Part shown: in pieces, positions 1 through 64,000 of the stretch
Layout: each line of letters starts with the position of its first letter
Position numbering within the stretch: position 1 is the stretch's first letter
Origin: Phycisphaerales bacterium
GTDB lineage: Bacteria > Planctomycetota > Phycisphaerae > Phycisphaerales > UBA1924
NCBI GenBank assembly: GCA_022072615.1
Contig: JAJVHS010000001.1
Span: 47,713-111,712, forward strand
Length of the DNA: 64,000 nt
Direction of reading: 5' to 3'
The notes under the pieces: generated by a model
The model's database searches: none
Told to the model about the DNA's origin: nothing
What the model saw: the letters and a program-made list of their open reading frames with translations, nothing else
Translations under genes and position numbers: made by a program

Positions 1-408
1 GACGCGGTGGCGGTGCTGGATGATCGCGGGCGGATTCTGCTTGAGCAGCGGCCGGCGACGGGCATGTGGGCGTCGATGTGGCAACTGCCCACCATCGAAG
101 AAGCGGGGCGAGGCCGGCGCGATCGCGAGAAGGTCGCCGCGTGGATCGGCCTGGGCGACGCCGATCAGCTCCGCCGCCTCGAGCGTTTCACGCACACTAC
201 CACGCACAGGGATGTGCGGTTCACGCTGTGGATGTATCGATCGGCGGCGGTGCCAGCGGGGGGCGGGTCGCCCGGGCGAGTCTGGAAGTCCCGGGACGAG
301 CTGGGCGATCTTGGAATCTCCAACGCGCAGCGGCGGATGATCGCCCGGGCGTTCGAATCGGCGTTGTCGACCGGCGGGGCGACTCTCCCCGTCCGACCGC
401 GGCGCTAG
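1..408 (+). CDS. mutY: A/G-specific adenine glycosylase MutY, C-terminal NUDIX-like domain (5' part outside window)
   Basis: Frame 1 is open from base 1. Translation DAVAVLDDRGRILLEQRPATGMWASMWQLPT resembles the MutT-like C-terminal domain of MutY. Stop at 406-408. Confidence 0.5.
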   Translation, partial: DAVAVLDDRGRILLEQRPATGMWASMWQLPTIEEAGRGRRDREKVAAWIGLGDADQLRRLERFTHTTTHRDVRFTLWMYRSAAVPAGGGSPGRVWKSRDELGDLGISNAQRRMIARAFESALSTGGATLPVRPRR

Positions 409-481
409 CGGCGAGCGGCGGCACGGTGAGCGCGTCGAACCGGCGTGGAGCGGGTGGGCGGCGGCCCCGTACACTGCTCGC

Positions 482-2062
482 ATGTCCAAGGCCGGGCAAC
501 AGATCGTCTCGAGCACGCTCATCGTGGGGCTCGAGGTGCACGTCGAGCTGACATCGCGTACGAAGATGTTCAGCCGGTGCCCGAGCCCGGCGTGCCCGGA
601 GTTCGAGAGCGGCGAGCCGAACACATGGATTGATCCGGTGGTGCTCGGATTGCCGGGCGCCCTGCCGGTCGTGAACAAGGCGGCGGTCGAGCTGGCGATG
701 ATGGTGGGGCTGGCGCTGGAATGCCAGATCGCGCCGGTGACGCGGTGGGACCGCAAGAGCTACTTCTACCCGGACCTGCCCAAGGGCTACCAGATCAGCC
801 AGTACGACCTGCCGCTGTGCTTCGACGGCGCTGTGGACCTGCCGGCGATCGACGAGCGCGGGTTCTTCGTGCTCGATTCTTCTGGTCGGGCCGTGACCGA
901 ACCGAGCCGGATCGGGATCATCCGGGCGCACCTGGAGGAGGACGCGGGCAAGCTGCTGCACGAAGCGCCGGGCGGCGCGGCGATCGATTTCTCGATCGCC
1001 GACTACAACCGCGCGGGCACGCCGCTGCTTGAGATCGTCACGCAGCCGGATTTCCGTTCCGCCGACCAGGTGGTGGCGTTCGCCAAGCTGCTCCGCACCA
1101 TCTGCCGGTTCCTCGGAGCGTCCGAGGGGATCATGCAGAAGGGCCACATGCGGTTCGAGCCCAATATCAACTGCCACCTGACGCTCGACGATGGCACGCT
1201 CGTCAAGACGCCGGTGGTCGAGATCAAGAATCTCAACAGCTTCAAGGCACTGAAGGGGGCGATCGAGTACGAGGCGCTGCACCAGCCCCATCGCTGGCGG
1301 CAGGATCTCCGCGAGATGGGCCGGGGGATGAAGATCACCCGGGGGTGGGACGACCATCGCGAGCAGACGTACGTCCAGCGCGAGAAGGAGGACGCGCACG
1401 ACTATCGCTACTTCCCCGATCCGGACCTGCCGGCTGTGCAGATCGCGCCGGCGTGGGTGGAGCGGGCCCGGGCACGCGTCCCGGAGCTGCCCGTCGCGCG
1501 CCTGCGTCGGTATGTGGGGTCGTACGGGCTTGCCGCCAAGGAAGCGACGGCGCTGGTCGAGGAGCGCGAGACGTGCTTCTTCTACGAGGCGTGCACCGCG
1601 GAGCTTGCCGCGGCGGGTGTCGAGCCGGTCCGGGCCGGCAAGATCGCGGCCAATTTCCTGCTCCAGAGCGGGATGAAACGTGCCAACGAGCGCGGCGTCC
1701 CGCTCCACGAGCTTGGGATCTCCCCCGCGCAGGTGGCCGCGGTCGGCAGGCTGCGCGAGGACGGGCGGTTGAGCGCGGCCGGCGCGGACGAGCTCTTCGG
1801 GCTCTTGTGCGAGCCGGGCGTGCCCGCGGACGCCGAGCACCTCGCCTCGGAACGCGGGCTGCTCATCGTGCGCGACGACGCCGCGATCGAGAAGTGGATC
1901 GACCAGGTGCTGGCCGCGAACCAGCCGATCGTCGAGCAGATCCGGGCCGGCAAGCAACAGGCCGTAGGCCGGCTGGTCGGGGAAACGATGAAGCTCGCGA
2001 GCGGGTCGGCGGATGCCAAGACCGTTCGCGAGCTCATCCTCAAACGCATCGGAGCGGGCTGA
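482..2062 (+). CDS. gatB: Asp-tRNA(Asn)/Glu-tRNA(Gln) amidotransferase subunit B
   Basis: 526 aa starting at ATG 482. LIVGLEVHVELTSRTKMFSRC, GKLLHE, MRFEPNINCH and a GatB/YqeY-like C-terminal tail are characteristic of GatB. Confidence 0.95.
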   Translation: MSKAGQQIVSSTLIVGLEVHVELTSRTKMFSRCPSPACPEFESGEPNTWIDPVVLGLPGALPVVNKAAVELAMMVGLALECQIAPVTRWDRKSYFYPDLPKGYQISQYDLPLCFDGAVDLPAIDERGFFVLDSSGRAVTEPSRIGIIRAHLEEDAGKLLHEAPGGAAIDFSIADYNRAGTPLLEIVTQPDFRSADQVVAFAKLLRTICRFLGASEGIMQKGHMRFEPNINCHLTLDDGTLVKTPVVEIKNLNSFKALKGAIEYEALHQPHRWRQDLREMGRGMKITRGWDDHREQTYVQREKEDAHDYRYFPDPDLPAVQIAPAWVERARARVPELPVARLRRYVGSYGLAAKEATALVEERETCFFYEACTAELAAAGVEPVRAGKIAANFLLQSGMKRANERGVPLHELGISPAQVAAVGRLREDGRLSAAGADELFGLLCEPGVPADAEHLASERGLLIVRDDAAIEKWIDQVLAANQPIVEQIRAGKQQAVGRLVGETMKLASGSADAKTVRELILKRIGAG

Positions 2063-2095
2063 CGCGGGCGACGACCCGCGCCGGAGAGTGGCGGG

Positions 2096-3574
2096 TCAAT
2101 ACTCGAAATTCGCGTACGAGTTGCTGGTCGTGATGTCGGCGCCGGCGACGCTGAAGATCGTGCCCTTGGTGTTCCCCGCGGCCAAGTTGAAGTTCGCGGC
2201 CGAGTTGGTCGTGCAGGTGTTGCGGATGATCAGGTTGTTCGAGTCGAGCACCTGGATGCCGTAGTCGTTATCCGAGCAGTTGTTCTCCTCGATGCGGTTG
2301 TCGCTGTTGAAGAGCGGGAAACCGGCGTCGGAGACGTAGATCCCCGAACCGATCGCGGACCCGCTGCCGTTGCTGTCGCAGGTGTTGGCCCGGACGAGGC
2401 AATCGTCGAAGACCTGGATCCCGTGGACGGTGTTGGCGCCCGCGGTGCAGTGGAGGATCGAGACGGACTGTCCGCCGATGATGCCGGTGCCGGTGTTGGC
2501 CTTGGCGGTGCACTCGACGATGACGCCGCGGTCGCTCATGTAGATGCCGCTGTTGCCGTTGGCCTCGGCCATGCATCCGCGAACGGTGCCGCCGGCGGTG
2601 TAGATCCCGTACCCGCTGTTGGTCGTGACGATGCAGTCGGTGATGGTGGCGGTGGTGACGGTGCTCGAGGAGTAGAGCCTCGCGAGGATGCCGTGCTGAT
2701 TTGTCGCCGACCCGTTGCCGTCGACCGCGCAGCGGAAGACGTTGCCGCCCTTGCCGATGATGATGCCACCGCCGAGGTTGTCGTCGACGTGGCAGTCGTT
2801 CACCGACCCGCCGTCGCCGACCATGATGCCGACGGAGTTGTTGAGCGTGACCGTGCAGCCGGTGACGCGGCCGCCGAGCGGGACCACGATCCCCGAACCG
2901 CCGTTGCTGCCCGCTTCGCAGTTGACCAGCTGCGAGTCGCTGCCGGCGAAGTAGCCGTGGCCGCCGTTCTGGCTCGCGAAGCACTGGAGGAACTCCACGT
3001 GGTTGCTGGTCTGGCAGCCGTCGGCGGAGTTGAGGTAGAAGTAGCAGCGGGTGAAGACGGTGCCGCTGTTGACGGTGATGCCGGTCCCGGTGTTGGAGGC
3101 GAACTTCATCTCCTCGACGACCCAGGCGCCGGCGTTGTTGGCGGTCACGCCGTTGGCTCCCCAGCCGGTGATGACACCGTTGCGCAGGGTGAGGTAGGGC
3201 GCTGAGGTTGGCGAGCCGGGGCCGGTGCCGTTGCCGTCGATCCCGGCGAGCGACCCGGGCACGCCACGGATCTGGAACCCGCGGCAGTCGAGGGTGACGT
3301 GCGCGGCCTCGATCTCGATGCCGTGCTTGCCGGCGGCGCCCACGACGTCGCCGGCGAGGACGTACCGGCCGGGCTTGGTGATCTTGAACACGCTGTCGGC
3401 GTCGCCGGGCGTCGTGGAAGGGCCGACGACGATCCCCGGCTCGATGTCGCTCAGCGTCCTGTAGGTGGGTGCGATGGGGCCGGCGGGAGGATCGAGCGGC
3501 CCGGCGTGCGAGAGCACCACCGCGGCGACGGATCCGCAGGCGACCCACAGAGCTGGGGAACAGGACTTGGCCAT
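2096..3574 (-). CDS. secreted right-handed parallel beta-helix repeat protein
   Basis: ATG at 3574 is preceded by GGAG. Signal-like MAKSCSPALWVACGSVAAVVLSHA. The body is made of ~20-aa G/N/T/C-rich repeats (NSGYGIYTAGG, NTGTGIIGG, NGNSGIYM) typical of pectate-lyase-fold beta-helices. Confidence 0.7.
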   Translation of the reverse strand: MAKSCSPALWVACGSVAAVVLSHAGPLDPPAGPIAPTYRTLSDIEPGIVVGPSTTPGDADSVFKITKPGRYVLAGDVVGAAGKHGIEIEAAHVTLDCRGFQIRGVPGSLAGIDGNGTGPGSPTSAPYLTLRNGVITGWGANGVTANNAGAWVVEEMKFASNTGTGITVNSGTVFTRCYFYLNSADGCQTSNHVEFLQCFASQNGGHGYFAGSDSQLVNCEAGSNGGSGIVVPLGGRVTGCTVTLNNSVGIMVGDGGSVNDCHVDDNLGGGIIIGKGGNVFRCAVDGNGSATNQHGILARLYSSSTVTTATITDCIVTTNSGYGIYTAGGTVRGCMAEANGNSGIYMSDRGVIVECTAKANTGTGIIGGQSVSILHCTAGANTVHGIQVFDDCLVRANTCDSNGSGSAIGSGIYVSDAGFPLFNSDNRIEENNCSDNDYGIQVLDSNNLIIRNTCTTNSAANFNLAAGNTKGTIFSVAGADITTSNSYANFEY

Positions 3575-3868
3575 GATCGAATCTCCTCGGATTGCCGCTC
3601 GCGCCCGAGCGGCCTCTCCCTCGCACAAGCGCAGGAACCCCGGAGGCCGGCAAGAGAATCCGGCGCTCCGCCCGTGGCGAATCTACCGGGGTCTCGCGTG
3701 GATGCAACGCGGTTTCGCGCGGGATCGACTTCATGAGAGCCGCGCGTCCCTCACAGAGCCCGACCGGGCGTGGGGAATCATCCGGTGTAGCGCCGCGGTT
3801 CAGCGATCATCTAAACGGGCATGAACAGTACGACCACGCCGTCAGGGGCACCGACCAAGGATCGTTCC

Positions 3869-4597
3869 ATGCTCACCATCCGCAGGGCAAACGAACGCGG
3901 CCGCACCGATATTGACTGGCTCGACAGCTGGCACACGTTCTCGTTCGGCGAGTACCACGACCCGCGGCACATGAACTTCCGCGATCTGCGGGTGATCAAC
4001 GACGACCGCGTCGCGGGCGGCGGCGGCTTCGACACGCACCCGCACCGCGACATGGAGATCATCACGGTGGTGCTCGACGGCGAGCTGAAGCACCGTGACA
4101 GCCTGGGATCGGAGGGATCGATCCGCCCGGGCGAGGTGCAGGTCATGACGGCGGGGCGCGACATCCGCCACAGCGAGTTCAACGGGTCGCGCGAGAGGCC
4201 GGTGCACCTGCTGCAGATCTGGATCATGCCGGAGGCGCGGGGCCTGCCGGCCGCTTATGCGCAGAAGGATTTCGGGGTCGCCGCGAGGAGGAACAAGCTG
4301 GTCCGGGTCGCGGGTCGTGACGGCGTGGAGCGCGACGGCGCCCTGAAGATCAACCAGGACGTGGACGTGTACGTGACGGACCTGGACGGCGGCGCAACGG
4401 TCGGGCACGCGCTCCGGCCAGGGCGCGGCGCCTGGGTGCACGTGGCGACCGGATCGGCGACGGTCAACGGCCAGAAGCTCGGGGCCGGGGACGCGGTCGG
4501 GATCGAGGGCGCGGCGGAGGTGACGATCGAAGGCGCGAGCACGTCGAAGGACGGCGGTGGGGCACCCGCCACGGTGCTCGTGTTTGACTGCAGGTAG
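3869..4597 (+). CDS. yhhW: pirin family protein (YhhW-like quercetin 2,3-dioxygenase)
   Basis: MLTIRRANERGRTDIDWLDSWHTFSFGEYHDP...HPHRDMEIITVVLDGEL...LLQIWIMP aligns along its length with E. coli YhhW as I recall it. ATG 3869 has an AAGGA upstream; the upstream ATG 3821 lacks an SD. Confidence 0.9.
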   Translation: MLTIRRANERGRTDIDWLDSWHTFSFGEYHDPRHMNFRDLRVINDDRVAGGGGFDTHPHRDMEIITVVLDGELKHRDSLGSEGSIRPGEVQVMTAGRDIRHSEFNGSRERPVHLLQIWIMPEARGLPAAYAQKDFGVAARRNKLVRVAGRDGVERDGALKINQDVDVYVTDLDGGATVGHALRPGRGAWVHVATGSATVNGQKLGAGDAVGIEGAAEVTIEGASTSKDGGGAPATVLVFDCR

Positions 4598-4618
4598 CGC
4601 CGATGAGTCGAGGCCGCA

Positions 4619-4649
4619 ACCGGACGGAGCCGTCTCCGTCCGGTTTTTT
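4619..4649 (+). terminator. rho-independent terminator after the pirin gene
   Basis: Stem ccggacggag / ctccgtccgg followed by tttttt, about 20 nt after the stop. Confidence 0.65.
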
Positions 4650-4901
4650 CATGCCGAGCTCAGGGACTGTCGCGGCCGTCATCGTCGTCGAGCCGGGCGA
4701 GCGCGGCGAAACGCCGTGCATCCCGGGCATGAGGATCGCGTTCGGGCATCTCGGCCGATCCGCGCGGTCGACCGGTCGGCGCGGTCAGAACTTCCGAGGC
4801 TCAAGAAACAAGGCCGGCGCGCCGCGATGAGCCCCAGTCGGGTGCGGCGCGCCGTGAAAATGCCGGCGATTACCGCCGGAAGAGCGCCCCGGCGCGGTGA
4901 T

Positions 4902-5546
4902 CTACGTCCTGCGCCGCCGGCCGGAGGCCGCGCCGAGAACCGCCGAGGCGAGCACCATCGACGCGGGCGCGGGAATGATGACGATATCCGTCATGGTGTT
5001 GCCGTACGCGCCGGCGCCGTAGCACGTCACGTCGATCGTGTCTCCCGCGGCGACCCACATGCCGAGTGCCTCGAAGGCGTTGGGACCTCCCGCGGGCAGC
5101 TCCTGGAGGATGTCGCCGTTGTGCATGATCATCCGCGCGGAGGCGCTCAAACCGAAGCTGACCGACAGATCGATCATTCCGCTGTTGGGCGCGGTCCACC
5201 GGGCGGTCGAGGTGGAGTAGGCGTCGCCGTTGAGCGAGCAGTGCCCGGGCGCGACGTTGAACTGCCACCCGCCGGTCATGTTCTTCCATGTCTCACCGCC
5301 GAACGTTCCGCCGGCGTTGTCGGTCATGTACCAGTGGAGGATCCAGCCCTCGTCCACGGCGGTGTCGAAGGGCTGGAACTCGCCGGTCGGCTTTCCGTCT
5401 GCATCCTTGTGCTTCGCGCCGTAGGACCACGCCCCGTTGGGGTTGCCGCCGGTGAGCGAGAAGTCCGCCGCGTAGTCGTACACCGCCGCCGATGCGACGC
5501 CCGCGGCGACGAGGATCGTTGCCGTTGCAGCAAACCGTGCAGTCAT
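4902..5546 (-). CDS. secreted hypothetical protein with PEP-CTERM-like tail
   Basis: ATG 5546 is preceded by GGGAGAG. Signal peptide MTARFAATATILVAAGVASA. C-terminus IIPAPASMVLASAVLGAASGRRRRT. Confidence 0.65.
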   Translation of the reverse strand: MTARFAATATILVAAGVASAAVYDYAADFSLTGGNPNGAWSYGAKHKDADGKPTGEFQPFDTAVDEGWILHWYMTDNAGGTFGGETWKNMTGGWQFNVAPGHCSLNGDAYSTSTARWTAPNSGMIDLSVSFGLSASARMIMHNGDILQELPAGGPNAFEALGMWVAAGDTIDVTCYGAGAYGNTMTDIVIIPAPASMVLASAVLGAASGRRRRT

Positions 5547-5712
5547 GGCTCTCTCCCTGGGACGCCTCTCCGCGTCCGCTCGCGGCCCTGCAGGAACGAA
5601 TGCCTCCTCCCATGGGCCGCCGGCAACGGGCAGGGCCAAACCCGGCCACGGCGGCAGTAGCGGATATATCTATCCGAATAATACCGTGACGGGTTGTCAG
5701 AGTCGAGACAAC

Positions 5713-5740
5713 AAAAAAGCCCGGCTCGGCGCCGGGCTTT
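5713..5740 (-). terminator. rho-independent terminator after tig
   Basis: On the minus strand, agcccggcgccgagccgggct hairpin followed by tttttt, about 26 nt after the tig stop. Confidence 0.65.
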
Positions 5741-5765
5741 GGGGCTGGGGGGTGGTTGGCGGCGG

Positions 5766-7139
5766 TCAGGCCGACTGCTTCATCAGCTTGTCGAACTCCT
5801 CGGCGGGGACTTCCTCGACCTTGGCCCGGGCGACGATGGCGTCCATGGCCTTGTGCTCGCGGATCTGCGTCGCGATGCCGTTGATGCGGCCGGACTTGAT
5901 CAGGTCCTGGCGGAGCTGGTCGGGGCGGGTGTTGTTCTCGGCGGCGAGCTGGGCGATGCGCTGCTCGACGTCCTGCTGCATGACCTGGACGTTGAACTGG
6001 GCGGCGGCCTTGTGGAGGATGAAGAACATCTTGAGCTCGCCGGCGGCCCGTGCGCCAGAGGCGGCCCGGAGCTCGGCGAGGTGCTCCTCGATCTTCTGGG
6101 GATCAAAGCCGCGGTACATGAGCTCGAGGCGCTGGCGCTCGAGGATCCGGGCGGCCTGCGAGGCGGCCATGCGGGGCGGCAGGTCGATCTTGACGTGCTC
6201 CATCAGGTGCTTGGCGACCTGCTGGCGCATCACCACCTGCTGGCGGACCTGGATGTTCTGCTGGAGCCGCGACTTGATGAACTCGCGGAGCTTGGCTTCG
6301 TCGGGCCACTGGTACCGGGCGACGATGTCCTCGAGCTTGGCGGGGATGATGCGGTCTACGCGATCGACCTTGAAGGTGATCGTGAGGTCCGCCCCGCGGA
6401 TCTTCTCGACCTCGTGGTTCTCGGGGCCCTTGGTCTTGATGGTCGCGGTCTCGCCGGGCTTGGGGAGGCCCAGCTGCCTGGAGAAGTCGTCGACCATGAC
6501 GCCCAGGATCATGCCCTTGCCGCCGCTCTCGGCGGTGGGGATCTGGATGACCGCGCCGGGCAGGTTGTAGAACTCTGTGCCGTCGCCGCCGACCATGATG
6601 CCGTGGCCGGTGAGGTAGTCGCCGGCCTCGGGGGACTCGCGGGATTCGAGGTCGCCCTCGTTGATGCAAATCTTGCGGAGCTCGTCCTCGACCATCTTGT
6701 CGGTGACTTCGAGGATCGGCTTCTTGACCGGGATGTTGTCGAGCGAGGGAAGATCAAACTCGGGAACCACCTCGACCTCGAGCTCGAAGGCCAGGGGCTT
6801 GCCGCCCTCGATCTGGACCTTGTCGAAGTTCTCGGCGGCGGGCTCGCCCACGACCTGGAGCTTGTTGTCCTCGACCGCCTTGCGATAGGCCTCGGAGACC
6901 AGCCGCGTGCGGGCCTCGTCGCGGACGGCGGTGCCGAAGCGCTTCTCGACCAGCTTGCGCGGGACGTGGCCCGGGCGGAAGCCGGGGAGCGAGACCGTGT
7001 TGGCCAGCGTGTCCATCTGCTGCTTGAGCAGGGCGTCGACGGCCTCGGCGGGGATCTCGATGGCGAGCTTCTTGCGAGCCGGGCCGAGGTCGGAGATGGT
7101 CACTTTGTTGGATGCTTCGGGAGCGGCGGTCTCGGCCAT
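5766..7139 (-). CDS. tig: trigger factor
   Basis: [35 protein letters not shown]...[19 protein letters not shown] is the trigger-factor N-terminal signature. Start taken at ATG 7139. Confidence 0.93.
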
Positions 7140-7399
7140 GGAAGGACTCCGGTCGGGTGGGGCAAAGGGCCCCGGTGAGAGCAAGCAATGACCCCGGAAA
7201 GGTGCTCCGGGCAGGGTCGTAAGTTTAGACGGGGGCCCTGCTGGGTCCAATCCGGGTCCAAATGCCCGGGCGGTGGCTTCCAATTCCGGACACGACCCCG
7301 CGCGGACCGCGGGAACGCGCGGAAAGCCGGGGCAGTGCGGATCGACCGGGCGGGCGCGCCGGGCGTTGCGGGCGGGGCGCAGTCTGTACGCTGGTGCCC

Positions 7400-8257
7400 A
7401 TGATTGGGTACCTGGCTCTCATCCTCATCGTGCTCGCGGCCCCGATGGTCGGCTGCGTGCCCCAGCGGTCCCGGCAGCCCGCGACGACACCGGCGACTTC
7501 GCCGCCACCGCAGCCGCAGGCGCTGGAGACGCCGGCCGAGCCGCCGCACGTGGTGTTCATCGCCGCCGAGGACGAATACAAGTCGGAAAAGTCGCTCGCG
7601 CTGCTCGCCGAGGACGCCAGGGCCAAGGGGTGGACCACGACGCTGCTGACCGGTTACCCGGACCAGTCGGCGGCAGAGAGCATCCCGGGCCTCGAGGCGC
7701 TCGAGCGCGCCGAGCTGGCGGTGATCTACATGCGGTTCCGAAAGCTGCCGGCGGAGCAGGTCGCTCACCTTGAGAAATACCTCCATCGCGGCGCGCCCGT
7801 GGTCGGCATCCGCACGAGCACCCACGCGTTCGCCTATGCCAAGGGCGATCCGCTCGTCGCGTGGAACCATTTCGGGCGCGACGTCCTCGGAGCGCCGTGG
7901 ATCCGCCACTTCGGACACGACTCGACGACCGATGTGACGGTGGCGCCCGGGGCGGAGACGTCGGCGCTGCTCGGCGGCGTCGAGCCGGCGTTCCACGTGC
8001 GTTCGTGGCTGTACGACCTCGAGGGGAAGTACCCGCCCGCGGGTTCGCAGATCCTGCTCGTCGGTCAATCGTGCGATGAGCAGGGCCGGCAGGTGAAGGA
8101 TCGGCCGCCCAGCGCGGTGGCGTGGACCCGCACCAACGCGTGGGGAGGAAAGGTGTTCACGACGACGCTCGGGCACCCCGAGGATTTCGCGAATGCGTCG
8201 GTCCGGAAGCTGCTCGTGAACGCGATGGAGTGGGCGGTCGACCCGAAGGCGAAATAG
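7400..8257 (+). CDS. ThuA domain-containing lipoprotein
   Basis: Lipoprotein signal MIGYLALILIVLAAPMVGC. HVVFIAAEDEYKSEKSL and the C-terminal TTTLGHPEDFANASVRKLLVNAMEWA resemble the ThuA/trehalose-utilisation fold family. Confidence 0.65.
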   Translation: MIGYLALILIVLAAPMVGCVPQRSRQPATTPATSPPPQPQALETPAEPPHVVFIAAEDEYKSEKSLALLAEDARAKGWTTTLLTGYPDQSAAESIPGLEALERAELAVIYMRFRKLPAEQVAHLEKYLHRGAPVVGIRTSTHAFAYAKGDPLVAWNHFGRDVLGAPWIRHFGHDSTTDVTVAPGAETSALLGGVEPAFHVRSWLYDLEGKYPPAGSQILLVGQSCDEQGRQVKDRPPSAVAWTRTNAWGGKVFTTTLGHPEDFANASVRKLLVNAMEWAVDPKAK

Positions 8258-8276
8258 CGGGTCGATGTCGCGGCGG

Positions 8277-9140
8277 TTACCAGGTGCGCAGCGCGGGGAT
8301 GACCTTGGGCTGGTCGAGGGGGGTGATCTCGTAGGCCACGATCGGCCCGACCTCGCGGCGGAACAGCTTGAGATTCGAGTTGGGTGGCAGCGCCAGTTCA
8401 CGGTCGCGAGAGGCCTGGTCCAGGAACACGAGCACTTCGCGATCGTCCACACGGGCCAGCAGCATCATGGTGTGCGGGCTGATGGGCGACCCGTTGTAGT
8501 CGTCGTTGTATCCCCAGCCAAGGACCTCGACGCCCGGGGTGGCGGTCGCGACCAGCGCGGTGCCGAGTTTCTCCTTCACGAGCGCGGCGAACTCGGGATC
8601 GGTCTTGCAGACGACCGCCGGCTGGAAACCCATCATCACCAGCCGGTTGTACATCTCGGTGGGCTGCATGAGGTTGAAGTCGGGCACGCGGCGGTCCCAG
8701 TACGCTCGGAACAGCCCGGCGGCGACCAGCAGCACCGCGGCGGCGGCGAGGATGGGCCAGAGTCGGCGCGTCGGCGCTGCTCTGGCGGGCAGCGAGATCG
8801 GGACAGGCGCGTCGCCGGCGGGCGCTCCAGCGCCCGATGCGCCCGTGCCGGGCGCGAGGTGTGCGCGGTCCATCGAATCGCGAGCACCGAGATCGATCGG
8901 GATCGCGGGCATCGGGATCGAATCCGCGGGGTGCATCCGCCGGAGGGAGGCGTCAATCTTCTCCTGCAGTTCGACCTGGGCTCGGAGGTCCGCGTCGTCT
9001 TCGAGTCGGGCCTGCATCCACGCGAGCTCATCGCCCGCGAGGTCGCCGTCGATGTAGCGTTCGAGGAGCGTGTCGAGCCGCGCCTCGAAGCCGCCGGAAT
9101 CGGGGCCGCCCGGACCTGGGTGCAGGGAGCGCGAGTTCAC
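8277..9140 (-). CDS. anti-sigma factor (single-pass membrane)
   Basis: The GTG start overlaps the sigma gene stop (GTGA). N-terminal LLERYIDGDLAGDELAWMQARLEDDADLRAQV anti-sigma helix region and one TM helix (LWPILAAAAVLLVAAGLF). Confidence 0.6.
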   Translation of the reverse strand: MNSRSLHPGPGGPDSGGFEARLDTLLERYIDGDLAGDELAWMQARLEDDADLRAQVELQEKIDASLRRMHPADSIPMPAIPIDLGARDSMDRAHLAPGTGASGAGAPAGDAPVPISLPARAAPTRRLWPILAAAAVLLVAAGLFRAYWDRRVPDFNLMQPTEMYNRLVMMGFQPAVVCKTDPEFAALVKEKLGTALVATATPGVEVLGWGYNDDYNGSPISPHTMMLLARVDDREVLVFLDQASRDRELALPPNSNLKLFRREVGPIVAYEITPLDQPKVIPALRTW

Positions 9141-9739
9141 GGCGTGCTCCTTTTCTGCCCGGCGAGGTCGGGGTCACCGTGGGTGGCGGCGAGGCGCGCG
9201 CGCATCGCTTTTCGAGCCCGGAACACATGGCTCATGGCGGTCCCTTCCGGAATCCCGAGTGCGTCGGAGATGTCCTTGTACTCCAGGCCGAGGACGACTT
9301 TCATCAGCAGGCAGGCGCGAGCGGTCTCGTCGAGCTCGTTGAGGGCGGCGGTGACGTGCTCGTCGAACCCCATCGCGCCGTCGGCGGCGCCCGAGGCGGC
9401 GGCGCGGGAGGGGGATTCGTCGGCGGCGTCGGGCGGGGCGTGCTCCCGCCGGCGAGCGCGCTTGCGCAGCTCGTTCATGGCCGTGTAGCGGACGACCTGT
9501 CCCATCCACGCGGCGAAGCTGGTGCCCGGGTTGAAATCGGTGATCTTGCGCAGCGCGATGATCGCGCTTTCCTGGACGATATCCCGGGCCAGCTCGCGAT
9601 CGCGGAGCACCGACACCGCGATGCACCACAGCGTGCGCGAGTGGGCTTCGAAGAGCTCGGCGAATCGAGCCGGCGAGAGCGATTCGAAGTCGGCGTGCGG
9701 GCGCGCAGCAACCGCGGACGGGTCCATCGAAGGAGTCAT
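9137..9739 (-). CDS. ECF (sigma-70 family) RNA polymerase sigma factor
   Basis: Region 2 (ARDIVQESAIIALRKITDFNPGTSFAAWMGQVVRYTAMNELRK) and region 4 (ACLLMKVVLGLEYKDISDALGIPEGTAMSHVFRARKAMRARL). Start is uncertain, with in-frame ATGs at 9787, 9760, 9739 and 9727. Confidence 0.85.
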   Translation of the reverse strand: MTPSMDPSAVAARPHADFESLSPARFAELFEAHSRTLWCIAVSVLRDRELARDIVQESAIIALRKITDFNPGTSFAAWMGQVVRYTAMNELRKRARRREHAPPDAADESPSRAAASGAADGAMGFDEHVTAALNELDETARACLLMKVVLGLEYKDISDALGIPEGTAMSHVFRARKAMRARLAATHGDPDLAGQKRSTP

Positions 9740-9988
9740 GTGCGTCGGGTCGCCCGGCATTGCATCCCCGGAGATCGAGAGACCCATGGTAAGGAGGCGG
9801 CCGGAGCGAGAATCCGGCGGGAATCGGCGATCCGGCGTGCAAGGCGGGGGCGCGGGCCGACATTCACCGGTGAATCCGCTCCGGTCGGCCCGAACAAGGG
9901 CCGGATCCAAGGAGAGAGAACCGCATCGGACCGGCGATCCGGCGTGGCGGGAGCTCGAGAGCGCGGATGCAACAGAAGGAGATCAGGA

Positions 9989-10852
9989 ATGAATCGATCC
10001 AAGGGTGTCGGTCTGTCCATGGTGGCCACCGGCGTGATACTGATCGCGGCCGGGCGTGCGCTGGCGGGGCACACGGTGTTCTCCGCTGGCGGCAGCGCGG
10101 AGCAGTCGTCGATCCAGGGTGTGGTTGACGCCTTCCGCGTCGCGGTCGGCCAGCCCAACCACGGGTCCGGAGGCGGGCCGTTCACGACCGGCCGCCGGGA
10201 GATCAACTGGGACGGCGCGGCGATCCCCGCCGATCCCGCGCACATGCCCGGGGATTTCTTCAACAACAACGTCAAGCGCGGCGCGTTGTTCACGACGCCG
10301 GGCGCGGGCTTCTTTGTGAGCCGGCGCAACCCCGGCGACCCGACGGACGCCAACCTGCGCTTCGGGAGCATCAACCCGGGCTACAGCGACGAGTTCGGCG
10401 TCTTCAGCTCGCAGCGGCTGTTCGTGGCCGACGGGAGCACGGTCACCGACGTGCTGTTCCGCGTGCCGGTCGCTCCCGATCTTGAGGCCACGGTGAACGG
10501 CTTTGGCGCTGTGTTCACGGACGTCGATGTCGCCGGGTCTTCACGGATGGAGTTCTACGGCCTTGACGGCAGCCTGCTCCACACAGAGTTCGTGCCCGTC
10601 TCGTCGGTCGCGCAGAAGGGGCTGTCGTTCCTGGGCGTGACGTTCGAGGCCGAGCGCGTGGGACGCGTGCGGATCGTGTCGGGCAACGCGGCGCTGGGAG
10701 CCGGGGTCAACGACGGAACGCTGCTGGATACGGGTGTCGTGGACGTCGTGGCGATAGACGATTTCATCTACGGCGAGCCCGTGCCCGGGCCCGCGGCCGC
10801 GACCCTCGGGTGCGCGGGGCTGCTGGCGTGCTCGATCCGCAGGCGCCGCTGA
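9989..10852 (+). CDS. secreted hypothetical protein with PEP-CTERM-like tail
   Basis: ATG 9989 is preceded by GAAGGAG. Signal peptide MNRSKGVGLSMVATGVILIAAGRALA. C-terminus PVPGPAAATLGCAGLLACSIRRRR. The upstream part of the 671-aa track ORF is antisense to the sigma/anti-sigma genes. Confidence 0.65.
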   Translation: MNRSKGVGLSMVATGVILIAAGRALAGHTVFSAGGSAEQSSIQGVVDAFRVAVGQPNHGSGGGPFTTGRREINWDGAAIPADPAHMPGDFFNNNVKRGALFTTPGAGFFVSRRNPGDPTDANLRFGSINPGYSDEFGVFSSQRLFVADGSTVTDVLFRVPVAPDLEATVNGFGAVFTDVDVAGSSRMEFYGLDGSLLHTEFVPVSSVAQKGLSFLGVTFEAERVGRVRIVSGNAALGAGVNDGTLLDTGVVDVVAIDDFIYGEPVPGPAAATLGCAGLLACSIRRRR

Positions 10853-10929
10853 ACGCGGGCGATAGAAGAGAGAGACCACGAGCTCACGACGTCTGCCCGC
10901 CCTGGGTTCACGGGCCGCAGGTGAGCAAC

Positions 10930-10955
10930 ACGCCCGGCGCGAGAGTGCCGGGCGT
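10930..10955. terminator. hairpin between convergent genes
   Basis: 9-bp stem acgcccggc / gccgggcgt abutting the tag stop codon. The U-run is weak. Confidence 0.4.
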
Positions 10956-10957
10956 TG

Positions 10958-11545
10958 TCATTTCCTGTCTCGCGCCGCCTGGCGGGGAGAGCGGAAGCAG
11001 TCTTGCGTGTGGTCGTTGACCAGCCCGACCGCCTGCATGTAGGCGTACATGATGGTCGACCCGACGAACGACATGCCGCGCTTCTTCAGATCCCTGGAGA
11101 TGGCGTCTGACTCCTCCGACGTCGGGCGGATCTCCCGGTGCGTCCGCGGCAGGTTGACGATCGGCGTGCCGCCGACGAAGCTCCACAGGTACGCATCGAA
11201 CGACCCGTGCTCCTTCTGGATGGCGAGGAACACGCGGGCATTGGCCCGGGCCGACCAGATCTTCTGGCGGTGCCGGATAACGTTCGCGGTCTGGAGAATC
11301 CGCTCGAGCTGGGTGTCGGTCAGCCTGGCGACCTTGGCGGGATCGAAGTTCCTGAATGCCTCGTGGTAGCCCTCCCGCCGCCGCAGCACGGTGTACCAGG
11401 AGAGCCCGGCCTGAGCGCCCTCGAGGATCAGCATCTCGAGGAGTGTCCGGTCGTCGTGGACGGGCACGCCCCACTCGCGATCGTGGTACTCGACGTAGTC
11501 GGGCTTGTCGAGGGGCACCCAGCCGCAGCGTGTCCTGGCGTTCAC
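10958..11545 (-). CDS. tag: DNA-3-methyladenine glycosylase I
   Basis: RCGWVPLDKPDYVEYHDREWGVPVHDDRTLLEMLILEGAQAGLSWYTVLRRREGY... matches Tag throughout. GTG 11545 lies 8 nt after AAGGAGG; TTG 11551 is the alternative. Confidence 0.9.
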   Translation of the reverse strand: MNARTRCGWVPLDKPDYVEYHDREWGVPVHDDRTLLEMLILEGAQAGLSWYTVLRRREGYHEAFRNFDPAKVARLTDTQLERILQTANVIRHRQKIWSARANARVFLAIQKEHGSFDAYLWSFVGGTPIVNLPRTHREIRPTSEESDAISRDLKKRGMSFVGSTIMYAYMQAVGLVNDHTQDCFRSPRQAARDRK

Positions 11546-11607
11546 GATCAATCCCTCCTTGCGCCAAAGACGCTACGCTCGCGGGAGCCAGTTTCCCGGG
11601 TGCACGC

Positions 11608-12474
11608 ATGACGTTCCAGGCCGCACTTGCCCGCATCGAAGCATATCTCACCGAGTTTTCGGGGAGGCCGGCGATGCCGCGGGCGTTAAGGGAAGCCATC
11701 GAGTACAGCCTGCTGGGCGGCGGCAAGCGGCTGCGGCCGCTGCTCGCGTGGGTGTGCTCGCAGGCTGTGGGCGGGCGGGGTGAAGCGAGCCTGTGCGCCG
11801 GGGCCGCGGTTGAGCTGGTGCACGCCTTCAGCCTGGTGCACGACGATCTGCCCGCGATGGACGACGACGACCTGCGGCGCGGGCGGCCGACGCTCCACGT
11901 CCGCGCGGGCGAGGCGATGGCGATCCTGGCGGGAGACGCGATGCTCGCGCTGGCGTTCCATGCGCTGCTGGAGTCGCCGGATGCGTCGCTCGCGGTGCGC
12001 CTGTGCCGCGAGCTCTCGGTCGGCACCGAGGGGATGATCGCCGGGCAGGTGTACGACACGCTGGGCGGGCTGCCCGAGACGGCCACGGGGCGCGAGAAGC
12101 TGGAGCTCATCCACCGCAACAAGACGGGCGCGCTGATCCGGGCCGCGTGCCGGATGGGGGCCGCGTGCGGCGGCGCCGCGGACGATTCGGCGGCGATGGC
12201 GAGCATCACCGGCTACGCGGACGCGGTGGGGCTGATGTTCCAGATCGTCGACGACGTGCTGGACGTCACCAAGTCGTCGGGAGAGATCGGCAAGCGCACG
12301 CACAAGGACGCGCAGGCGGGGAAGCTGACCTACCCCGGCGTGCTCGGGCTGGATGAATCCCGGCGAGCGGTCGCGGAGCTGGAGGCTCGGGCGATCGGGG
12401 CGGTGGCGCCGCTGGGTGCGGCGGCCGCGGGGCTGATTGAGCTTGCCCGGGAGATGGCCAAGCGCGAGAAATGA
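11608..12474 (+). CDS. polyprenyl (farnesyl/geranylgeranyl) diphosphate synthase
   Basis: First Asp-rich motif LVHDDLPAMDDDDLRRGRPT and second motif FQIVDDVLD. Start at ATG 11608. Product chain length cannot be called from sequence alone. Confidence 0.88.
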   Translation: MTFQAALARIEAYLTEFSGRPAMPRALREAIEYSLLGGGKRLRPLLAWVCSQAVGGRGEASLCAGAAVELVHAFSLVHDDLPAMDDDDLRRGRPTLHVRAGEAMAILAGDAMLALAFHALLESPDASLAVRLCRELSVGTEGMIAGQVYDTLGGLPETATGREKLELIHRNKTGALIRAACRMGAACGGAADDSAAMASITGYADAVGLMFQIVDDVLDVTKSSGEIGKRTHKDAQAGKLTYPGVLGLDESRRAVAELEARAIGAVAPLGAAAAGLIELAREMAKREK

Positions 12475-12574
12475 GCCGCGGTGCGGGCTGATGCGCCGGC
12501 CGCAATGAAATCGGCCACCGGCGGACGGTCCGCCAGTGGCCGGTGACAGCGGTGCTCAGCGTCGCGCGGGGTGA

Positions 12575-13624
12575 TCACTCGTGGTCCGCGGGCGTTGACG
12601 CGGTCTGGACGTGCAGCGCGTCGAGGATCTGCGACTGCCACGGGTGCTCGCCGAGCCACTCGACCTTGCCGGTGGCGATGTCGTAGATCGCGCCGACCAC
12701 CTTGAGCTTGCCCTCGCGGGCCATGTCGCGAAGCGGGGCGCTCGACCGGTAGAGATCGAAGATCGACTGCCAGACGTTCTCCTTGACCGAGGCCGCGGCG
12801 ATGGCCTGGGGGTCGGCGTCGGGCTGCGCCTTCTTGACCCGTTCGACGGCGGGAGTGATGGCCGCGACGAGCTGACCGATGTTTCCCGGGAGCGGCTGGC
12901 CGGACGCGGCGGCGGCGACGGCGCCGCATTTGGTGTGGCCCATGACGACCAGCAGCGGCGTGTGCAGGTGCTCGACGCCGTACTCGATGGTGCCGGTTTC
13001 GGCGGTGGCGGCGATGTTGCCCGCAACGCGGACGGTGAAGATCTCGCCCACGCCGCGGTCGAAGAGGCGCTCGACGGGGATGCGCGAGTCGGCGCAGGTC
13101 AGCACGGTCACGAAGGGCTGCTGACCCTTGTCGGCGGTTGACCGTCGGCGATCGGGGTCCGAGCTGGGGTTGCGGGTGTCGCCGGTGGCCCAGCGCTGGT
13201 TGCCTTCCTGGAGCAGTTCGAGCGCGCGGTCGGCGGACAGAACGCCTTCCTCTTCGGGCGCGGGAGCTTCCTTCTTGTCAGCAGACTTGTCACCGAAGAG
13301 TGGCTTTCTCGGGGAAGGGTCGGCGGACTTGGCGTTCTTGGCGGGCTTCCTGGCGACCGGTTCCTCGTGGTCGCCTTGGTTGTCCTTGGCCGGCGTCTTG
13401 CCGCGCGGGGGTTCGGTCGCGTGATCATCCTCGTGCGAGGCGTCGTCGTGGCCGCCCGTGCTCTTGGCGGCGTGATCATCGTGCCCGTCCGCGGGCGGTT
13501 CGGTCGCCCGCAGCAGGGCGTTCGGGTCCGCCGGTCCGGCAACGGCGTTGAGCGTCGGCCAGGCGGCGCCGACGGCGGTCAGCGAACCGGCGAGAATGAG
13601 CAGGGTGCGCAGGCGGGATTTCAC
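12575..13624 (-). CDS. beta-class carbonic anhydrase, exported, with acidic/His-rich N-terminal linker
   Basis: VLTCADSRIPVERLFD...VMGHTKCGAV beta-CA zinc-ligand motifs. GTG start. Signal peptide MKSRLRTLLILAGSLTAVGAAWP followed by about 110 aa rich in H/D/E/K/P. Confidence 0.88.
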   Translation of the reverse strand: MKSRLRTLLILAGSLTAVGAAWPTLNAVAGPADPNALLRATEPPADGHDDHAAKSTGGHDDASHEDDHATEPPRGKTPAKDNQGDHEEPVARKPAKNAKSADPSPRKPLFGDKSADKKEAPAPEEEGVLSADRALELLQEGNQRWATGDTRNPSSDPDRRRSTADKGQQPFVTVLTCADSRIPVERLFDRGVGEIFTVRVAGNIAATAETGTIEYGVEHLHTPLLVVMGHTKCGAVAAAASGQPLPGNIGQLVAAITPAVERVKKAQPDADPQAIAAASVKENVWQSIFDLYRSSAPLRDMAREGKLKVVGAIYDIATGKVEWLGEHPWQSQILDALHVQTASTPADHE

Positions 13625-13796
13625 TGGGATTCACTCCGGGTGTCGCGCGGGCTGGCGCGGCAATAACCGTCGGGCAGATCGGCTAAGGCCCCCCTGGCCG
13701 TGAGTGCCGGGGACGGGCCTCACGCACCGCACGATGGGCCGGGCGACCTGTGCGGTGTGCGCGGCCTGTTCGAGCGGCCCGGGCTACCTTTTCGCC

Positions 13797-15077
13797 ATGA
13801 CCTGTGCCCAGCATCTGATCGTCGAGAACACCCGACAGGGAAGCGTCCTCTCTCCGCGCCCCAACCTCCCGGCGCACCGGGCGGTGCTCGCCTCGCTGGC
13901 GGCGCTGCTGCTGGTCGTGTGCGGGCCGGCCCGGGCCTCTCGGCCGGAGATCGAGCAGCTCCTGCGCGACATCCAGGTCGCGGTGCTGGCGGGCGATCAC
14001 GAGGCGTACCTCCGGCTGGTCGACAACACAGACCCCGTGTTCTTCCAGGAACAGCGGATGTGGGCCGAGGACCTCAAGAAGATCGTGCCGACCGACTTCC
14101 GGCTGGTGATCCGCGAGGCGTCGGGCGCGGCCGAGAACGACTCCCCCGAGGAGGCCGGCGACAAGGAGAGCGGTGGTTCGAGCGAATCCGCCACGGGCGG
14201 TCACGACCCCGTCAAGATCGGTGACGGGACGGCGGAAGCGCCGATCGAGATGGTGTGGACGCTGCCCAAGGCGGAGAAGCCGCGGACGCTGCGGTGGACC
14301 GCGAAATTCCGCAGGGGCGACCAGGGCTGGCTGTACGCGGGCGAGAAGTGGAACAAGCTCGAGTCCGAGGGCGTGCTCGTGCTGTTTGACGACGGGCTCG
14401 AGGGCGCGGCCAAGGCGGTCGCAGAGGCGCTGCCGCCGGTGCGCAAGCACGTGGAGCAAGGGTTTGAGTTCGGACCGGATTCCCCGCTGGCCACGCGCGT
14501 GCAGCAGGTGAAGATCTACGGATCGATGCAGCACCTGCAGGCGTCGATCTACCTGAGCTACACCGACGGCATCGCCGGCTGGAACGAGCCGGGCGAGGCG
14601 ATCAAGCTGCTGGTCGGCCGGCGCACCACGGCCGACTCGCTCAAGCCGCTGCTCGCCCACGAATACGGGCACGTCGCCACCTTCGAACTGGGGACCGCCC
14701 GCATGCCGTGGTGGATCCTTGAAGGCGTCGCGGAGCTCTCGGCCGAGGCGTACGGCAAGAGCCGCGAGCAGAACGACAAGACCGTCCGTCACTGGAAGGC
14801 CACCGGCAAGCTGCCGCCCTTCGAGGAAATGGCGGAGTTCGACGACCGGGCCAAGAAGTGGTACGGGCAGGTCTACGGCCAGGGCCACCACATGCTCGGG
14901 TACATCTCCGACCGCTTCGGGAGCGCCAAGCGCGTGGCGTGGCTGCGAGCCCAGGCGCAGGGCGCGTCGCTCGACGACGCGACCATGAACGTGCTGGGGT
15001 TGAGCTTCGCCGACCTCGACAAGCAGTGGCGTGACTCGATCCCGGACGAAGAGAAGGCCCCTCAGCAGGGCACGTGA
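13797..15077 (+). CDS. gluzincin-like (peptidase MA-type) metallopeptidase, exported
   Basis: LLAHEYGHVATFELGTARMPWWILEGVAELSAE fits HExxH plus a downstream W..EG.AE as in the M1/MA clan. Start is uncertain: ATG 13797, ATG 13734 or GTG 13704. Confidence 0.55.
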   Translation: MTCAQHLIVENTRQGSVLSPRPNLPAHRAVLASLAALLLVVCGPARASRPEIEQLLRDIQVAVLAGDHEAYLRLVDNTDPVFFQEQRMWAEDLKKIVPTDFRLVIREASGAAENDSPEEAGDKESGGSSESATGGHDPVKIGDGTAEAPIEMVWTLPKAEKPRTLRWTAKFRRGDQGWLYAGEKWNKLESEGVLVLFDDGLEGAAKAVAEALPPVRKHVEQGFEFGPDSPLATRVQQVKIYGSMQHLQASIYLSYTDGIAGWNEPGEAIKLLVGRRTTADSLKPLLAHEYGHVATFELGTARMPWWILEGVAELSAEAYGKSREQNDKTVRHWKATGKLPPFEEMAEFDDRAKKWYGQVYGQGHHMLGYISDRFGSAKRVAWLRAQAQGASLDDATMNVLGLSFADLDKQWRDSIPDEEKAPQQGT

Positions 15078-15146
15078 ACAGTTCAGCAATTGCGTGAATG
15101 TGCGCGGCGTATGCGACTGCGCGACGCCGGGGCGTCCGCGCGGTGA

Positions 15147-16019
15147 TCAGCCGCCGACCGGGGCGAGCGAGAGCAGGTTCTCGCGGGTCGTGACGACCAC
15201 GCCGCCGGGCTTCTCGGAGGTGATGGCGAAGGCGGCGACATCTCCCACGCGCAGCTTGGCGGTGATTGGGATGATGTAGTCGCCGGTCGCGGGGTCCTTC
15301 TGGGCTGCGGCGATATCGAACACGCCGCCGTCGACGGGGAACTGCTCGAGCACCGGCTTGTCGGTCTGGCGGGTCTTGTCGAAGATCCAGAGCTGATACT
15401 GGAACGTCGCGGGATCGTTCTCGGCGAGGCCCTTGAGGCGGAGGAAGCCCTTCTGCTGCTGGGCGTTCCACACCACGTCGCCGCTCACGCCCGCGCCCGC
15501 GGGATCAGGCCCGGGCGACCACGACGCGGTGATCGTTCCCGGCGAGTTGATGAGCGCCGTCCGCTGCTCGGCGGGTGTCGGCACGATCGGGACGGGCACG
15601 GGCACCGGCCGGTTCTGGTAGGTGAAGACCGCGAAGATGATCGCCGCGGCGGCCGCGAGCCAGCCGATCATCCCGCCGACGGGGAAGGATGGACGTCCTC
15701 CGGGCATCGACGCCGCGGGCGACGCGGGACCGGAGCGGGTCGAGTCGTTCCCCAGCTCGGCAAGGCCCGAGGCCAGGAGGCGGTCGCGAAGGGACCGTGG
15801 CACCGGTGCGGCCCGGTCGCGCTGCATCATGACCGCCAGCGTCTCCGCGGCGGCGCGTTCGAGGCGAAGCTGTTCGGACCGGACCATCGCTCGCTGATCG
15901 GCGGGCAGCGCGGCGAGCAGGGTGTCCAGCTCCTGCTGCTCGGCGGGCGAGAGCGGACCGACCACCTGGTCCGAGAGGAGCTCGAGGATGCGGACGAGGT
16001 TGGGGTTGGAGGCGCTCAT
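15147..16019 (-). CDS. anti-sigma factor, RskA-like C-terminal domain
   Basis: ATG 16019 overlaps the sigma stop (ATGA). One TM helix (MIGWLAAAAAIIFAVF). The extracytoplasmic FQYQLWIFDKTRQTDKPV...FAITSEKPGG resembles the anti-sigma-K (RskA) domain. Confidence 0.7.
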   Translation of the reverse strand: MSASNPNLVRILELLSDQVVGPLSPAEQQELDTLLAALPADQRAMVRSEQLRLERAAAETLAVMMQRDRAAPVPRSLRDRLLASGLAELGNDSTRSGPASPAASMPGGRPSFPVGGMIGWLAAAAAIIFAVFTYQNRPVPVPVPIVPTPAEQRTALINSPGTITASWSPGPDPAGAGVSGDVVWNAQQQKGFLRLKGLAENDPATFQYQLWIFDKTRQTDKPVLEQFPVDGGVFDIAAAQKDPATGDYIIPITAKLRVGDVAAFAITSEKPGGVVVTTRENLLSLAPVGG

Positions 16020-16579
16020 GGCGCAACCTCCTTCACCGTAGACGCGGGGGCGAGCAGTTCGCGCAGCCGCATCAGGCCTCGGCGGATCCTGGTCTTGACG
16101 GTCCCCACGGGGATCTGCGTCACGTCGGCGATGCGTTCGTGCGTGAGCCCCTGGTACAGCGAGTACCACAGCACCTGCTGCTCGTCGCGGTCGAGAGATT
16201 CGAACGCGGTGGCGGCGGCCTTGAGGTCGTCGCGCAGGGCGGCCCGGTCCACGGCGTGGTGCTCGCGTTCCTGCGAGATCGGCGCGGTGGATTCGATGGA
16301 CGATGACCGGCGAGTCTGGGCCTTGCGCTGGCGGTCGGTCAACCGGCGGTGGGCGATGGTGGCGATGAAGGCGGGTTCGGACCCGAGGGAGGGGTCGTAC
16401 CGGCCCGCGCTCCGCCATATCTCGACAAAGACCTCCTGAACGGCGTCGTCGATGTCGTCCCCGAGGTACTTCAGATAACGCACTGCCAAGGCGTGAATCG
16501 TGCCGCCGTACTCATCGATGCAGCGCGCGACCGCCGAGGGGTCGCCACGGGCAATGAGCTGGAGCAGTGCAACCGCCAT
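16016..16579 (-). CDS. ECF RNA polymerase sigma factor
   Basis: DAVQEVFVEIWRSAGRYDPSLGSEPAFIATIAHRRLTDRQRK (region 2) and LWYSLYQGLTHERIADVTQIPVGTVKTRIRRGLMRLRELL (region 4). Confidence 0.88.
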   Translation of the reverse strand: MAVALLQLIARGDPSAVARCIDEYGGTIHALAVRYLKYLGDDIDDAVQEVFVEIWRSAGRYDPSLGSEPAFIATIAHRRLTDRQRKAQTRRSSSIESTAPISQEREHHAVDRAALRDDLKAAATAFESLDRDEQQVLWYSLYQGLTHERIADVTQIPVGTVKTRIRRGLMRLRELLAPASTVKEVAP

Positions 16580-16826
16580 GAACGGGGAGCCGGTTCCTTG
16601 AAGAGACGCCCACGGAGTCGACGGCCGGGGTCGCCGAGCCGCGTGATGTTCGCATCAAAAACACCCGCGGTTCGACAATCCGCGTCAAGGTCCCGTCCGA
16701 AGGGCCCGCAACGTCGGATTGAATCCCGGGCGACACGCTTCCCGCACCGTGCGGGGACGCGCTGGACATCGCTCGGTCCTCGATCCGATCCGGGCCGGTC
16801 TCAGGGACCTTCCAAGGAGAGATTAC

Positions 16827-17687
16827 ATGAAGAGGAACGCCGCCGCCATCGTCGGCATGGGTATCAGTGCGCTTTTCTGCGGCCACGCCGCCGCCGAGGG
16901 CGTGTACGGGGTGACGCTCCAGCAGACGCTGGTCTCATGGGACCACGCGTCGCCGGGAACCATCATGTCCGGTGTCCCCCTGTGGGGAATGGCGGCCAAC
17001 GAAACGATCCAGGGGCTCGACTTCCGGCCGGCGACCGGCGAGCTGTACGGCCTCGGGTCGTTCAGCCGGCTCTACAAGATCGACCGCATGACGGGGCAGG
17101 CGATGCAGGTGGGGGCGAACTTCTCGACCCCGCTCAACGGGTCGTCGTTCGGGTTTGATTTCAACCCCACGGTCGATCGCGTCCGGATTGTCAGCGACGC
17201 GGATCAGAACCTGCGCGTCCACCCCGACACGGGCGCGGTCACGGTCGATTCCGCGCTCGCGTACGGGGCCGCGGACTCCGGTTTCGGGATGAACCCGAGC
17301 ATCGTCGGCTCGGCGTACACCAACAACTTCAAGGGCGCGACCACGACCGCGCTGTACGGCATCGACGCGGCGAGGGACGTGCTCGTCCTCCAGAGCCCGC
17401 CCAACAACGGCGTGCTGACCACCATCGGGTCGCTGGGAACGGACGTCACGGACCTTGCCGGCTTCGACATCTCCGGCGTGACGGGCGTGGCGTACGCGGC
17501 GATCCGCGACGTGAACCTCGGGCGGACGACCTTCTGGACCATCAACCTGACGACCGGTCAGGGGACGATGCTCGGCGAAGTCGGCGGCGGATCTCTCATC
17601 ACCGCGATGACGGTGGTGCCCCCGCCGGGCGCCGCGGCGCTCGCGGGAGTCGCCGCGCTCGGGATGGCTCGGCGCCGGCGGGCCTGA
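16827..17687 (+). CDS. DUF4394 domain protein with PEP-CTERM-like tail
   Basis: ATG 16827 is preceded by AAGGAGAG, followed by a signal peptide. IQGLDFRPATGELYGLGS...FGFDFNPTVDRVRIVSDADQNLRVHPDTG is as I recall DUF4394. Tail VVPPPGAAALAGVAALGMARRRRA. Confidence 0.72.
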   Translation: MKRNAAAIVGMGISALFCGHAAAEGVYGVTLQQTLVSWDHASPGTIMSGVPLWGMAANETIQGLDFRPATGELYGLGSFSRLYKIDRMTGQAMQVGANFSTPLNGSSFGFDFNPTVDRVRIVSDADQNLRVHPDTGAVTVDSALAYGAADSGFGMNPSIVGSAYTNNFKGATTTALYGIDAARDVLVLQSPPNNGVLTTIGSLGTDVTDLAGFDISGVTGVAYAAIRDVNLGRTTFWTINLTTGQGTMLGEVGGGSLITAMTVVPPPGAAALAGVAALGMARRRRA

Positions 17688-17835
17688 GCAAGGCTCCCGA
17701 CGGCCGCGTGGCGCATGTCCCGACGGCGGCGTCGAAAGGCGCGTGATTCACTCCGCGCGCAAACGTGGAGGGAGAGTGGATCTGTGGTCCAGGGCTCGGG
17801 CAACCGGGCCCTGGGCTTTCAGCGACAGCGGCGGG

Positions 17836-20112
17836 TCACTTGCCGGGCCAGTCCTCGGGCATCCATGCGGGGAGCGCGACGATCTCGGCCCGCGCCGCGT
17901 CGGACGTCGGGACGCCCCACGCCTGGAAGAACGGCCCGAGGTTCCGCCCGCACGCCTTGCTGAAGCGGACCATCCACTGGTCGCGTTTCTGGTCGTCGGA
18001 CTGGGGCCGCTGGTCGCGCGGCAGGTCCCGGTATTCGGCGAAGACTTTCTTGAAGGTCTCCCAGCCGAACGCCTGCTGGAGCTGGATGTACATCGCAAGC
18101 GCGGTGAACGGCTCGGCTTTCCAGCGATCAAACGGAGCGCCCCGAGCAAGGTACTTGGCGACATCGTCCTGCCGTTCTGCGAGCCAGCGCTTTGAATCAG
18201 TCTTGCCGCCCTCGCAGAGCGTGTCGTGGATGTACAGGCAGAAGAGGTTGCACGTGACCTCGCCGGTGCCGTCGAAGGTCCACTCGCCCTTCTGATGGTT
18301 GTGCCCGAGCTCGTGGTACAGGCCCCAGTTGCCGCTCTTGAGCTCGGCGAGGCTGGGCAGCCACGCGCCGGCATCCAGGTGCGTCATGATCGGGTATCCC
18401 GAGTGCATGTACCCCGCGCTGATCTGCACATCGGCGACGTACCGCTCGGGCCTGCGACGCTCACGCGGGATGGTCGCAAGATCGGCCGCGGCGTCGAGCA
18501 CCTTGTCCCAGAACTCGCAGACGGGCGTCGGGTCTTCCAGGTCGCGGATCCGCTCGGATGGCACGGTGACGATCACCTTGGAGGTTGCCAGTTCCGCCCA
18601 TGGGCTCGGCGCGTGGCGGATGGTCTCCTTCCACGCCGCCGGGTCGGTCTTGCCGAGCACGAACAGCGGCGCTTCCACCGCGCCCTCGATGGTCACCGAG
18701 ATCGTTCCGAGCTTGCAGCCTCGGGGGACATCGAGGTACACCAGTCCGCCGAACGGCGATGCGATCGACGTCGATGCCGACGTGATCGCGAACGCCCGCC
18801 AGATCTGCGGCACGCGCTTCCACACGCCGTGGTGCCACAGCTCGTCGGTGTGGCAGCCGATTCGAACGGAAAGACCGGCGCCGGCGGCGCTGCCGGGCAC
18901 CGACACTCGGACGACGTCGCCGGCACGGGCATGCAGCCCGAGGCTGTGCCACTCAGGTACGGATGTATCGATCTCCACCGTTCGCGACACCCATGGGGCG
19001 TCCGCCGCAACCTCGCCGGGGAACGATGCCGCGGCCGGGTGCGCCTTGATTGACTCCGGCGGCAGCAGCCGCAGTTGATCGACCTGGTAGGCCAGCAGGA
19101 AGCGGTCGAGCGAATGGTCGTTCTCGGTCAGGGGATGGGATTCGTTCGGCGCGAGCTGGTCGGACCGCGTGGCGAGCAGCGCCTGGATCTTCGGGCGGAA
19201 CTGGCGATCGTCCTCGGGCAGGACTCGCAGGGCCTTCATCGCGGCGTCACTGGCCGCGGCTCGGCTCTTCCTGTCGACCGCACTCAGCGTGTTCTCCTCC
19301 GCCGACCCCAGGACGGCATTGAGGGCGGTGCCGCCGTGCGCGTACAGGCCGGGCACCGCGGTCGCGTCGAATCCATGGTCGGCGGTGGTGCCCGCGAAGC
19401 CATCGGTGAACGCCAGACCCGCCGGGGCCACCGCGTCGTTGATGGTGAACTCGAGCATGCTCTTGCCGCCCGCCAGCTGCTGCCAGCCCCACCCGCACTG
19501 CGCGGTGATGAACCCGCCGCCCCCGGCGATGAACTTCTGAACGGTGGACACGTCTTTTTCTGCGAGGCCGCCCGCGAGAATCAGCACGTCGATCGAACCG
19601 AGGCCGCCGGGCCAATCCTGAGCAAGCTCGACTGCGTCGATTCCGGCGGCGTTGAGCGCCGCGAGCACGCCCGGAGCGTTCACGGTGCCGACCTTGAACG
19701 CGCCCCGCTCCGGCCCCGCGGCCCAGTGAGCGGCGTTGGTGAGCAGGCGGGCCGTCTCGCCCACACCGAGCGAACCCTTGTCGAAGTACCCCGAGTGCGC
19801 GAGCAGCACGACCCGCCCGTCTCCGCACTCCGCCGCAGCGACAACCGGCACCTGCCGCCCGCCATCGTCACCGACGACGATCACGTGCGATCGCTCGCCC
19901 CAGCACGCGATCGCACCCGGCGACCCGGGCGCGGCGATGGTGCGGACGCCCTCGGTCAGTGCCGTGCGGGCATCCGCGTGAGTGGATTGGTGCTGGACCG
20001 CGGGACCGGGTTGAGGGCCGCCGGTGGAAGCCTGCCGGGCGCCGGCGGGGGTACACGTCAGCAGCGAGAGCACCAGGGCCGGGGCGAAGAGCGAAGAGAG
20101 TCGTCGATGCAT
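17836..20112 (-). CDS. secreted M60-like (enhancin-type) zinc metallopeptidase
   Basis: LYHELGHNHQKGEWTF zincin motif in an M60-like context (SGYPIMTHLDAG upstream). Signal peptide MHRRLSSLFAPALVLSLLTCTPAGA. Start at ATG 20112. Confidence 0.75.
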   Translation of the reverse strand: MHRRLSSLFAPALVLSLLTCTPAGARQASTGGPQPGPAVQHQSTHADARTALTEGVRTIAAPGSPGAIACWGERSHVIVVGDDGGRQVPVVAAAECGDGRVVLLAHSGYFDKGSLGVGETARLLTNAAHWAAGPERGAFKVGTVNAPGVLAALNAAGIDAVELAQDWPGGLGSIDVLILAGGLAEKDVSTVQKFIAGGGGFITAQCGWGWQQLAGGKSMLEFTINDAVAPAGLAFTDGFAGTTADHGFDATAVPGLYAHGGTALNAVLGSAEENTLSAVDRKSRAAASDAAMKALRVLPEDDRQFRPKIQALLATRSDQLAPNESHPLTENDHSLDRFLLAYQVDQLRLLPPESIKAHPAAASFPGEVAADAPWVSRTVEIDTSVPEWHSLGLHARAGDVVRVSVPGSAAGAGLSVRIGCHTDELWHHGVWKRVPQIWRAFAITSASTSIASPFGGLVYLDVPRGCKLGTISVTIEGAVEAPLFVLGKTDPAAWKETIRHAPSPWAELATSKVIVTVPSERIRDLEDPTPVCEFWDKVLDAAADLATIPRERRRPERYVADVQISAGYMHSGYPIMTHLDAGAWLPSLAELKSGNWGLYHELGHNHQKGEWTFDGTGEVTCNLFCLYIHDTLCEGGKTDSKRWLAERQDDVAKYLARGAPFDRWKAEPFTALAMYIQLQQAFGWETFKKVFAEYRDLPRDQRPQSDDQKRDQWMVRFSKACGRNLGPFFQAWGVPTSDAARAEIVALPAWMPEDWPGK

Positions 20113-20326
20113 GCGGACAGCGTATCGAGGATGAGGGCATGCCGGCGCGGCCACCGGTGACTCGACCGAGGGAAGTGTCCGACGAGCCGGGTTGCGACGC
20201 CGTTAGACCGCCGGCGCGGCACGATCGCGAGCGGATCTGAAGCAGTTTTCAGCTACCATCCTGTATACTCACGGCGGCGTGCGTTCGCGTGAACAAGAGG
20301 TACTGGACCGATACGCGGAGACGGCG

Positions 20327-20527
20327 ATGAGCAGCAGCACCCCAAGGCGAAGGAGCGTTTGTCCGCGGATGCTCGCCGCGCTGGCGGTGACGCTGGGGGC
20401 GGTCGCGGGCCCGCTCCAGGGATGCGCGGATGACGGAGCGACCGGGCCCGCCTATGAGCAGCGGGATGTGAAGCCGGTGACGCTCGACGAGAAGAGAGGG
20501 ACGTCGACGTACCGGGTGTGGAAGTGA
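20327..20527 (+). CDS. small hypothetical lipoprotein
   Basis: ATG 20327 lies 7 nt after GGAG. Possible lipobox LQGC in MLAALAVTLGAVAGPLQGC. No recognisable homology. Confidence 0.35.
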   Translation: MSSSTPRRRSVCPRMLAALAVTLGAVAGPLQGCADDGATGPAYEQRDVKPVTLDEKRGTSTYRVWK

Positions 20528-20739
20528 CGGGGCGGATCACGGGATCACGAGGTCGGGTGGATACAGGCGGGATACCCGTTTCGCGAGGTGGCACCGCTGA
20601 GGCGCGTCGGGACGGAGCGCCGACCCACCCGAAGCGGGCGAACAGCGCCGCCCGCGGTGCGTAGAATAATGCCTGCCCGCGTCACCCCCGCGGGCGCCAA
20701 GAACAACGCACGGGCCAGGGGGGCTTGGCCGAAGAAGGG

Positions 20740-20830
20740 CATCGGGCGTCGGGCACTGGGCATCGGAGGAAACCGGCGGAACGCCGGGCGTTCCTGCTGA
20801 TGCCTGATGCCCGATGCCGGTTGCCTCTGG
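20740..20830. repeat. inverted pair of heptanucleotide arrays flanking a GC hairpin
   Basis: Minus-sense units cccgatg/cccgacg/cccagtg/tccgatg at 20740-20767. Central palindrome ggaacgcc/ggcgttcc. Plus-sense units gctgatg/cctgatg/cccgatg/ccggttg/cctctgg at 20796-20830. Confidence 0.7.
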
Positions 20831-20840
20831 AGAGACTCTC

Positions 20841-21971
20841 ATGAAGTGGACCAAGCAGGACCTGCTCAAGAACCCGATCCAGCACATCGACGTCACGAAG
20901 TTCGACGCCCGGCCGATCATCGATTCGTACCGGCAGATGGCGTATTCGAGCCGGACGCTCGCCAACGCGGCGGACATCTTCTCGATGATGCTCGCCGACA
21001 AGGGCTGCGCGGTGATCGTGACCCTCGCCGGGTCGCTGGTCTCGGCGGGCCTGAAGAAGACCCTGATCACGCTGGTCGAGAACAACATGATCGACGCCAT
21101 CGTCTCGACGGGCGCGAACATCGTGGACCAGGACTTCTTCGAGGGCCTGGGATTCAAGCACTACATCGCGCCGGGGTCGCCGGAGGCGCCGCCGGTCGAC
21201 GACATGACCCTGCGCAACATGATGATTGACCGCATCTACGACACCTACATCGACGAGGACGACCTGCGGGCCTGCGACGACGTGACCCGCGAGATCTTCG
21301 ACACCTTCGAGCCCGGCGCGTACTCGTCGCGGCAGTTCATCGACGTGATGGGCGAGTACCTTGCCAGGAATCACGCGCGGAACGAGTCGCTGGTGAAGTC
21401 CTGCCACCTCAAGCGCGTGCCGATCTTCTGCCCGGCGTTCTCCGATTGCTCGGCGGGCTTCGGGATCGTCATGCACCAGGTGGAGGCGATGGAGGAAGGC
21501 CGTCCCTTCGTCGCGTTCGATTCGGGCGCGGACTTCCGCGAGCTGACCGAGATCAAGTTCCAGTCGCAGGACACCGGCCTCATGATGCTCGGCGGCGGCG
21601 TGCCCAAGAACTTCGCCCAGGACATCGTGGTGGCCGCGGAGCTGCTGGTCGAGCGGCGCGGCGGCAAGGCCCGCGGCGACGTCTCGATGCACAAGTACGC
21701 GATCCAGATGACCGTCGCCGACTCGCGCGACGGCGCGCTGTCGGGGTCCACGCTCCGCGAGGCGTGCTCGTGGGGCAAGGTCGACGTCGTGCACGAGCAG
21801 ATGGTGTACGGCGAGCTCTCGGCGCTGCTGCCGCTGCTGGCCAGCGACGCCTACCACCGCAAGGCATGGAAGGGCCGCAAGGGCTTCAAGTTCGCCGACA
21901 TGTTCGAGAAGGGCGAAGGCGTGCCGAGCTTCAAGGCCGCGACCGGCAAGAGGAAGGCCGGCGCGAGGTAA
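20841..21971 (+). CDS. deoxyhypusine synthase family protein (possibly homospermidine synthase-like)
   Basis: ATG 20841 is preceded by GGAGAG. FDARPIIDSYRQMAYSSR...VIVTLAGSLVSAGLKKTLITLVENNMIDAIVSTGANIVDQDFFEGLG is typical of the DHS fold. Confidence 0.88.
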   Translation: MKWTKQDLLKNPIQHIDVTKFDARPIIDSYRQMAYSSRTLANAADIFSMMLADKGCAVIVTLAGSLVSAGLKKTLITLVENNMIDAIVSTGANIVDQDFFEGLGFKHYIAPGSPEAPPVDDMTLRNMMIDRIYDTYIDEDDLRACDDVTREIFDTFEPGAYSSRQFIDVMGEYLARNHARNESLVKSCHLKRVPIFCPAFSDCSAGFGIVMHQVEAMEEGRPFVAFDSGADFRELTEIKFQSQDTGLMMLGGGVPKNFAQDIVVAAELLVERRGGKARGDVSMHKYAIQMTVADSRDGALSGSTLREACSWGKVDVVHEQMVYGELSALLPLLASDAYHRKAWKGRKGFKFADMFEKGEGVPSFKAATGKRKAGAR

Positions 21972-22005
21972 CTCCCCGCGCCCGATCATCAATCGATGCT
22001 CGCAG

Positions 22006-22032
22006 AACCCCGGCGATGAGCCGGGGTTTTTC
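22006..22032 (+). terminator. rho-independent terminator after the DHS-like gene
   Basis: aaccccgg-cgatgag-ccggggtt followed by tttt. Confidence 0.65.
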
Positions 22033-22073
22033 GTTTGGACCGACGGTCTTGCGCGGGTATCGCTGAATGTCGG

Positions 22074-23420
22074 CTAACACCGAGCAACGCGGCTCACGAA
22101 CTCGATGGCCCGGGCCACTTCCTCGGGCGTGTTGTAGTGCAGCAGGCTGATCCTCACCACGCCGTCCTCGGGGTCCCGCCCGGGCAGGAGATGCTCGACG
22201 AGCCGGTGCGAGTAGAAGTGCCCGTATCGCAGGCCCAGGCCTTCGCGGTTGGCTCGCTCGGCGATCGTTCGCGAAGACAGGCCGTCGACCGTGAAGCTCA
22301 CCGTCGGCACGCGTGACTCGCGTGTGTCGAACGGGCCAACGACCCGCACCCCGCCAATCTCGCGCAGCCCGTGGATCAACTGCTCCTGCAGCGGCGCTTC
22401 GAGGCGGGCCATCTGTATACACGCCCGTTCGATCGTCGATCGATCAACCAGCGGCTGGTCCGAGCCGCACGCGGCGCTGCCCGCGAGGAACCGCAGGTAC
22501 GGCTGCACGCCGAGCATCGCGGCGCACAGCTCTCTCGGCACGCCGCCGAGCTCGAACTTCTTGGGCCACGAATCCTTCTCGATGAAGAAATGATTCGGCC
22601 CGGTGACCTCGGCCATCGACTCCGGCGTCCCGACCAGCACAGCCGCGTGCGGCCCGTACACCTTGTACGTGCTCCAGGAATACCAGTCGGCGCCAAAGGC
22701 GCTGACTTCCACCGGCCGGTGCGGCGCGAAGGCCACGCCGTCAACGACCACGCGTCCGCCCGCGGCGTGCACGCGGTCGGCGATCGCTCGGACATCCACG
22801 ATTGATCCGAGGATGTTCGAGACGTGCGGAAAGACGACCAGCCGCGTGCGGGCGCTCAGCAGCGGTTCGATCGACCTCGCGTACCCGTCGCCGGCCACCG
22901 GCAGGTCGTTCCAGGGAGTGATCTCCCAGCCGAACCGAGCCAGCCGCAGCCACGGGCCGACGTTGCTCTCGTGCCCATGGGGCGAGACGATGATCTGCCG
23001 CCGGCCGTTCGACGGCTCGGCGTCGAGGTACGCGTCGGCGAGCATGCGCACGAGCAGGGAATCCGACGCACCGAGGATGACGTTGTCCGGGCCGCTCGCG
23101 TTCGCCCAGCGGCCCATGAGCGCGTGCGCGTCGCCGACGACGGCCGCCGCCTCGACCGACTCTGGGTACTCGCCGCCGAGCTGCGCGCAGGACTGGTGGT
23201 AATACCGCTCGACCGCCTCGGCGACGCCGCGCGGCACCTGCGACCCGCCCGCGTTGTCCAGGAACACGGTGGTGGACGCGAGCGAAGGAAATTGGGCTCG
23301 GATGTCCTGAATATTCGGCACGGACGAGCGTAGGTGGCGGCCAAATCCGAGTGTTTTCCGCGTGAGTGAATGGCGTGATCGCCCGTTCCTGCACGAGTCA
23401 CCCTGGGTATGGGTCACCAA
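22074..23420 (-). CDS. class V aminotransferase-fold PLP enzyme (cysteine desulfurase/SufS-like family)
   Basis: IRAQFPSL...VFLDNAGGSQVP...YYHQSCAQLGG...SWSTYKVYGPH pattern of fold-type I class V enzymes. There is no early in-frame ATG; start candidates are TTG 23420, GTG 23417 and GTG 23321. Confidence 0.78.
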   Translation of the reverse strand: MVTHTQGDSCRNGRSRHSLTRKTLGFGRHLRSSVPNIQDIRAQFPSLASTTVFLDNAGGSQVPRGVAEAVERYYHQSCAQLGGEYPESVEAAAVVGDAHALMGRWANASGPDNVILGASDSLLVRMLADAYLDAEPSNGRRQIIVSPHGHESNVGPWLRLARFGWEITPWNDLPVAGDGYARSIEPLLSARTRLVVFPHVSNILGSIVDVRAIADRVHAAGGRVVVDGVAFAPHRPVEVSAFGADWYSWSTYKVYGPHAAVLVGTPESMAEVTGPNHFFIEKDSWPKKFELGGVPRELCAAMLGVQPYLRFLAGSAACGSDQPLVDRSTIERACIQMARLEAPLQEQLIHGLREIGGVRVVGPFDTRESRVPTVSFTVDGLSSRTIAERANREGLGLRYGHFYSHRLVEHLLPGRDPEDGVVRISLLHYNTPEEVARAIEFVSRVARC

Positions 23421-23434
23421 GGAGGAATGTCGTC

Positions 23435-25267
23435 ATGCGCCAATCGCTCGTCGTATCCCTGCTCTTTATGGCGGCGTCCACGGTCGCCGGTGAATCGGCG
23501 TGGGCCCAGCACAAGTGGTACCAGGGCGGGAAGGACCGGGGATTCCAGAACAGCATCCCGGATTTCTACCAGCACCAGTATTACAAGGGCGACATGGCCG
23601 ACGCATACCAGACCTGGTACCCCGACAAGACGAACTACCCGAAGTGGGGCCAGCTCGGCGGTCTGTGCTACCAGGTCGCCCTGACCAACGCCGTCGCCTC
23701 GTGGGAGCCCTACGGGTACAAGGGTGCGACGAACGCGGACACGCTCACCGAGGACAAGTGGCGCGACGCCTACCGGTCGACCGTCGAGGACGTCACCAAA
23801 GCGGGCGGCGACATGCAGAAATACCTCGACGACCGCAAGGCCGCGAACGCGTGGAAGCGCCGCCTGCTGTACAACCAGTACACGATGGAATCCGACGGAG
23901 CCGGCGGGTACACCGGCACGGTCCTGACCCCCAGCGGCAAGAAGATCCAGCAGCCCAAGAAGATGGGCGGGGGCTTCGAGACGGTGAGCGTCTTTGACAC
24001 CTACAAGCGGATGATGCTCAACGAGGCGTCGGTGACGCTGCTGGTGGACCGCGACGACGCGAAGACGTACAGCGACACGCTGTGGTGGGGGAATTACCAC
24101 GCGGTGACGGGCGCGGGCTTCGACGGCAAGACGGGCGAGATCTACTTCGCGGATCCCGATTCCAACAAGGGCAACCGCTCCGCCAAGGCGGGGTACGAGA
24201 TCGGAAGCTCGGAGAGCGCTGACGCGGGCGACGGCGGGTGGGTGTTCGAAGAGACCAAGCGAGGCGAGGCGGATCCGCTCAAGCGCTTCAAGTTCGTCGA
24301 CCCGGTCTCTGGCGCCGAGGTGGCGGACGTCAAGGACGGCAAGAAGTTCACGCTGCTCGAGCTCGAGGACGACGGCATGGGCGGCGTGAAGATCGTCAAG
24401 AACGACTACGGCGGCGCGGGCGGGCCGCTGGTCAACATCGCCAAGGGCGCCGACGAGAACATCAACAAGCGCAAGTACGGGGCGGCGGACAAGGCGGTGC
24501 CGATCCCGGGCCGCCCGAAACAGGCGTCGGACCCGACGGACTTCAACAAGTACTACGGGGCGTTCAAGGTCGACAACTCCGCGGCCGACAAGGCGTTCAC
24601 GATCAAGGGCAGCGACGACTTCGACAGGAACATCACCGACAAGGGCCGCTACACCGACACGCGCATCATGGCGATGGACGTCATCCACCCGGCGGGGCTC
24701 AACGAGCTTGGAAAGGTGAAGGACGCGACGGGCGTGACGACGGACATCAAGCTCGCGTCGATCAGCACGCTTCCGGTGGACCGGATCCAACTCTGCTCGG
24801 TGAACACCGCGGCGCAGTACGACCCCTCGATCGACGGTCGCAGTTTCTTTGATTCCGACGGCGGGATGTGGACCGCGTCGTTCATGTGGCCCACCGACCC
24901 GGGCGTCACCGACGCGATGGGCAACTCGCTCTTCGGCCTGGGCGGCTGGGAGTTTACGCTGACGATGGGCGACGGGCTGGCGGGCTTCACCCGCGGCGAG
25001 GAGGACATCCAGACCGAGCTGGTGGCCAGCATCCGCACCGTGTCCGACCTGGTGCAGTTCGATCTGCTCATGCACTCGATGGAGATCACGGCGGTCGATG
25101 ACGACCTGGTGCCGTACACGATCGGTGATTTCTGGTCGATCCAGTCGTTCGGGTTCGGGGGCGTGGACCGCGGCCTGCAGTACGGCTTCCAGCCCGAGGT
25201 GCCCGCGCCGGGAACGGTGGGGCTGGCGCTGCTCGGCGTCGCAGCGATGGGCCGGCGGAGGCGGTGA
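23435..25267 (+). CDS. secreted protein with putative papain/C39-like Cys-His region and PEP-CTERM-like tail
   Basis: ATG 23435 is preceded by AAGGAGG. Signal peptide MRQSLVVSLLFMAASTVAGESAWA. GGLCYQVALTNA and NYHAVTGAGFDGKTGEIYFADPDS resemble Cys and His/Asp boxes. Tail VPAPGTVGLALLGVAAMGRRRR. Confidence 0.65.
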   Translation: MRQSLVVSLLFMAASTVAGESAWAQHKWYQGGKDRGFQNSIPDFYQHQYYKGDMADAYQTWYPDKTNYPKWGQLGGLCYQVALTNAVASWEPYGYKGATNADTLTEDKWRDAYRSTVEDVTKAGGDMQKYLDDRKAANAWKRRLLYNQYTMESDGAGGYTGTVLTPSGKKIQQPKKMGGGFETVSVFDTYKRMMLNEASVTLLVDRDDAKTYSDTLWWGNYHAVTGAGFDGKTGEIYFADPDSNKGNRSAKAGYEIGSSESADAGDGGWVFEETKRGEADPLKRFKFVDPVSGAEVADVKDGKKFTLLELEDDGMGGVKIVKNDYGGAGGPLVNIAKGADENINKRKYGAADKAVPIPGRPKQASDPTDFNKYYGAFKVDNSAADKAFTIKGSDDFDRNITDKGRYTDTRIMAMDVIHPAGLNELGKVKDATGVTTDIKLASISTLPVDRIQLCSVNTAAQYDPSIDGRSFFDSDGGMWTASFMWPTDPGVTDAMGNSLFGLGGWEFTLTMGDGLAGFTRGEEDIQTELVASIRTVSDLVQFDLLMHSMEITAVDDDLVPYTIGDFWSIQSFGFGGVDRGLQYGFQPEVPAPGTVGLALLGVAAMGRRRR

Positions 25268-25341
25268 AGAAGACCTGCCGCGGCTGAACACAGTCGGACG
25301 CGGCGACGGCGATCTGTGAACAGGCTGGAATCGTGGCGCTG

Positions 25342-25372
25342 GCCGGCGCGAGAGCGTCGGCCGGCATCTTTT
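25342..25372 (+). terminator. weak hairpin terminator candidate
   Basis: gccggc...gccggc 6-bp stem followed by atctttt, about 75 nt after the stop at 25267. Confidence 0.3.
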
Positions 25373-25419
25373 GCGTGACACAGGTTGACATGCCGCGACG
25401 CTCGCACCACCGCGCGACG

Positions 25420-25496
25420 CCTGATGCCGAATCCCCGATGCCCAGTGCCCAGTGCCCAGTGCCCAGTGCCCAGTGCCCAGTGCCCAGTGCCTTCTG
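25420..25496. repeat. heptanucleotide tandem repeat (CCCAGTG)7 with degenerate flanking units
   Basis: Seven perfect cccagtg units at 25441-25489. They are preceded by cctgatg/ccgaatc/cccgatg and followed by ccttctg. The array lies between the nusG stop (25499) and the convergent gene. Confidence 0.95.
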
Positions 25497-25498
25497 CT

Positions 25499-26131
25499 TT
25501 AGCCGCCCTCGGCCTTGCCGATCTGCCACTCTTCGAGCTCGATCGGGGCCTGGCGGCCGAAGATCGTCACGAGCACGCGGACCAGGCCCTTCTCGGGCAG
25601 CAGCTCGTCCACCGTGCCCTCGTAGCTCTGGAACGGGCCTTCCTTGATCTGGACGTGCTCGCCCTTCTGGAAGACGAGCTTGACCGAGGGCTGGTCCTCG
25701 GGCTTGCGGCTGTCCAGGAGCATCTTCTGGATCTCGTGGTCCTTCATGGGCGTCGGCCGCCCGGCGGTGCCGACGAAGTCGCCTACGCCCGTCGTCTCCT
25801 TGATGAGGAAGAAGACGTCCTGCGGGATGCGGCCGTCGTCCTCGAGCTTCATCTCGACGAAGACGTACCCGGGGTAGAGCTTGGTCTCGGTGATCTTCTG
25901 CTTGCCGGCCTTGACTGTCTTGGTCTTCTCGGTCGGCACCAGGATGCGGCCGACGAGGTGGACCATCTTCTCGATCTGGACCTTGCGGAGGAGCGTCTCC
26001 CGGACGCTCGACTCCTTGTTGGAGGCCACGCGCAGCACGAACCAGTTCATCCCCTCCTGGCGCAAGGGCTCGTCGGCGGTGAGCAGGTCGCCGCGTTCGT
26101 TGGGCCGTCCGTCGTACACGCTGCTGGTCAT
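25499..26131 (-). CDS. nusG: transcription termination/antitermination factor NusG
   Basis: NWFVLRVASNKESSVRETL...KLYPGYVFVEM (NGN domain) and a KOW region (FQKGEHVQIKEGPFQSYEGTV). ATG 26131 lies 8 nt after GGAG, giving a 27-aa N-terminal extension. Confidence 0.93.
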   Translation of the reverse strand: MTSSVYDGRPNERGDLLTADEPLRQEGMNWFVLRVASNKESSVRETLLRKVQIEKMVHLVGRILVPTEKTKTVKAGKQKITETKLYPGYVFVEMKLEDDGRIPQDVFFLIKETTGVGDFVGTAGRPTPMKDHEIQKMLLDSRKPEDQPSVKLVFQKGEHVQIKEGPFQSYEGTVDELLPEKGLVRVLVTIFGRQAPIELEEWQIGKAEGG

Positions 26132-26420
26132 GGCTGGTCTCCGTCACCCGGCCCCACGGGCCGGAAAAGGTCGATTGACGTCCTGTCGCGACCCTGTCGG
26201 CTCAAGGCCAAAGGGCGCGAGCATCTCACACGAGCGGCCGGGCCCTGCGGGCTCGGCACCAAACCTGCTGCTGAATCCCAGATTTTCCGCGAAGCCCGTC
26301 AGCACGGAAAAGAAGCCGTGGCTGGTCGGAACTCCGCGGTCGCCCCCCGACACATCCCCTGTCCCGCACCCGATCCCACGCGAACCCCAGCGGTCGACGT
26401 CGGGCACCGCCCGGCGGCGA

Positions 26421-27083
26421 TCAGCTATTGGTGAGCAGCCCGATGAACTTGAAGAACGCGCCGAAGGAGACGTCGATCACGAACAGGAACGCGGCGATCA
26501 GGGCACAGGCGCCGATCACCACCCACGTTGATCCCAGTACTTCCTTCCGCGTCGACCAGTTCACTTTCTTCATCTCGCCGTCGGTCGCGATCAGGAACTC
26601 CACCGAGTTCCTCCGCACGCCCGTCAGCCAGTAGATGAAGATCGCTCCGGTGACCAGGATCAGCCCGACCACCGCCGACTGAAGATAGAGAAGCTCGAAG
26701 TACCGCACGCCCTGGGCCATCGTGACCATGCCCTGGAACGGACCCGCGACCGCGATCTGATCGCGGGCAGGGGTCGCGGACTCGTCCGCGGCCTGGATGT
26801 CCCGCAGCGTCACCACCGACGAATTCTGTCCGGGCGTCGCCTGCACCGCGACGACCTGGCTGGAGAGCACCTTCGGCCCCGTCTGTTCGGCCGTCGGTCC
26901 GGGGGCGAACAGATCGATCGTGTCGCCGGCCTTGAGAGGAGCGGCCGCGGGCTGATCGGCGGTGGGGGCCGCGACGATCGTGACGTTCCATTCCTTGATC
27001 GGGATGGAGACCGCGCTCAGTTCCTGGTACGCCCACACGGCGGCCGACAGCAGCATGACCCCCATGAGGCAGCCGGTCAGCAT
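26421..27083 (-). CDS. secE: preprotein translocase subunit SecE, three-TM form with large periplasmic insert
   Basis: C-terminal EMKKVNWSTRKEVLGSTWVVIGACALIAAFLFVIDVSFGAFFKFI is the SecE signature. ATG 27083 is the first in-frame start downstream of tRNA-Trp. Confidence 0.75.
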   Translation of the reverse strand: MLTGCLMGVMLLSAAVWAYQELSAVSIPIKEWNVTIVAAPTADQPAAAPLKAGDTIDLFAPGPTAEQTGPKVLSSQVVAVQATPGQNSSVVTLRDIQAADESATPARDQIAVAGPFQGMVTMAQGVRYFELLYLQSAVVGLILVTGAIFIYWLTGVRRNSVEFLIATDGEMKKVNWSTRKEVLGSTWVVIGACALIAAFLFVIDVSFGAFFKFIGLLTNS

Positions 27084-27157
27084 GCGCGTCCAGTACCCCT
27101 GCCCGGGCTTGTAGAGCCCGGCGAAGGAGGACCCGCCATCGCCCGAGGAATCGGGAA

Positions 27158-27230
27158 CACGCCGGGAGGGACTCGAACCCGCAACCTGCGGATTTGGAAT
27201 CCGCTGCTCTACCAATTGAGCTACCGGCGT
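27158..27230 (-). tRNA. tRNA-Trp (anticodon CCA)
   Basis: Minus strand ACGCCGGTAGCTCAATTGGTAGAGCAGCGGATTCCAAATCCGCAGGTTGCGGGTTCGAGTCCCTCCCGGCGTG forms a cloverleaf with a 7-bp acceptor stem, a GGTTCGAGTCC T-arm and a CCA anticodon. No encoded 3' CCA. Confidence 0.9.
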
Positions 27231-27323
27231 ATTGGAGTTGGAACCGTTGACCGATGCGGACACGGGCGCTCGCTTCCCGGAAGCCGCCGCCTGCTCGGCC
27301 TCGGAGGGCCGGCCAGGCGAACC

Positions 27324-27506
27324 TTACTTCCTCTTGATCTTGTGCAGGGTGTGCTTGCGAAGGCGCGGAGAGAACTTGTTCATCCCCTCCTTGAGTCCTT
27401 CGGGCAGCCCGCCCTTGGTGTTCACCGACGTGCGGTAGTTCAGGTCTCCCGACTCGGTGCACTGGAGCCACACGTACTCACGAGCGGCCGATTTCTTCTT
27501 CGCCAT
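27324..27506 (-). CDS. rpmG: 50S ribosomal protein L33
   Basis: 60 aa, MAKKKSAAREYVWLQCTESGDLNYRTSVNTKGG...KFSPRLRKHTLHKIKRK. ATG 27506 is preceded by AAGGTGGA. Confidence 0.92.
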   Translation of the reverse strand: MAKKKSAAREYVWLQCTESGDLNYRTSVNTKGGLPEGLKEGMNKFSPRLRKHTLHKIKRK

Positions 27507-27624
27507 GACAGCTTCCACCTTTCGCCTTCCGGGAAGGGTACGTCGCCATTTCCCTGCCCGGTCGCGCCGAAACCTCGTTTGAAACAGCCGCCCGGATCCT
27601 TCGACCCGGGCGACGCTCTGAACA

Positions 27625-27660
27625 CTGAAACACCGAACAAGTCCCGTTCCCTTGAACGGG
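27625..27660 (-). terminator. hairpin/attenuator candidate after tuf
   Basis: Minus strand cccgttc-aagg-gaacggg directly after the tuf stop, followed by a T-interspersed tract. Confidence 0.35.
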
Positions 27661-27664
27661 TCGT

Positions 27665-28867
<1,203 letters not shown>

Positions 28868-28994
28868 GACGAGTCACTCCAGTCCAGTGTGCTCGGGCTC
28901 TGTCGACGAGCCCGTGTTCAGAGCCAGTTTTCCCGGCGTGCGCCGGGGGTTCAAACCCTCTCGGGTGTGACCGATCCGTTCATCCCCCCGCCAA

Positions 28995-29066
28995 AGCCGC
29001 TGACGGGATTTGAACCCGTGACCTCACCCTTACCAAGGGTGCGCTCTACCACTGAGCTACAGCGGC
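28995..29066 (-). tRNA. tRNA-Thr (anticodon GGT)
   Basis: Minus strand GCCGCTGTAGCTCAGTGGTAGAGCGCACCCTTGGTAAGGGTGAGGTCACGGGTTCAAATCCCGTCAGCGGCT with a 7-bp acceptor stem and GGT in the anticodon loop. It sits in the usual position upstream of tuf. Confidence 0.9.
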
Positions 29067-29179
29067 GCAACAACCCCGGATGAAGCCGCTCGGTCCGTCC
29101 CCTCGGCCGCGCGATCCAGAGGTGAAGTCAAGGCCGGCCACCCAGACAAAACGCCCGGCTGCTTGCCGAGCGGGGGAGC

Positions 29180-29207
29180 ATGATAGCCCGCCCTCCAAAG
29201 GGGTCAA
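29180..29207 (-). promoter_or_regulatory. sigma70-like promoter candidate for the tRNA-Thr/tuf operon
   Basis: Minus strand TTGACC, 16-nt spacer, TATCAT, about 110 nt upstream of tRNA-Thr. Confidence 0.45.
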
Positions 29208-29307
29208 TTCTCCACCCTTTCGCACACCAACCGCCCCCTTTTGTGCCCGCGCCCACGGACCGTTCGCGGCCCACCGAGCCGACCCCTACCATCCGACCAT
29301 CCACCTG

Positions 29308-29805
29308 ATGAGATACCTGGGCGTCGATCTCGGCGAGAAACGGACCGGCCTGGCCCTGGGTGACTCGCAGACACGCCTGGCCACCCCCGTCGAAGTGATC
29401 GAGATCCCGCTTTCGCTCGCCGGCGGCGGGCCGCTGATCGAGGCGATCGTCAGGTCGTACGACCGGCTCATCGGCCCGTCCAGCCCCGGCGCCGTGGTCA
29501 TCGGCCTCCCGCTCAACATGGACGGCACCGACAGCCGCCAGACCCGCGTCATCCGTTCCTTCGCCGCCCGGGTCCAGGCTCGGCTCGCAAAGCAGGTGCA
29601 CCTCCAGGACGAGCGGCTGACCTCCGCCGACGCGGACTGGGCCATGGCCAGGTCCGACCTGACGCACCAGCAGAAGAAAGAACGCCGCGACGCGCTGGCC
29701 GCGGCCGCCATCCTCCGCGATTATCTGGCCGGCCTGCCCCGGCCCGGGCCGTCGCGCGATGATGCCGACCTCCCTGATAACCTCCAGCCGGACGGCGACC
29801 GCTAA
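29308..29805 (+). CDS. ruvX: Holliday junction resolvase RuvX (YqgF)
   Basis: MRYLGVDLGEKRTGLALGD...VVIGLPLNMDGTDS...DERLTS... is the YqgF signature. Confidence 0.88.
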   Translation: MRYLGVDLGEKRTGLALGDSQTRLATPVEVIEIPLSLAGGGPLIEAIVRSYDRLIGPSSPGAVVIGLPLNMDGTDSRQTRVIRSFAARVQARLAKQVHLQDERLTSADADWAMARSDLTHQQKKERRDALAAAAILRDYLAGLPRPGPSRDDADLPDNLQPDGDR

Positions 29806-29936
29806 ACGAGCGGGCTCCGGCCCGAGATTCACGTAGGGTGATCACCGGCGAACCGACCGACCGCCCCCGCATCCAACCTTCGCAGAGACGACCTCCGGAA
29901 CACGTCCTCCCGGAGACGACCGCGACTGGAGCTTTC

Positions 29937-30980
29937 ATGGACCTTCGTTGCTACGCAGCCTCCGCACTGATCCTGGCCGCCGTGAGTTCGGCGCACGCGC
30001 AGCCCGCCGATCCGCCGCGCAAGGCCGACCCGGCGCCCGCCGCGGCCGCGCCCCAGCCGTGCTCGGTCCAGAGCGCCGAGCAGCTCCTCGAAGAGCTCGA
30101 GCAGGCCGACAAGGGCCTCAAGGGCATGCAGGCCGAGATCCTGCTGCACCGGTCTTTCGTGCTCGAGCAGGACCGCCAGACGCGCCAGGGCATGCTGTAC
30201 TTCCGGCAGCTCGAGGGCTCGGCAGATCGACCGGCGACGCGGCAGTTCCACGTCCGCTTCGATGTGCAGATCACCGGGTCGCGCCAGGAGCGCGACAAGG
30301 AGCAGAAGTTCATCTTCGACGGCCAGTGGCTCGCGGAGATCAACCCCGGCGAGAAGCGATTCGACCGCCGCCAGCTCGTCGCGCCCGGCGAGAACTTCGA
30401 CCCGCTAAAGGTTGGCGAGGGCCCGCTCCCGATCCCGATCGGCCAGAAGAAGGAGGACATCCTCGCGCGTTTCGACGTCGAGCTTGTCGACGCCGCCGAC
30501 GGATTGACCGACGAGAACGCCCGGCAGCAGCAGGCGTGGCGCAAGTTCGTCGCGGGCACCTGCCAGCTTCGCCTGGTGCCCAAGGCGGATGCGGAGGACG
30601 TCGATTTCACCGAGATCCGCCTGTGGTACCGCAAGGATGCCGCTGACTCGGGCGCTGGCCGCTGGCTCCCGCGGATGTCGCGCACCGTCAACCACGCGGG
30701 CGACGTCACCATCGTGCAACTGGTCAACGTCCAGTTCACCGACACCATCGAGGACCAGTACTTCGACACCGCCTTCCCCGATCTCCGCGGCTGGGATTTC
30801 AGCGAGGTGCCGCTCCGCCGCGCGCCCAAGCTCAACGCGCCCGGGCCGGAGGTGATCGACGGGAAAGCTCCCGCCGGCGAGGCGCCGGCGCTGCCCGGGC
30901 CGGCGGACCAGCCCCCGCCCGCGTCGGGTTCGGAGCCGCCCGCGGCAAACCCGGGCGCCGGCCCCAAGTCGCCCTCCTGA
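29937..30980 (+). CDS. exported protein, LolA-like/outer-membrane lipoprotein-sorting fold (tentative), Pro/Ala-rich C-terminus
   Basis: ATG 29937 follows GGAG, then a signal peptide MDLRCYAASALILAAVSSAHA. The middle region (GMLYFRQ...FHVRFD...FIFDGQWLAEINP) resembles LolA-like domains. Confidence 0.4.
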   Translation: MDLRCYAASALILAAVSSAHAQPADPPRKADPAPAAAAPQPCSVQSAEQLLEELEQADKGLKGMQAEILLHRSFVLEQDRQTRQGMLYFRQLEGSADRPATRQFHVRFDVQITGSRQERDKEQKFIFDGQWLAEINPGEKRFDRRQLVAPGENFDPLKVGEGPLPIPIGQKKEDILARFDVELVDAADGLTDENARQQQAWRKFVAGTCQLRLVPKADAEDVDFTEIRLWYRKDAADSGAGRWLPRMSRTVNHAGDVTIVQLVNVQFTDTIEDQYFDTAFPDLRGWDFSEVPLRRAPKLNAPGPEVIDGKAPAGEAPALPGPADQPPPASGSEPPAANPGAGPKSPS

Positions 30981-31058
30981 ACCGCCGATTTTGCATGAGT
31001 GCCCAGCCCAGCGGCTCACCGAACGTGCCCGGCGTGCGTACAAGAGGACGAGGACCAC

Positions 31059-33758
31059 GTGCAGCGAACCGCAGCAAGCCCGAGGCGATTCTCCGGATTT
31101 CTCGCAGCCCTCCAGGCGACGCTGCTCATCTCGAGCGGCGCCGCGGCCCCGCCCCTCCAGCCCACACAGCTCACCGACGCCGTCCCTCCGATGGCCATGC
31201 CGGAGGTTGCTCGGTCCGCCCGGGCCCTCGCGACCGCCGCCTACCTGTCCGAGGATGAACGCAAGGACCTCCGCGTCCGCCACGGCATCTGGGAGCCCAG
31301 CGATCTGGATACGCCCGGTCGCCGCGCCCGAGCCGCCGCCATCTGCGGCCGCTTCCACGATGCGGTGTTCGACGACGCGTCCGTTCCCGCCGAAGATCGC
31401 GCCGAGGGCCTCCTTGGCCGCGGCGACGCGCAGGCCGCGCTGAACGCGCTCGGCGCCGCCACGTCTCTCCGAGCCGCACGGCAGCGGGCCCAGGCGCTGT
31501 GGGATCTCGGCCGGCTCGACGATGCTCGAGAGTCTCTCCAGCAGACGCGCCAGACGCTCATCGATCGGCCGCTGGACAACGCCGGCGAGATCGCCGAAGC
31601 GGTCCGAGCCATGGTGATCCTCTCGCGCCTCAGCGGCGACGACGCCGCCGAGCCCGGGCGCCGGTCGGCCGATTTCAAGATGCTCATGTCGGTGCTCGCA
31701 CGGGCCCGCGAGGAACTCGACCGCCTCGAGCCTCTGGTCTACCTCGCGGAGGCCGAGCTGCTCCAGGAAAAGGAGAACTACAGCGAAGCCTCTGATGCGC
31801 TCCAGCAGGCGATGGAACTCAATCCGCGTCTTGCCACCGGCTGGGCCTTGCTGGGCCGGCTGTCCGCCGACTCCTGGGACTTTGATCGTGCGCTGGCGAT
31901 CGCCGCGCGCCTCGACGAGTTGACGCGCTGGGACGGGGAGGGCGAAGCCGAAACGCACGAACGTTCGGTCTTCGGTGCCGAGATCGCCTCGCGCACGTAC
32001 CTCCGCATGGGCGACCCCGACGCCGCGGAGGCAGCACTCTCCCGAGCCCTGACGGCAGCGCCGGCCAGCCGGGTGCTGCTGGCGCTGCTCCCGGCGGCGG
32101 CCGCGGCCAATTTCAGCGAAGACCTGCTCGCCGATCGACTCGCGAAATTCGATGCGCTCGCGCCCGCGTCCCCGGATGCGCTCTTCGAGGTCGGGTCGGT
32201 GCTGTCGGATCTGCGCCAGTACGCCGACGCCGAGAAGTACCTGTCGCTCGCGCGCGAACGGGCCCCGAAATGGGCCGCGGTCCTGTGCGAGCTCGGGCTC
32301 CTCCAGGTGCAGGCGGGCCGCGATGAGGAGGCCCGGCGCACGCTCGAGCAGGCTGCGGCGCTGGACCCCTTCAACACCCGCGTCGCCAACAGCCTGACGC
32401 TTGTCACCGAGATCGCGACCTACGACCGCGTCACCAGCGATCACTTCGAGATCCGCTACAAGCCCGGCATCGACAAAGTCCTCGCGGCCGAGATGCTGCC
32501 GGTGATGGAAGAGAACTTTGCCCGCGTCACCGGCCACGGGCCTGGCGGCATCGACTTTGTGCCCGAGGGCCGGACGGTGATCGAGCTCTATCCCGACCAC
32601 CACTGGTTCAGCGTGCGCATCACGGGCATGCGGCGCGTGCACACCATCGCGGCGGCCACGGGACCGGTGATCGCCATGGAGCGCCCGATGACCGGCCCGG
32701 GGCACTCGCTGGGGCCCTATGACTGGCCGCGCGTGCTGCGCCACGAATACACGCACACGGTGACGCTGGCGAGGACGAAGAACCGCCTCCCGCACTGGTT
32801 CACGGAAGCCTCGGCGGTGTACCTGGAGGATGCGCCCCGCGACGAGGGCCGCTGCACGCTGCTCACCCGGGCGCTCGAGACCGGCGGGCTCCTCGATTTC
32901 TCGCAGATCAACACCGCCTTCGTCCGCCCGCGCACGCCCAGCGAGCGCGGCCTCGCCTACGCGCAGGGCCACTGGATGTACGAGTACATCGTGACGCGCT
33001 TCGGCCCGCGCGCCCCGCTGAACCTCATGGACCGCTACGCCAGGGGCGAGCGCGAGGCCGAAGCGTTCGAGGCGGAGTTCAGCCTCACGCGCTCGCAGTT
33101 CTTCGAGCAGTTCAAGCTCTGGGCCCGCGAGGAGTGCCGCAAGTGGGGGACTCTCCCGCCCGAGGGCGTGCCCACCGTGCTCGAGCTTCTCGCCGCGGCG
33201 CGGAAGGATGCGGGCGTGCCCGAGGACTCGGCGCAGTTCAGCGAGCCGACGCCCGAGCTCGTCGACGAATGGCTCCAGGAATATCCCGACCACCCCGACT
33301 TCGTGCGCCTCGCGGTGGGCTTCGAGCTCGCCGAGCGCCAGGGCGAGGCGGACGAGTCGATGATCCCCATGCTCGAGAAGCTCGCGAAGGTTCGGCCCGT
33401 CGATCACATGCCCCACAAGCAGCTCGCCCGGCTCTACCTCGCGTCAACGACGCCCGAGAAGGCGATCGAGCACCTCGAGTTCCTCGACCAGCGCGAGCAG
33501 TACCTCACGACCTACGCGGTCGAGCTCGCGCGGCGCTACGCGGCCGCGAAGGACTTCGCGAAGGCCTTTGAGAAAGCGCAGCGTGCGAGCCGGATCGCGC
33601 CCTTTGATCCTTCCATCCGCGAGCTCGCGGCCACGGTCGCGATCCAGGCCAAGGACTTCGGCGCGGCGAGGCGACATATCGAAGCGCTGATCGCCATCGA
33701 GCCCGATCGATCCGTGCACAGGAAGCGGCTCGAAGCGCTTGAGAAATTGGCTCAATAG
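31059..33758 (+). CDS. TPR-repeat protein with embedded gluzincin-like peptidase domain
   Basis: TPR-like helices occur at both ends. The central VLRHEYTHTVTLARTKNRLPHWFTEASAVYLE fits HExxH plus W..E..A. GTG 31059 follows GAGGA and precedes a signal-like segment; GTG 30999 is the alternative. Confidence 0.6.
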   Translation: MQRTAASPRRFSGFLAALQATLLISSGAAAPPLQPTQLTDAVPPMAMPEVARSARALATAAYLSEDERKDLRVRHGIWEPSDLDTPGRRARAAAICGRFHDAVFDDASVPAEDRAEGLLGRGDAQAALNALGAATSLRAARQRAQALWDLGRLDDARESLQQTRQTLIDRPLDNAGEIAEAVRAMVILSRLSGDDAAEPGRRSADFKMLMSVLARAREELDRLEPLVYLAEAELLQEKENYSEASDALQQAMELNPRLATGWALLGRLSADSWDFDRALAIAARLDELTRWDGEGEAETHERSVFGAEIASRTYLRMGDPDAAEAALSRALTAAPASRVLLALLPAAAAANFSEDLLADRLAKFDALAPASPDALFEVGSVLSDLRQYADAEKYLSLARERAPKWAAVLCELGLLQVQAGRDEEARRTLEQAAALDPFNTRVANSLTLVTEIATYDRVTSDHFEIRYKPGIDKVLAAEMLPVMEENFARVTGHGPGGIDFVPEGRTVIELYPDHHWFSVRITGMRRVHTIAAATGPVIAMERPMTGPGHSLGPYDWPRVLRHEYTHTVTLARTKNRLPHWFTEASAVYLEDAPRDEGRCTLLTRALETGGLLDFSQINTAFVRPRTPSERGLAYAQGHWMYEYIVTRFGPRAPLNLMDRYARGEREAEAFEAEFSLTRSQFFEQFKLWAREECRKWGTLPPEGVPTVLELLAAARKDAGVPEDSAQFSEPTPELVDEWLQEYPDHPDFVRLAVGFELAERQGEADESMIPMLEKLAKVRPVDHMPHKQLARLYLASTTPEKAIEHLEFLDQREQYLTTYAVELARRYAAAKDFAKAFEKAQRASRIAPFDPSIRELAATVAIQAKDFGAARRHIEALIAIEPDRSVHRKRLEALEKLAQ

Positions 33759-33978
33759 CAAATGGTCAAATAGCAATTGGTCAGGTGGCACATCCGGCCG
33801 GGCCGGATCGCCGCGTCAGAAGCTCGCGGTGGCGAAGAATCCGTGAGCGGGCCTCGGGCTGCACGTGGTATCGCCGCCCGGTTTCGATGGTGACGCCGCA
33901 CGAGCCATCGCGTTTTTCACCGTCGGCACTCGATATCGCCACCCGCTACTTGCCAGGTCGCCAATTCGCGTTGGCCCG

Positions 33979-36333
33979 CTACGCCCTGGCCTTGGTCATG
34001 TCCGACGTTGACTTGTACATCACGCGCCCGTGATAGAACGACGTCACGCTCTTGGCGATCGACTCGGTGATGCGGGCAAGGTCCTTCAGCGTGATGTCGC
34101 ACTCGTCGAACTGGCCGTCGAGCAGCCGTCGGTTGGCGAGCGTGCCCACCACCGTCTCGATGCGAGCCGGCGTCGGCTCGGCCAGCGTGCGCGTCGTCGA
34201 CTCGATCGCGTCCGACAGCATCACGATCGCGGCCTCGCGCGTCCGCGGCTTGGGGCCCGGGTAGCGGTACTCGAACTCGTCGGGCACGTACGCGGGGTCC
34301 GGCGGCAGGGCATCGTCCACCTCGCCCTCTTCGCCCGCCTTCTCGCGTCTGGCCTGCGCCAGCGCCTGCTCCTGCGCCCGCTGGAAGAAGTACTCGACCA
34401 GCGTGGTCCCGTGGTGGCTCTCGATGAAGTGCTGGATCTGCCGCGGCAGCCCGAACTCCCTGGCCAGCTCCATGCCGTCCTTGACGTGGCCGACGATGAC
34501 CAGCAGCGACATCGCGGGCGTGAGCTTGTCGTGCTTGTTTACGCCGCCACGCTGGTTCTCGACGAAGTACTCGGGCTTGTTCATCTTGCCCACGTCGTGG
34601 TACAGCGCCCCGACGTACGTGAGCAGCCCGTTGGCCCCGATCGCGTCCGCCGCCGCCTCCGCGATCGACGCCACCGTGAGCGAGTGGTTGTACGTCCCCG
34701 GCGCCCGCTGCAGCAGCTCGCGCAGCAGCGGGTGCTTGGAGTCGCGCAGCTCGATGAGCGTCATCCCGGTCACGACGTCGAACCACCGCTCGATCGCCGG
34801 CAGGATGAACAGCGTCACGCCGCCGATGACCAGCCCGCCCGCCGCGGCGAACAGGGCATCCACCAGCGTCTCCTTGAGCACCTGGTCGTTGATCGGCCGG
34901 TCGATGAACCCCACCAGCGCCGTCGCCAGCGCCAGCGAAAGACCCACGTACAGCCCCGTCCGGAACAGGTCGTCACGGCCGCGGATCTCCTTGAGGTTCC
35001 ACACCGCCACGCCCACGCCCGTCACGATCGTCGCGAACGTCCCGACGCCCTGGTCGAGCGCGACGCAGACGAGCACGCCGTGCAGCGTGCCGAACGCCAG
35101 CGCCACCCGCTGGTCGTATGTCACCGCGAAGATCACCGCCGCGAACACCGTCGGGCACACCGCCGTCACCGCCATCAGCGTCGGATCCGCCGCCGACCCG
35201 AACACCGCCGCCGCCAGGGTCCCCAGCAGGATCCCCGCGGCCCCCGCGACCCGCGCCGGGTTGCGGCGGATGCGCGGTGCAAACAGCGCCGTGTACCCGC
35301 CCAGCGCGGCCGCGATCGCCAGCACCGCCGCGCCCAGGCTTGCCCGGCGCAGCCACACCTGCCACGCCGGCGCGTTCTGGATGAAGTGACTGATCTCCGC
35401 CGAATACAGATCGAGCGCCGTCGCCGTCAGCACGTCGCCGCGCCGGAAGATCGGCTGCCCCTCGGGGTTGATGCGGTACTTGGGCGTCACTTCCGCGGCC
35501 GCCGTGTTCTGGTCGCTGGTCGTCTGCGCCTCGTCGAAGCGGTACGTCGGCCGCACCGACGACAGCACGCGCCCGACGACCACCTGGCGGAGCGGCCCGG
35601 CGGCGAACCCCGCGTCCCGAGCGATCGAGTCCAGCGCCTGCGACAGCCGCGGGTCCTCGATGTTGATCACGTCCGAGCGCATGATCCCGCGGTCCTGCTT
35701 GCCGATCACCAGCTTCACCGTCGGCGATAGGCCCTCGGTCGTGGCGCGCTGGAAGGTCTGCTCGTCCAGCAGCGGCCGGGCCTGCAGCAGCGTCACGAAC
35801 GAGTTCACCAGTTCCGACCAGCGCCTGGCTTCTCCCGCGCCCTCGGCCTGCAGCGCCGCCAGCGACGCCTCCGTGAGCCCGTACTGGTCCCGCAGCCTCG
35901 GGTCGACGTCCGAGAGGCTCTTGGCGCTCGCCAGCGCCCTGGGCAGCGAATCCAGCGAGTTGCGCAGCTCGTCGAAGAAGGTCGGGTCCGCGACGTACGT
36001 CCGGGGCGTGCGCTGCCGAGCCGCTTCGCGCGCGGCGTCGGTCAGCGCCCGGTCCTCCGCGCTCATAGTGAGCCGCACCAGGCGCGTGGAGTTCATCACG
36101 CGGCCCACCGCGACCAGCGGCCGCTCCCGAGCCCACACCACCAGCAGCGTCCCCAGGATGATGAACCCCGCCAGGATCACCACGCTCCAGGCGACGCGCG
36201 GCGACTGTGCCAGGTCGAAGGCCTTCTCGAGCAGCGATTCCTCGCGCAGCCGGATGTTCACCCGCCGTGGCGCAGCGCCGCCGGTCCGTCGGCCGGTGGA
36301 GAACATCGAGGTCTTGGAGCGTTCGCCGGCCAT
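33979..36333 (-). CDS. 7TM-HD (HDIG) membrane phosphohydrolase, PgpH/YqfF-like
   Basis: Large extracytoplasmic N-terminal domain, seven TM helices, then GALYHDVGKMNKPEYFVENQ...HHGTTLVEYF (HD/HDIG). ATG 36333 overlaps the phoH stop by 1 nt. Confidence 0.85.
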   Translation of the reverse strand: MAGERSKTSMFSTGRRTGGAAPRRVNIRLREESLLEKAFDLAQSPRVAWSVVILAGFIILGTLLVVWARERPLVAVGRVMNSTRLVRLTMSAEDRALTDAAREAARQRTPRTYVADPTFFDELRNSLDSLPRALASAKSLSDVDPRLRDQYGLTEASLAALQAEGAGEARRWSELVNSFVTLLQARPLLDEQTFQRATTEGLSPTVKLVIGKQDRGIMRSDVINIEDPRLSQALDSIARDAGFAAGPLRQVVVGRVLSSVRPTYRFDEAQTTSDQNTAAAEVTPKYRINPEGQPIFRRGDVLTATALDLYSAEISHFIQNAPAWQVWLRRASLGAAVLAIAAALGGYTALFAPRIRRNPARVAGAAGILLGTLAAAVFGSAADPTLMAVTAVCPTVFAAVIFAVTYDQRVALAFGTLHGVLVCVALDQGVGTFATIVTGVGVAVWNLKEIRGRDDLFRTGLYVGLSLALATALVGFIDRPINDQVLKETLVDALFAAAGGLVIGGVTLFILPAIERWFDVVTGMTLIELRDSKHPLLRELLQRAPGTYNHSLTVASIAEAAADAIGANGLLTYVGALYHDVGKMNKPEYFVENQRGGVNKHDKLTPAMSLLVIVGHVKDGMELAREFGLPRQIQHFIESHHGTTLVEYFFQRAQEQALAQARREKAGEEGEVDDALPPDPAYVPDEFEYRYPGPKPRTREAAIVMLSDAIESTTRTLAEPTPARIETVVGTLANRRLLDGQFDECDITLKDLARITESIAKSVTSFYHGRVMYKSTSDMTKARA

Positions 36334-37451
36334 CAGGAAACCGATTCTCCGGGACCCGCCGCGTCGTCCTCGCCGTAGGCGTCGATCACCCGCTGCACCA
36401 GCGGGTGGCGGACCACGTCGCCGCGGTCGAGCGTAACAAATCCGACGCCGGGGGTGCGCGACAGCCGCCGCGCCGCGTCGATCAGCCCGCTCTGCCGCGG
36501 GTCCGGAAGGTCGATCTGGGTCGTGTCGCCGGTCACGATCATCCGCGACCCGTTGCCCATCCGCGTCAGGAACATCTTCATCTGGCCGCGCGTCGTGTTC
36601 TGCGCCTCGTCCAGGATGATCACCGAGTTGTTGAGCGTCCGCCCGCGCATGAACGCCAGCGGGCACACCTCCACCACGTCGCTCTCCATGAAGCGCCGCA
36701 GCGTCGCGTATTCCACCATGTCGTTCAGAGCGTCGAACAGCGGCCGCAGGTACGGGTTCACCTTCGCCTCAAGGTCACCGGGCAGGAAGCCCAGCTTCTC
36801 GCCCGCCTCGACCGCCGGGCGGCACAGGATCACCTTCGCGCAACGGTCGGTCCGCAGCAGGTGCACCGCCGCCGCCACCGCCAGGTACGTCTTGCCGGTT
36901 CCCGCCGGGCCGATCGAAAAGACAAGGTCGTTGTCCCGGATCGCGTGAATGTACCGGTCCTGGTTCCCCGTCTTTGGCCGGATCCGACGCCCGCGGACGA
37001 ACACGTCGAGCGTGCCGTCCCACTCGCGCCGCTCGGGCCGCGCCGAGGGAGCGTCGGCCTGGTCCTCCTCCGACCAGCCCAGCGACGCCGGCGGAGCAAG
37101 GCCCCGGTCGCCCGCGGATGTCCTGCCTTCGTCCAGGCCAGCGGCGATCGCCCGGCCCGCCAGGTGCGCCGATTCGTCCGCGATGATGTTGAGCACCTCG
37201 GCCCGTGTCGGCGCGCGGCCGGTCGTCGAGGCGGCTCCCGCGATCCGTTCGACCACCCGCCGGGCCGTCGCGACCTCGGCGCGATCGCCCCTGACGCGGA
37301 GCTGGCCGTCGCGCACCGTCACCGTCACCCCAAGGGCTTCCCGGATCATTTTCATGTTCCGGTCGGAGGTGCCGAGCACGCTCACGCGGTCAGCGCCGGC
37401 GGGGAGTTTGATGGTGACTTCCAAGCCAGTTCGATTCCGCACACGGCCCAC
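36333..37451 (-). CDS. phoH: PhoH family ATPase
   Basis: VFSIGPAGTGKTYLAVAAAV (Walker A) and ILDEAQNTT...MIVTGDTTQIDLP. GTG start; alternatives lie 9-30 nt downstream. Confidence 0.9.
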   Translation of the reverse strand: MGRVRNRTGLEVTIKLPAGADRVSVLGTSDRNMKMIREALGVTVTVRDGQLRVRGDRAEVATARRVVERIAGAASTTGRAPTRAEVLNIIADESAHLAGRAIAAGLDEGRTSAGDRGLAPPASLGWSEEDQADAPSARPERREWDGTLDVFVRGRRIRPKTGNQDRYIHAIRDNDLVFSIGPAGTGKTYLAVAAAVHLLRTDRCAKVILCRPAVEAGEKLGFLPGDLEAKVNPYLRPLFDALNDMVEYATLRRFMESDVVEVCPLAFMRGRTLNNSVIILDEAQNTTRGQMKMFLTRMGNGSRMIVTGDTTQIDLPDPRQSGLIDAARRLSRTPGVGFVTLDRGDVVRHPLVQRVIDAYGEDDAAGPGESVS

Positions 37452-37596
37452 GCCCCGAGCGGTGCACGCCGCCAGAGTCCCGCCTCGCCGCTTGTCTGTA
37501 GTTTAGTCGGTCGCGATCTGCCATGATACCCAGAGTCCCCGCGTGGATAGGATTCTGTTCGCCCGTCCCCGGGTCGGAAAAGGAGGGTCGGATCGG

Positions 37597-38034
37597 ATGA
37601 ACCCCCGTCAGTTCACCAGGCTCCTGATGAGCGCCGCGTTGTCTGTGGGGGTCGGCGGGTGCTCCGTACCGGCGCCCCGTCCCGAGCCCGACCGCTTTAA
37701 CCCGCCGACCGACGCGGTGGTGATCGGCGACTGGGACGATGTTGAATCCTCCGTCCGGGTCGGCGCATCCCAGAGCGAGATGGCCATCCTCGAAGTCAAG
37801 CGTCCCGATGACCGGACCGCCATCTTCGAGTTCCTGACGATCACCGACGAGCCCGCGAGCCTCGAGGTCCACCGCGACCACTTTCCCGAAGACAGCGGGT
37901 CGTTCCGGCTGAACCTCCGGGCCAGCGTCGGCACGTTCGGAGACGCGGCTTGGCAGGAACGGCTCATCGACCGCGTGTCCCGGCGGCTGCGCCAGCTCGC
38001 GGGCGTGGACGTCGCGCCCATCACCGAACCGTGA
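37597..38034 (+). CDS. hypothetical lipoprotein
   Basis: ATG 37597 is preceded by AAAGGAGGG. Lipobox in MNPRQFTRLLMSAALSVGVGGC. No recognisable family. Confidence 0.5.
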   Translation: MNPRQFTRLLMSAALSVGVGGCSVPAPRPEPDRFNPPTDAVVIGDWDDVESSVRVGASQSEMAILEVKRPDDRTAIFEFLTITDEPASLEVHRDHFPEDSGSFRLNLRASVGTFGDAAWQERLIDRVSRRLRQLAGVDVAPITEP

Positions 38035-38075
38035 TCGCGCGCCCGATACCATTGGTTGCTCGGGGGAATGCCCGC

Positions 38076-38741
38076 ATGATCCCGGAAGTTGTGCAAGCCA
38101 TGGTCCGCCTGCTGGAGGTCAAGGACCTCTCGACCGCCGCGCACACGTGGCGGGTCGTGCTGTACACCCGCGCGCTGGCGGAAGACGCCAACCTCGATCG
38201 CGCCATCGTCGAGCGCCTCACCTACGCCGCCGCCCTGCACGACATCGGCAAGCTCGACATCCCCGACGCCATCCTCCAGAAGCCGGGCAAGCTCACCGAC
38301 GAGGAATTCGAGGTGATGAAGACGCACACCACGCTCGGCCACGACCATCTCCGTGGCATGGGCGAGGATGACCCCATCGCGGTCGGCCTGGTGCGCCACC
38401 ACCACGAAAGGTGGGACGGGCTGGGGTACCCCGACGGGCTGTCGGGCGAGAGCATCCCGCTCGCGGCACGGTACTTTGCCGTCGTGGATTCGTTCGATGC
38501 GATGACGTCCATCCGCCCGTACCGAGCCACCATCGGCGAGCGGGCGGCCCAGGCGGCGATGGAAGAGATCATCGCATCGCGCGGATCCCGCTACGCGCCC
38601 GACGCCGTCGACCGGTTTCGCTCGCTGTACGACGCCGGGACCTTCGACTGGATCCGCAGCCACTTCAACGACAAGTCTCAGGTCCCCGGGTACGCCGGCC
38701 TCGACGCCGTAGACCTGGTCCTCCCGCCGAGCAGGGGCTGA
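38076..38741 (+). CDS. HD-GYP domain cyclic-di-GMP phosphodiesterase (stand-alone)
   Basis: AAALHDIGKLDIPD...HHHERWDGLGYPDGL...DSFDAMTSIRPYR are the HD-GYP signatures. Confidence 0.88.
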   Translation: MIPEVVQAMVRLLEVKDLSTAAHTWRVVLYTRALAEDANLDRAIVERLTYAAALHDIGKLDIPDAILQKPGKLTDEEFEVMKTHTTLGHDHLRGMGEDDPIAVGLVRHHHERWDGLGYPDGLSGESIPLAARYFAVVDSFDAMTSIRPYRATIGERAAQAAMEEIIASRGSRYAPDAVDRFRSLYDAGTFDWIRSHFNDKSQVPGYAGLDAVDLVLPPSRG

Positions 38742-38760
38742 ACGCAGTTTCACCGCCTGC

Positions 38761-38795
38761 AAAAAAGCAAGCACCCCCGGCGATGAACCGGGGGC
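38761..38795 (-). terminator. rho-independent terminator after the G/N/Q/S-rich gene
   Basis: Minus strand cccccgg-ttcatcg-ccggggg followed by tgcttgctttttt. Confidence 0.6.
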
Positions 38796-38828
38796 GTTGC
38801 AATCCGTGCCTGTCATGCACCGGAGCGA

Positions 38829-39215
38829 TCACTCGCGGTCGTTCTTGCCGCTCTGATTTCCGCCCTGGTTGCCGCCGCTGCGGTTCGCGCCCGATGTCCC
38901 CGACGAAGACGACCCGGGCGAGTTCGAGGAACCGCCCGACTGCGATCCGCCGCGGTTCTGCGACCCGCTGAACTGACCGCTCTCGTCGCGCTCCTGCGAC
39001 TGAGAGGACTGCTCGCCGCCGCGGCGACGATCTTCGTCGGACAGGTTGCCGGGGTTGCCCGCGCGTCCGCTCTGGTTGCCGGACTGCTGGCCGCCCTGGT
39101 TGCCCGACTGCTGACCGCCGTGCATGCCGGACCGGTTGCCCTGGTTGCCACCCTGGTTGGACTGCGAACCGCGGTCAGAACCCTGATTGCCCTGGTTTGC
39201 CTTGTTCTCGGCCAT
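38829..39215 (-). CDS. small intrinsically disordered G/N/Q/S-rich protein (hydrophilin/stress-protein-like)
   Basis: ATG 39215 is preceded by AAAGGTG and the gene has its own terminator. 128 aa of GNQG/SGNQ-type low complexity with no hydrophobic core. Confidence 0.5.
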   Translation of the reverse strand: MAENKANQGNQGSDRGSQSNQGGNQGNRSGMHGGQQSGNQGGQQSGNQSGRAGNPGNLSDEDRRRGGEQSSQSQERDESGQFSGSQNRGGSQSGGSSNSPGSSSSGTSGANRSGGNQGGNQSGKNDRE

Positions 39216-39440
39216 GCGTGCACCTTTCGTTGTGTTGATCTGCCTGCGTGCCGCGGGCACTTCTACGCGAGCGCCCGCTGCAAGCGACCCGGAAAGCCCG
39301 GGCGCATCGCCCGGATCGAAAGGCTGGTGGCTGCCGAGTGTGGCACCACCGGTGAAGCACTCGTGAAAGGATCTTTACGGCTTTCGTTACTGCCTTGGCT
39401 GCAATCAGCGAGCGCACAAGGCCCGGAGATCAACCGGAGG

Positions 39441-39956
39441 TCAGCGTCCGCCGTCTGGCGGCGGCACTTGCGAATCGCGGAAGACCAGCCGTGGGTGATT
39501 CTCCGGTGTGTCGATCATCGGCGGCGGGGACCGCAACGACGTCCATTGCGTCGCTCGTCTTCTGCCATCAAGGTCGAACGTCGCCCGTGCCGCCCAGCGC
39601 AGCTCGTCGCCGTGCGAGCCTCGCTTGATTTCATACATGGGCTTGGACAGGCCTTTCACGACGACCGGCTCGGACCATGCGCCCGTTCCGGTCGGATACC
39701 ACAGCGACAGGTCATACCTCACGTTCGCGATGCGCGACCTCATGTTCGGCCCGAACACCGCGTCGTCCGACACCCGAGGGAATTCTTCCCACCGGAGCAG
39801 CGCGCCCCGGGCGGGCATCTCCACCGCCCCGTTGATCGGGCGCAGGTCGTCTCCGACGCCGCGCAGCCCGTTGACGGAAGTGCCGCTGCACGCGGCGACC
39901 ACCGTCGCGCACACCGCCGCCATTGCGATCGATACCTGTGACAGCGAACGGTTCAT
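39441..39956 (-). CDS. hypothetical lipoprotein
   Basis: The ATG overlaps the upstream gene stop (ATGA). Lipobox VVAAC in MNRSLSQVSIAMAAVCATVVAAC. Confidence 0.5.
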   Translation of the reverse strand: MNRSLSQVSIAMAAVCATVVAACSGTSVNGLRGVGDDLRPINGAVEMPARGALLRWEEFPRVSDDAVFGPNMRSRIANVRYDLSLWYPTGTGAWSEPVVVKGLSKPMYEIKRGSHGDELRWAARATFDLDGRRRATQWTSLRSPPPMIDTPENHPRLVFRDSQVPPPDGGR

Positions 39957-40807
39957 GGAATGATCACAACCCGGAACAGCTCATCGGAAGCGATCTGAGC
40001 GATGCGTGCCTGAAGACCCGAAAGTTCCCGGCGCAGCTCGTCCGGCGGCGCCGCGGCCCACACACTCAGCTTCCGCGGGGACGCCGTCAGCAGCCACTCC
40101 CGTCGCCCGATTTCGCCCTGCTCCGTTGAACTTCGGAGCACGCCCCTGGCAAGGACGAACGGTGATAAGTCAGGATTGATTCCGCCGGTGACGCTCTGAA
40201 GCCCGTAGGCCACGACCGTGAGTTCGAGCACGGCTTCATTCGGACGCTGCGCCGGCGTGACCGTCGTCCCGGAAGGCATCAGGCGGCTTGGCAGCCGAAC
40301 GTCCGTCCGAGCGTGTGCCGCGATGCGTGCCGCGATTTCATCGGCCGGTCTCATCACCTCGAGCGTTCCCATCACGCGCTCCACGTCGGCTTGCACCACC
40401 GCGTCCTCGGTCGCCTGCGAATACCCGACCACTGCACCGACCACCGCGCCGACGGGCGCGAGAACGACCCCGAGCAGCACCGAGATCCCGTACGTCTCTG
40501 TCGCACCCTCGATCCCCGCCGCCAGCGTCACTCCGGCACCGGCCGCCGCGCCCCGACCCGCCGCTCCCGATTTCTGCCACGGCCGGTCAACTCGCAGCGG
40601 CTCAGCCGCCGAGCACGAAACCACGGCCACCGAGTCGATCTGCATGCGCGATGTTTCAGGCAGCGGCGAAAGCGCTCGGTGATGCGAAGCCGCAGGGCTC
40701 CCGCAACCGGCGCAAGCAACCGCCACGCCGCAGACGGTCGCGCCCGTTCGGCGACGCCATGCACGCAGCCTGCGACACGATTTGATGCACCCCATGACCC
40801 CACCCAT
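39953..40807 (-). CDS. hypothetical lipoprotein with glycine-zipper segment
   Basis: Lipobox in TGATVCGVAVACAGC. Glycine-zipper-like GISVLLGVVLAPVGAVVGAVVGY. Start is ATG 40807 or 40795. Confidence 0.5.
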   Translation of the reverse strand: MGGVMGCIKSCRRLRAWRRRTGATVCGVAVACAGCGSPAASHHRALSPLPETSRMQIDSVAVVSCSAAEPLRVDRPWQKSGAAGRGAAAGAGVTLAAGIEGATETYGISVLLGVVLAPVGAVVGAVVGYSQATEDAVVQADVERVMGTLEVMRPADEIAARIAAHARTDVRLPSRLMPSGTTVTPAQRPNEAVLELTVVAYGLQSVTGGINPDLSPFVLARGVLRSSTEQGEIGRREWLLTASPRKLSVWAAAPPDELRRELSGLQARIAQIASDELFRVVIIP

Positions 40808-40905
40808 GAGGTTCAAGACTAACCGCCAACGCCCGGCGATGCAACGGTTCGCGCGGGCCGCCGTCGGGGACGATCACCGTCGGCACCGCCGGGATCGACA
40901 CCGCG

Positions 40906-42444
40906 TCACGCCGCGCCGGGCGCCGCGCGGCCCGCGTCCGGTGATCGCACGCACGCGGGCAGTTCCACCGTCATCGTCGTCCCCTGCTTCCACACCGATT
41001 CCACGCGGATGGTGCCCTTGAGCGCGTCCACCGCGCTCTTGACGATCGCCAGCCCCAGCCCCGTCCCGCGGTGAGTCACGCCCCCGCCGCGCGACGCGTC
41101 CACCTGGTAGAAGCGCTCGAAGATGCGCTGCTGCGCGGCGAGCGGGATCCCCTGTCCCTGGTCGGCGACGCGGAACCGGGCATCCAGGAACGTGGTCGCG
41201 CCCGAATCGGCGGGCACGGCCTCGCCGCGCACCACCACGGCGGTCCCGTCGTACGCGAACTTCAGCGCGTTCTCGATCAGGTTGCGCAGGATGAGGTCCA
41301 GCAGCCGCGGGTCCGAGTGCATCGATTCCATCGCGGGGTCGATCTCGAAGCGCAGCTCGATCGACCGCTCCGCCGCCATCGCGGCGAACGCCGACCGCAG
41401 CGACGCGACCACCGCGGACATCGACATGTCCTGCGCGGTCGGCCTGGTCTCGGCCGCGTCGAGCCGCGACAGGTCCAGCAGGTCGCGGATCAGTTCCTCC
41501 AGCCGTCCGACGTTGGTCGCGATCATCGTGAGCAGTTTCTGGCGGAGCTTGGGGTCCTCGGAGTCGTCGATCAGCGTCTCGGCCGCGCCGCGGATCGACG
41601 CCAGGGGCGTGCGCAGCTCGTGGCTCGCGTTGGCGACGAAATCCGACTGGAGCTGCCCCGCTGCCGCCAGCTCCGTGATGTCGCGCAGGGTCAGGATCGT
41701 CGCGGCGTGCGCCGAACCCTCCGCGCCCGGGGAGCGCCACTGGACCGGCGCCGAGACCACGTCGTACCAGCGCAGCTCCGTGGCACGGGGGAGCCTGACC
41801 GTGGCCCGAGCCGACGCGCCGTTGAGCGCTGACCTGTGCAGCTCGACCAGCTCCGCCGAGGTGAACAGCTCGTCGATGCTCCGCCCGCGGATCCGATCGC
41901 CGGATCTCTGCAGGAACGCCTCCGCCGCCTTGTTCCACACCCGCACCGCGCCCTGCGGATCGGTGACCAGCAGCGGGTCCGCCACGGCGTGGATTACCTG
42001 GTCGAGGTTGTCGCGCTGGACGGCGAGCCGGTCGAGCGCCGCCGTCGCCTCGGCCGCGGCCGAACCGATCGATCCGGCCGCCGATTCATGCCGATCGGCC
42101 GCCGGCGCGGGCGACGCGCGTTCCGCCGCTCGAGCGAGTTCGTTCATCGCGTCGCGGTCGGCGGTGAGGACCCGCCCGCCGGGCCGCACCCGGCGCGCCG
42201 CATCAACGCCGGCCGCCGCGACCCCGAGCAGCACCGCGGCCATCCAGCCTTGCGGCCAGAACGCCGTGCCCGCCGCCGCCCCCGCCGCGCACAGCGCGAG
42301 CACCCCGGCCGCCGAGATGCCGGCGCCTGGGAATCGTCTGTTCGATGCGGTGTCGCGGGGAGTGCTCGGCATGGGAAACGTCGCGAGGTCGAGCGGCGGA
42401 GCGCTGCGAGATCCTGCTTTCGACCGCTCGTCCGTGACGTCCAT
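40906..42444 (-). CDS. sensor histidine kinase (PhoR-like: TM, PAS, HisKA, HATPase)
   Basis: H-box DFVANASHELRTPLASIRGAAETL, N/G boxes (NLIENALKFA, DQGQGIP, GTGLGLAIVK). The ATG overlaps the regulator stop by 1 nt. Confidence 0.88.
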   Translation of the reverse strand: MDVTDERSKAGSRSAPPLDLATFPMPSTPRDTASNRRFPGAGISAAGVLALCAAGAAAGTAFWPQGWMAAVLLGVAAAGVDAARRVRPGGRVLTADRDAMNELARAAERASPAPAADRHESAAGSIGSAAAEATAALDRLAVQRDNLDQVIHAVADPLLVTDPQGAVRVWNKAAEAFLQRSGDRIRGRSIDELFTSAELVELHRSALNGASARATVRLPRATELRWYDVVSAPVQWRSPGAEGSAHAATILTLRDITELAAAGQLQSDFVANASHELRTPLASIRGAAETLIDDSEDPKLRQKLLTMIATNVGRLEELIRDLLDLSRLDAAETRPTAQDMSMSAVVASLRSAFAAMAAERSIELRFEIDPAMESMHSDPRLLDLILRNLIENALKFAYDGTAVVVRGEAVPADSGATTFLDARFRVADQGQGIPLAAQQRIFERFYQVDASRGGGVTHRGTGLGLAIVKSAVDALKGTIRVESVWKQGTTMTVELPACVRSPDAGRAAPGAA

Positions 42445-43190
42445 CAACTATTTGGCGAGCCCGGCGCCTCGGCTTCGATCAGGTCTTCCGCGTCGTCGGA
42501 ATCCACCATCCGATAACCCACCCCTCGGACCGTCTTGATCCTGGCGGCGTGCGGCCCGAGCTTCTTGCGGATCGCCGTCACATGCACGTCGATCGTGCGC
42601 TCGGTCACGGTCACCCCCGGCCCCATCGCCCGCTGCATCAGGACGGCTCGGGAGAGAATCCGCCCGGACGCCTGGATGAGGGCGCACAGCAGGCGGAACT
42701 CCGTGAGCGTGAGCTTCACGGGCTGGCCGTCCACGGTGGCCTGGTGGGTGTCGGTGTTCAGGACGATGGTGCCCATCGAGAAAATCCGGGAGGGGACCTC
42801 CGGCTTGGCGGTCCGCCTCAGCACCGCTTCGATCCTGGCCAGCACCACCCGCATCGAGAACGGCTTGGAGATGTAGTCGTCCGCCCCCATCGTGAGGCCG
42901 ACGAGCTGGTCGGACTCGGTCCCCCGTGCCGTCAGCATGACGATCGGGATTCCCGCGGTGGCCGGGTCGGTCCTTACCCGCCGGGCGACCTCGATTCCGG
43001 AAACCTCCGGGATCATCAGGTCGAGCAGGATCAGATCCGGCGGCGTCCCGGCGATCGCCGCGAGCGCCTGGCGCCCGTTGAATGCCGCCAACGTCTGATA
43101 ACCCGCTTTTTGAAGGTTGATCGCGAGCAAATCCACCAAATCCCGCTCGTCATCGACAATCAGGATCGTCTTGTGTTCATTCACCTTCAT
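42444..43190 (-). CDS. OmpR/PhoB-family response regulator
   Basis: Receiver ILIVDDERDLVDLL...LILLDLMIPEVSG...ADDYISKPF and a winged-helix output domain (TLTEFRLLCAL...VHVTAIRKKL...TVRGVGYR). Start is ATG 43190 or GTG 43184. Confidence 0.9.
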   Translation of the reverse strand: MKVNEHKTILIVDDERDLVDLLAINLQKAGYQTLAAFNGRQALAAIAGTPPDLILLDLMIPEVSGIEVARRVRTDPATAGIPIVMLTARGTESDQLVGLTMGADDYISKPFSMRVVLARIEAVLRRTAKPEVPSRIFSMGTIVLNTDTHQATVDGQPVKLTLTEFRLLCALIQASGRILSRAVLMQRAMGPGVTVTERTIDVHVTAIRKKLGPHAARIKTVRGVGYRMVDSDDAEDLIEAEAPGSPNS

Positions 43191-43504
43191 CCTCCCGGTC
43201 TTGGCAGGGCTCGTCGAATCCGCCGCCCCGCCGCGACGCCGGAAGCGCACGTGGCCCGGAGTCGCCACAGGGTAGGGAAAACGGGCTTCGCCGCGGGATT
43301 CCGAAGTGCTTTGGTTGCGCTAATACCTGGGCTTTCTGTCCGCGGGGTCCGGTTGCCGGAGGCCGCTCAACCGCGAGTTGACTTGCCCGGTTTGCCTGTG
43401 AACATGGAGTCGTTTCACGGGGTATGAAGGCGTGTTTGGTGTTTACTCGCTACTGGAGGTTCATGGATCGGGGGTAGTCGAACCGAAAAACGTTATCGGC
43501 GTGT

Positions 43505-43533
43505 TTGCGGTCGCTTTACTTGGAGGCTAGTAT
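43505..43533 (+). promoter_or_regulatory. sigma70-like promoter candidate upstream of the first porin gene
   Basis: TTGCGG, 17-nt spacer, TAGTAT in the lowest-GC part of the window. This would give a leader of about 300 nt. Confidence 0.35.
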
Positions 43534-43846
43534 TTGCTTTCGTTCCCCGAACTGGTCGGTGAAGCGATCGAGAAAATCCGGCGACCTGGTGTGACAGGGG
43601 CCGGCGGGTTTTGTGGAGTCAGGTGATCCGAGCAAGCGGTCACGAGGGATCGGGTCAAGTCAGTGGAGCAGTTCTGTGACCGGGGCGTGTCGTCCCCGGA
43701 CCCCGCGGAGTGCGGGATGTAGAAATCTGAAAGAAACCGTCCGATGGGCAGGCCTCGTGGTCGGCCCCGAGCAGAGAGTCGGACGCAAGTCGAGCCCGGG
43801 CTCAGTGACCGTCAAGTCCGGGTCACATTCGAAGGAGTTTCGCGAG

Positions 43847-45112
43847 ATGAGTCGGAACAAGTTTCTTGTGATGCTCGCGGGTGCGGCTCTCGGCTTCGGC
43901 GCTACGGGCGCCCTTGCTCAGAGCGACTCGGAGCGGGCGTATTCGGCCGAGCTGAGCGCGGACGCGGTTGCCAAGACCCAGTCCTTCGCGAAGGCCAACG
44001 GCTTCACCATCACCGACGGGACCAACAAGCTGCGCGTCAGCGGCTTCACCCAGTTCCGGTACAACCTGAACTGGCGTGACGATCCGGGCAACGACGGCAA
44101 CGGCGACCACGACAGCGGCTTCGCCAACGGCTTCGAGCTGCCCCGCACGCGCATGATCCTGTCGGGCAACGTCCTCGATCCGAACCTCTCGTTCAAGGTC
44201 GAGGGTCAGTTCTCGGACGACAGCGACGGCTCGTTCGACCTGCTCGACGCCTTCGCCGCGTACAAGTACAACGACGAGTTCACGGTCGCCGGCGGCCAGT
44301 TCCAGGTTCCCCTCATGCGCGAGTGGTACCTGAGCCCCTTCGGCGTGCAGGGCGCTGACTACGGCATGGTCACCGACGTCTTCAACCCCGGCTACAGCCA
44401 GGGCATCTGGGGCGTCTACCAGAACGACGCGTTCAAGGGCATCTTCGCCTTTGACGACGGCGGCAACGCTGCCAACACCCGCTACAACAGCGTCAGCGAA
44501 GCCGACTACGGCCTGACCGCTCGCCTCGAGGGCAAGCTCTCGGGTGACTGGGCCCGCTTCAACGACATGTCCAGCTGGAAGAGCGACAACGGCGTGGCCA
44601 CCCTCATCGGCGGTGGTATCCACTACCAGAACAACGGCAACACGGCTCACCCGGGCAACGGTCCGGCCCCGCAGTTCCAGTACCTCCTCTACACCATCGA
44701 CGCCTCGATCGAGTTCGCCGGCGCCAACCTCTACGGCGCCTTCGTCGGCCAGCACATCGACCCCTCCGATGAGGCGGGTGGCGACAGCTACGACGACTTC
44801 GGCGTCCAGCTCGCCGGCGGGTTCTTCCTCGCCGAGCAGGACGAGCTCTTCGGCCGCTGGGACTGGATCATCGCCGACGATGACCGTCCGACCGAGGATG
44901 AGGACGTGAACGCCCTCACTGTCGGCTGGAACCACTATTTCGTTCCCGACAGCAACGCCGCGAAGTTCACCACCGAGCTCTGCTGGTTCATCAACGAGCC
45001 GGGCGCCAACAGCCTGGTCGCCTCGACCACCGGTTCGGCGGCCACGGGCCTGCTCCCCTCCTCCGAGGATGATCAGGTGCTGATCCGCTTCCAGTTCCAG
45101 CTCGCGTTCTAA
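43847..45112 (+). CDS. outer-membrane porin (phosphate-selective porin O/P-like, tentative)
   Basis: ATG 43847 is preceded by GAAGGAG. Signal peptide MSRNKFLVMLAGAALGFGATGALA, alternating beta-strand pattern, C-terminal ...IRFQFQLAF ending in Phe. Confidence 0.7.
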   Translation: MSRNKFLVMLAGAALGFGATGALAQSDSERAYSAELSADAVAKTQSFAKANGFTITDGTNKLRVSGFTQFRYNLNWRDDPGNDGNGDHDSGFANGFELPRTRMILSGNVLDPNLSFKVEGQFSDDSDGSFDLLDAFAAYKYNDEFTVAGGQFQVPLMREWYLSPFGVQGADYGMVTDVFNPGYSQGIWGVYQNDAFKGIFAFDDGGNAANTRYNSVSEADYGLTARLEGKLSGDWARFNDMSSWKSDNGVATLIGGGIHYQNNGNTAHPGNGPAPQFQYLLYTIDASIEFAGANLYGAFVGQHIDPSDEAGGDSYDDFGVQLAGGFFLAEQDELFGRWDWIIADDDRPTEDEDVNALTVGWNHYFVPDSNAAKFTTELCWFINEPGANSLVASTTGSAATGLLPSSEDDQVLIRFQFQLAF

Positions 45113-45159
45113 TCGGCCCGCGGGTCCAGCCCGCGACCGACAGGATGTAAACATCAACG

Positions 45160-45189
45160 GCCGCGCCTCAGCAGGCGCGGCTGTTTTTT
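45160..45189 (+). terminator. rho-independent terminator between the porin paralogs
   Basis: gccgcgcc-tcagca-ggcgcggc followed by tgtttttt. Confidence 0.7.
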
Positions 45190-45251
45190 GCTAGCTTTCG
45201 TCCACGGCGGGGGCTGCCCCGCCCCTCAACGCTTCACTCGGAGAGTCCACC

Positions 45252-46505
45252 GTGCGCAACGCCATTTTTTCGGCCGTCGTCGCGTGCTCGATCTGCGGCC
45301 AGGCCATCGGCCAGACGACTTCATCCATCGACGTGCAGCGAGCCCAGCAGGCCGAACTCTCGGCCGACGCGGTCGCTCGCTCCATGAGCATGACCAAGGC
45401 CAACGGATTTACGATCTCTGACGGCGAGAACAAGCTCCGCGTGGGCGGTTGGGCGCAGTTCCGCTACCTCATGAACTGGCGCGACGATCCGGGCCCGGAT
45501 GCCAACGGCGATCACGACAGCGGCTTCACCAACGGCTTCGAGCTTGCCCGGACGAGGCTCAACGTCGCCGGAAACGTCCTGGACCCCAATCTCAAGTTCA
45601 AGGCTGAGGGCGATTTCAGCAGGAGCAACGGCGATTTCTCGCTGCTCGACGCCTTCGTCGGCTATACGTTCGGCGACAGCGGCTTCACCCTGCGCGGCGG
45701 GCAGTTCAAGCCGCCGCTCGAACGCGAGCAGCTCGTCTCCGACACGGCGCAGCTCGCCATCGAGCGCTCGACGGTGGACTCGGTGTTCAGCCAGAGCCGC
45801 AGCCAGGGCGTGGAGCTCCAGTACGCGGGCGACGCGGCGCGGGCGTTCGTCATGATGAACGACGGCCTGGGCGCGCTCAACACCCGCTACAACGATTCCA
45901 CGGAGGCGGACATCGGCGTCACCGCCCGCGGCGAGTGGAGGCTCGCGGGCGACTGGAAGCGGTTCGACGACTTCACCAGCTGGCGCGGGGCCGACACCGC
46001 CGCCATGCTCGGCGTCGCCGGACACTGGCAGCACGACGGCAACACCGCCACGCCTGGCGACGGGTCGCCCGGGCCGGTCCAGCAGACCGACCTGTTCCTC
46101 TACACGGCCGACCTCTCGGTCGAGGGCGACGGGTGGAATGTGTTCGCGGAGTTCGTCGGTCAGCACTTCGACGGCGACGAGGGCACCGACAGCCTCGATG
46201 ATTTCGGCGCGGTGGTGCAGGGCGGGTTCTTCATCTCCGAGCACGACGAGCTGTTTGCCCGGTGGGACTGCGTCTTCCCCGACAGCGACCGGGCGGGCAA
46301 CGACGACTTCAACACGATCACCGCGGGCTTCAATCACTACTTCGTGCCCGAGAGCCACGCGCTGAAGTTCACCGCCGACGTCTGCTGGTTCCTCGACCCG
46401 ACCACCGACAACTCGCTGGTCCCCACCGGCGGGCGCAACGGCCTGCTCCCGACCGCCGAGGACAACGAGGTCTGCGTCCGCTTCCAGCTCCAGTTCATGT
46501 TCTGA
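45252..46505 (+). CDS. outer-membrane porin, paralog of 43847-45112
   Basis: GTG 45252 follows GGAGAG, then a signal peptide. Collinear similarity to the upstream porin (AELSADAVA..KANGFTI.DG.NKLRV.G..QFRY..NWRDDPG.D.NGDHDSGF.NGFEL.RTR). Ends ...VRFQLQFMF. Confidence 0.7.
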   Translation: MRNAIFSAVVACSICGQAIGQTTSSIDVQRAQQAELSADAVARSMSMTKANGFTISDGENKLRVGGWAQFRYLMNWRDDPGPDANGDHDSGFTNGFELARTRLNVAGNVLDPNLKFKAEGDFSRSNGDFSLLDAFVGYTFGDSGFTLRGGQFKPPLEREQLVSDTAQLAIERSTVDSVFSQSRSQGVELQYAGDAARAFVMMNDGLGALNTRYNDSTEADIGVTARGEWRLAGDWKRFDDFTSWRGADTAAMLGVAGHWQHDGNTATPGDGSPGPVQQTDLFLYTADLSVEGDGWNVFAEFVGQHFDGDEGTDSLDDFGAVVQGGFFISEHDELFARWDCVFPDSDRAGNDDFNTITAGFNHYFVPESHALKFTADVCWFLDPTTDNSLVPTGGRNGLLPTAEDNEVCVRFQLQFMF

Positions 46506-46650
46506 ACCAGACCGCCGCGGGCGGGCTATCTGTTCGACCCCGCCGCTCTCTCCATGAGCGCCGTCCCCGCGGACGGCGGTCGGGGTGCGCACACGCCGCC
46601 CGGTGCGGCGGGCAGCGTGTCATGCGTCGGCGGTGCGGGCAGGTCCGGGT

Positions 46651-49563
46651 TCAGCACCCCTGTTCGAACGCGTGCACGAAGGCGTCGAAGTCGTCCGTGT
46701 CCACGAAGCCCGACCGGTCGATGTCGGCGTCCAGCGTCCCGGCCTCGAACGCCGCGACGAAGAAGTCAAAGTCGTCGGTGTCGACGAAGCCGCTGGAGTC
46801 AAAGTCGGCGGTGCACGCCGGCTCGCATTCGTCGGGCAGGCCGTTCGAGTTCGAGTCGGCGCTCGTCCCCGAGGCCAGGTCGCACGAGTCGGGGACCTGG
46901 TTGCGGTTGCAGTCGGTGAACGACCCGGGCATGAAGTCAAAGCCCGTCGGCCGGTACAGGCCGGTGTCCGATCCGAGCACGTAGGCTCGCACCATGGCGC
47001 CGGTGTCGATGTCGAACTGATAGATCCGGGCGTCGGTGAGGTGCAGGTCGGTGGGCCAGCCGTAGGGATGGTCCTGGTCGTCGTGGGCGTGGTCGTCGTC
47101 ACCGTCGTCGTGGTCGTCGTCCCCGCCGCCGTGCCCGCGCGTGACGAGGTTTCTCGACGCGTAGACGTCGCCGTCGGGGCCAATGCGGAGGCACCAGGGT
47201 TCGTCCAGCGTGAGCCGAGTCGAGGTGCCGTTGATGTTCCACCGGCGCACGAACGCGCCCGTGTCGCCGCGGTACTCGTTGATGCGGTTGGTGCCGCGCG
47301 ACGCTACCAGCAGGTTGCCGTCGGGCTTGAACAGGATGCCGCGCGGATCCGCCAGCGATCCGCTCGCGGCCGCCACCAGTTCGCGCACGAACGCGCCGGT
47401 CTCGAGGCTGTACTCGAGCACGCGGTTGTCGCCGGTGGTCAGGCACAGGCGGTCGCCCGACACCGCGATACCGAAGGGCTGCGAAAGTCCTCCCGAACCG
47501 GGCGCGACGACGGTCCGCACCAGCGATCCGTCCACCAGCGAGAATTCCAGGACGCTGGCGAGCCCGCGGCTGACCACCAGCACCGTGTTCTGCTCGGGCC
47601 GCACCAGGAGCCCGGCGGGTGAATCCAGGCCCGCGGCGGCGGGGACCAGGTCCCGCACGATCGTTCCTTCCCGGTCCAGTTCGACGACGCGGTCCTGGAG
47701 CCCGCTCGACACCAGCACGCGGCGGCTTGGCGTGATGACAAGGTCCTGCCCGTCGGCGAGCTGGCCGGCGGCGGCGACATTCACCAGCACGCCGGTGCGA
47801 GAGAAGAACTCGCGGACGGACGCGTCGGAGGAGGTCGTCGCGCAGTACAGGTTCCAGGCGTGGTCGAGCTCGCGGTGGTCGGTTTGGCCGTTGGCGTCGC
47901 AGTCCTGGAACGCGTCGAGCACCACGTCGCGGTCCACGTCGAGGGTCATGTCGGTGTGGATCTGCCGGTAGTCCATCACGCCGTCGGCGTCGATGTCCGG
48001 CTCGCATTCGTCGGGGATCCGGTTGGCGTTGAAGTCGGAGCTGATCTGGAGCTGGATGTCGTGGCGGTCGGGGACGCCGTTGGAGTTGCAGTCGGCCTGG
48101 CACTCGTCGGGCAGGCCGTCGGCGTCGACGTCGCTGCTGAGGCCAGAGGCGATGTCGGCCGCGTCGAGCACGCCGTTGGCGTTGCAGTCCTCGCACTCGT
48201 CGGGAACACCGTTGGCGTTGACGTCCTGGCTCACGCCGAGCTGGATGTCCTGCGAGTCGGCCTCGCGGTTCTGGTTGCAGTCGGCCGCGAGGCACGTCCG
48301 CGTGGACATGTAGTTTCTCATCTGCTGGACGGTGTACTCGTGGAACCACAGGTCGTGGTTGGCGTCTCCGCCGCTGTAGGTCTGGCCGCAGTACGACATG
48401 ATCGTCCCGCGCTGCGGGTGCGAGAGTGCGTCGTCGCAGTTGTCGAGGTTGTAGTCGTGGGTGTGGTAGGTCCCGCAGTTGTGGCCGAGCTCGTGCGCCG
48501 TCACCATGATGTCCCGGGACGACCAGTGGGGCCGGTCAGGATCCGAGAAGTAACCCAGCGTATAGCCCGCCCACGAGTACGACGAGGAGTTGCACAGCGC
48601 CGGCGCGTACGCCACGCCGCCCGCCGAAAGCAGCCGGCTGCCGAGCAGGAGCTGCGCCGCGTCGCGGTTCACCGACTGCATCGTCGTGTTCCACAGCGTC
48701 CTGAACGAGTCGAGCGGATCGGTGCTGGTGTACGGATCATCGGTGTCGGGCCAGAGGCGCACGAACACCAGATCCACCCGCGTGTTGACGTCGCGGAGGA
48801 AGATGTCGCTCACCTGCCCGTAGAGCTGCACCACGTAGGTGTTCGCGTCCTCGATGTTGCCGAAAATCTGGAAGTACTCGCGGTCGGTATCCACCGCGAG
48901 CTGGAGCTGACGCAGCCCGCGCACCGGATCGTTCTCGCGGCCGCCCCCGCCCGGGGGCGCTTCGGGCGGCGGCGTCCAGCCCGGGGGCGGCGTCACGCCG
49001 CACAGCGGCACCTCGAGAGACACTCCGCCCTCGGAGGCGGCGAAGACCGCGTACTCACCGGGGTTCAGCGCGACGCCGGATCCTCCCGAGTGAGAAAGCA
49101 GGTAGCGTCCGCGGCCCGGTCCGAGGTCGATCCGCCCGACCGCGCTGCGGGGCGCCAGCGAGAGGAATACGTGCGACCCCGGTGCGCCCGCGACCGAACC
49201 GCGCAGCATGTGAATCTGCGATGCGTCGAACTCCACTTCGCGATTGGCCCCGGACGGCGTGGCCGCCACGAAACGCGTCGCCCGGGTGATGGGCGTGAAC
49301 TTCTCGAGCGTGAGCGTGACGCTCTCGCCGCCCGGCAGCGGGAAATCGGGCACCACGACCGGTCCGTCCCACGATTCGACCAGGCCGAGGGCGGAGGCGT
49401 CGAACGAAACGACCTGGACCCCGCCCGCGCTGCGCAGGGTGGTCGCCGCGATGTGAAGATCGAGGTCGTGGCTTGGCGGCAGTCCGCCGGGCTGGGCAAA
49501 GACAGTCACGGCGGTCCAGAAATACGCGAGAGAGGCCGCTTGGCGGCCGGCACGCTGTCGCAT
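46651..49563 (-). CDS. secreted multidomain protein: reprolysin-like zinc protease, TSP3-like Ca-binding repeats, NHL-type beta-propeller, Cys-terminal dockerin-like tail
   Basis: ATG 49563 followed by a signal peptide. VTAHELGHNCGTYHTHD fits HExxHxxGxxH. Repeated D.N.NG.PDECE units. About 6 NHL-like blades (e.g. DRVVELDREGTIVRDL, NRINEYRGDTGAFVRRW). Tail ends FVHAFEQGC. Confidence 0.8.
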   Translation of the reverse strand: MRQRAGRQAASLAYFWTAVTVFAQPGGLPPSHDLDLHIAATTLRSAGGVQVVSFDASALGLVESWDGPVVVPDFPLPGGESVTLTLEKFTPITRATRFVAATPSGANREVEFDASQIHMLRGSVAGAPGSHVFLSLAPRSAVGRIDLGPGRGRYLLSHSGGSGVALNPGEYAVFAASEGGVSLEVPLCGVTPPPGWTPPPEAPPGGGGRENDPVRGLRQLQLAVDTDREYFQIFGNIEDANTYVVQLYGQVSDIFLRDVNTRVDLVFVRLWPDTDDPYTSTDPLDSFRTLWNTTMQSVNRDAAQLLLGSRLLSAGGVAYAPALCNSSSYSWAGYTLGYFSDPDRPHWSSRDIMVTAHELGHNCGTYHTHDYNLDNCDDALSHPQRGTIMSYCGQTYSGGDANHDLWFHEYTVQQMRNYMSTRTCLAADCNQNREADSQDIQLGVSQDVNANGVPDECEDCNANGVLDAADIASGLSSDVDADGLPDECQADCNSNGVPDRHDIQLQISSDFNANRIPDECEPDIDADGVMDYRQIHTDMTLDVDRDVVLDAFQDCDANGQTDHRELDHAWNLYCATTSSDASVREFFSRTGVLVNVAAAGQLADGQDLVITPSRRVLVSSGLQDRVVELDREGTIVRDLVPAAAGLDSPAGLLVRPEQNTVLVVSRGLASVLEFSLVDGSLVRTVVAPGSGGLSQPFGIAVSGDRLCLTTGDNRVLEYSLETGAFVRELVAAASGSLADPRGILFKPDGNLLVASRGTNRINEYRGDTGAFVRRWNINGTSTRLTLDEPWCLRIGPDGDVYASRNLVTRGHGGGDDDHDDGDDDHAHDDQDHPYGWPTDLHLTDARIYQFDIDTGAMVRAYVLGSDTGLYRPTGFDFMPGSFTDCNRNQVPDSCDLASGTSADSNSNGLPDECEPACTADFDSSGFVDTDDFDFFVAAFEAGTLDADIDRSGFVDTDDFDAFVHAFEQGC
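46654..46815 (-). other. duplicated EF-hand/dockerin-like C-terminal module ending in Cys (tail A)
   Basis: CTADFDSSGFVDTDDFDFFVAAFEAGTLDADIDRSGFVDTDDFDAFVHAFEQGC then stop. Confidence 0.8.
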
Positions 49564-49766
49564 CGAGTTCCCTCACCTTCACCCCGCGGCGAAGCCGCGA
49601 GCATACCAGATGGTCCGGGAGAATCGGGACGCATCCGGCACAAACAGCGCGGGCCGAGCGGGATTTGTCTTTTCCGTTCCGGGGGTTCGTGCTAGATTCA
49701 TGCCGGGAACGCCCAAGCGGCGACCCGCAACCGCCGACGCAGCCAGACGTCTCCCGGAGATTGACC

Positions 49767-51917
49767 ATGGAACAGCATCGCCGGCCATCCGGCCGGCTTA
49801 TCGGAACGGCGTGTGTGCTTGCCGGGGCCGCCGGCCTGGCGGTCGCCGGTTCGACGGCCGAGAACGCGGTCGTGATCATCGACCCGGCCTACGCCGACGG
49901 CCTGTACATCGCCAATCACTACATCAACCAGCGGAACATTCCGGAATCCAACATCCTTTACATGGATTCCGCGGCCGCGGCCAACTACCAGCAGTGGACG
50001 ACCGTCCAGCAGCAGGCGTTCCGCGCGTTCCTCGACCAGCGCGGCATCTCCGACCACGCCGACATCGTGATCGTCGCCCCGACCGACGCCTTCTGGGTGT
50101 CCGAGGGCGGGCTGGTCTCCGATACGTGCTTCGACATCACACGCTTCAGCCTCGGCACGCTCTACACGATGACCTTCATCTCCGACGAGATTCTCGCCGG
50201 GCCCACGACGCAGGCCAAGGGCAACCGCTTCGCCTCGTCGACCGAGGCCGCCGTCGGCTTCGACAGCGACATCGCCTACCTCAACGGCGTGGCGAGCACC
50301 AACATCAACGCCAGGCGCTACTACATCGGCACCGGTCTTGCCTGGACCGGCGAACGCGGCAACCTCGTCTCGCAGGTCGTCAGCTCGCTCAACTCGAGCA
50401 TCGCGGCCGACGGGACCCGGCCGTCGGGCACGTTCTATTTCATGAACAACACCGCCGACTCGGCGCGCAACATCCGGGCCAGCGGCTACTCGGCCGCCAG
50501 GAACTCCATCATCTCGCGCGGCGGCCTCGCCGAGATCATCGTCGGCGATCTGCCGTACGGGAAGACCGATTGCCTGGGCATCATGACCGGCGTCGCCGGC
50601 TTCAGCCTCTTCGGCACCAACACCATCATCAAGGGCGGCGCGTACTGCGACCACCTGACCTCGTACGCGGCCGCGTACGACGTCGCCGGGCAGACCAAGA
50701 CCACCGAGTGGATCACCTGGAACGCGGGCGGGTCGTCGGGCGCGATCGAGGAGCCCTGCAACTACCCCGGCAAGTTCCCGCGGCCGATGATGCACGCGCA
50801 CTACTTCCAAGGCCTGTCGATGGCCGAGGCGTGGTTCCGGGCCATCCAGTACATCCCCTTCCAGCTCCACTTCGTGGGCGACCCCCTCGCGCGGCCCTTC
50901 GCGCACATCCCGCAGGTCTCGGTGCTCGACGCGCCGACCGGCACGGTGTCGGGCACCCTGACCCTCACGCCCGCGGCGACCACGACCCAGCCCGGCGCGT
51001 CGATCGCCGGCTACGAGCTGCTCGTGGACGGCGTCGCGGTTGATTTCTCGACCCCCGCCGATCCCGCGCTCTGGGTGAACACGGCCGGTCTTGCCGACGG
51101 CGTGCATGACGTGCGCGTGCTGGCGTACGACAGCACGGCGGTGAAGTCGTACGGGCGCTGGATCGGGTCGGTGACGGTGGACAATTTCGGCCGGTCGACC
51201 TCGCTGAGCGTCGTGCTCGCGTCGGGCAACCTCGCCTCCAGGTTCGATTTCAACGTCGCGGGCAACGGCCACGGCGTGAAGGAGATCCGGCTGCTGCACA
51301 ACGGACGCGTGGTGGGCGCGACGAGCAACTCGTCGGGCACGATCGGCGTCCATGGCCAGATCCTCGGCGCCGGCACCAGCACGCTCCGAGCGGAAACCGA
51401 GTACCTCGACGGCCGCGTGTCGCGCAGCGCGCCCGTCCAGGTGACGGTCGCGTCGTCGGGGACGCCGGCCAATGTCGCGCCCGTCGCCTACGGCTACCGC
51501 AAGATGCTGCTCACCAAGGAAGCGCATGTCGTCGAGCTGCCCGCGACCTACGACAGCGCGCTCACGGGGCCCGGGTACACCTACACGGTGCTCTCGGGGC
51601 CGACCATGTCGACCCTCGTCGGCACCTACGGCGGCGCGTACCGCATCTACAAGCCCAACCCCGATGCCGAAGGCCAGGAGGACATCACCTTCCGCGTGAC
51701 AACCCCGGGCGGGGCATCCAACATCGCGACCATCACGCTGGTCTACTCGCGCTGCCCGACCGACATCGACGGGTCGGGCTTCGTGGACGGCGACGACTTC
51801 GACGCGTTCGTCCTGCTGTTCGAGGCCGGCGACCCCGCGGCCGACTTTGACGGGACGGGCTTCGTCGACACCGACGACTACGACGCGTTCGTGACGGCGT
51901 TCGAGGCCGGGTGCTGA
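49767..51917 (+). CDS. secreted protein: N-terminal domain of unknown function (possibly TIGR03790-like), probable Ig-like beta-sandwich region, Cys-terminal dockerin-like tail
   Basis: ATG 49767 follows GGAG, then a signal peptide. The N-terminal VVIIDPAYADGLYIANHYINQRNIPESNILYM ... HFVGDPLARPF resembles, from memory, the TIGR03790 family. The assignment of the middle region is tentative, read from composition only with no motif identified. Tail ends FVTAFEAGC. Confidence 0.7.
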   Translation: MEQHRRPSGRLIGTACVLAGAAGLAVAGSTAENAVVIIDPAYADGLYIANHYINQRNIPESNILYMDSAAAANYQQWTTVQQQAFRAFLDQRGISDHADIVIVAPTDAFWVSEGGLVSDTCFDITRFSLGTLYTMTFISDEILAGPTTQAKGNRFASSTEAAVGFDSDIAYLNGVASTNINARRYYIGTGLAWTGERGNLVSQVVSSLNSSIAADGTRPSGTFYFMNNTADSARNIRASGYSAARNSIISRGGLAEIIVGDLPYGKTDCLGIMTGVAGFSLFGTNTIIKGGAYCDHLTSYAAAYDVAGQTKTTEWITWNAGGSSGAIEEPCNYPGKFPRPMMHAHYFQGLSMAEAWFRAIQYIPFQLHFVGDPLARPFAHIPQVSVLDAPTGTVSGTLTLTPAATTTQPGASIAGYELLVDGVAVDFSTPADPALWVNTAGLADGVHDVRVLAYDSTAVKSYGRWIGSVTVDNFGRSTSLSVVLASGNLASRFDFNVAGNGHGVKEIRLLHNGRVVGATSNSSGTIGVHGQILGAGTSTLRAETEYLDGRVSRSAPVQVTVASSGTPANVAPVAYGYRKMLLTKEAHVVELPATYDSALTGPGYTYTVLSGPTMSTLVGTYGGAYRIYKPNPDAEGQEDITFRVTTPGGASNIATITLVYSRCPTDIDGSGFVDGDDFDAFVLLFEAGDPAADFDGTGFVDTDDYDAFVTAFEAGC
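51753..51914 (+). other. duplicated EF-hand/dockerin-like C-terminal module ending in Cys (tail B)
   Basis: CPTDIDGSGFVDGDDFDAFVLLFEAGDPAADFDGTGFVDTDDYDAFVTAFEAGC then stop. Confidence 0.8.
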
Positions 51918-52007
51918 CGAAGCACGGCGTCGCACGCGCGGCAGTCCGGGCTTTGGCCCCGCGCCGCGGCGCAGCGAACATCGTTCCCGCACGGGCCCCG
52001 GCGTCGA

Positions 52008-52050
52008 AAGAAAAGCGGCTCCGCCTGTGCGGAGCCGCGCCTGTTGTTTC
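52008..52050. terminator. bidirectional terminator between convergent genes
   Basis: gcggctccgc-ctgt-gcggagccgc 10-bp stem flanked by aaagaaaa and ctgttgttt. A second small hairpin cacccc-gtgc-aggggtg follows. Confidence 0.6.
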
Positions 52051-52081
52051 ACCCCGTGCAGGGGTGATTCGCCGCTGAACT

Positions 52082-55000
52082 TCAGCAGCCGGCCTCGAAA
52101 GCGAGCACGAAGGCGGTGAAATCGTCGGTGTCGACGAAGCCCGTGCCGTCGAAGTCCGCGGCGTCGATGCCCAGCTCAAAGTCGATGACGAACGCGGTGA
52201 AATCATCCGTGTCGACGAAACCGGAGTGGTCGTAGTCCGACGGCGCCAGCACCGTGATCATGGCCGGGTCGGTGGGGAAGGCCCCGCACGAGTCACGGAC
52301 GAGGCAGTAGAACAGTCCGCCGTCGGCGCAATCGATGGGGCTGAACGTGAGCTGTTCGGTCTGGGCGCCGTGGATGCGGTCGTTGTCGACCACGGGCTCG
52401 TTCTCGCGGTACCACTGGTAGCTCAGGGTGCCGTTGCCGGCGGCGTCGACCACCAGCGAGACATCGTCGCCTCCCTCGTACGTGGTCGACTCGGGCTGCA
52501 GCGAGATGAGAATGGTCGACGACCCGAAGTGAACGCTTCCCGGCGACCCGGCTTTGTACCCGCTCCCGCCATCCGCGACCAGGTGGCTGGTGAGCATCTG
52601 GACGTCGCAGCAGTAGAGCGCCAAGCGGCCTCCGCCGCCGCCACCGCCGCTGGAGCCTCCCGCGCCGCCGCCGGCGGAGATCATGCCGGTCCCCGCGAGC
52701 GTTCCGCACTCGATCCACAGGCTGCCGCCGGCGCCTCCGCCGCAGCGCGGTTGGCCCGCCGATCCGTCGGCGGTGATCGAACCGGCGACGGAGAGCGTGC
52801 CGTCAACGCGCAGCCGCAGCGATCCACCGCCTCGACCGCCGACGCTCCCGTAGTAGATGGAATTGCCACCGCCGCTGCCCCACTCGATCGGGATCGGCGC
52901 CGAACCGTACGACGGTCCTCCCTGGGTATTCTGGGCACCGTCGCCGCCGGCTCCTCCGTGTCCGCCGCCGCCGCCGTAGTAGAGGGACTGACCGCCCGCG
53001 CCCGGGCCTTGGGCAGCCGCGAATCCCAGCCCGCTCACGCTCACCACACCGGCGGTCTGCACGGTCATGTTTCCGCCGGCGTAGATCTCCCCGTCGTTGA
53101 GCCAGAGTTCCGCGCCGCTGTCGATCAGGATGCTGCCGGCCAGGCCCAGCGTGGTTGCCTGCGCCGGGGTCTTGTTGCCGAATTTCGCCGCTCGCCGGAC
53201 GATCAGGTCCGCGTCGAACCAGACGGGACCCGAGATCGAGGTCATCGCGCCCTCGACCATGTTGTTGTCGATGAAGAGGCTGGCAAGACCCGATCCGGGC
53301 TGGAGCCAGATGGAGCCGGCGCCGCCGTACATGTGCCCGCTGCCGCCGAATGCGGTGAGCTGGCCGGTGAAATTCGACGTGCCGTATTCGACCGCGACGC
53401 GGCCGCCACCGCCGCCGCCGGCGCTGGCGTGTCCCGCGCCACCGTTGGCGGTGATGGTGCCCGAACCGGCGAAGGTGTCGCAGGTGATCCAGATGCTCCC
53501 GCCCGACCCGCCGCCGGCGCCGGTGCCGCCGTTGGTGCCGTTGGCGGAGATCGTGCCGCCCAGGTTCAGCGCCCCGCCGATCTGCAGCCGTGTCGAACCG
53601 CCCCCGGCGCCCCCCGACGACCCGTAGTACGAGGAGAATCCGCCCCCGGATCCGAGCTCAGTGGGTTCGGTAAACGACCCGTAGGCGACACCGCCGCTCG
53701 GCCCCTGCCCGGAGTTTCCGCCGTCACCGCCGAAACCGCCGCCGCCCGCGGAGTACAACCCGAGTGAGCCGGCCCCCGTTCCCGAGCCGCTGCCATAGCC
53801 AAGGCCCGACACCGTCAGCAGGGTTCCCGGCTGCAGCGTCAGGCCCCCGCCGGTCTGCAGCATGCCGTCATTGAGCCAGAACGTGCTTCCCGACTCCACC
53901 CAGACATCGCCGCTGAGGGTGAGCACGGTGCCCTGTCCCGCGGTCTTGTTGCCGAAGCTTGATGCGCCCTGCACCCAAAGGTCCGCGTCGAGCGACATCT
54001 GCCCCGTGATGGGGGTCATGGCGCCCGCCAACCCGCTGTTGTTGACGATCCATGTCGCCCGGCCGTTCTCGGGCTGCAGCCAGATCGTCCCCGCGCCGCC
54101 GGACGCGTGCCCGGTTCTGCCCAGTGCCTGGATCTGGCCGGCGAAGGCGTTGGTCGCGTACTCGACCGCGATCCTGCCGCCGCCTCCGCCGCTGCCACCG
54201 GAATTGCCCGCGCCGCCGTTGGCGGTGATGGATCCCGATCCGGCGAGCGTGTCGCACGTGATCCACAGGCTGCCGCCGGAGCCTCCGCCGGTGTTCGAGC
54301 CACCGCTCACGCCGTCGGCGAGGATCGATCCGTCGACCGTGAGCGTGCCGCCGATGCTGACGCGCATCGCCCCGCCGCCGGCGCCTCCGGTCGACCCGTA
54401 ATAGGACGAATTACCGCCACCCGAACCCAGGTGCACCGGGTTCACGAGAGATCCGTACGCGGGGCCGCACCCCGTGTTGTCCACCGCGGCGCCTCCCTCG
54501 CCGCCGTACCCCGCGCCCGCCCCGCAGTAGAGCGTCGACGCGCCGGCGCCGGGCCCCTGTCCGCCCGTGTATCCAAGGCCCGTGACGCTGAGCGATGCGT
54601 CGGAAGTGATCGTCGCGTCGCCGCTCGCGGCGAGTGTCCCGTCGTTGAGCCAGAGAATGCCCGCCGAATCAACCGTGATGTTCCCGTCCAGGGACAGGCT
54701 TGTTTCCTGCCCGGCGGACTTGTTCCCGAAGTTCGCGGCGCCCTTGATCGCGAGGTTCGCGTCGAGCGTCACCTGCCCGTCGATCGGCGTCATCGCGCCG
54801 GAATGCCCGGCGTTGTCGACGGTGAGCGTCGGGCGGCCGCCGCCGTACGTGACCCAGGAAGTCCCGGCGCCGCCGTACTGCGCGCCCGCGGCTCCCTTGG
54901 CTTGGATCTGTCCCGCGAAGTCGGACGTCCCGGCGACCACGGCGATCCTGCCGCCGGCGCCTCCGCCGCCGCTTGCGTGGCCCGCACCCCCGTTGGCGGT

Positions 55001-55738
55001 GATCACCCCGGATCCGGTGAACGACCCGCACGTGATCCACAGTCCGCCGCCCGATCCACCGCCGCTCCCCGTGCCGCCGGTCACGCCATCGACGATCACC
55101 GAGCCGTCGACCGTGAGCGAGCCGGCCACGGTCAGGTGCAGCACGCCCCCGCCCGATCCGCCCGGACCGCCGTAGTAGATCGTGCTGCCGCCGCCCGAAC
55201 CGAAGCTCGCGGGAACCTGCAACGAGTCGTATGAGTCGCCGCCCGTCACGCCCGACTGGCCGGTCCCCCCGGCGCCTCCATGCCCGGCGCCCGCGGCGTT
55301 GTACATGCCGATCGTGCCGGCTCCTGGGCCTTGGCCCGAGGTGTACCCGCGGCCAGCGAGATCGATCCTGCTGCCGATCTGGACGGTCACGTGTTCGAGC
55401 GCCGAGAGATCGGCCCCGAAGATCACATCCGTGCCCGCGCCACCGGAGTAGTCGTAGGAGAACGTGGTCGAGTGCGTGACGACGCCCGCCTGCTCGGAAG
55501 CGTTCTTCTGCACCAGCAGTGACTTGATCGTGTGTCTTCCGTTGACCGTCAGGGTGGTTCCCTGCACCACGACGTCGGCGTTGACCAGCGCCACCGGAGG
55601 GCCTCCGGCGGTGGGAACGATCGTGGTATCCAGCGGTCCGATGGTCGCTGGCGAGGTGATGAGCACGATCTCCGCCTGCGCCCAGACACTGACAACGCTG
55701 ACGACCGACATGAGGGCCGTTGCACGGTGATACTTCAT
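52082..55738 (-). CDS. 1218-aa secreted glycine-rich repeat protein (4 x 258-aa modules), Ig-like domain, Cys-terminal dockerin-like tail
   Basis: ATG 55738 lies 6 nt after GGGAGA. Signal peptide MKYHRATALMSVVSVVSVWAQA. Four modules start at GRGY/GLGY/GLGY/GLGF. The Ig-like segment contains GTLSYQWYRE...GLFYCLV. Tail ends FVLAFEAGC. Confidence 0.8.
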   Translation of the reverse strand: MKYHRATALMSVVSVVSVWAQAEIVLITSPATIGPLDTTIVPTAGGPPVALVNADVVVQGTTLTVNGRHTIKSLLVQKNASEQAGVVTHSTTFSYDYSGGAGTDVIFGADLSALEHVTVQIGSRIDLAGRGYTSGQGPGAGTIGMYNAAGAGHGGAGGTGQSGVTGGDSYDSLQVPASFGSGGGSTIYYGGPGGSGGGVLHLTVAGSLTVDGSVIVDGVTGGTGSGGGSGGGLWITCGSFTGSGVITANGGAGHASGGGGAGGRIAVVAGTSDFAGQIQAKGAAGAQYGGAGTSWVTYGGGRPTLTVDNAGHSGAMTPIDGQVTLDANLAIKGAANFGNKSAGQETSLSLDGNITVDSAGILWLNDGTLAASGDATITSDASLSVTGLGYTGGQGPGAGASTLYCGAGAGYGGEGGAAVDNTGCGPAYGSLVNPVHLGSGGGNSSYYGSTGGAGGGAMRVSIGGTLTVDGSILADGVSGGSNTGGGSGGSLWITCDTLAGSGSITANGGAGNSGGSGGGGGRIAVEYATNAFAGQIQALGRTGHASGGAGTIWLQPENGRATWIVNNSGLAGAMTPITGQMSLDADLWVQGASSFGNKTAGQGTVLTLSGDVWVESGSTFWLNDGMLQTGGGLTLQPGTLLTVSGLGYGSGSGTGAGSLGLYSAGGGGFGGDGGNSGQGPSGGVAYGSFTEPTELGSGGGFSSYYGSSGGAGGGSTRLQIGGALNLGGTISANGTNGGTGAGGGSGGSIWITCDTFAGSGTITANGGAGHASAGGGGGGRVAVEYGTSNFTGQLTAFGGSGHMYGGAGSIWLQPGSGLASLFIDNNMVEGAMTSISGPVWFDADLIVRRAAKFGNKTPAQATTLGLAGSILIDSGAELWLNDGEIYAGGNMTVQTAGVVSVSGLGFAAAQGPGAGGQSLYYGGGGGHGGAGGDGAQNTQGGPSYGSAPIPIEWGSGGGNSIYYGSVGGRGGGSLRLRVDGTLSVAGSITADGSAGQPRCGGGAGGSLWIECGTLAGTGMISAGGGAGGSSGGGGGGGRLALYCCDVQMLTSHLVADGGSGYKAGSPGSVHFGSSTILISLQPESTTYEGGDDVSLVVDAAGNGTLSYQWYRENEPVVDNDRIHGAQTEQLTFSPIDCADGGLFYCLVRDSCGAFPTDPAMITVLAPSDYDHSGFVDTDDFTAFVIDFELGIDAADFDGTGFVDTDDFTAFVLAFEAGC
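52085..52243 (-). other. duplicated EF-hand/dockerin-like C-terminal module ending in Cys (tail C)
   Basis: PSDYDHSGFVDTDDFTAFVIDFELGIDAADFDGTGFVDTDDFTAFVLAFEAGC then stop. Confidence 0.8.
52516..55354 (-). repeat. four tandem intragenic repeats, period 774 bp (258 codons)
   Basis: The G(R/L)G(Y/F) module-start motif begins at residues 129, 387, 645 and 903, i.e. exactly 258 residues apart each time. Modules 2 and 3 align without gaps; modules 1 and 4 share the same motif series at the same offsets. Confidence 0.85.
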
Positions 55739-55993
55739 GGTACTTCTCCCGCCTCGCAAGAAGGTTTTCAACGAAGAACGTCGCTATGAACTAATACGGA
55801 CACAAACATCCGTTGATCCCGGCACTGGTCCGGTTTTGATGGATCACGCCGCCAAGGCGTCGGTTCGGGATGGATTGGCGCACGTCCCGACCCTGCCGAA
55901 CGCGAAGCGAAAAAATGGTCCGAATCGAGCTATCTTCGCCGACTCTGGATGAATTGCCGACGGGGAACACCGATCGAGCGCATCCGGTCCGGC

Positions 55994-57370
55994 ATGAATG
56001 CCCAAGACAGCCGCTCGCATACCCGTTCACGGCGGATGAGGATGTTCCTCGCATTGTCGCTCGCGATCATCGCGGGCTCGAGCGTCCCCGCTCTCGCGCA
56101 GGAGCACGGGCCCCCGCCGGTCGTTCAGCGCAGTGCATCTCCCGGCCCGGATATCGCCGCCATCCAAGGCCGCATGAAGTCGGCCGTTGAAGAAGACGGG
56201 TTCTCGGGGGCCCTGCTCGTGGTTTCGCAGGGACGGGTGATCGTTCGCGACGGCTACGGGCTCGCGAATCGTGAAGAGAAGATCGCCAACACGCCCGCCA
56301 CGATCTTCGGGATCGGCTCGACGCCGATCGACTTCACCAAGGCGGCGATCCTTCTGCTCGAGCAGGAAGGCAAGCTCCATCTCTCCGACACGATCGGTAC
56401 CTACCTCCAGGGAGTTCCCAAGGACAAGCAGGCCATCACACTCGAACACCTGATGACAGGCGCCTCGGGCCTCAAGAACTTTCACGGTTCGCCACAGGAT
56501 CCAAACCCCGATCACACGTGGATCGACCGCGCCGAAGCAGTGCGCCGCATCCTGTCGAGCGAGCTTCTCTTCGAACCCGGCACCGGCAACGAGCACTCCC
56601 ACTCGGCATTCGGTCTCCTCGCCGCGATCGTCGAGCTCGTGAGCGGCCAGAGCTACGAGGCCTTTCTCAAGGCTCGTTTCTTCGATCCCCTCGGCATGCA
56701 CGACACCGGCTTCTTCGGCGAGCCGATCGACGCTGCTCGACTCGCCGTCGGGTACGGCCGCAAGAGCGGCACCGGGATCAACGCCCCGCCGTACTGGGGC
56801 AAGACCTCGTGGCTGGTCATGGGCAGCGGGGGCATGACCTCCACGCTCGACGACCTCCGGACGTTCATCGACGCGATCCGCGGAGGCAAGATCCTTCCGC
56901 GAGAGGCCACCCGAAAGTACATGTACCGTCCGGGCGACGTGCTCGCCGGTGGAGACATGCACGGATACGAGATCCTCATCGGGCTGAGCCGCGATCCCGG
57001 TTCGCTCATCCTCCTCGTCAACAACTGCTACGACGGCCGCGGCCCGAACCCGTCCTTCGAGCAGCTCTTCCAGGACCTGCTGCGGCTCTCCGCTCCTTCG
57101 GAGGGACCGCCGCCCTTCACGATCGGGGTGCGCTTCGATCTCCAGCAGGCCGGCGTGGTCCGCATTGAAGGTGTCGTCGAAGGGATGCCCGGCCAGGCAG
57201 CGGGCCTCAAGGCGGGCGACGTCATCCGCTCGATCAACGGCAAGTTCGACGAGAACGACCCGCTCGGCATCCTGAGCAGCCTCCTCCGGCACGATGAGCC
57301 CATTGTCTTCGAAATCGAGAGGGGCGGCGCAAGACAGAAGATCTCCGTCACCCCGCGCAAGCGTCCCTAG
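55994..57370 (+). CDS. beta-lactamase-fold serine hydrolase family protein with C-terminal PDZ domain
   Basis: Signal peptide RMRMFLALSLAIIAGSSVPALA. Class C/DD-peptidase-like core (GYGLANRE...PATIFGIGS...LLLEQEGKLHLSDTIGTYL...FEPGTG). PDZ-like GVVEGMPGQAAGLKAGDVIRSINGK. Start is ATG 55994, 56036 or 55949. Confidence 0.72.
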   Translation: MNAQDSRSHTRSRRMRMFLALSLAIIAGSSVPALAQEHGPPPVVQRSASPGPDIAAIQGRMKSAVEEDGFSGALLVVSQGRVIVRDGYGLANREEKIANTPATIFGIGSTPIDFTKAAILLLEQEGKLHLSDTIGTYLQGVPKDKQAITLEHLMTGASGLKNFHGSPQDPNPDHTWIDRAEAVRRILSSELLFEPGTGNEHSHSAFGLLAAIVELVSGQSYEAFLKARFFDPLGMHDTGFFGEPIDAARLAVGYGRKSGTGINAPPYWGKTSWLVMGSGGMTSTLDDLRTFIDAIRGGKILPREATRKYMYRPGDVLAGGDMHGYEILIGLSRDPGSLILLVNNCYDGRGPNPSFEQLFQDLLRLSAPSEGPPPFTIGVRFDLQQAGVVRIEGVVEGMPGQAAGLKAGDVIRSINGKFDENDPLGILSSLLRHDEPIVFEIERGGARQKISVTPRKRP

Positions 57371-57496
57371 CACGCTGTCTCGCAGTCGCGTCCACCGATC
57401 CGTCACCGCCGCCCGTCTCCGTCGGCATCGGCGGCCGCACGCGGCGCTCGAAGCGCCGCCCTGAGACCAACCCGGGCGAGGTCTACGCTCGGACCT

Positions 57497-58471
57497 GTGA
57501 CCCACGTCCCCGTCCTGCCCGCGGAGGTCCTCGAGCTGCTCGCGCCGCGGGCGGGCGAGGTGTACGTTGACTGCACGGCGGGCCTGGGCGGGCACGCGGC
57601 CGCCGTCGCGCCGCTCGTCGGGCCGACGGGCGCCATCATCCTCAACGACGTCGATCCCGCGAATCTGTCCCGAGCTGTCCAGAACGTCCAGGCCGCGGCC
57701 CCGCACACCCGCATCGAGACACACACGGGCAACTTCGCCGACCTTCCCCGGAAGCTTTCCGAACAGGCCGGCGGTGGGGGTCCCCGAGCCGACATGGTGC
57801 TCGCCGACCTGGGGTTTGCCTCGACCCAGGTAGACGACCCCAAGAGGGGTTTTTCATTTTCCCGCGACGGGCCCCTCGACATGCGGATGGACCCCTCGTT
57901 ACCGGTCACCGCGGCCGAGCTTGTCGCGACCTTGCCGGAGCGAGAACTCGCAGAGGTGTTACGGATGTACGGGGAAGAACGCCACGCCGGGCGGATCGCT
58001 CGAATTCTTGTTCGCGAGCGCGAGCACTCGCCGATAACGACCACGGGACGGCTCGCCGACGTCGTGCGGTCGGCCGTGCCCAGGCGGTCCGATCCCTCCT
58101 CGATCGACCCCGCCACGCGGACCTTCCAGGCCCTCCGCATCGTCGTCAACGACGAGATCGGCAGCCTCGAAGCACTCCTGGCGGAAGTCGGCCGCGGGGC
58201 CAGAGCGGCGGCGGCGGGGAAGCCCACGTGGCTGAACCCCGGCGCCCGCGTTCTGGTGATCAGCTTCCACTCGCTGGAAGACCGCCCGGTGAAGCAGGCG
58301 CTGGCGGAGCTGGCGTCGCAGGGATTGGTGGAACTCCTGACCGACGGTCCGCTCGGGCCGACGGAAGAGGAGGCGGCGAGAAACCCCCGGAGCCGGTCCA
58401 GCCGGTTGCGGGCGTGCCGGATCGTCGGAGTTCGCGGCCAGCGGGAGAAGTCGCGAGCCGGGCAGGTATGA
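57497..58471 (+). CDS. rsmH: 16S rRNA (cytosine1402-N4)-methyltransferase
   Basis: HVPVLPAEVLELL...VYVDCTAGLGGHA...DLGFASTQVDDPKRGFSF...ISFHSLEDR are MraW/RsmH signatures. GTG start. Confidence 0.93.
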   Translation: MTHVPVLPAEVLELLAPRAGEVYVDCTAGLGGHAAAVAPLVGPTGAIILNDVDPANLSRAVQNVQAAAPHTRIETHTGNFADLPRKLSEQAGGGGPRADMVLADLGFASTQVDDPKRGFSFSRDGPLDMRMDPSLPVTAAELVATLPERELAEVLRMYGEERHAGRIARILVREREHSPITTTGRLADVVRSAVPRRSDPSSIDPATRTFQALRIVVNDEIGSLEALLAEVGRGARAAAAGKPTWLNPGARVLVISFHSLEDRPVKQALAELASQGLVELLTDGPLGPTEEEAARNPRSRSSRLRACRIVGVRGQREKSRAGQV

Positions 58472-58656
58472 TGGTGCTCGCGCGGCCAGACGCCGCGTCA
58501 AGCGCGTTGAGATCGATGGTCGGCTCGCCGGTTTCGGGCGCACGGACGCGTCCGGCGGAGGGTCGGGCATCTGGGAGACCGTCCCCGGGTTTGATCGGCC
58601 CGGGCGGGAAGTGCTCAACCGGGCGTGCTCGGCCCGGACGAGCGAGGAAGTTCCTC

Positions 58657-59532
58657 GTGACCCGTGAACTGAAACTCTCGCTGATCCTTGGGTTCTCGCT
58701 GGTGCTGGTGGTGACGGTGCTCATCAGCGACTACCTGTCGAAGGCCCGCACCACGCGCCTCGACGGCACGAGCCCGACCGCCCCGGTCGCGGTGGTCCCC
58801 CCCAAGCCCGAGGATCTCCTGACCCGCGACCAGGCCGAGGCCGCCGAGCGCGAGCTCGCCGTGGCGGGGACGCAGGATGCGCCCGTCAAGACCAGCTTCC
58901 GCGAGCCCGACGCCGCCGCGACCCGCGACAACGGATTCAAGCCCGTCGAGATCCCCATGGGTAAGCGGGACGCGAGCACCGCCGGCGCCGACCCCGCCGC
59001 CGGTCAGCCCGGCACCGACGCCCGGGCCGCCGATCGCACGCACACCATCGAAGAGGGCGACGGGCTGTACGCCCTCGCCAAGCGCTACTACGGCAACGGG
59101 TCGCTGTGGGAGAAGCTCGCGGTCTACAACAACATCAAGCCCTCGGCCATGCTGAAGGTCGGCGCGACGATCAAGATCCCCTCCAAGGAAGTGCTCACCG
59201 GCAAGCCGGAGAAGGACTCGGTCCCGCCGGTGCCCCTCAACGCCGGGACTGGCGCTCCGGAGGATGTCACCCGCCTGGCGCTGGGGAACGGGCGAGAAAT
59301 CAAGCCCCTGATCTCGACCGACAAGCCCGCTCCGGCCGACTCCGCGGCCGATGCCGCGGCGGACAAGTCCAAGAGTTACACCGTGAAGAAGGGCGACACC
59401 CTGAGCCAGATCGCCGCTCGGCAGCTCGGCAGCTCGCGCCGCACCGGCGAGATTCTCTCGCTGAACAAGCACCAGTTGCAGGCCCCCGAGGACCTCCAGA
59501 TCGGGATGGTGCTGAAGCTTCCCTCGAAGTGA
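58657..59532 (+). CDS. membrane-anchored double-LysM peptidoglycan-binding protein
   Basis: GTG 58657 follows GAGGAAG. N-terminal TM LSLILGFSLVLVVTVLISDYL, a Pro/Ala-rich linker and two LysM domains (HTIEEGDGLYALAKRYYGNGSLWEKLAVYNNI...IKIP and YTVKKGDTLSQIAARQLG...LKLP). ATG 58468 (ATGA with the rsmH stop) is the alternative, but that segment has poor GC3. Confidence 0.7.
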   Translation: MTRELKLSLILGFSLVLVVTVLISDYLSKARTTRLDGTSPTAPVAVVPPKPEDLLTRDQAEAAERELAVAGTQDAPVKTSFREPDAAATRDNGFKPVEIPMGKRDASTAGADPAAGQPGTDARAADRTHTIEEGDGLYALAKRYYGNGSLWEKLAVYNNIKPSAMLKVGATIKIPSKEVLTGKPEKDSVPPVPLNAGTGAPEDVTRLALGNGREIKPLISTDKPAPADSAADAAADKSKSYTVKKGDTLSQIAARQLGSSRRTGEILSLNKHQLQAPEDLQIGMVLKLPSK

Positions 59533-59586
59533 CCGTGCTCCACGGCGGCGGGGATCGCTCGCTCGGCGGACCGGAGGAGCCTCACG

Positions 59587-60072
59587 GTGTTCTGGAAACT
59601 GGTCGTTTGCCTGCTTGCGATCGGTGTCATGGGCTGCTCGCTCCTGGCGATGAGGCAGGCGCGTCTCCAGGCGGCCCACGAACTTGCGCAGACCCAGCTC
59701 CGCATCCGCGGGTGCGATGAGCGGCTTTTCAAGCTCCGCACGCAGATCGGCGCCATGGTCCGGCCCGAGGACGTTCGTTCGCTGGTGAGCGGGATGGCGA
59801 CCCTCAAGCCGTTGATGCCGTTGCCCACCTCCCGGCCCGCGTCGCAGGAGCGTTCGGCCGCTCCCTCGGATGCCGATCCGACCCTCGAGAGAACGGACGA
59901 TCAGCCCCGGCCGCCCGCCGCGGACCCCAACGGCAAGCCAGCGCCGGGCCGGACGCCGTCCGTCCCGCCGCGTGGCCTTTCCCGCCCGGCGACCGATGAA
60001 GCCCGGCGCGACGAGGGGTCTGTCGGCGAGCCGCTGTACGCCTTCGATCAGCCCGGGGAGGACGACCAGTGA
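59587..60072 (+). CDS. FtsL-like cell division protein
   Basis: GTG 59587 follows GGAGGAG. Short N-terminal TM (FWKLVVCLLAIGVMGCSLLA) then a coiled-coil-like LQAAHELAQTQLRIRGCDERLFKLRTQI. Located between rsmH and ftsI, with its stop overlapping the ftsI start. Confidence 0.55.
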   Translation: MFWKLVVCLLAIGVMGCSLLAMRQARLQAAHELAQTQLRIRGCDERLFKLRTQIGAMVRPEDVRSLVSGMATLKPLMPLPTSRPASQERSAAPSDADPTLERTDDQPRPPAADPNGKPAPGRTPSVPPRGLSRPATDEARRDEGSVGEPLYAFDQPGEDDQ

Positions 60073-62276
60073 CGACCGGCCCGTCATCCCAGGTCATGCC
60101 ACCGCGGTCGCCGCGAGCCGACCGCACGATCACGGCGGTGGCGTGGCTGCTCACGTTGCTGCTGGTCGTGATGCTCGGGCGGGTCATCCAGCTCCAGCTC
60201 GCACCCTCGCGTGAACTGGAGGAACAGCGCCAGTCGCGCATCACCACGCGGACCGAACTCGCCGTTCGCGGCGACATCCTCGACCGCCGCGGCAGGCTCG
60301 TGACCGCCACGCGCTTTGCGTGGCGCGTGTATGTCGACCCGGTGCTCCTGACGCCCGAGACGATCGACCTTGCGATCATGGAGATCGCCCAGGCGCTGGC
60401 CAAGCCCCCCGAAGAGATCGCCGACCGTGTGCTGTGGGCGCTCGAGGAGAACATGCGGCGCGCGGAAGTGGCGGCGGGGCTGGAGCCCGCCACGCCGGCG
60501 CGTCCCGCGCCAGATCAATGGCTCCGCGAGCTCGTCGGCCTTGAAACGCCGCGCACGGAGCCCGCGCCGGTCGTGGCGGCGCCCGCCGATCCTCAGCCGT
60601 CGGTCTTCGTGGACCAGGCCTCGGGCTACGAGGTCTCCGCGATTTCCTTCGGCGATGTGCCCGCGCCGCCGGTGGTGCTCAAGCCCATCCGCTACCTGCC
60701 GTTCCGGGATCTCGTGGAAGACGCGGTCGCGGCGACGCTGCGGCAGAAGAAGATCGCGGGCGTCGTGCTCGAGCGCGTGCCCGTCCGCGAGGAAGTCGCC
60801 GGCGCGCCCGTCGCCGCGCTGGTCGGCAAGGTCGGCGTCGATGCCAACATTGGGATGGAGGCCCGGCTTGACGACCGCCTCTCGGGCAAGGCCGGAAGGG
60901 TGAGCTACTACCGCGACGCCCGGATGCGGCCGCTGTGGATCGAGCCCGGCCAGGTGCAGCTCCCCGTGCACGGTGAGGACGTGCGCCTGTCGATCGACCT
61001 TGAACTCCAGGCCATGGGGCTGGCCGAGCTGAACCGGGGCATCGAGGAGGCCGACGCCGCGGGCGGACGCCTGGTCGCCATCGACCCGCGCACCGGCGAG
61101 ATCCTCGCGATGTGCGACATCGTCCGCGACCTGCCGGGCCTGAAGGAGTACCCGTGGGAGGACGACCCGCGGGCGCTGGCTCGCGACGGCAAGAAGCGCG
61201 CGCCGACGCTGCCCTACATGGCCCCGCGGCCCGGATCGGCTCGGTACCGCACGATCCAGGTCGACAAGGCCTCGCTCGAGCATCCCGACATCCCCGCCCT
61301 GCGCCGCAATCGCTGCGCGGAGGACGTGTACGAGCCGGGGTCGACCTTCAAGCCCTTCGTGTGGTCGACGATCACCGAGCTGGGCCTCGCCGGCGTCGAA
61401 GAGACCATCGACACCGAGAACGGCCGCTGGGTCACGCCGTACGGCCGCAAGCTCAACGACGTCACCAAGCGCGACGTCATGACCTGGTCCAACGTCCTGG
61501 TCAACTCCTCGAACATCGGCATGGCCAAGGTCGTCGAACGGCTCACGCACCGCCAGCTCCACGACGCGGTCCGCCGGTTTGGCTTCGGCAAGCCGACGGC
61601 CGTGGGCGTGGCGGGCGAGGCCAGCGGCCTGGTCACTCCCCTGAAGGAGTGGACGATCTACAGCCAGACGTCGTACGCGATGGGCCATGAGGTCGCCGTC
61701 ACGCCGCTCCAGATGGTGCGCGGGTTCAGCGCCTTTGCTCGCACCGGCCAGCTCGCGGGGACGCTCGCCGACCTGCGGCTGACCGCGGTCACGCCCGGCG
61801 AGATCGCCTCTTCGGTGCTGTACCGCGTGCTGCCGGCCCGGATCGCCGATCTCACCCGCCTCACCATGCGCGGCGTGGCGGAGAACATGCAGAACCGCCT
61901 CCAGCAGACGGACCACTCGCAGACGGGGTGGAAGTACACGATCTTCGGGAAGTCGGGCACCGCCGAGATCCCGCTCGGCAAGCCGCCGCCGGGCAAGCGG
62001 GCGCCCGCGGGATCCACGGGCTATTACGACGACCAGTACAACTCGAGCTTCATCGCGGGCGGGCCGATCGAGGACCCGCGGCTGGTGGTGCTGGTCGTGA
62101 TCGACGACCCGGGGCCGGAACTGGTCTTTGCACGTCCGCTCCCGCGGCACTACGGGGCCGTCACGGCGGGTCCGGTCGTTCGGCGTTTCATGGAACGCGC
62201 CCTGACGTACCCGGGCGCCCCGCCCCCGGCGACCCCCCGGGCCGACCTGGCGACGGCGGCGGCCGCGGCGGACTGA
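60069..62276 (+). CDS. ftsI: peptidoglycan D,D-transpeptidase FtsI (class B PBP)
   Basis: N-terminal TM anchor, then the SxxK (GSTFKPF), SxN (NSSNIG) and KSG (GKSGTAE) motifs in canonical order. Confidence 0.9.
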   Translation: MTTGPSSQVMPPRSPRADRTITAVAWLLTLLLVVMLGRVIQLQLAPSRELEEQRQSRITTRTELAVRGDILDRRGRLVTATRFAWRVYVDPVLLTPETIDLAIMEIAQALAKPPEEIADRVLWALEENMRRAEVAAGLEPATPARPAPDQWLRELVGLETPRTEPAPVVAAPADPQPSVFVDQASGYEVSAISFGDVPAPPVVLKPIRYLPFRDLVEDAVAATLRQKKIAGVVLERVPVREEVAGAPVAALVGKVGVDANIGMEARLDDRLSGKAGRVSYYRDARMRPLWIEPGQVQLPVHGEDVRLSIDLELQAMGLAELNRGIEEADAAGGRLVAIDPRTGEILAMCDIVRDLPGLKEYPWEDDPRALARDGKKRAPTLPYMAPRPGSARYRTIQVDKASLEHPDIPALRRNRCAEDVYEPGSTFKPFVWSTITELGLAGVEETIDTENGRWVTPYGRKLNDVTKRDVMTWSNVLVNSSNIGMAKVVERLTHRQLHDAVRRFGFGKPTAVGVAGEASGLVTPLKEWTIYSQTSYAMGHEVAVTPLQMVRGFSAFARTGQLAGTLADLRLTAVTPGEIASSVLYRVLPARIADLTRLTMRGVAENMQNRLQQTDHSQTGWKYTIFGKSGTAEIPLGKPPPGKRAPAGSTGYYDDQYNSSFIAGGPIEDPRLVVLVVIDDPGPELVFARPLPRHYGAVTAGPVVRRFMERALTYPGAPPPATPRADLATAAAAAD

Positions 62277-62350
62277 GCGCCCGGGCGAACGGGAGGTCGC
62301 GATCCGGTCCCCCATGGGCCGTTTCCGGACCTTTCCCCATTCAATTCGGG

Positions 62351-62378
62351 TTGCCACTGTTGGACGACCCACTACACT
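62351..62378 (+). promoter_or_regulatory. sigma70-like promoter candidate
   Basis: TTGCCA, 16-nt spacer, TACACT, about 90 nt upstream of the ATG at 62469. Confidence 0.35.
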
Positions 62379-62468
62379 GTGGGTGCTCGCGGGCGTACCC
62401 GCGGGTGGCGCTGTTTCCTGCGTTGAGGCGCCGTTTGAGGAAGGTCGTTTAGAGAGGAAGAGTGATCC

Positions 62469-63146
62469 ATGAAATTGGCAATGGCAGTTGCAGCACTGGC
62501 GCTTGCTGCGGGCACCGCCAGCGCGCAGTACGTGCTCCGCGGCGAGATGAACGGCTGGGGCGGCGGCGGGGACATCCCGTTTGTTGACATGGGCGGCGGC
62601 AAGTTCACCGCCGTGGCCACCGGCCTCACCCCCGGCGCCATGTACGAGTTCAAGGCCACCACCCCCGACTGGTCGTTCAACGGTCCGGGCTCCAACGCGA
62701 AGGCGATGGCCAACGCCTCGGGCGTGCTGACCGTCAACTGGTTCCCCAGTTCGTCGTGGTCCGACGGCTGGATGCCCGATGCCCGCGTCCGCGTCGGCTA
62801 CGAGGATTCCGGCCTGCACGGCTGGGACCTCATGGGCAGCGTCAACGGCTGGTCTTCGCCCTTCGGCACGCTCGCCGGCGTCGGCGGCGGCGTCTACGCG
62901 ACGACCATCAGCGTCGCCCCCGGCAGCTACGAGTTCAAGTTCCGCAAGGAAGGCGACTGGGCGATCAGCATCGGCGGCGACTTCGGCAATTCGGCTGACA
63001 ACGCCACGTTCTCGGCCGGCGCCCTGCCGCTGAAGTTCGAGCTCGATCTTCCCAACGGCCGCTGGCGCGTGACGGAAGTTCCGGCCCCCGGCGCCCTGGC
63101 GCTCACGGGCCTCGCCGGCCTGGCCGCGCTGCGCCGCCGCCGCTGA
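62469..63146 (+). CDS. secreted tandem carbohydrate-binding-module-like protein with PEP-CTERM-like tail
   Basis: Signal peptide MKLAMAVAALALAAGTASA. Two about 90-aa repeats with an (E/S)(M/V)NGW(G/S) motif (LRGEMNGWGG / LMGSVNGWSS) and (Y)EFK(A/F), as in starch/glycogen-binding beta-sandwich modules. Tail VPAPGALALTGLAGLAALRRRR. Confidence 0.7.
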   Translation: MKLAMAVAALALAAGTASAQYVLRGEMNGWGGGGDIPFVDMGGGKFTAVATGLTPGAMYEFKATTPDWSFNGPGSNAKAMANASGVLTVNWFPSSSWSDGWMPDARVRVGYEDSGLHGWDLMGSVNGWSSPFGTLAGVGGGVYATTISVAPGSYEFKFRKEGDWAISIGGDFGNSADNATFSAGALPLKFELDLPNGRWRVTEVPAPGALALTGLAGLAALRRRR

Positions 63147-63177
63147 GCCGTTCTGATCCCGCGTTGTTCATTACTCC

Positions 63178-63207
63178 AGAACCCGGCCTTGCGGCCGGGT
63201 TTTTTCA
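63178..63207 (+). terminator. rho-independent terminator
   Basis: aacccggcc-ttgc-ggccgggtt followed by ttttt. Confidence 0.8.
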
Positions 63208-63245
63208 TGCGATCCGGGCGCCGCGATCAACCTGGTCGATGGGCA

Positions 63246-63283
63246 TCAAACAAACGGGCGGAGCCTTTTCGGCCCCGCCCGTG
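63246..63283 (-). terminator. rho-independent terminator after the partial gene at the window end
   Basis: Minus strand acgggcggggcc-gaaaa-ggctccgcccgt followed by ttgtttg. Confidence 0.55.
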
Positions 63284-63314
63284 TCGCAGCGTGTTCATCA
63301 ATGTCGACGGCGGA

Positions 63315-64000
63315 TCAGCACGCGTGCTCGAACGCCGTGACGAAGGCCGTGAAGTCGTCCGTGTCGACGAACCCGGTGCCGTCGAAGTCGGCGGCCGGGT
63401 CGCCGGCCTCGAAGGCGGCGACGAAGGAGCCATGATCCTCGAGGTCCACAAAGCCCGAGCAGTCAAAGTCGGCCGGGCAGAGGAACTTGAGGCTCACGCT
63501 GCACTCGATGCGGCCGGACTTGATGTCAGGGCCCGGGGTGGTGAAGGTGGACACATCGAGGCCCGAATCGACGGTGTAGACGCCGGGCTGGAGAACGCCG
63601 GTCACGCGCGTGCTCGCCACGCCGGGGAGCGCCCGGGCGAGCGAGGCCACGGCCCCCTCCGCGCCCGCGAGCGTGACGCTGGAGGTGACCGTCGTGCCCG
63701 CGCCGTTGACGGTGATCTTGAGCGAGGCATCGAAGCTGAAACGCGTGGGCGCATCGACCCGGAACTGCGAGCGCAGCTGGCCGGTGGCGGTCCCCATCGC
63801 GATGCCCGGCGACGGGCACGCGACCGTTTCCTCGGTGACGAAGCTGGCGGTGTAGCCCGTGGGGGTCAGCGAGGAAATCTGCGACGAGTGGGTGGTCGCC
63901 TTCTGCTTTCCGAGCTGGAGGTAGCGGTCGAGCACCCGGTTGAAGTTGGTCAGCGTCTCGGAATGCGCATTGTCCGAGTCGAACGCCGAGGAGTACGACA
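63315..64000 (-). CDS. protein with Cys-terminal dockerin-like tail (N-terminal part outside window)
   Basis: The minus frame stays open to base 64000 (..SYSSAFDSDNAHSETLTNFNRVLDRY..). C-terminus CPADFDCSGFVDLEDHGSFVAAFEAGDPAADFDGTGFVDTDDFTAFVTAFEHAC. Confidence 0.7.
   Translation of the reverse strand, partial: SYSSAFDSDNAHSETLTNFNRVLDRYLQLGKQKATTHSSQISSLTPTGYTASFVTEETVACPSPGIAMGTATGQLRSQFRVDAPTRFSFDASLKITVNGAGTTVTSSVTLAGAEGAVASLARALPGVASTRVTGVLQPGVYTVDSGLDVSTFTTPGPDIKSGRIECSVSLKFLCPADFDCSGFVDLEDHGSFVAAFEAGDPAADFDGTGFVDTDDFTAFVTAFEHAC
63318..63479 (-). other. duplicated EF-hand/dockerin-like C-terminal module ending in Cys (tail D)
   Basis: See the CDS entry. The second half-repeat is nearly identical to those of tails B and C. 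Confidence 0.8.

Follow-up and report, generated by a model that had tools for sequence, protein, structure and literature searches.

Three adjacent genes of a Phycisphaerales MAG encode proteins that resemble one another only at their C-termini, and the question raised by this locus is what the shared tail is and what it does for the proteins that carry it. The window, that is, the whole 64,000-nucleotide stretch analyzed here, contains the ORFs for protein 1 (46651..49563, - strand, 970 aa), protein 2 (49767..51917, + strand, 716 aa) and protein 3 (52082..55738, - strand, 1218 aa), which are identical to GenBank MCG3121718, MCG3121719 and MCG3121720, respectively, and are labeled "hypothetical" there. 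A fourth tail is found on protein 4 (63315..64000, - strand), a partial ORF whose N-terminus lies beyond the window edge. Pairwise BLAST of proteins 1-3 gave gapless alignments over the last 52-54 residues (67-75% identity, E 1e-16 to 1e-20) and no alignment outside the tail, in agreement with a preliminary description of the locus, which had noted this common end on three otherwise unrelated neighbors.

The tail of protein 1 occupies aa 917-970 (46654..46815, - strand; stop codon at 46651-46653) and is laid out as C-T-A, loop 1, helix 1, linker, loop 2, helix 2, G-C and stop. Those of proteins 2 and 3 occupy aa 663-716 (51753..51914, + strand; stop codon 51915-51917) and aa 1165-1218 (52085..52246, - strand; stop codon 52082-52084), and that of protein 4 lies at 63318-63479 (- strand), on the gene that leaves the window. 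The two halves of a tail share 17-18 of 23 residues in proteins 1-3 and 13 of 23 in protein 4. In all four tails the last codon before the stop encodes Cys, giving G-C-stop in three and A-C-stop in one. A second Cys precedes loop 1 in proteins 1, 2 and 4 and is missing from protein 3, which leaves it in two of the three adjacent tails, as previously described; in the protein 3 tail this position (-3) is not Cys, but a Cys at -17 is conserved within the lineage. We considered whether the tails reflect recent gene conversion or a mobile 3' cassette and rejected both, since DNA similarity does not extend past the stop codon and the tails differ at synonymous sites.

The passengers differ from protein to protein. 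Protein 1 consists of a signal peptide, an M12B reprolysin-like metallopeptidase (aa 218-395; Pfam Reprolysin_5, E 1.1e-18), Cys-rich D-x-N-x-N-G-x-P-D-x-C repeats, a beta-propeller-like region and the tail. Protein 2 has a signal peptide, a conserved alpha/beta domain of the TIGR03790 family (55 bits) with an invariant His296 and E-P-C331-N, three beta-sandwich (Big_9/Ig-like) domains and the tail. Its full AlphaFold model is confident (pLDDT 92.2, pTM 0.90). Generic Ig-like matches dominated the full-length Foldseek search and left the N-terminal alpha/beta domain without identification; a profile search against the PDB did not detect any relative for it either. In protein 3 the signal peptide is followed by four Gly-rich tandem repeats of about 258 aa each (aa 120-1100, 29% Gly), an Ig domain (aa 1078-1147; Pfam Ig_3) and the tail, while the visible passenger of protein 4 is akin to the beta-sandwich region of protein 2 (BLAST, 36% identity over 188 aa). 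The M12B peptidase, the Pfam Big_9 region of protein 2 and the Gly-rich repeats of protein 3 thus stand as first described; the NHL propeller proposed for protein 1 does not, its region giving only weak ScyE-like and phytase-like matches. The signal peptides proposed for all three proteins agree with a heuristic call, in which a basic n-region precedes a hydrophobic h-region at each N-terminus. Beside protein 1 lie a PhoR/PnpS-like histidine kinase (40909-42447, - strand) and a PhoB-like response regulator (42447-43268, - strand), both assigned by Pfam, with best NCBIfam matches to PnpS/PhoR and PhoB that fall below cutoff, and two OprO/P-family porins (43613-45112 and 45252-46505, + strand; Pfam). 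These genes (40909..46505) are conserved neighbors of proteins 1 and 2 in three syntenic related loci; they are genomic context, and we claim no link between them and a docking system.

The RefSeq label given in the preliminary description, "GC-type dockerin domain-anchored protein", corresponds to NCBIfam model NF041540 (dockerin_GC), for which the curated cutoff is 29 bits. Proteins 1, 2 and 4 score above it (31.8, 37.6 and 36.4 bits) with the whole tail covered. Protein 3 falls just below (27.6 bits, profile positions 15-67 only) because it lacks the N-terminal Cys segment. The term "GC-type dockerin" is used in no paper of the literature searched; the window tails are members of a catalogued but unstudied family rather than an isolated novelty.

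The family is large. Searched against 1.84 billion proteins, a profile built from the four window tails matched 3917 cluster representatives at an E-value of 1e-3 or below, of which 609 reached 1e-10 or below; a word-indexed homolog search with the tail returned short fragments only. The module is C-terminal in 142 of the best 150 representatives, 141 of those 142 end in Cys, and among 112 full-length representatives 87% begin with a signal-peptide-like segment by the same kind of heuristic. In 76 related loci plus the window, every one of 155 tails lies within 5 aa of the stop codon, with 147 ending in Cys and 146 in GC. The expectation that the module is essentially always C-terminal and carried by secreted-looking proteins is borne out well beyond the window. 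Some small secreted proteins bear the module at the N-terminus. Passengers across the family comprise diverse extracellular domains, including peptidases, beta-propellers, Ig and lectin-like modules. The proposal that the three genes form a dedicated surface-display locus did not survive, because the family is scattered across the genome: one related MAG carries at least 56 copies spread over many contigs. Synteny in related genomes extends to the protein 1 and protein 2 pair only, protein 3 being absent there.

The preliminary description took the tail for a duplicated module of the EF-hand superfamily, of the dockerin kind, and loop conservation, structure prediction and profile comparison all agree with this. 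In each of the two loops, positions D1, D3, S/T5, D9 and D12 show 98-100% conservation across 142 tails, and position 12 is Asp in 100%. An AlphaFold model of the protein 2 tail (62-aa construct, pLDDT 88.8) contains two long helices only (21-32 and 48-59), one after each loop, and no entering helix. When compared by Foldseek, the model superimposes on dockerins 5lxv_B, 2y3n_B, 2vn5_B, 2ozn_B, 6kg9 and 2mte with TM 0.47-0.62 and rmsd 2.2-3.6 A, versus TM 0.23-0.32 and rmsd 8-11 A for EF-hand proteins; all E-values for this 62-residue query exceed 1 because the domain is short.

An ordinary EF-hand pair, acting as a Ca2+-dependent stabilizer or sensor of exoproteins with no docking role, would account for several sequence matches: the window tails score 18.9-25.1 bits against Pfam EF-hand_1, below its gathering threshold of 25.4, none of the four matches Pfam Dockerin_1 (PF00404) at E<=10, and the best PDB sequence matches of a tail-only profile are EF-hand proteins (2jnx, E 8e-6). 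We nevertheless consider this reading highly improbable. The predicted tail lacks entering helices, has Asp rather than Glu at loop position 12 and fits dockerins, not EF-hand proteins; nor would a stabilizer need strict terminal placement or near invariance on unrelated cargo. The tail is also interchangeable with Dockerin_1-positive ones: in orthologs of the protein 2 passenger, the same position is held either by GC-type tails or by other tails, 13 of 17 of which match Pfam Dockerin_1. With hhalign the GC tails align to these Phycisphaerae tails at 96.2% probability (E 2e-9), both Cys included. A profile of the whole protein 2 ortholog family, searched against the PDB, finds dockerins first (2y3n_B, E 7e-6; 5lxv_B, E 6e-5), and 6kg9, 6kgc and 6kge, at about 2e-4, also rank ahead of EF-hand proteins. 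By predicted fold and by homology the shared tail is thus a dockerin and not a canonical EF-hand. The GC type does not stand alone: it is one of the subtypes of Cys-bracketed dockerin that have radiated in Phycisphaerae, among them Pfam Dockerin_1-positive tails.

The two Cys that bracket the module have a rigid geometry: of 145 tails, 141 have Cys at -3 and 139 have Cys at the terminus. Among 74 protein 2 homologs with a two-loop module, 57 have both, 14 have neither and 3 have one only. The protein 3 lineage, which lacks Cys at -3, conserves the Cys at -17 in 8 of 8 members. In all intact dockerin modules examined by Slutzki et al. (2013, PMC3821032), a clasp is reported to join the three residues before loop 1 to the C-terminus. 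Of the two roles suggested earlier for these Cys, a stapling disulfide is the better reading, because the two co-vary and occupy the N-to-C clasp positions of dockerins, and we infer from the alignments that Cys(-3) and the C-terminal Cys probably form a disulfide that closes the clasp. The other suggestion, attachment through the terminal thiol or carboxylate, fares poorly. Contrary to what had been stated, the tail does not always end in Cys: the closest protein 2 orthologs (69-76% identical) end in GCGD or GCG, and sister dockerin subtypes on protein 2-type cargo end in C-P, C-S or C-D. Chemistry that needs a free terminal Cys is therefore disfavored. A free terminal Cys should give more odd Cys counts in the mature tail-bearing proteins; the counts, 48 even versus 51 odd, do not discriminate. 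Selenocysteine read-through of the TGC-TGA ending was rejected because nothing downstream is conserved in frame, length or sequence.

These observations bear on whether the tail is a C-terminal sorting or secretion signal, like a T9SS CTD or PEP-CTERM, which a dedicated machine would remove or attach via the terminal Cys. Strict C-terminal placement with a stop codon right after Cys in most copies, a high copy number on diverse Sec-dependent cargo, and enrichment of TGA as the stop codon (93% of tails versus 60% in the background) are all consistent with such a signal, as is a Laminin_B-like passenger whose tail is of the GC type in some genomes but PEP-CTERM-like in one other. It is quite improbable all the same. 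The GCG/GCGD orthologs and the C-P, C-S and C-D sister endings show that a free terminal Cys is dispensable, and its covariation with the upstream Cys is that expected of an internal disulfide. Moreover, the module has neither a transmembrane helix nor a cluster of basic residues, its fold is not the beta-sandwich of a CTD, a separate PEP-CTERM-like signal is present in the same genome, no enzyme family was found to recur beside tail genes in 80 loci, and small secreted proteins carry the module N-terminally.

A dockerin calls attention to its partner. As noted in the preliminary description, neither a partner nor a sorting enzyme is encoded in the window: no cohesin was found by Pfam in about 48 window ORFs scanned. 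None appears in precomputed Pfam annotation of five other neighborhoods, and a cohesin profile seeded from CipA and validated against 1AOH gave no match in the 1.6 Mb of related loci searched, where the best E was 0.6. This last result is weak because the profile is a narrow, clostridial one; the search covered only about 7% of the related genomes. When 1499 ORFs from 80 loci were clustered, no family without a tail recurred next to tail genes other than through orthologous synteny, and no sorting enzyme was found. A Laminin_B-like neighbor was tried as a partner and set aside, since it is itself cargo, bearing a GC tail or a PEP-CTERM-like tail.

The lack of a cohesin in the window genes, the annotated neighborhoods and the 1.6 Mb of related loci could mean that the dockerin fold works here without one, the acidic, Ca2+-loaded module binding LPS, capsular or cell-wall polysaccharide, perhaps via bridging Ca2+, or the exoproteins self-associating. 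The tail is highly acidic and hardly varies among paralogs, and dockerin-like modules without recognizable cohesins occur in many bacteria. Binding of this kind is nonetheless rather unlikely, given the limited reach and narrow profile of the search; to our knowledge, all characterized dockerins bind a protein partner. In addition, cohesin-dockerin systems have already been reported in other members of the class Phycisphaerae (PMC6461901, PMC11557425).

We therefore favor, with a probability of roughly 0.6, the reading that the tail is a GC-type dockerin, a Phycisphaerales-specific, type-I-like and disulfide-clasped subtype that tethers exoproteins in a Ca2+-dependent manner to a common receptor. 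Each half would provide a Ca2+-binding loop of 12 residues, D-x-D-x-S/T-G-F-V-D-x-D-D, and after it an amphipathic helix, and the two halves would pack into the two-helix fold usual for dockerins. The Cys at -3 relative to loop 1 would pair with the C-terminal Cys, so that the "intramolecular clasp" between N- and C-termini, which stabilizes canonical dockerins, would here be closed covalently. Placed at the very C-terminal end of numerous unrelated proteins exported by Sec, the module would tether its cargo non-covalently to one receptor outside the cytoplasm, a cohesin or cohesin analog encoded elsewhere in the genome. Ca2+ binding is predicted, as is docking to a receptor. A single receptor type for all tails is plausible, because most tail positions are nearly invariant across 142 paralogs.

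A more far-reaching version of the docking model is doubtful: that Phycisphaerae maintain a large, non-cellulosomal, disulfide-locked dockerin display on the diderm surface, with an orthogonal subtype in each lineage swapped on the same cargo, and with the GC type docking at least 50 exoproteins to a receptor unlike any recognizable cohesin. The lineage subtypes named in this connection are the GC type, a DWN/SQDFF-GC type, a canonical-like type and a DINPFV type. In its boldest form, the C-terminal Cys may exchange into an intermolecular disulfide with the receptor, making docking covalent.

If docking by the GC-type tail is confirmed, a large share of the Phycisphaerales exoproteome, at least 56 proteins per genome and among them peptidases, propellers and adhesin-like proteins, would be organized by one 54-residue tag. 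Phycisphaerales are common in wastewater and aquatic systems. The cohesin-dockerin principle would then apply far outside cellulosomes, in diderm bacteria that are not cellulolytic. A compact, nearly invariant and putatively disulfide-locked dockerin could also serve as an orthogonal part for designer protein scaffolds. The partners of many "orphan" dockerins outside Firmicutes become a testable question, the tail being small, conserved and easily synthesized, and the protein 2 family, in which cargo is constant and tag variable, offers natural controls.

Several known systems invite comparison. PEP-CTERM and MYXO-CTERM tags, like the GC tail, mark the C-termini of many unrelated secreted proteins of one genome, and one passenger family takes either a PEP-CTERM-like or a GC tail. 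Those tags combine a short motif with a transmembrane helix and a cluster of Arg residues, and exosortase-type enzymes process them, whereas the GC tail is a soluble, acidic, folded domain predicted to bind Ca2+, and no hydrophobic span or Arg cluster was found in GC tails. Four other window genes have a PEP-CTERM-like signal, and the two systems therefore coexist. The T9SS CTD is a beta-sandwich of about 80-100 residues, while the GC tail has 54 residues and is modeled as two alpha-helices. NF041540, itself a curated annotation model only, describes the same module as the window tails, with the same C-terminal position and G-C ending and no structural difference.

A related idea is the "planctosome" hypothesis of Andrei et al. 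(2019, PMC6461901) for the Phycisphaerae family Nemodlikiaceae, in which dockerins attach M12B reprolysin-like peptidases and other exoenzymes to a surface scaffold. The bacterial class and the idea are the same, and protein 1 itself combines an M12B peptidase with a dockerin tail; no cohesin-bearing scaffold of the planctosome kind was found in the window or the related loci examined. That model, offered as a hypothesis, rests on canonical dockerins and cohesins detected by dbCAN and InterProScan at 0-6 per MAG (PMC6461901), whereas the GC type is far more numerous and escapes the dbCAN and InterProScan models. Type I dockerins of cellulosomes (PF00404; 1OHZ_B, 2VN5_B, 5LXV_B) share with the GC type a loop-helix (F-hand) present in duplicate, Asp at position 12 of the loop, the two-helix fold with near two-fold internal symmetry, C-terminal placement on secreted proteins and an N-to-C clasp, and the two are homologous through the Phycisphaerae intermediates (hhalign 96%). 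The GC type differs in having no direct Pfam Dockerin_1 match, a linker about 4 residues shorter, Ser/Thr at loop position 5 and nearly invariant G-F-V-D and F-x-A-F-V-x-A-F-E motifs. Its clasp is a putative disulfide, in place of the aromatic or electrostatic contact of type I, and it is found in a non-cellulolytic diderm host, on cargo that is mostly not glycoside hydrolases, in at least 56 copies per genome.

The three adjacent genes at 46651-49563 (minus strand), 49767-51917 (plus strand) and 52082-55738 (minus strand), here termed proteins 1, 2 and 3, are found in the ORF listing with lengths of 970, 716 and 1218 amino acids. They correspond to GenBank entries MCG3121718, MCG3121719 and MCG3121720, all annotated "hypothetical protein" and located on a 127.8 kb contig of a Phycisphaerales metagenome-assembled genome; the accessions were assigned by exact look-up and the lengths agree with the window ORFs. 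Pairwise BLAST aligns the proteins solely over their final 52-54 residues, without gaps and at 67-75% identity (E 1e-16 to 1e-20), which confirms, with the ORFs, the shared tail of the preliminary description. A six-frame motif search found exactly four such tails in the window (G+C approximately 68%), the fourth at 63318-63479 on the minus strand, in a gene (protein 4) that continues past the right window edge. Each tail is a duplicated unit of Ca2+ loop and helix, with 17-18 of 23 residues common to the two halves in proteins 1-3; for the fourth tail the figure is 13 of 23. All four have exactly 12 residues between loop 2 and the stop codon.

The GC-type tails are members of an already catalogued, experimentally unstudied family. 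The RefSeq label given for them in the preliminary description was right: the NCBIfam model NF041540 (dockerin_GC, "GC-type dockerin domain-anchored protein", cutoff 29 bits) scores 31.8, 37.6 and 36.4 bits for proteins 1, 2 and 4, with protein 3 below the cutoff at 27.6 bits. No paper using the term "GC-type dockerin" was found in the literature searched. Searched against 1.84 billion proteins, a profile of the four tails matched 3917 cluster representatives at E<=1e-3; tightening the threshold to E<=1e-10 left 609. The module lies at the extreme C-terminus in 142 of the best 150 representatives; 141 of these 142 end in Cys and 138 in GC. When one genome per species was scanned, 336 stretches were confirmed, and the best 80 of them are all from Phycisphaerales or Phycisphaeraceae metagenome-assembled genomes (MAGs). 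Copy numbers are high, with at least 56 modules in the 518 kb sampled of one related MAG, JBGAHA01, and at least 43 in a second.

The tail had been described as always ending in a C-terminal Cys. The window and 76 further loci contain 155 significant matches, every one of them no more than 5 residues from a stop codon, and a final Cys is present in 147. Among full-length representatives, some 87% begin with a signal-peptide-like sequence. The passengers of 83 diverse representatives are extracellular-type modules, including Ig, laminin-G, beta-helix, C25 and M12B peptidase domains and the propellers Rax2, DUF5122, FG-GAP, Kelch and LVIVD. Terminal placement has exceptions among small secreted proteins, whose signal peptide is immediately succeeded by the module and then by more Cys-rich repeats; the module can thus fold when non-terminal. 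Three metagenome representatives of 194-295 aa (P0001, P0002 and P0005), with the GC-type module first and then three or four Cys-rich EF-hand-like repeats, are dockerin-only proteins. Tail-only ORFs of 68-83 aa also occur in JBGAHA01, just downstream of long ORFs (locus L077, 10001-10252; locus L079, 10001-10207); these are probably frameshifted or mis-assembled genes, not real mini-proteins.

The GC-type tail is a dockerin and not a canonical EF-hand. A plain EF-hand role is unlikely: EF-hand proteins are the best PDB matches to the tail sequence alone, and Pfam gives only sub-threshold EF-hand matches and no Dockerin_1 match, but the motif, the predicted fold, the shared position on the same cargo and the PDB profile all favor a dockerin. 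The dockerin F-hand signature consists of Asp at loop position 12 and the lack of an entering helix. Asp occupies position 12 in 100% of 142 tails, and in the AlphaFold model (pLDDT 88.8, pTM 0.74) a helix follows each Ca2+ loop and none precedes it. The model superimposes well only on dockerins (5lxv_B, TM 0.62; 2y3n_B, 0.56; 2vn5_B, 0.56; also 2ozn_B, 6kg9 and 2mte; rmsd 2.2-3.6 A), against TM 0.23-0.32 and rmsd 8-11 A for EF-hand proteins, although every Foldseek E-value is >1, as expected at 62 residues.

The passenger of protein 2 provides the comparison of tails on one cargo. Its homologues (TIGR03790 family, 42-76% identity) are widespread in Phycisphaerae and carry, at the same position, the GC tail, a "DWN...NSQDFFDF...GC" type, a "DINPFV" type, some non-dockerin endings, and a canonical-looking tail, "C-x-G-D-L-N-G-D-G...D-L-x-x-L-L...F-G-x-x-C-x", 13 of 17 examples of which match Pfam Dockerin_1. 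By hhalign, GC tails align with canonical-looking tails along the full length of the module, both cysteines being matched (96.2% probability, E 2e-9). A profile of the orthologue family against the PDB finds dockerins first (2y3n_B, E 7e-6; 5lxv_B, E 6e-5), followed by 6kg9, 6kgc and 6kge (approximately 2e-4) and 1daq, 2vn6 and 2mte (approximately 2e-3). These results add to the catalogued family the homology and fold identity of the GC type with dockerins, and show that, across Phycisphaerae, numerous Cys-bracketed dockerin subtypes are interchangeable on a single conserved cargo.

Tail geometry is nearly fixed among 145 parsed tails: the loops are 27 residues apart in all 145, loop 2 has exactly 12 residues after it in 139, a Cys precedes loop 1 at position -3 in 141, and 139 have the terminal Cys. 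The upstream Cys is missing from 14 of the 138 representatives with standard geometry; eight of these belong to the protein 3 lineage (Ig domain, then "LAPSDYD"), and all eight conserve a substitute Cys at -17. The bracket cysteines co-vary in 74 two-loop homologues of protein 2, 57 having both, 14 neither and 3 only one; the 14 are the DINPFV type, which bears a different internal Cys pair. An intramolecular clasp, joining the three residues before loop 1 to the C-terminus, was found in all intact dockerin modules examined by Slutzki et al., who report that it stabilizes both the fold with bound Ca2+ and the binding of cohesin (PMC3821032). Because the two conserved cysteines occupy the dockerin clasp positions, the preferred reading of these sequences is a disulfide clasp between them. 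The preliminary description had offered either a stapling disulfide or attachment through the terminal Cys. Covariation and the clasp positions speak for the former; the latter requires correction, since the closest protein 2 orthologues (69-76% identity) end in GCGD or GCG and sister subtypes in C-P, C-S, C-D or C-G, so that Cys is not always the last residue, which counts against chemistry that would use a thiol or carboxylate at the terminus. The parity of Cys counts told nothing either way. Of 144 tail genes, 134 (93%) have TGA as the stop codon directly behind the terminal Cys, compared with 60% of confident non-tail genes at the same loci (the window plus L001-L079). Neither a read-through frame nor downstream sequence is conserved past these stop codons, which makes selenocysteine unlikely; the simplest explanation would be a stop codon inherited with the module and slow stop-codon turnover.

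The same observations weaken the idea that the GC tail is a sorting or secretion signal. Strict terminal placement and high copy number would suit such a signal, but the Cys is non-terminal in orthologues, the cysteines co-vary, and the module is folded and acidic. Moreover, a separate signal is present on four other secreted proteins of the window, at 4905-5546 (minus), 16827-17684 (plus), 23432-25264 (plus) and 62469-63143 (plus). Their PEP-CTERM/MYXO-CTERM-like tails consist of (V/I)PAPG, a hydrophobic transmembrane helix and RRRR before the stop; the matches are marginal, one protein scoring 18.3 bits for TIGR03382 (cutoff 15.85) and the other three falling just under cutoffs. Twelve more such tails occur in related loci, and their presence beside GC tails indicates two different C-terminal tagging systems in one genome. 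One passenger family does favor a sorting role: a Laminin_B-like (Pfam) passenger of approximately 190 aa (L079, 4091-4822, minus; L080, 11668-12321, minus) ends in a GC-type tail in JBGAHA01 and at two further loci, and a 34% identical homologue in a closed 4.63 Mb MAG bears a PEP-CTERM-like tail. This is the only clear swap found between the two tag classes.

Passenger assignments for proteins 1-3 were upheld for an M12B reprolysin domain, an Ig-like region and Gly-rich repeats, but not for an NHL propeller in protein 1, for which there were just weak matches of ScyE-like and phytase-like type. Protein 1 combines the reprolysin domain with Cys-rich D-x-N-x-N-G-x-P-D-x-C repeats. Five such motifs lie at 47890-48250 and 46816-46920 (aa 440-560 and 884-916), two of them immediately preceding the dockerin tail; the motifs are similar to thrombospondin type 3 repeats and probably bind Ca2+. 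For protein 2, Pfam identifies a Big_9 Ig-like region, and the AlphaFold model reaches pLDDT 92.2 and pTM 0.90. The protein 2 passenger (49767-51740) contains a TIGR03790-family alpha/beta domain in which His296 and E-P-C331-N are invariant across 73 homologues, suggesting a Cys/His hydrolase; neither fold search nor sequence profile found a PDB relative of this domain. Protein 3 contains four tandem repeats of approximately 258 aa each, with 29% Gly, followed by an Ig domain.

The clustering of three tails had been taken as a dedicated surface-display locus, a view that is not borne out. The family as a whole is scattered; 48 of 77 loci hold at least two module copies within 20 kb. In three other MAGs, synteny at 66-76% identity takes in proteins 1 and 2, two porins, a PhoBR-like two-component system and dcw genes, but protein 3 and the adjacent beta-lactamase-fold/PDZ gene (55949-57370) are missing there, which is an insertion or deletion difference. 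In related MAGs, RsmH directly abuts the protein 2 orthologue. PDZ domains bind C-terminal peptides, and beyond this general property no link between the PDZ gene and the tails was found. Immediately upstream of proteins 1 and 2, and syntenic in L008, L032 and L033, is a block (40909-46505) encoding a PhoR/PnpS-like kinase, a PhoB-like regulator and two OprO/P-family porins, named from best NCBIfam matches that are below cutoffs; PhoH is encoded at 36336-37502. Proteins 1 and 2 might take part in a phosphate-starvation response.

No cohesin, sortase or exosortase is present in the window, where essentially every gene is Pfam-annotated and the genes are housekeeping genes and assorted exoproteins; the earlier statement that no partner or sorting enzyme is visible thus holds. 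Across 80 loci no tail-less family recurs beside tail genes, and no cohesin was found in annotated neighborhoods elsewhere. A narrow cohesin profile also found none in 1.6 Mb of related loci, a weak negative at less than whole-genome coverage. The tail may be a dockerin that has no cohesin and binds glycan or self-associates. Its near-invariance across 142 paralogues fits a single common receptor. The receptor of these abundant dockerins is now a testable question. Cohesin-dockerin pairs are documented within the class, and the "planctosome" hypothesis for Nemodlikiaceae has docked M12B peptidases (PMC6461901).

What the first reader, a model, noticed from the sequence alone, without database searches (positions are those of the whole stretch)
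52516..55354. 1218-aa glycine-rich protein built from four tandem modules with an exactly conserved 258-residue period
Counted from ATG 55738, the module-start motif G(R/L)G(Y/F) begins at residues 129, 387, 645 and 903, so the spacing is 258 aa (774 bp) three times with no indel. Modules 2 and 3, compared by eye, share roughly half their residues. All four modules carry the same ordered landmarks: GQGPGAG, GSGGGxSxYYGSxGGxGGG, TLTVDGSIxADG, GGGSGGS(L/I)WI(T/E)C, ITANGGAG, GGGGGGR(I/V)AV, GGAG(T/S)IWLQP, FGNKT and LWLNDG. Divergent sequence with strictly conserved length argues for a rigid repeating fold rather than a recent duplication. One candidate is a large beta-solenoid turn set. Another is a polyglycine-II helix bundle like the glycine-rich domain of ALK/LTK-type receptors (Pfam Gly_rich). 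The family assignment is speculation on my part. An Ig-like domain and the Cys-terminal dockerin-like tail follow, so this would be a long fibre or adhesin displayed on the surface.
Basis: partly seen in the sequence, partly recalled or inferred. Interest (0 to 1): 0.7.

Follow-up and report, generated by a model that had tools for sequence, protein, structure and literature searches.

The report
Glycine-rich beta-solenoid surface fibre protein
This is a secreted 1218-residue protein of a Phycisphaerales bacterium, predicted to fold into a rigid rod of repeated glycine-packed beta-solenoid modules with an Ig domain and a dockerin-like anchor at its end; it belongs to a very large, unnamed family of bacterial surface proteins and is not related to the ALK/LTK glycine-rich domain.

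Summary
The repeat is real. The ORF 52082-55738(-) has modules starting at residues 129, 387, 645 and 903, an exact 258-aa period with no gaps. There are 3.67 modules, not four: the last stops at module position ~172, so it lacks FGNKT and LWLNDG.

AlphaFold2 predicts an ordered rod (pLDDT 92.3 for the whole protein, 96.6 for one module). Each module has a conserved ~170-aa glycine-rich "head" and a variable ~90-aa three-stranded solenoid "tail".

The ALK/LTK (Pfam Gly_rich) idea fails every test that could be run: no Pfam hit, hhalign probability 0.7%, no Foldseek match. Foldseek lists only beta-helix proteins, all weakly (best TM 0.26), so the head has no solved analogue.

The family is very large: 13,258 clusters at 50% identity, found in at least eight bacterial lineages. 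No Pfam or NCBIfam model covers it.

Module number varies from 3 to 8 in the 120 closest homologs, with up to 21 matched stretches per protein in the wider family. Module length varies from 231 to 285 aa, so the exact 258 is a feature of this gene, not of the fold.

The duplication is old: synonymous sites between modules are saturated.

Most likely role: a surface-anchored stalk or adhesin whose length is set by module number. This role is inferred, not shown.

The parts
52082..55738 (-). Whole CDS, 1218 aa plus stop codon; ATG at 55738
   Evidence: identical to public protein P0001/MCG3121720.1
55673..55738 (-). Sec-type signal peptide, residues 1-22 (MKYHRATALMSVVSVVSVWAQA, then E)
   Evidence: Read directly from the sequence: a basic N-terminus, a hydrophobic core and an AQA cleavage motif. 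No signal-peptide predictor was run.
55355..55672 (-). N-terminal beta-solenoid cap, residues 23-128. It resembles a module tail, and its motif I(T)xPxxIGPxDT...G(T)TLT(V)xGxH is conserved across phyla.
   Evidence: AF2 shows short strands at pLDDT 90-97. The tail HMM matches weakly here (10.6 bits) and strongly in the N-termini of many homologs. N-termini were compared.
54581..55354 (-). Module 1, residues 129-386 (258 aa)
53807..54580 (-). Module 2, residues 387-644 (258 aa). Head = 387-556 (window 54071-54580); tail = 557-644 (window 53807-54070).
53033..53806 (-). Module 3, residues 645-902 (258 aa)
52514..53032 (-). Module 4, head only, residues 903-1075 (module positions 1-172). This terminal truncation is present in nearly all of the 120 homologs.
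52250..52507 (-). Ig-like (I-set/Ig_3) domain, residues 1078-1163
   Evidence: Pfam Ig_3 at E 2e-7, 31.9 bits against cutoff 30. PDB sequence hits to contactin Ig domains. Foldseek 3bfo TM 0.91, rmsd 1.6.
52085..52249 (-). GC-type dockerin-like tail, residues 1164-1218: two D-x-D/S-G-x-G-F-V-D-T-D-D-F segments, ending in EAGC
   Evidence: NCBIfam NF041540 at 27.6 bits (cutoff 29), E 3e-6. Weak EF-hand hits. AF2 shows two helices, 1177-1189 and 1204-1216 in protein numbering. Motif scan.

Best explanation
The gene encodes a secreted protein that folds into one continuous, rigid beta-solenoid rod.

Architecture: after the signal peptide comes a short solenoid cap, then four glycine-rich heads separated by three ordinary three-stranded solenoid tails.

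Each head is about 170 aa. It starts with about 70 residues of ordered, glycine-packed chain that DSSP does not class as strand or helix. Three wide rungs of ~32 aa follow. Each rung has an 11-12-residue strand, a 3-residue strand, and a ~16-residue arc that also lacks DSSP strand or helix. These arcs include GGGSGG, ANGGAG and GGGGGGR.

The conserved columns are almost all glycine, plus a few core hydrophobic residues and one arginine. The sequence is therefore conserved for packing, not for catalysis.

The C-terminal Ig domain and the Ca-loop dockerin-like tail ending in Gly-Cys would hold the rod on the cell surface, with the N-terminal cap pointing outward. Module number then sets the length: about 9-10 rungs, roughly 4.5 nm, per module, and about 18-20 nm for this protein.

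The likely role is a spacer or adhesive fibre. Evolution adjusts it by adding, deleting and homogenising modules.

What is shown: the repeat, the predicted fold class, the family size, the variation in copy number and module length, and the age of the duplication. What is inferred: surface anchoring, orientation, dimensions and adhesive function.
For: - Repeat: period 258 aa, z = 35.
- Order: AF2 of residues 23-1218 gives pLDDT 92.3 and pTM 0.74 with no segment below 50. AF2 of tail1 + module 2 gives pLDDT 96.6 and pTM 0.94, and the glycine-rich stretch without DSSP strand or helix scores 94-98.
- DSSP shows strand patterns in rungs of ~23 aa in the tails and ~32 aa in the heads.
- All 50 listed Foldseek PDB candidates are beta-helix or solenoid proteins: polygalacturonase, FHA secretion domain, Ag43, tailspikes, SRRP, MpIBP.
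- Family conservation is concentrated in the head. Mean top-residue frequency is 0.56 for positions 1-170 and 0.33 for 171-258. The rung spacings 68-84 and 100-116 are 16 aa in 95-98% of 607 modules.
- Homologs keep the cap and module array but swap the C-terminal end: GC-dockerin, type I dockerin, or a verrucomicrobial C-terminal domain. This fits a conserved functional array with a lineage-specific anchor.
- More distant members carry adhesin-type partner domains: Big_1, Invasin_D3, DUF11, PATR, Chlam_PMP, G8, discoidin.
- Copy number is 3-8, and the last module is always head-only.
- Synonymous sites between modules are saturated while amino-acid identity is 52-55%, which indicates purifying selection.
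Against: - No experiment exists on any family member. All are annotated hypothetical.
- Structural matches to solved beta-helices are not significant: best E 0.065, TM 0.26.
- The dockerin HMM score is just below NCBI's cutoff (27.6 against 29), and no cohesin-like partner was identified.
- Gene neighbourhoods are not conserved and give no functional clue.
- AF2 can be overconfident on repetitive sequences.
Confidence: 0.62

Rival explanations
1. The heads are polyglycine-II helix assemblies. One version is a homolog of the ALK/LTK glycine-rich domain (Pfam Gly_rich). The other is an independent PGII array in which the glycine arcs of successive rungs stack as PGII segments.
For: - Runs of 3-7 glycines recur at fixed positions.
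- In three consecutive rungs, the ~16-residue glycine arcs have no DSSP strand or bridge state, yet pLDDT is 97-99. They are therefore ordered but not a beta ladder.
- Phage S16 gp38 is a precedent for PGII helices mixed with solenoid turns (bioRxiv 10.1101/2023.11.25.568672).
Against: - Homology to ALK/LTK is rejected. There is no PF12810 hit, no ALK or LTK in the profile search of PDB sequences, hhalign probability is 0.7%, and Foldseek finds no ALK, LTK, gp38, Obg or antifreeze hit among the 50 listed.
- Known glycine-rich PGII bundles strongly prefer antiparallel helices. Arcs stacked in a solenoid would be parallel.
- The phi/psi angles of the model could not be inspected.
Confidence: 0.2
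2. The region is compositionally biased, disordered low-complexity sequence, and the repeat has no defined fold.
For: 24.7% glycine, and glycine, alanine, serine and threonine together make up 53% of residues. No Pfam or PDB sequence match covers the modules.
Against: - pLDDT is 92-97 with no segment below 50.
- Glycines are conserved position by position in 607 modules from 120 proteins.
- Amino-acid identity is 52-55% while synonymous sites are saturated.
- Regular hydrophobic strand patterns are present.
Confidence: 0.03
3. It is a beta-helix enzyme (of the pectate lyase, polygalacturonase or other polysaccharide-active type), or a Ca-binding RTX-like beta-roll, rather than a structural fibre.
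For: The top Foldseek candidate is an endopolygalacturonase, and several pectate lyases and GH110 enzymes are listed. Dockerins are typical of carbohydrate-active enzymes.
Against: - All these matches are non-significant (E >= 0.065, TM <= 0.27).
- No Pfam Beta_helix, Pec_lyase or HemolysinCabind hit.
- Only 3 isolated GGxGxD motifs and no nonapeptide period.
- The conserved columns are glycines and core hydrophobic residues, with no conserved acidic or catalytic cluster.
- The same module is repeated 3-21 times, which is typical of a structural array and not of an active site.
Confidence: 0.1

Closest known systems
Right-handed parallel beta-helix / beta-solenoid adhesins and fibres (FHA/TpsA, Ag43 and pertactin passengers, SRRP binding region, phage tailspikes, MpIBP ice-adhesin RIV)
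   Same: Stacked rungs of short strands form a long rigid rod. The protein is secreted and likely surface-exposed. Length varies through repeat number. Ig-like domains accompany the array. These are the only kinds of protein that Foldseek retrieves.
   Different: - No significant structural or sequence match: TM <= 0.27, and no Pfam Beta_helix, PATR or Chlam_PMP hit in this protein.
- The rungs in the head are unusually wide (~32 aa), and half of each rung is glycine-rich chain that DSSP does not class as strand or helix.
- There is a higher-order 258-aa super-repeat that alternates two kinds of rung.
- There is no autotransporter or TPS secretion domain.
ALK/LTK extracellular glycine-rich domain (Pfam PF12810 Gly_rich; PDB 7LS0, 7N00, 7NX0)
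   Same: Superficial motif resemblance: a glycine run followed by a hydrophobic strand (GGGGGGATYVF in ALK, GGGSGGSLWIT here) and a strand followed by a glycine run (LIIAAGGGG in ALK, SITANGGAG here).
   Different: No Pfam hit, hhalign probability 0.7%, no Foldseek hit. ALK has a single globular TNF-like domain carrying 14 mostly antiparallel PGII helices. Here the predicted fold is a tandem solenoid.
GC-type dockerin domain-anchored proteins of Phycisphaerae (NCBIfam NF041540) and type I dockerins (PF00404)
   Same: The C-terminal duplicated Ca-loop/helix segment ends in Gly-Cys. The convergent neighbouring gene carries the same tail. Planctomycetota homologs P0003 and P0010 carry a classical type I dockerin in the same position.
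   Different: The score of 27.6 bits is just under the curated cutoff of 29. No cohesin partner is known or found, and the role of the terminal Cys is unknown.
Glycine-rich 'collagen-like' proteins of giant viruses and prasinoviruses (BFVD models: Ostreococcus mediterraneus virus 2 A0A6H1QWC9, Bathycoccus virus PA14 protein A0A7S6NY19, Orpheovirus A0A2I2L380, Pandoravirus S4VX73)
   Same: These are the only hits at Foldseek E <= 0.001 (six hits; the named ones span E 2e-5 to 5e-4, 18-23% identity). This suggests related glycine-rich solenoid modules in viral fibre proteins.
   Different: They are predicted models only. TM is 0.25-0.38. tblastn of the module against phage genomes finds nothing.

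Membership tests
Pfam PF12810 Gly_rich (ALK/LTK glycine-rich domain) | Match to the Pfam HMM at or above the gathering score | tested here: not met
   No PF12810 hit for the whole protein at E<=1 or for a single module at E<=10. None appears in the precomputed Pfam column of 120 homologs.
Pfam PF12810 Gly_rich (ALK/LTK glycine-rich domain) | Detectable sequence or profile homology to the solved ALK/LTK GRD | tested here: not met
   The module profile searched against all PDB sequences finds no ALK or LTK at E<=10. hhalign of the module alignment against the ALK GRD gives 0.7% probability. That ALK sequence was verified as 100% identical to 7mzw_A.
Pfam PF12810 Gly_rich (ALK/LTK glycine-rich domain) | Fold: a TNF-like beta-sandwich carrying a honeycomb of PGII helices | tested here: not met
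   Foldseek of the pLDDT 96.6 module model against the PDB shows no ALK or LTK chain among the 50 listed hits, and no hit at E<=0.001. DSSP shows a solenoid strand pattern.
Polyglycine-II helix assemblies in general | Glycine segments with PGII backbone angles, packed at about 4.8 A | not testable with these tools
   Model coordinates were not provided. DSSP output collapses everything outside helix and strand into one class.
Beta-solenoid / parallel beta-helix | Consecutive rungs of 2-3 short strands that repeat every ~18-33 residues and form one continuous domain | tested here: met
   DSSP of both AF2 models shows three-strand rungs of ~23 aa in the tails and strand pairs every ~32 aa in the heads. 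pTM is 0.94 across tail-head-tail.
Beta-solenoid / parallel beta-helix | Significant structural similarity to a solved beta-helix | tested here: inconclusive
   Only beta-helix proteins are retrieved, but the best has E 0.065, TM 0.26, rmsd 12 A.
NCBIfam NF041540 GC-type dockerin domain-anchored protein | HMM score at or above the curated cutoff (29 bits) | tested here: not met
   27.6 bits, E 3e-6, covering profile positions 15-67 of 67. This is a near miss.
NCBIfam NF041540 GC-type dockerin domain-anchored protein | C-terminal duplicated Asp-rich Ca-loop plus helix, ending in Gly-Cys | tested here: met
   The sequence ends DYDHSGFVDTDDFTAFV...DFDGTGFVDTDDFTAFVLAFEAGC followed by the stop. 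AF2 shows two helices. Weak EF-hand hits.
Immunoglobulin I-set/Ig_3 domain | Pfam HMM above the gathering score, and an Ig fold | tested here: met
   Ig_3 at 31.9 bits (cutoff 30) and I-set at 24.8 bits (cutoff 23.7). Foldseek 3bfo TM 0.91, rmsd 1.6 A.
RTX beta-roll (HemolysinCabind) | Tandem GGxGxDxUx nonapeptides | tested here: not met
   Three isolated GGxGxD matches, no 9-aa period and no Pfam hit.
Chlamydial polymorphic membrane protein repeats (PF02415) | Chlam_PMP HMM hits (GGA[ILV] / FxxN repeats) | tested here: not met
   No hit in this protein. There is one weak hit elsewhere in a distant family member, L010, outside the head.

The most novel reading that the evidence does not exclude
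The ~170-aa head may be a fold with no solved analogue: a wide solenoid in which the glycine-only arcs of successive rungs stack in parallel as polyglycine-II-like segments. That would make it a hybrid of a beta-helix and a PGII lattice. It would be present in more than 13,000 sequence clusters across at least eight bacterial lineages, and possibly in giant-virus fibres, and it would contradict the antiparallel preference of all known PGII bundles.
Probability: 0.2. Interest if true: 0.7.

Novelty: new variant of a known kind. Interest (0 to 1): 0.45.

Why it matters
This is a confidently predicted repeat module without a Pfam or NCBIfam model and without a solved structural analogue. It is nevertheless present in thousands of large bacterial surface proteins, including Planctomycetota, Verrucomicrobiota, Myxococcota, Chloroflexota and Patescibacteria (CPR, Dojkabacteria).

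Defining it would let annotation pipelines name a large block of proteins now labelled hypothetical. Glycine-packed rigid rods are also of interest for protein design.

For Phycisphaerae, the protein adds a candidate structural component to the poorly understood set of cell-surface proteins that end in GC-type dockerins.

It is not a surprise at the level of biology. It is one more kind of beta-solenoid surface fibre.

Tried and rejected
- **Family libraries.** Pfam, NCBIfam and PHROGs scans of the protein found only the Ig domain and the dockerin tail; a Pfam scan of a single module found nothing over the modules.
- **PDB by sequence.** phmmer and a module profile found only Ig-domain hits, or nothing.
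- **ALK.** hhalign against the ALK GRD gave 0.7% probability.
- **Foldseek with the full-length model.** The hit list was taken over by the Ig domain, so a module-only model was made.
- **Phage genomes.** tblastn of a module found no match.
- **Gene neighbourhood.** The window, P0002 and P0004 share no conserved neighbours, so context gives no functional clue.
- **Alignments.** One with 93 full-length homologs failed. One with full-length ids and a 351-aa query mis-registered the repeats, so windows were cut by script instead.
- **Literature.** Searches on PGII, GC-type dockerin and AgmC found nothing about this family.
- **AgmC lead.** P0008 gives a weak NCBIfam hit to gliding_AgmC_N (21 bits against a cutoff of 275). 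I did not take this as meaningful.


Full report
**1. Observation.**
The minus-strand ORF 52082..55771 gives 1218 aa from ATG 55738. It is identical to a public protein annotated only as "hypothetical protein", from a Phycisphaerales MAG (MCG3121720.1). Glycine makes up 24.7% of residues.

The motif G[RL]G[YF] occurs only at residues 129, 387, 645 and 903. Ungapped self-identity peaks at lags 258, 516 and 774 (40.6%, 34% and 22%), against a background of 14-16%. Within the array, identity at lag 258 is 52.7%, against 12.8 +/- 1.1% in 2000 shuffles (z = 35). Modules 1-3 are 52-55% identical with no gap.

Two points need correcting:
- The fourth module is truncated. It matches a module HMM only over positions 1-172 (residues 903-1075), so it has no GGAG(T/S)IWLQP, FGNKT or LWLNDG.
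Each occurs in 1-3 modules, always at the same module offset.

The window holds no other copy of the module.

**2. Domain content.**
Pfam finds only an Ig domain at residues 1078-1163 (Ig_3, 31.9 bits, cutoff 30), plus weak EF-hand hits in the tail. NCBIfam finds only the GC-type dockerin model NF041540, at 27.6 bits and just under its cutoff of 29. No library reports anything over the modules. This includes Pfam Gly_rich PF12810, Beta_helix, Chlam_PMP and HemolysinCabind, even for a single module at E<=10. Residues 1-22 read as a Sec signal peptide ending in AQA; this is from the sequence only, and no predictor was run.

**3. The family.**
A word-indexed search gave more than 1,423 homologs. 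An exhaustive HMMER search with a 14-module profile gave 13,258 representatives of 50%-identity clusters at E<=1e-3, and 4,467 at E<=1e-30. Some proteins have up to 21 matched stretches and reach 6.5 kaa.

Named members are Planctomycetota and Verrucomicrobiota (for example Pedosphaera parvula B9XP38). A scan of GTDB species genomes with one head also found it in Myxococcota, Eisenbacteria, Lentisphaerales, Anaerolineaceae, Dojkabacteria and Krumholzibacteriia. Partner domains in these proteins are of the adhesin type: Big_1, Invasin_D3, DUF11, PATR, Chlam_PMP, G8, discoidin and CarboxypepD_reg. None of them has a Pfam model over the head.

**4. Anatomy of the module across the family.**
In the 120 closest homologs, copy number is 3-8: 6 copies in 52 proteins, 7 in 44, 5 in 11, 4 in 10, 3 in 2 and 8 in 1. 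In nearly all of them the last copy stops at module position ~168-172.

A profile of the C-terminal 90 residues of the module (the "tail") matches the N-terminal regions of many homologs and matches this protein weakly. The real architecture is therefore: signal peptide, then (tail + head) repeated N times, then a C-terminal end. In that phase this protein has four complete units.

Conservation lies in the head. Mean top-residue frequency is 0.56 for positions 1-170 and 0.33 for 171-258. The conserved columns are almost all glycine, plus Y42, P48, S53, R136, F146, D180-N181 and core aliphatic residues. FGNKT and LWLNDG are not conserved in the family.

Module spacing ranges from 231 to 285 aa, with a mode of 257. 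Only the rung spacings are rigid: positions 68-84 and 100-116 are 16 aa in 95-98% of 607 modules, and 136-164 is 28 aa in 76%. The first 68 positions and the tail take indels freely. The exact 258-aa period is therefore a property of this gene, not of the fold.

**5. Age and mode of the repeat.**
Between modules of this gene, third codon positions at conserved 4-fold residues are 38-47% identical. Chance at this GC3 is 41%. Synonymous sites are therefore saturated while proteins stay 52-55% identical, which indicates an old duplication under purifying selection.

In other Phycisphaerales-type homologs, modules of one protein are 60-89% identical to each other but only ~40-50% identical to modules of any other protein. 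Each of those proteins has its own uniform period: 238 x4, 242 x3, 254 or 241 x3. That pattern indicates lineage-specific amplification or homogenisation, together with copy-number change (3, 4 or 5 copies among the nearest relatives).

**6. Predicted structure.**
AF2 on residues 23-1218 with a 26-row alignment gives mean pLDDT 92.3 and pTM 0.74, with no segment below 50. AF2 on tail1 + module 2 (residues 294-644) with 31 register-correct rows gives pLDDT 96.6 and pTM 0.94.

The DSSP pattern is as follows:
- The tails are about four rungs of three short strands, ~23 aa per rung.
- The head begins with ~70 residues that have only isolated bridges, at pLDDT 94-98.
- Three rungs of ~32 aa follow. 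Each has an 11-12-residue strand, a 3-residue strand and a ~16-residue glycine arc with no strand state.
- The head then runs through GGAGT-IWLQP back into the tail.

The region is therefore ordered and repeating, which refutes the low-complexity reading. Model coordinates were not provided. The dimensions I give (about 9-10 rungs or ~4.5 nm per module, ~18-20 nm in total) are inferences from the standard 4.8 A rise per rung.

**7. Comparison with known structures.**
Foldseek with the full-length model returned only Ig domains. With the module model there is no PDB hit at E<=0.001. The best is endopolygalacturonase 1hg8 (E 0.065, TM 0.26). The rest of the list is beta-helix or solenoid proteins: FHA and HxuA secretion domains, Ag43, tailspikes, pectate lyases, SRRP and MpIBP.

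No ALK, LTK, gp38, Obg or springtail antifreeze chain appears. The module profile finds no ALK or LTK among PDB sequences. hhalign against the ALK GRD gives 0.7% probability; that ALK sequence was confirmed as 100% identical to 7mzw_A. Membership in Gly_rich/ALK-LTK is therefore rejected on every testable criterion.

Whether the glycine arcs adopt PGII geometry remains untested. Known glycine-rich PGII bundles prefer antiparallel packing (bioRxiv 10.1101/2023.11.25.568672), whereas arcs stacked in a solenoid would be parallel.

Against predicted viral structures, six hits reach E<=0.001 (lowest 2e-5; TM 0.25-0.38). Those with names are prasinovirus, Orpheovirus and Pandoravirus proteins, several annotated as collagen-like. 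tblastn against phage genomes found nothing.

**8. Mechanism.**
Homologs keep the N-terminal cap motif and the module array but exchange the C-terminal end: Ig plus GC-dockerin in Phycisphaerales, Ig plus type I dockerin in other Planctomycetota, and an unannotated ~70-aa domain in Verrucomicrobiota. This fits an array that is the functional body, with a lineage-specific anchor.

There is no conserved polar cluster that would suggest catalysis, and no conserved gene neighbourhood.

My best explanation, at about 0.6 overall, is a surface-anchored rigid stalk or adhesive fibre whose length is set by module number. The fold class is more certain than the function. Rivals: an independent PGII array (0.2), a beta-helix enzyme or Ca-binding roll (0.1), and disorder (0.03).

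**9. Verdict.**

The protein belongs to a very large, unnamed family, and its glycine-rich head has no solved analogue. I classify it as a new variant of a known kind, of moderate interest.

Noticed in passing
window 49473-51917 (+): The convergent neighbouring gene (up to 814 aa) ends in the same GC-type dockerin tail (DFDGTGFVDTDDYDAFVTAFEAGC, window 51843-51917). It has a Big_9 Ig domain at aa 667-756, and its N-terminal ~500 aa have no Pfam match. These are the only two GC-dockerin tails in the window, and their 3' ends lie 165 bp apart.
   Followed up: partly
window 46651-49563 (-): A 970-aa protein with a reprolysin-like M12B zinc metalloprotease domain (Reprolysin_5, E 1e-18) and a long C-terminal extension.
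   Followed up: no
window 55949-57370 (+) and 57497-58471 (+): A beta-lactamase-fold protein with a C-terminal PDZ domain is followed by RsmH/MraW (E 1e-81). RsmH normally opens the dcw cell-division cluster. The long ORF at 60069-62276 may be FtsI; this was not checked.
   Followed up: no
homologs P0008, P0013, P0019, P0023, P0069, P0090, P0121 (C-termini): Verrucomicrobial family members end in a conserved ~70-aa segment, W[FY]G..GV.YQ...S.NLVDW.PYG...G.NGP...P......FFRV. NCBIfam scans of three of them (P0008, P0013, P0090) found no match there, and no Pfam entry on record for them covers it. It is probably a lineage-specific sorting or anchor domain.
   Followed up: no
BFVD hits to the module model: Proteins of Ostreococcus and Bathycoccus viruses, and 'collagen-like' proteins of Orpheovirus and Pandoravirus, resemble the module at Foldseek E 2e-5 to 5e-4. 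Some viral 'collagen-like' annotations may in fact be glycine-rich solenoids of this kind.
   Followed up: partly
loci L005 (Anaerolineaceae) and L007 (Dojkabacteria): The head domain also occurs in Chloroflexota and in a CPR/Patescibacteria genome. In L005 the matched head is followed directly by Big_1, Invasin_D3 and DUF11 domains. The head therefore also occurs outside the head-tail arrays seen in the PVC proteins.
   Followed up: partly
homologs P0007, P0014, P0005: Modules within one protein are 70-89% identical, but only ~45% identical to modules of any other protein. This suggests recent gene conversion or re-amplification within these genes, unlike the old, saturated repeats of the window's gene.
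   Followed up: partly
window 52226-53767 (+), 54107-55234 (+) and others: Long ORFs (up to 513 aa) lie antisense to and inside the gene. In a 69% GC sequence these are expected by chance and should not be called as genes.
   Followed up: no
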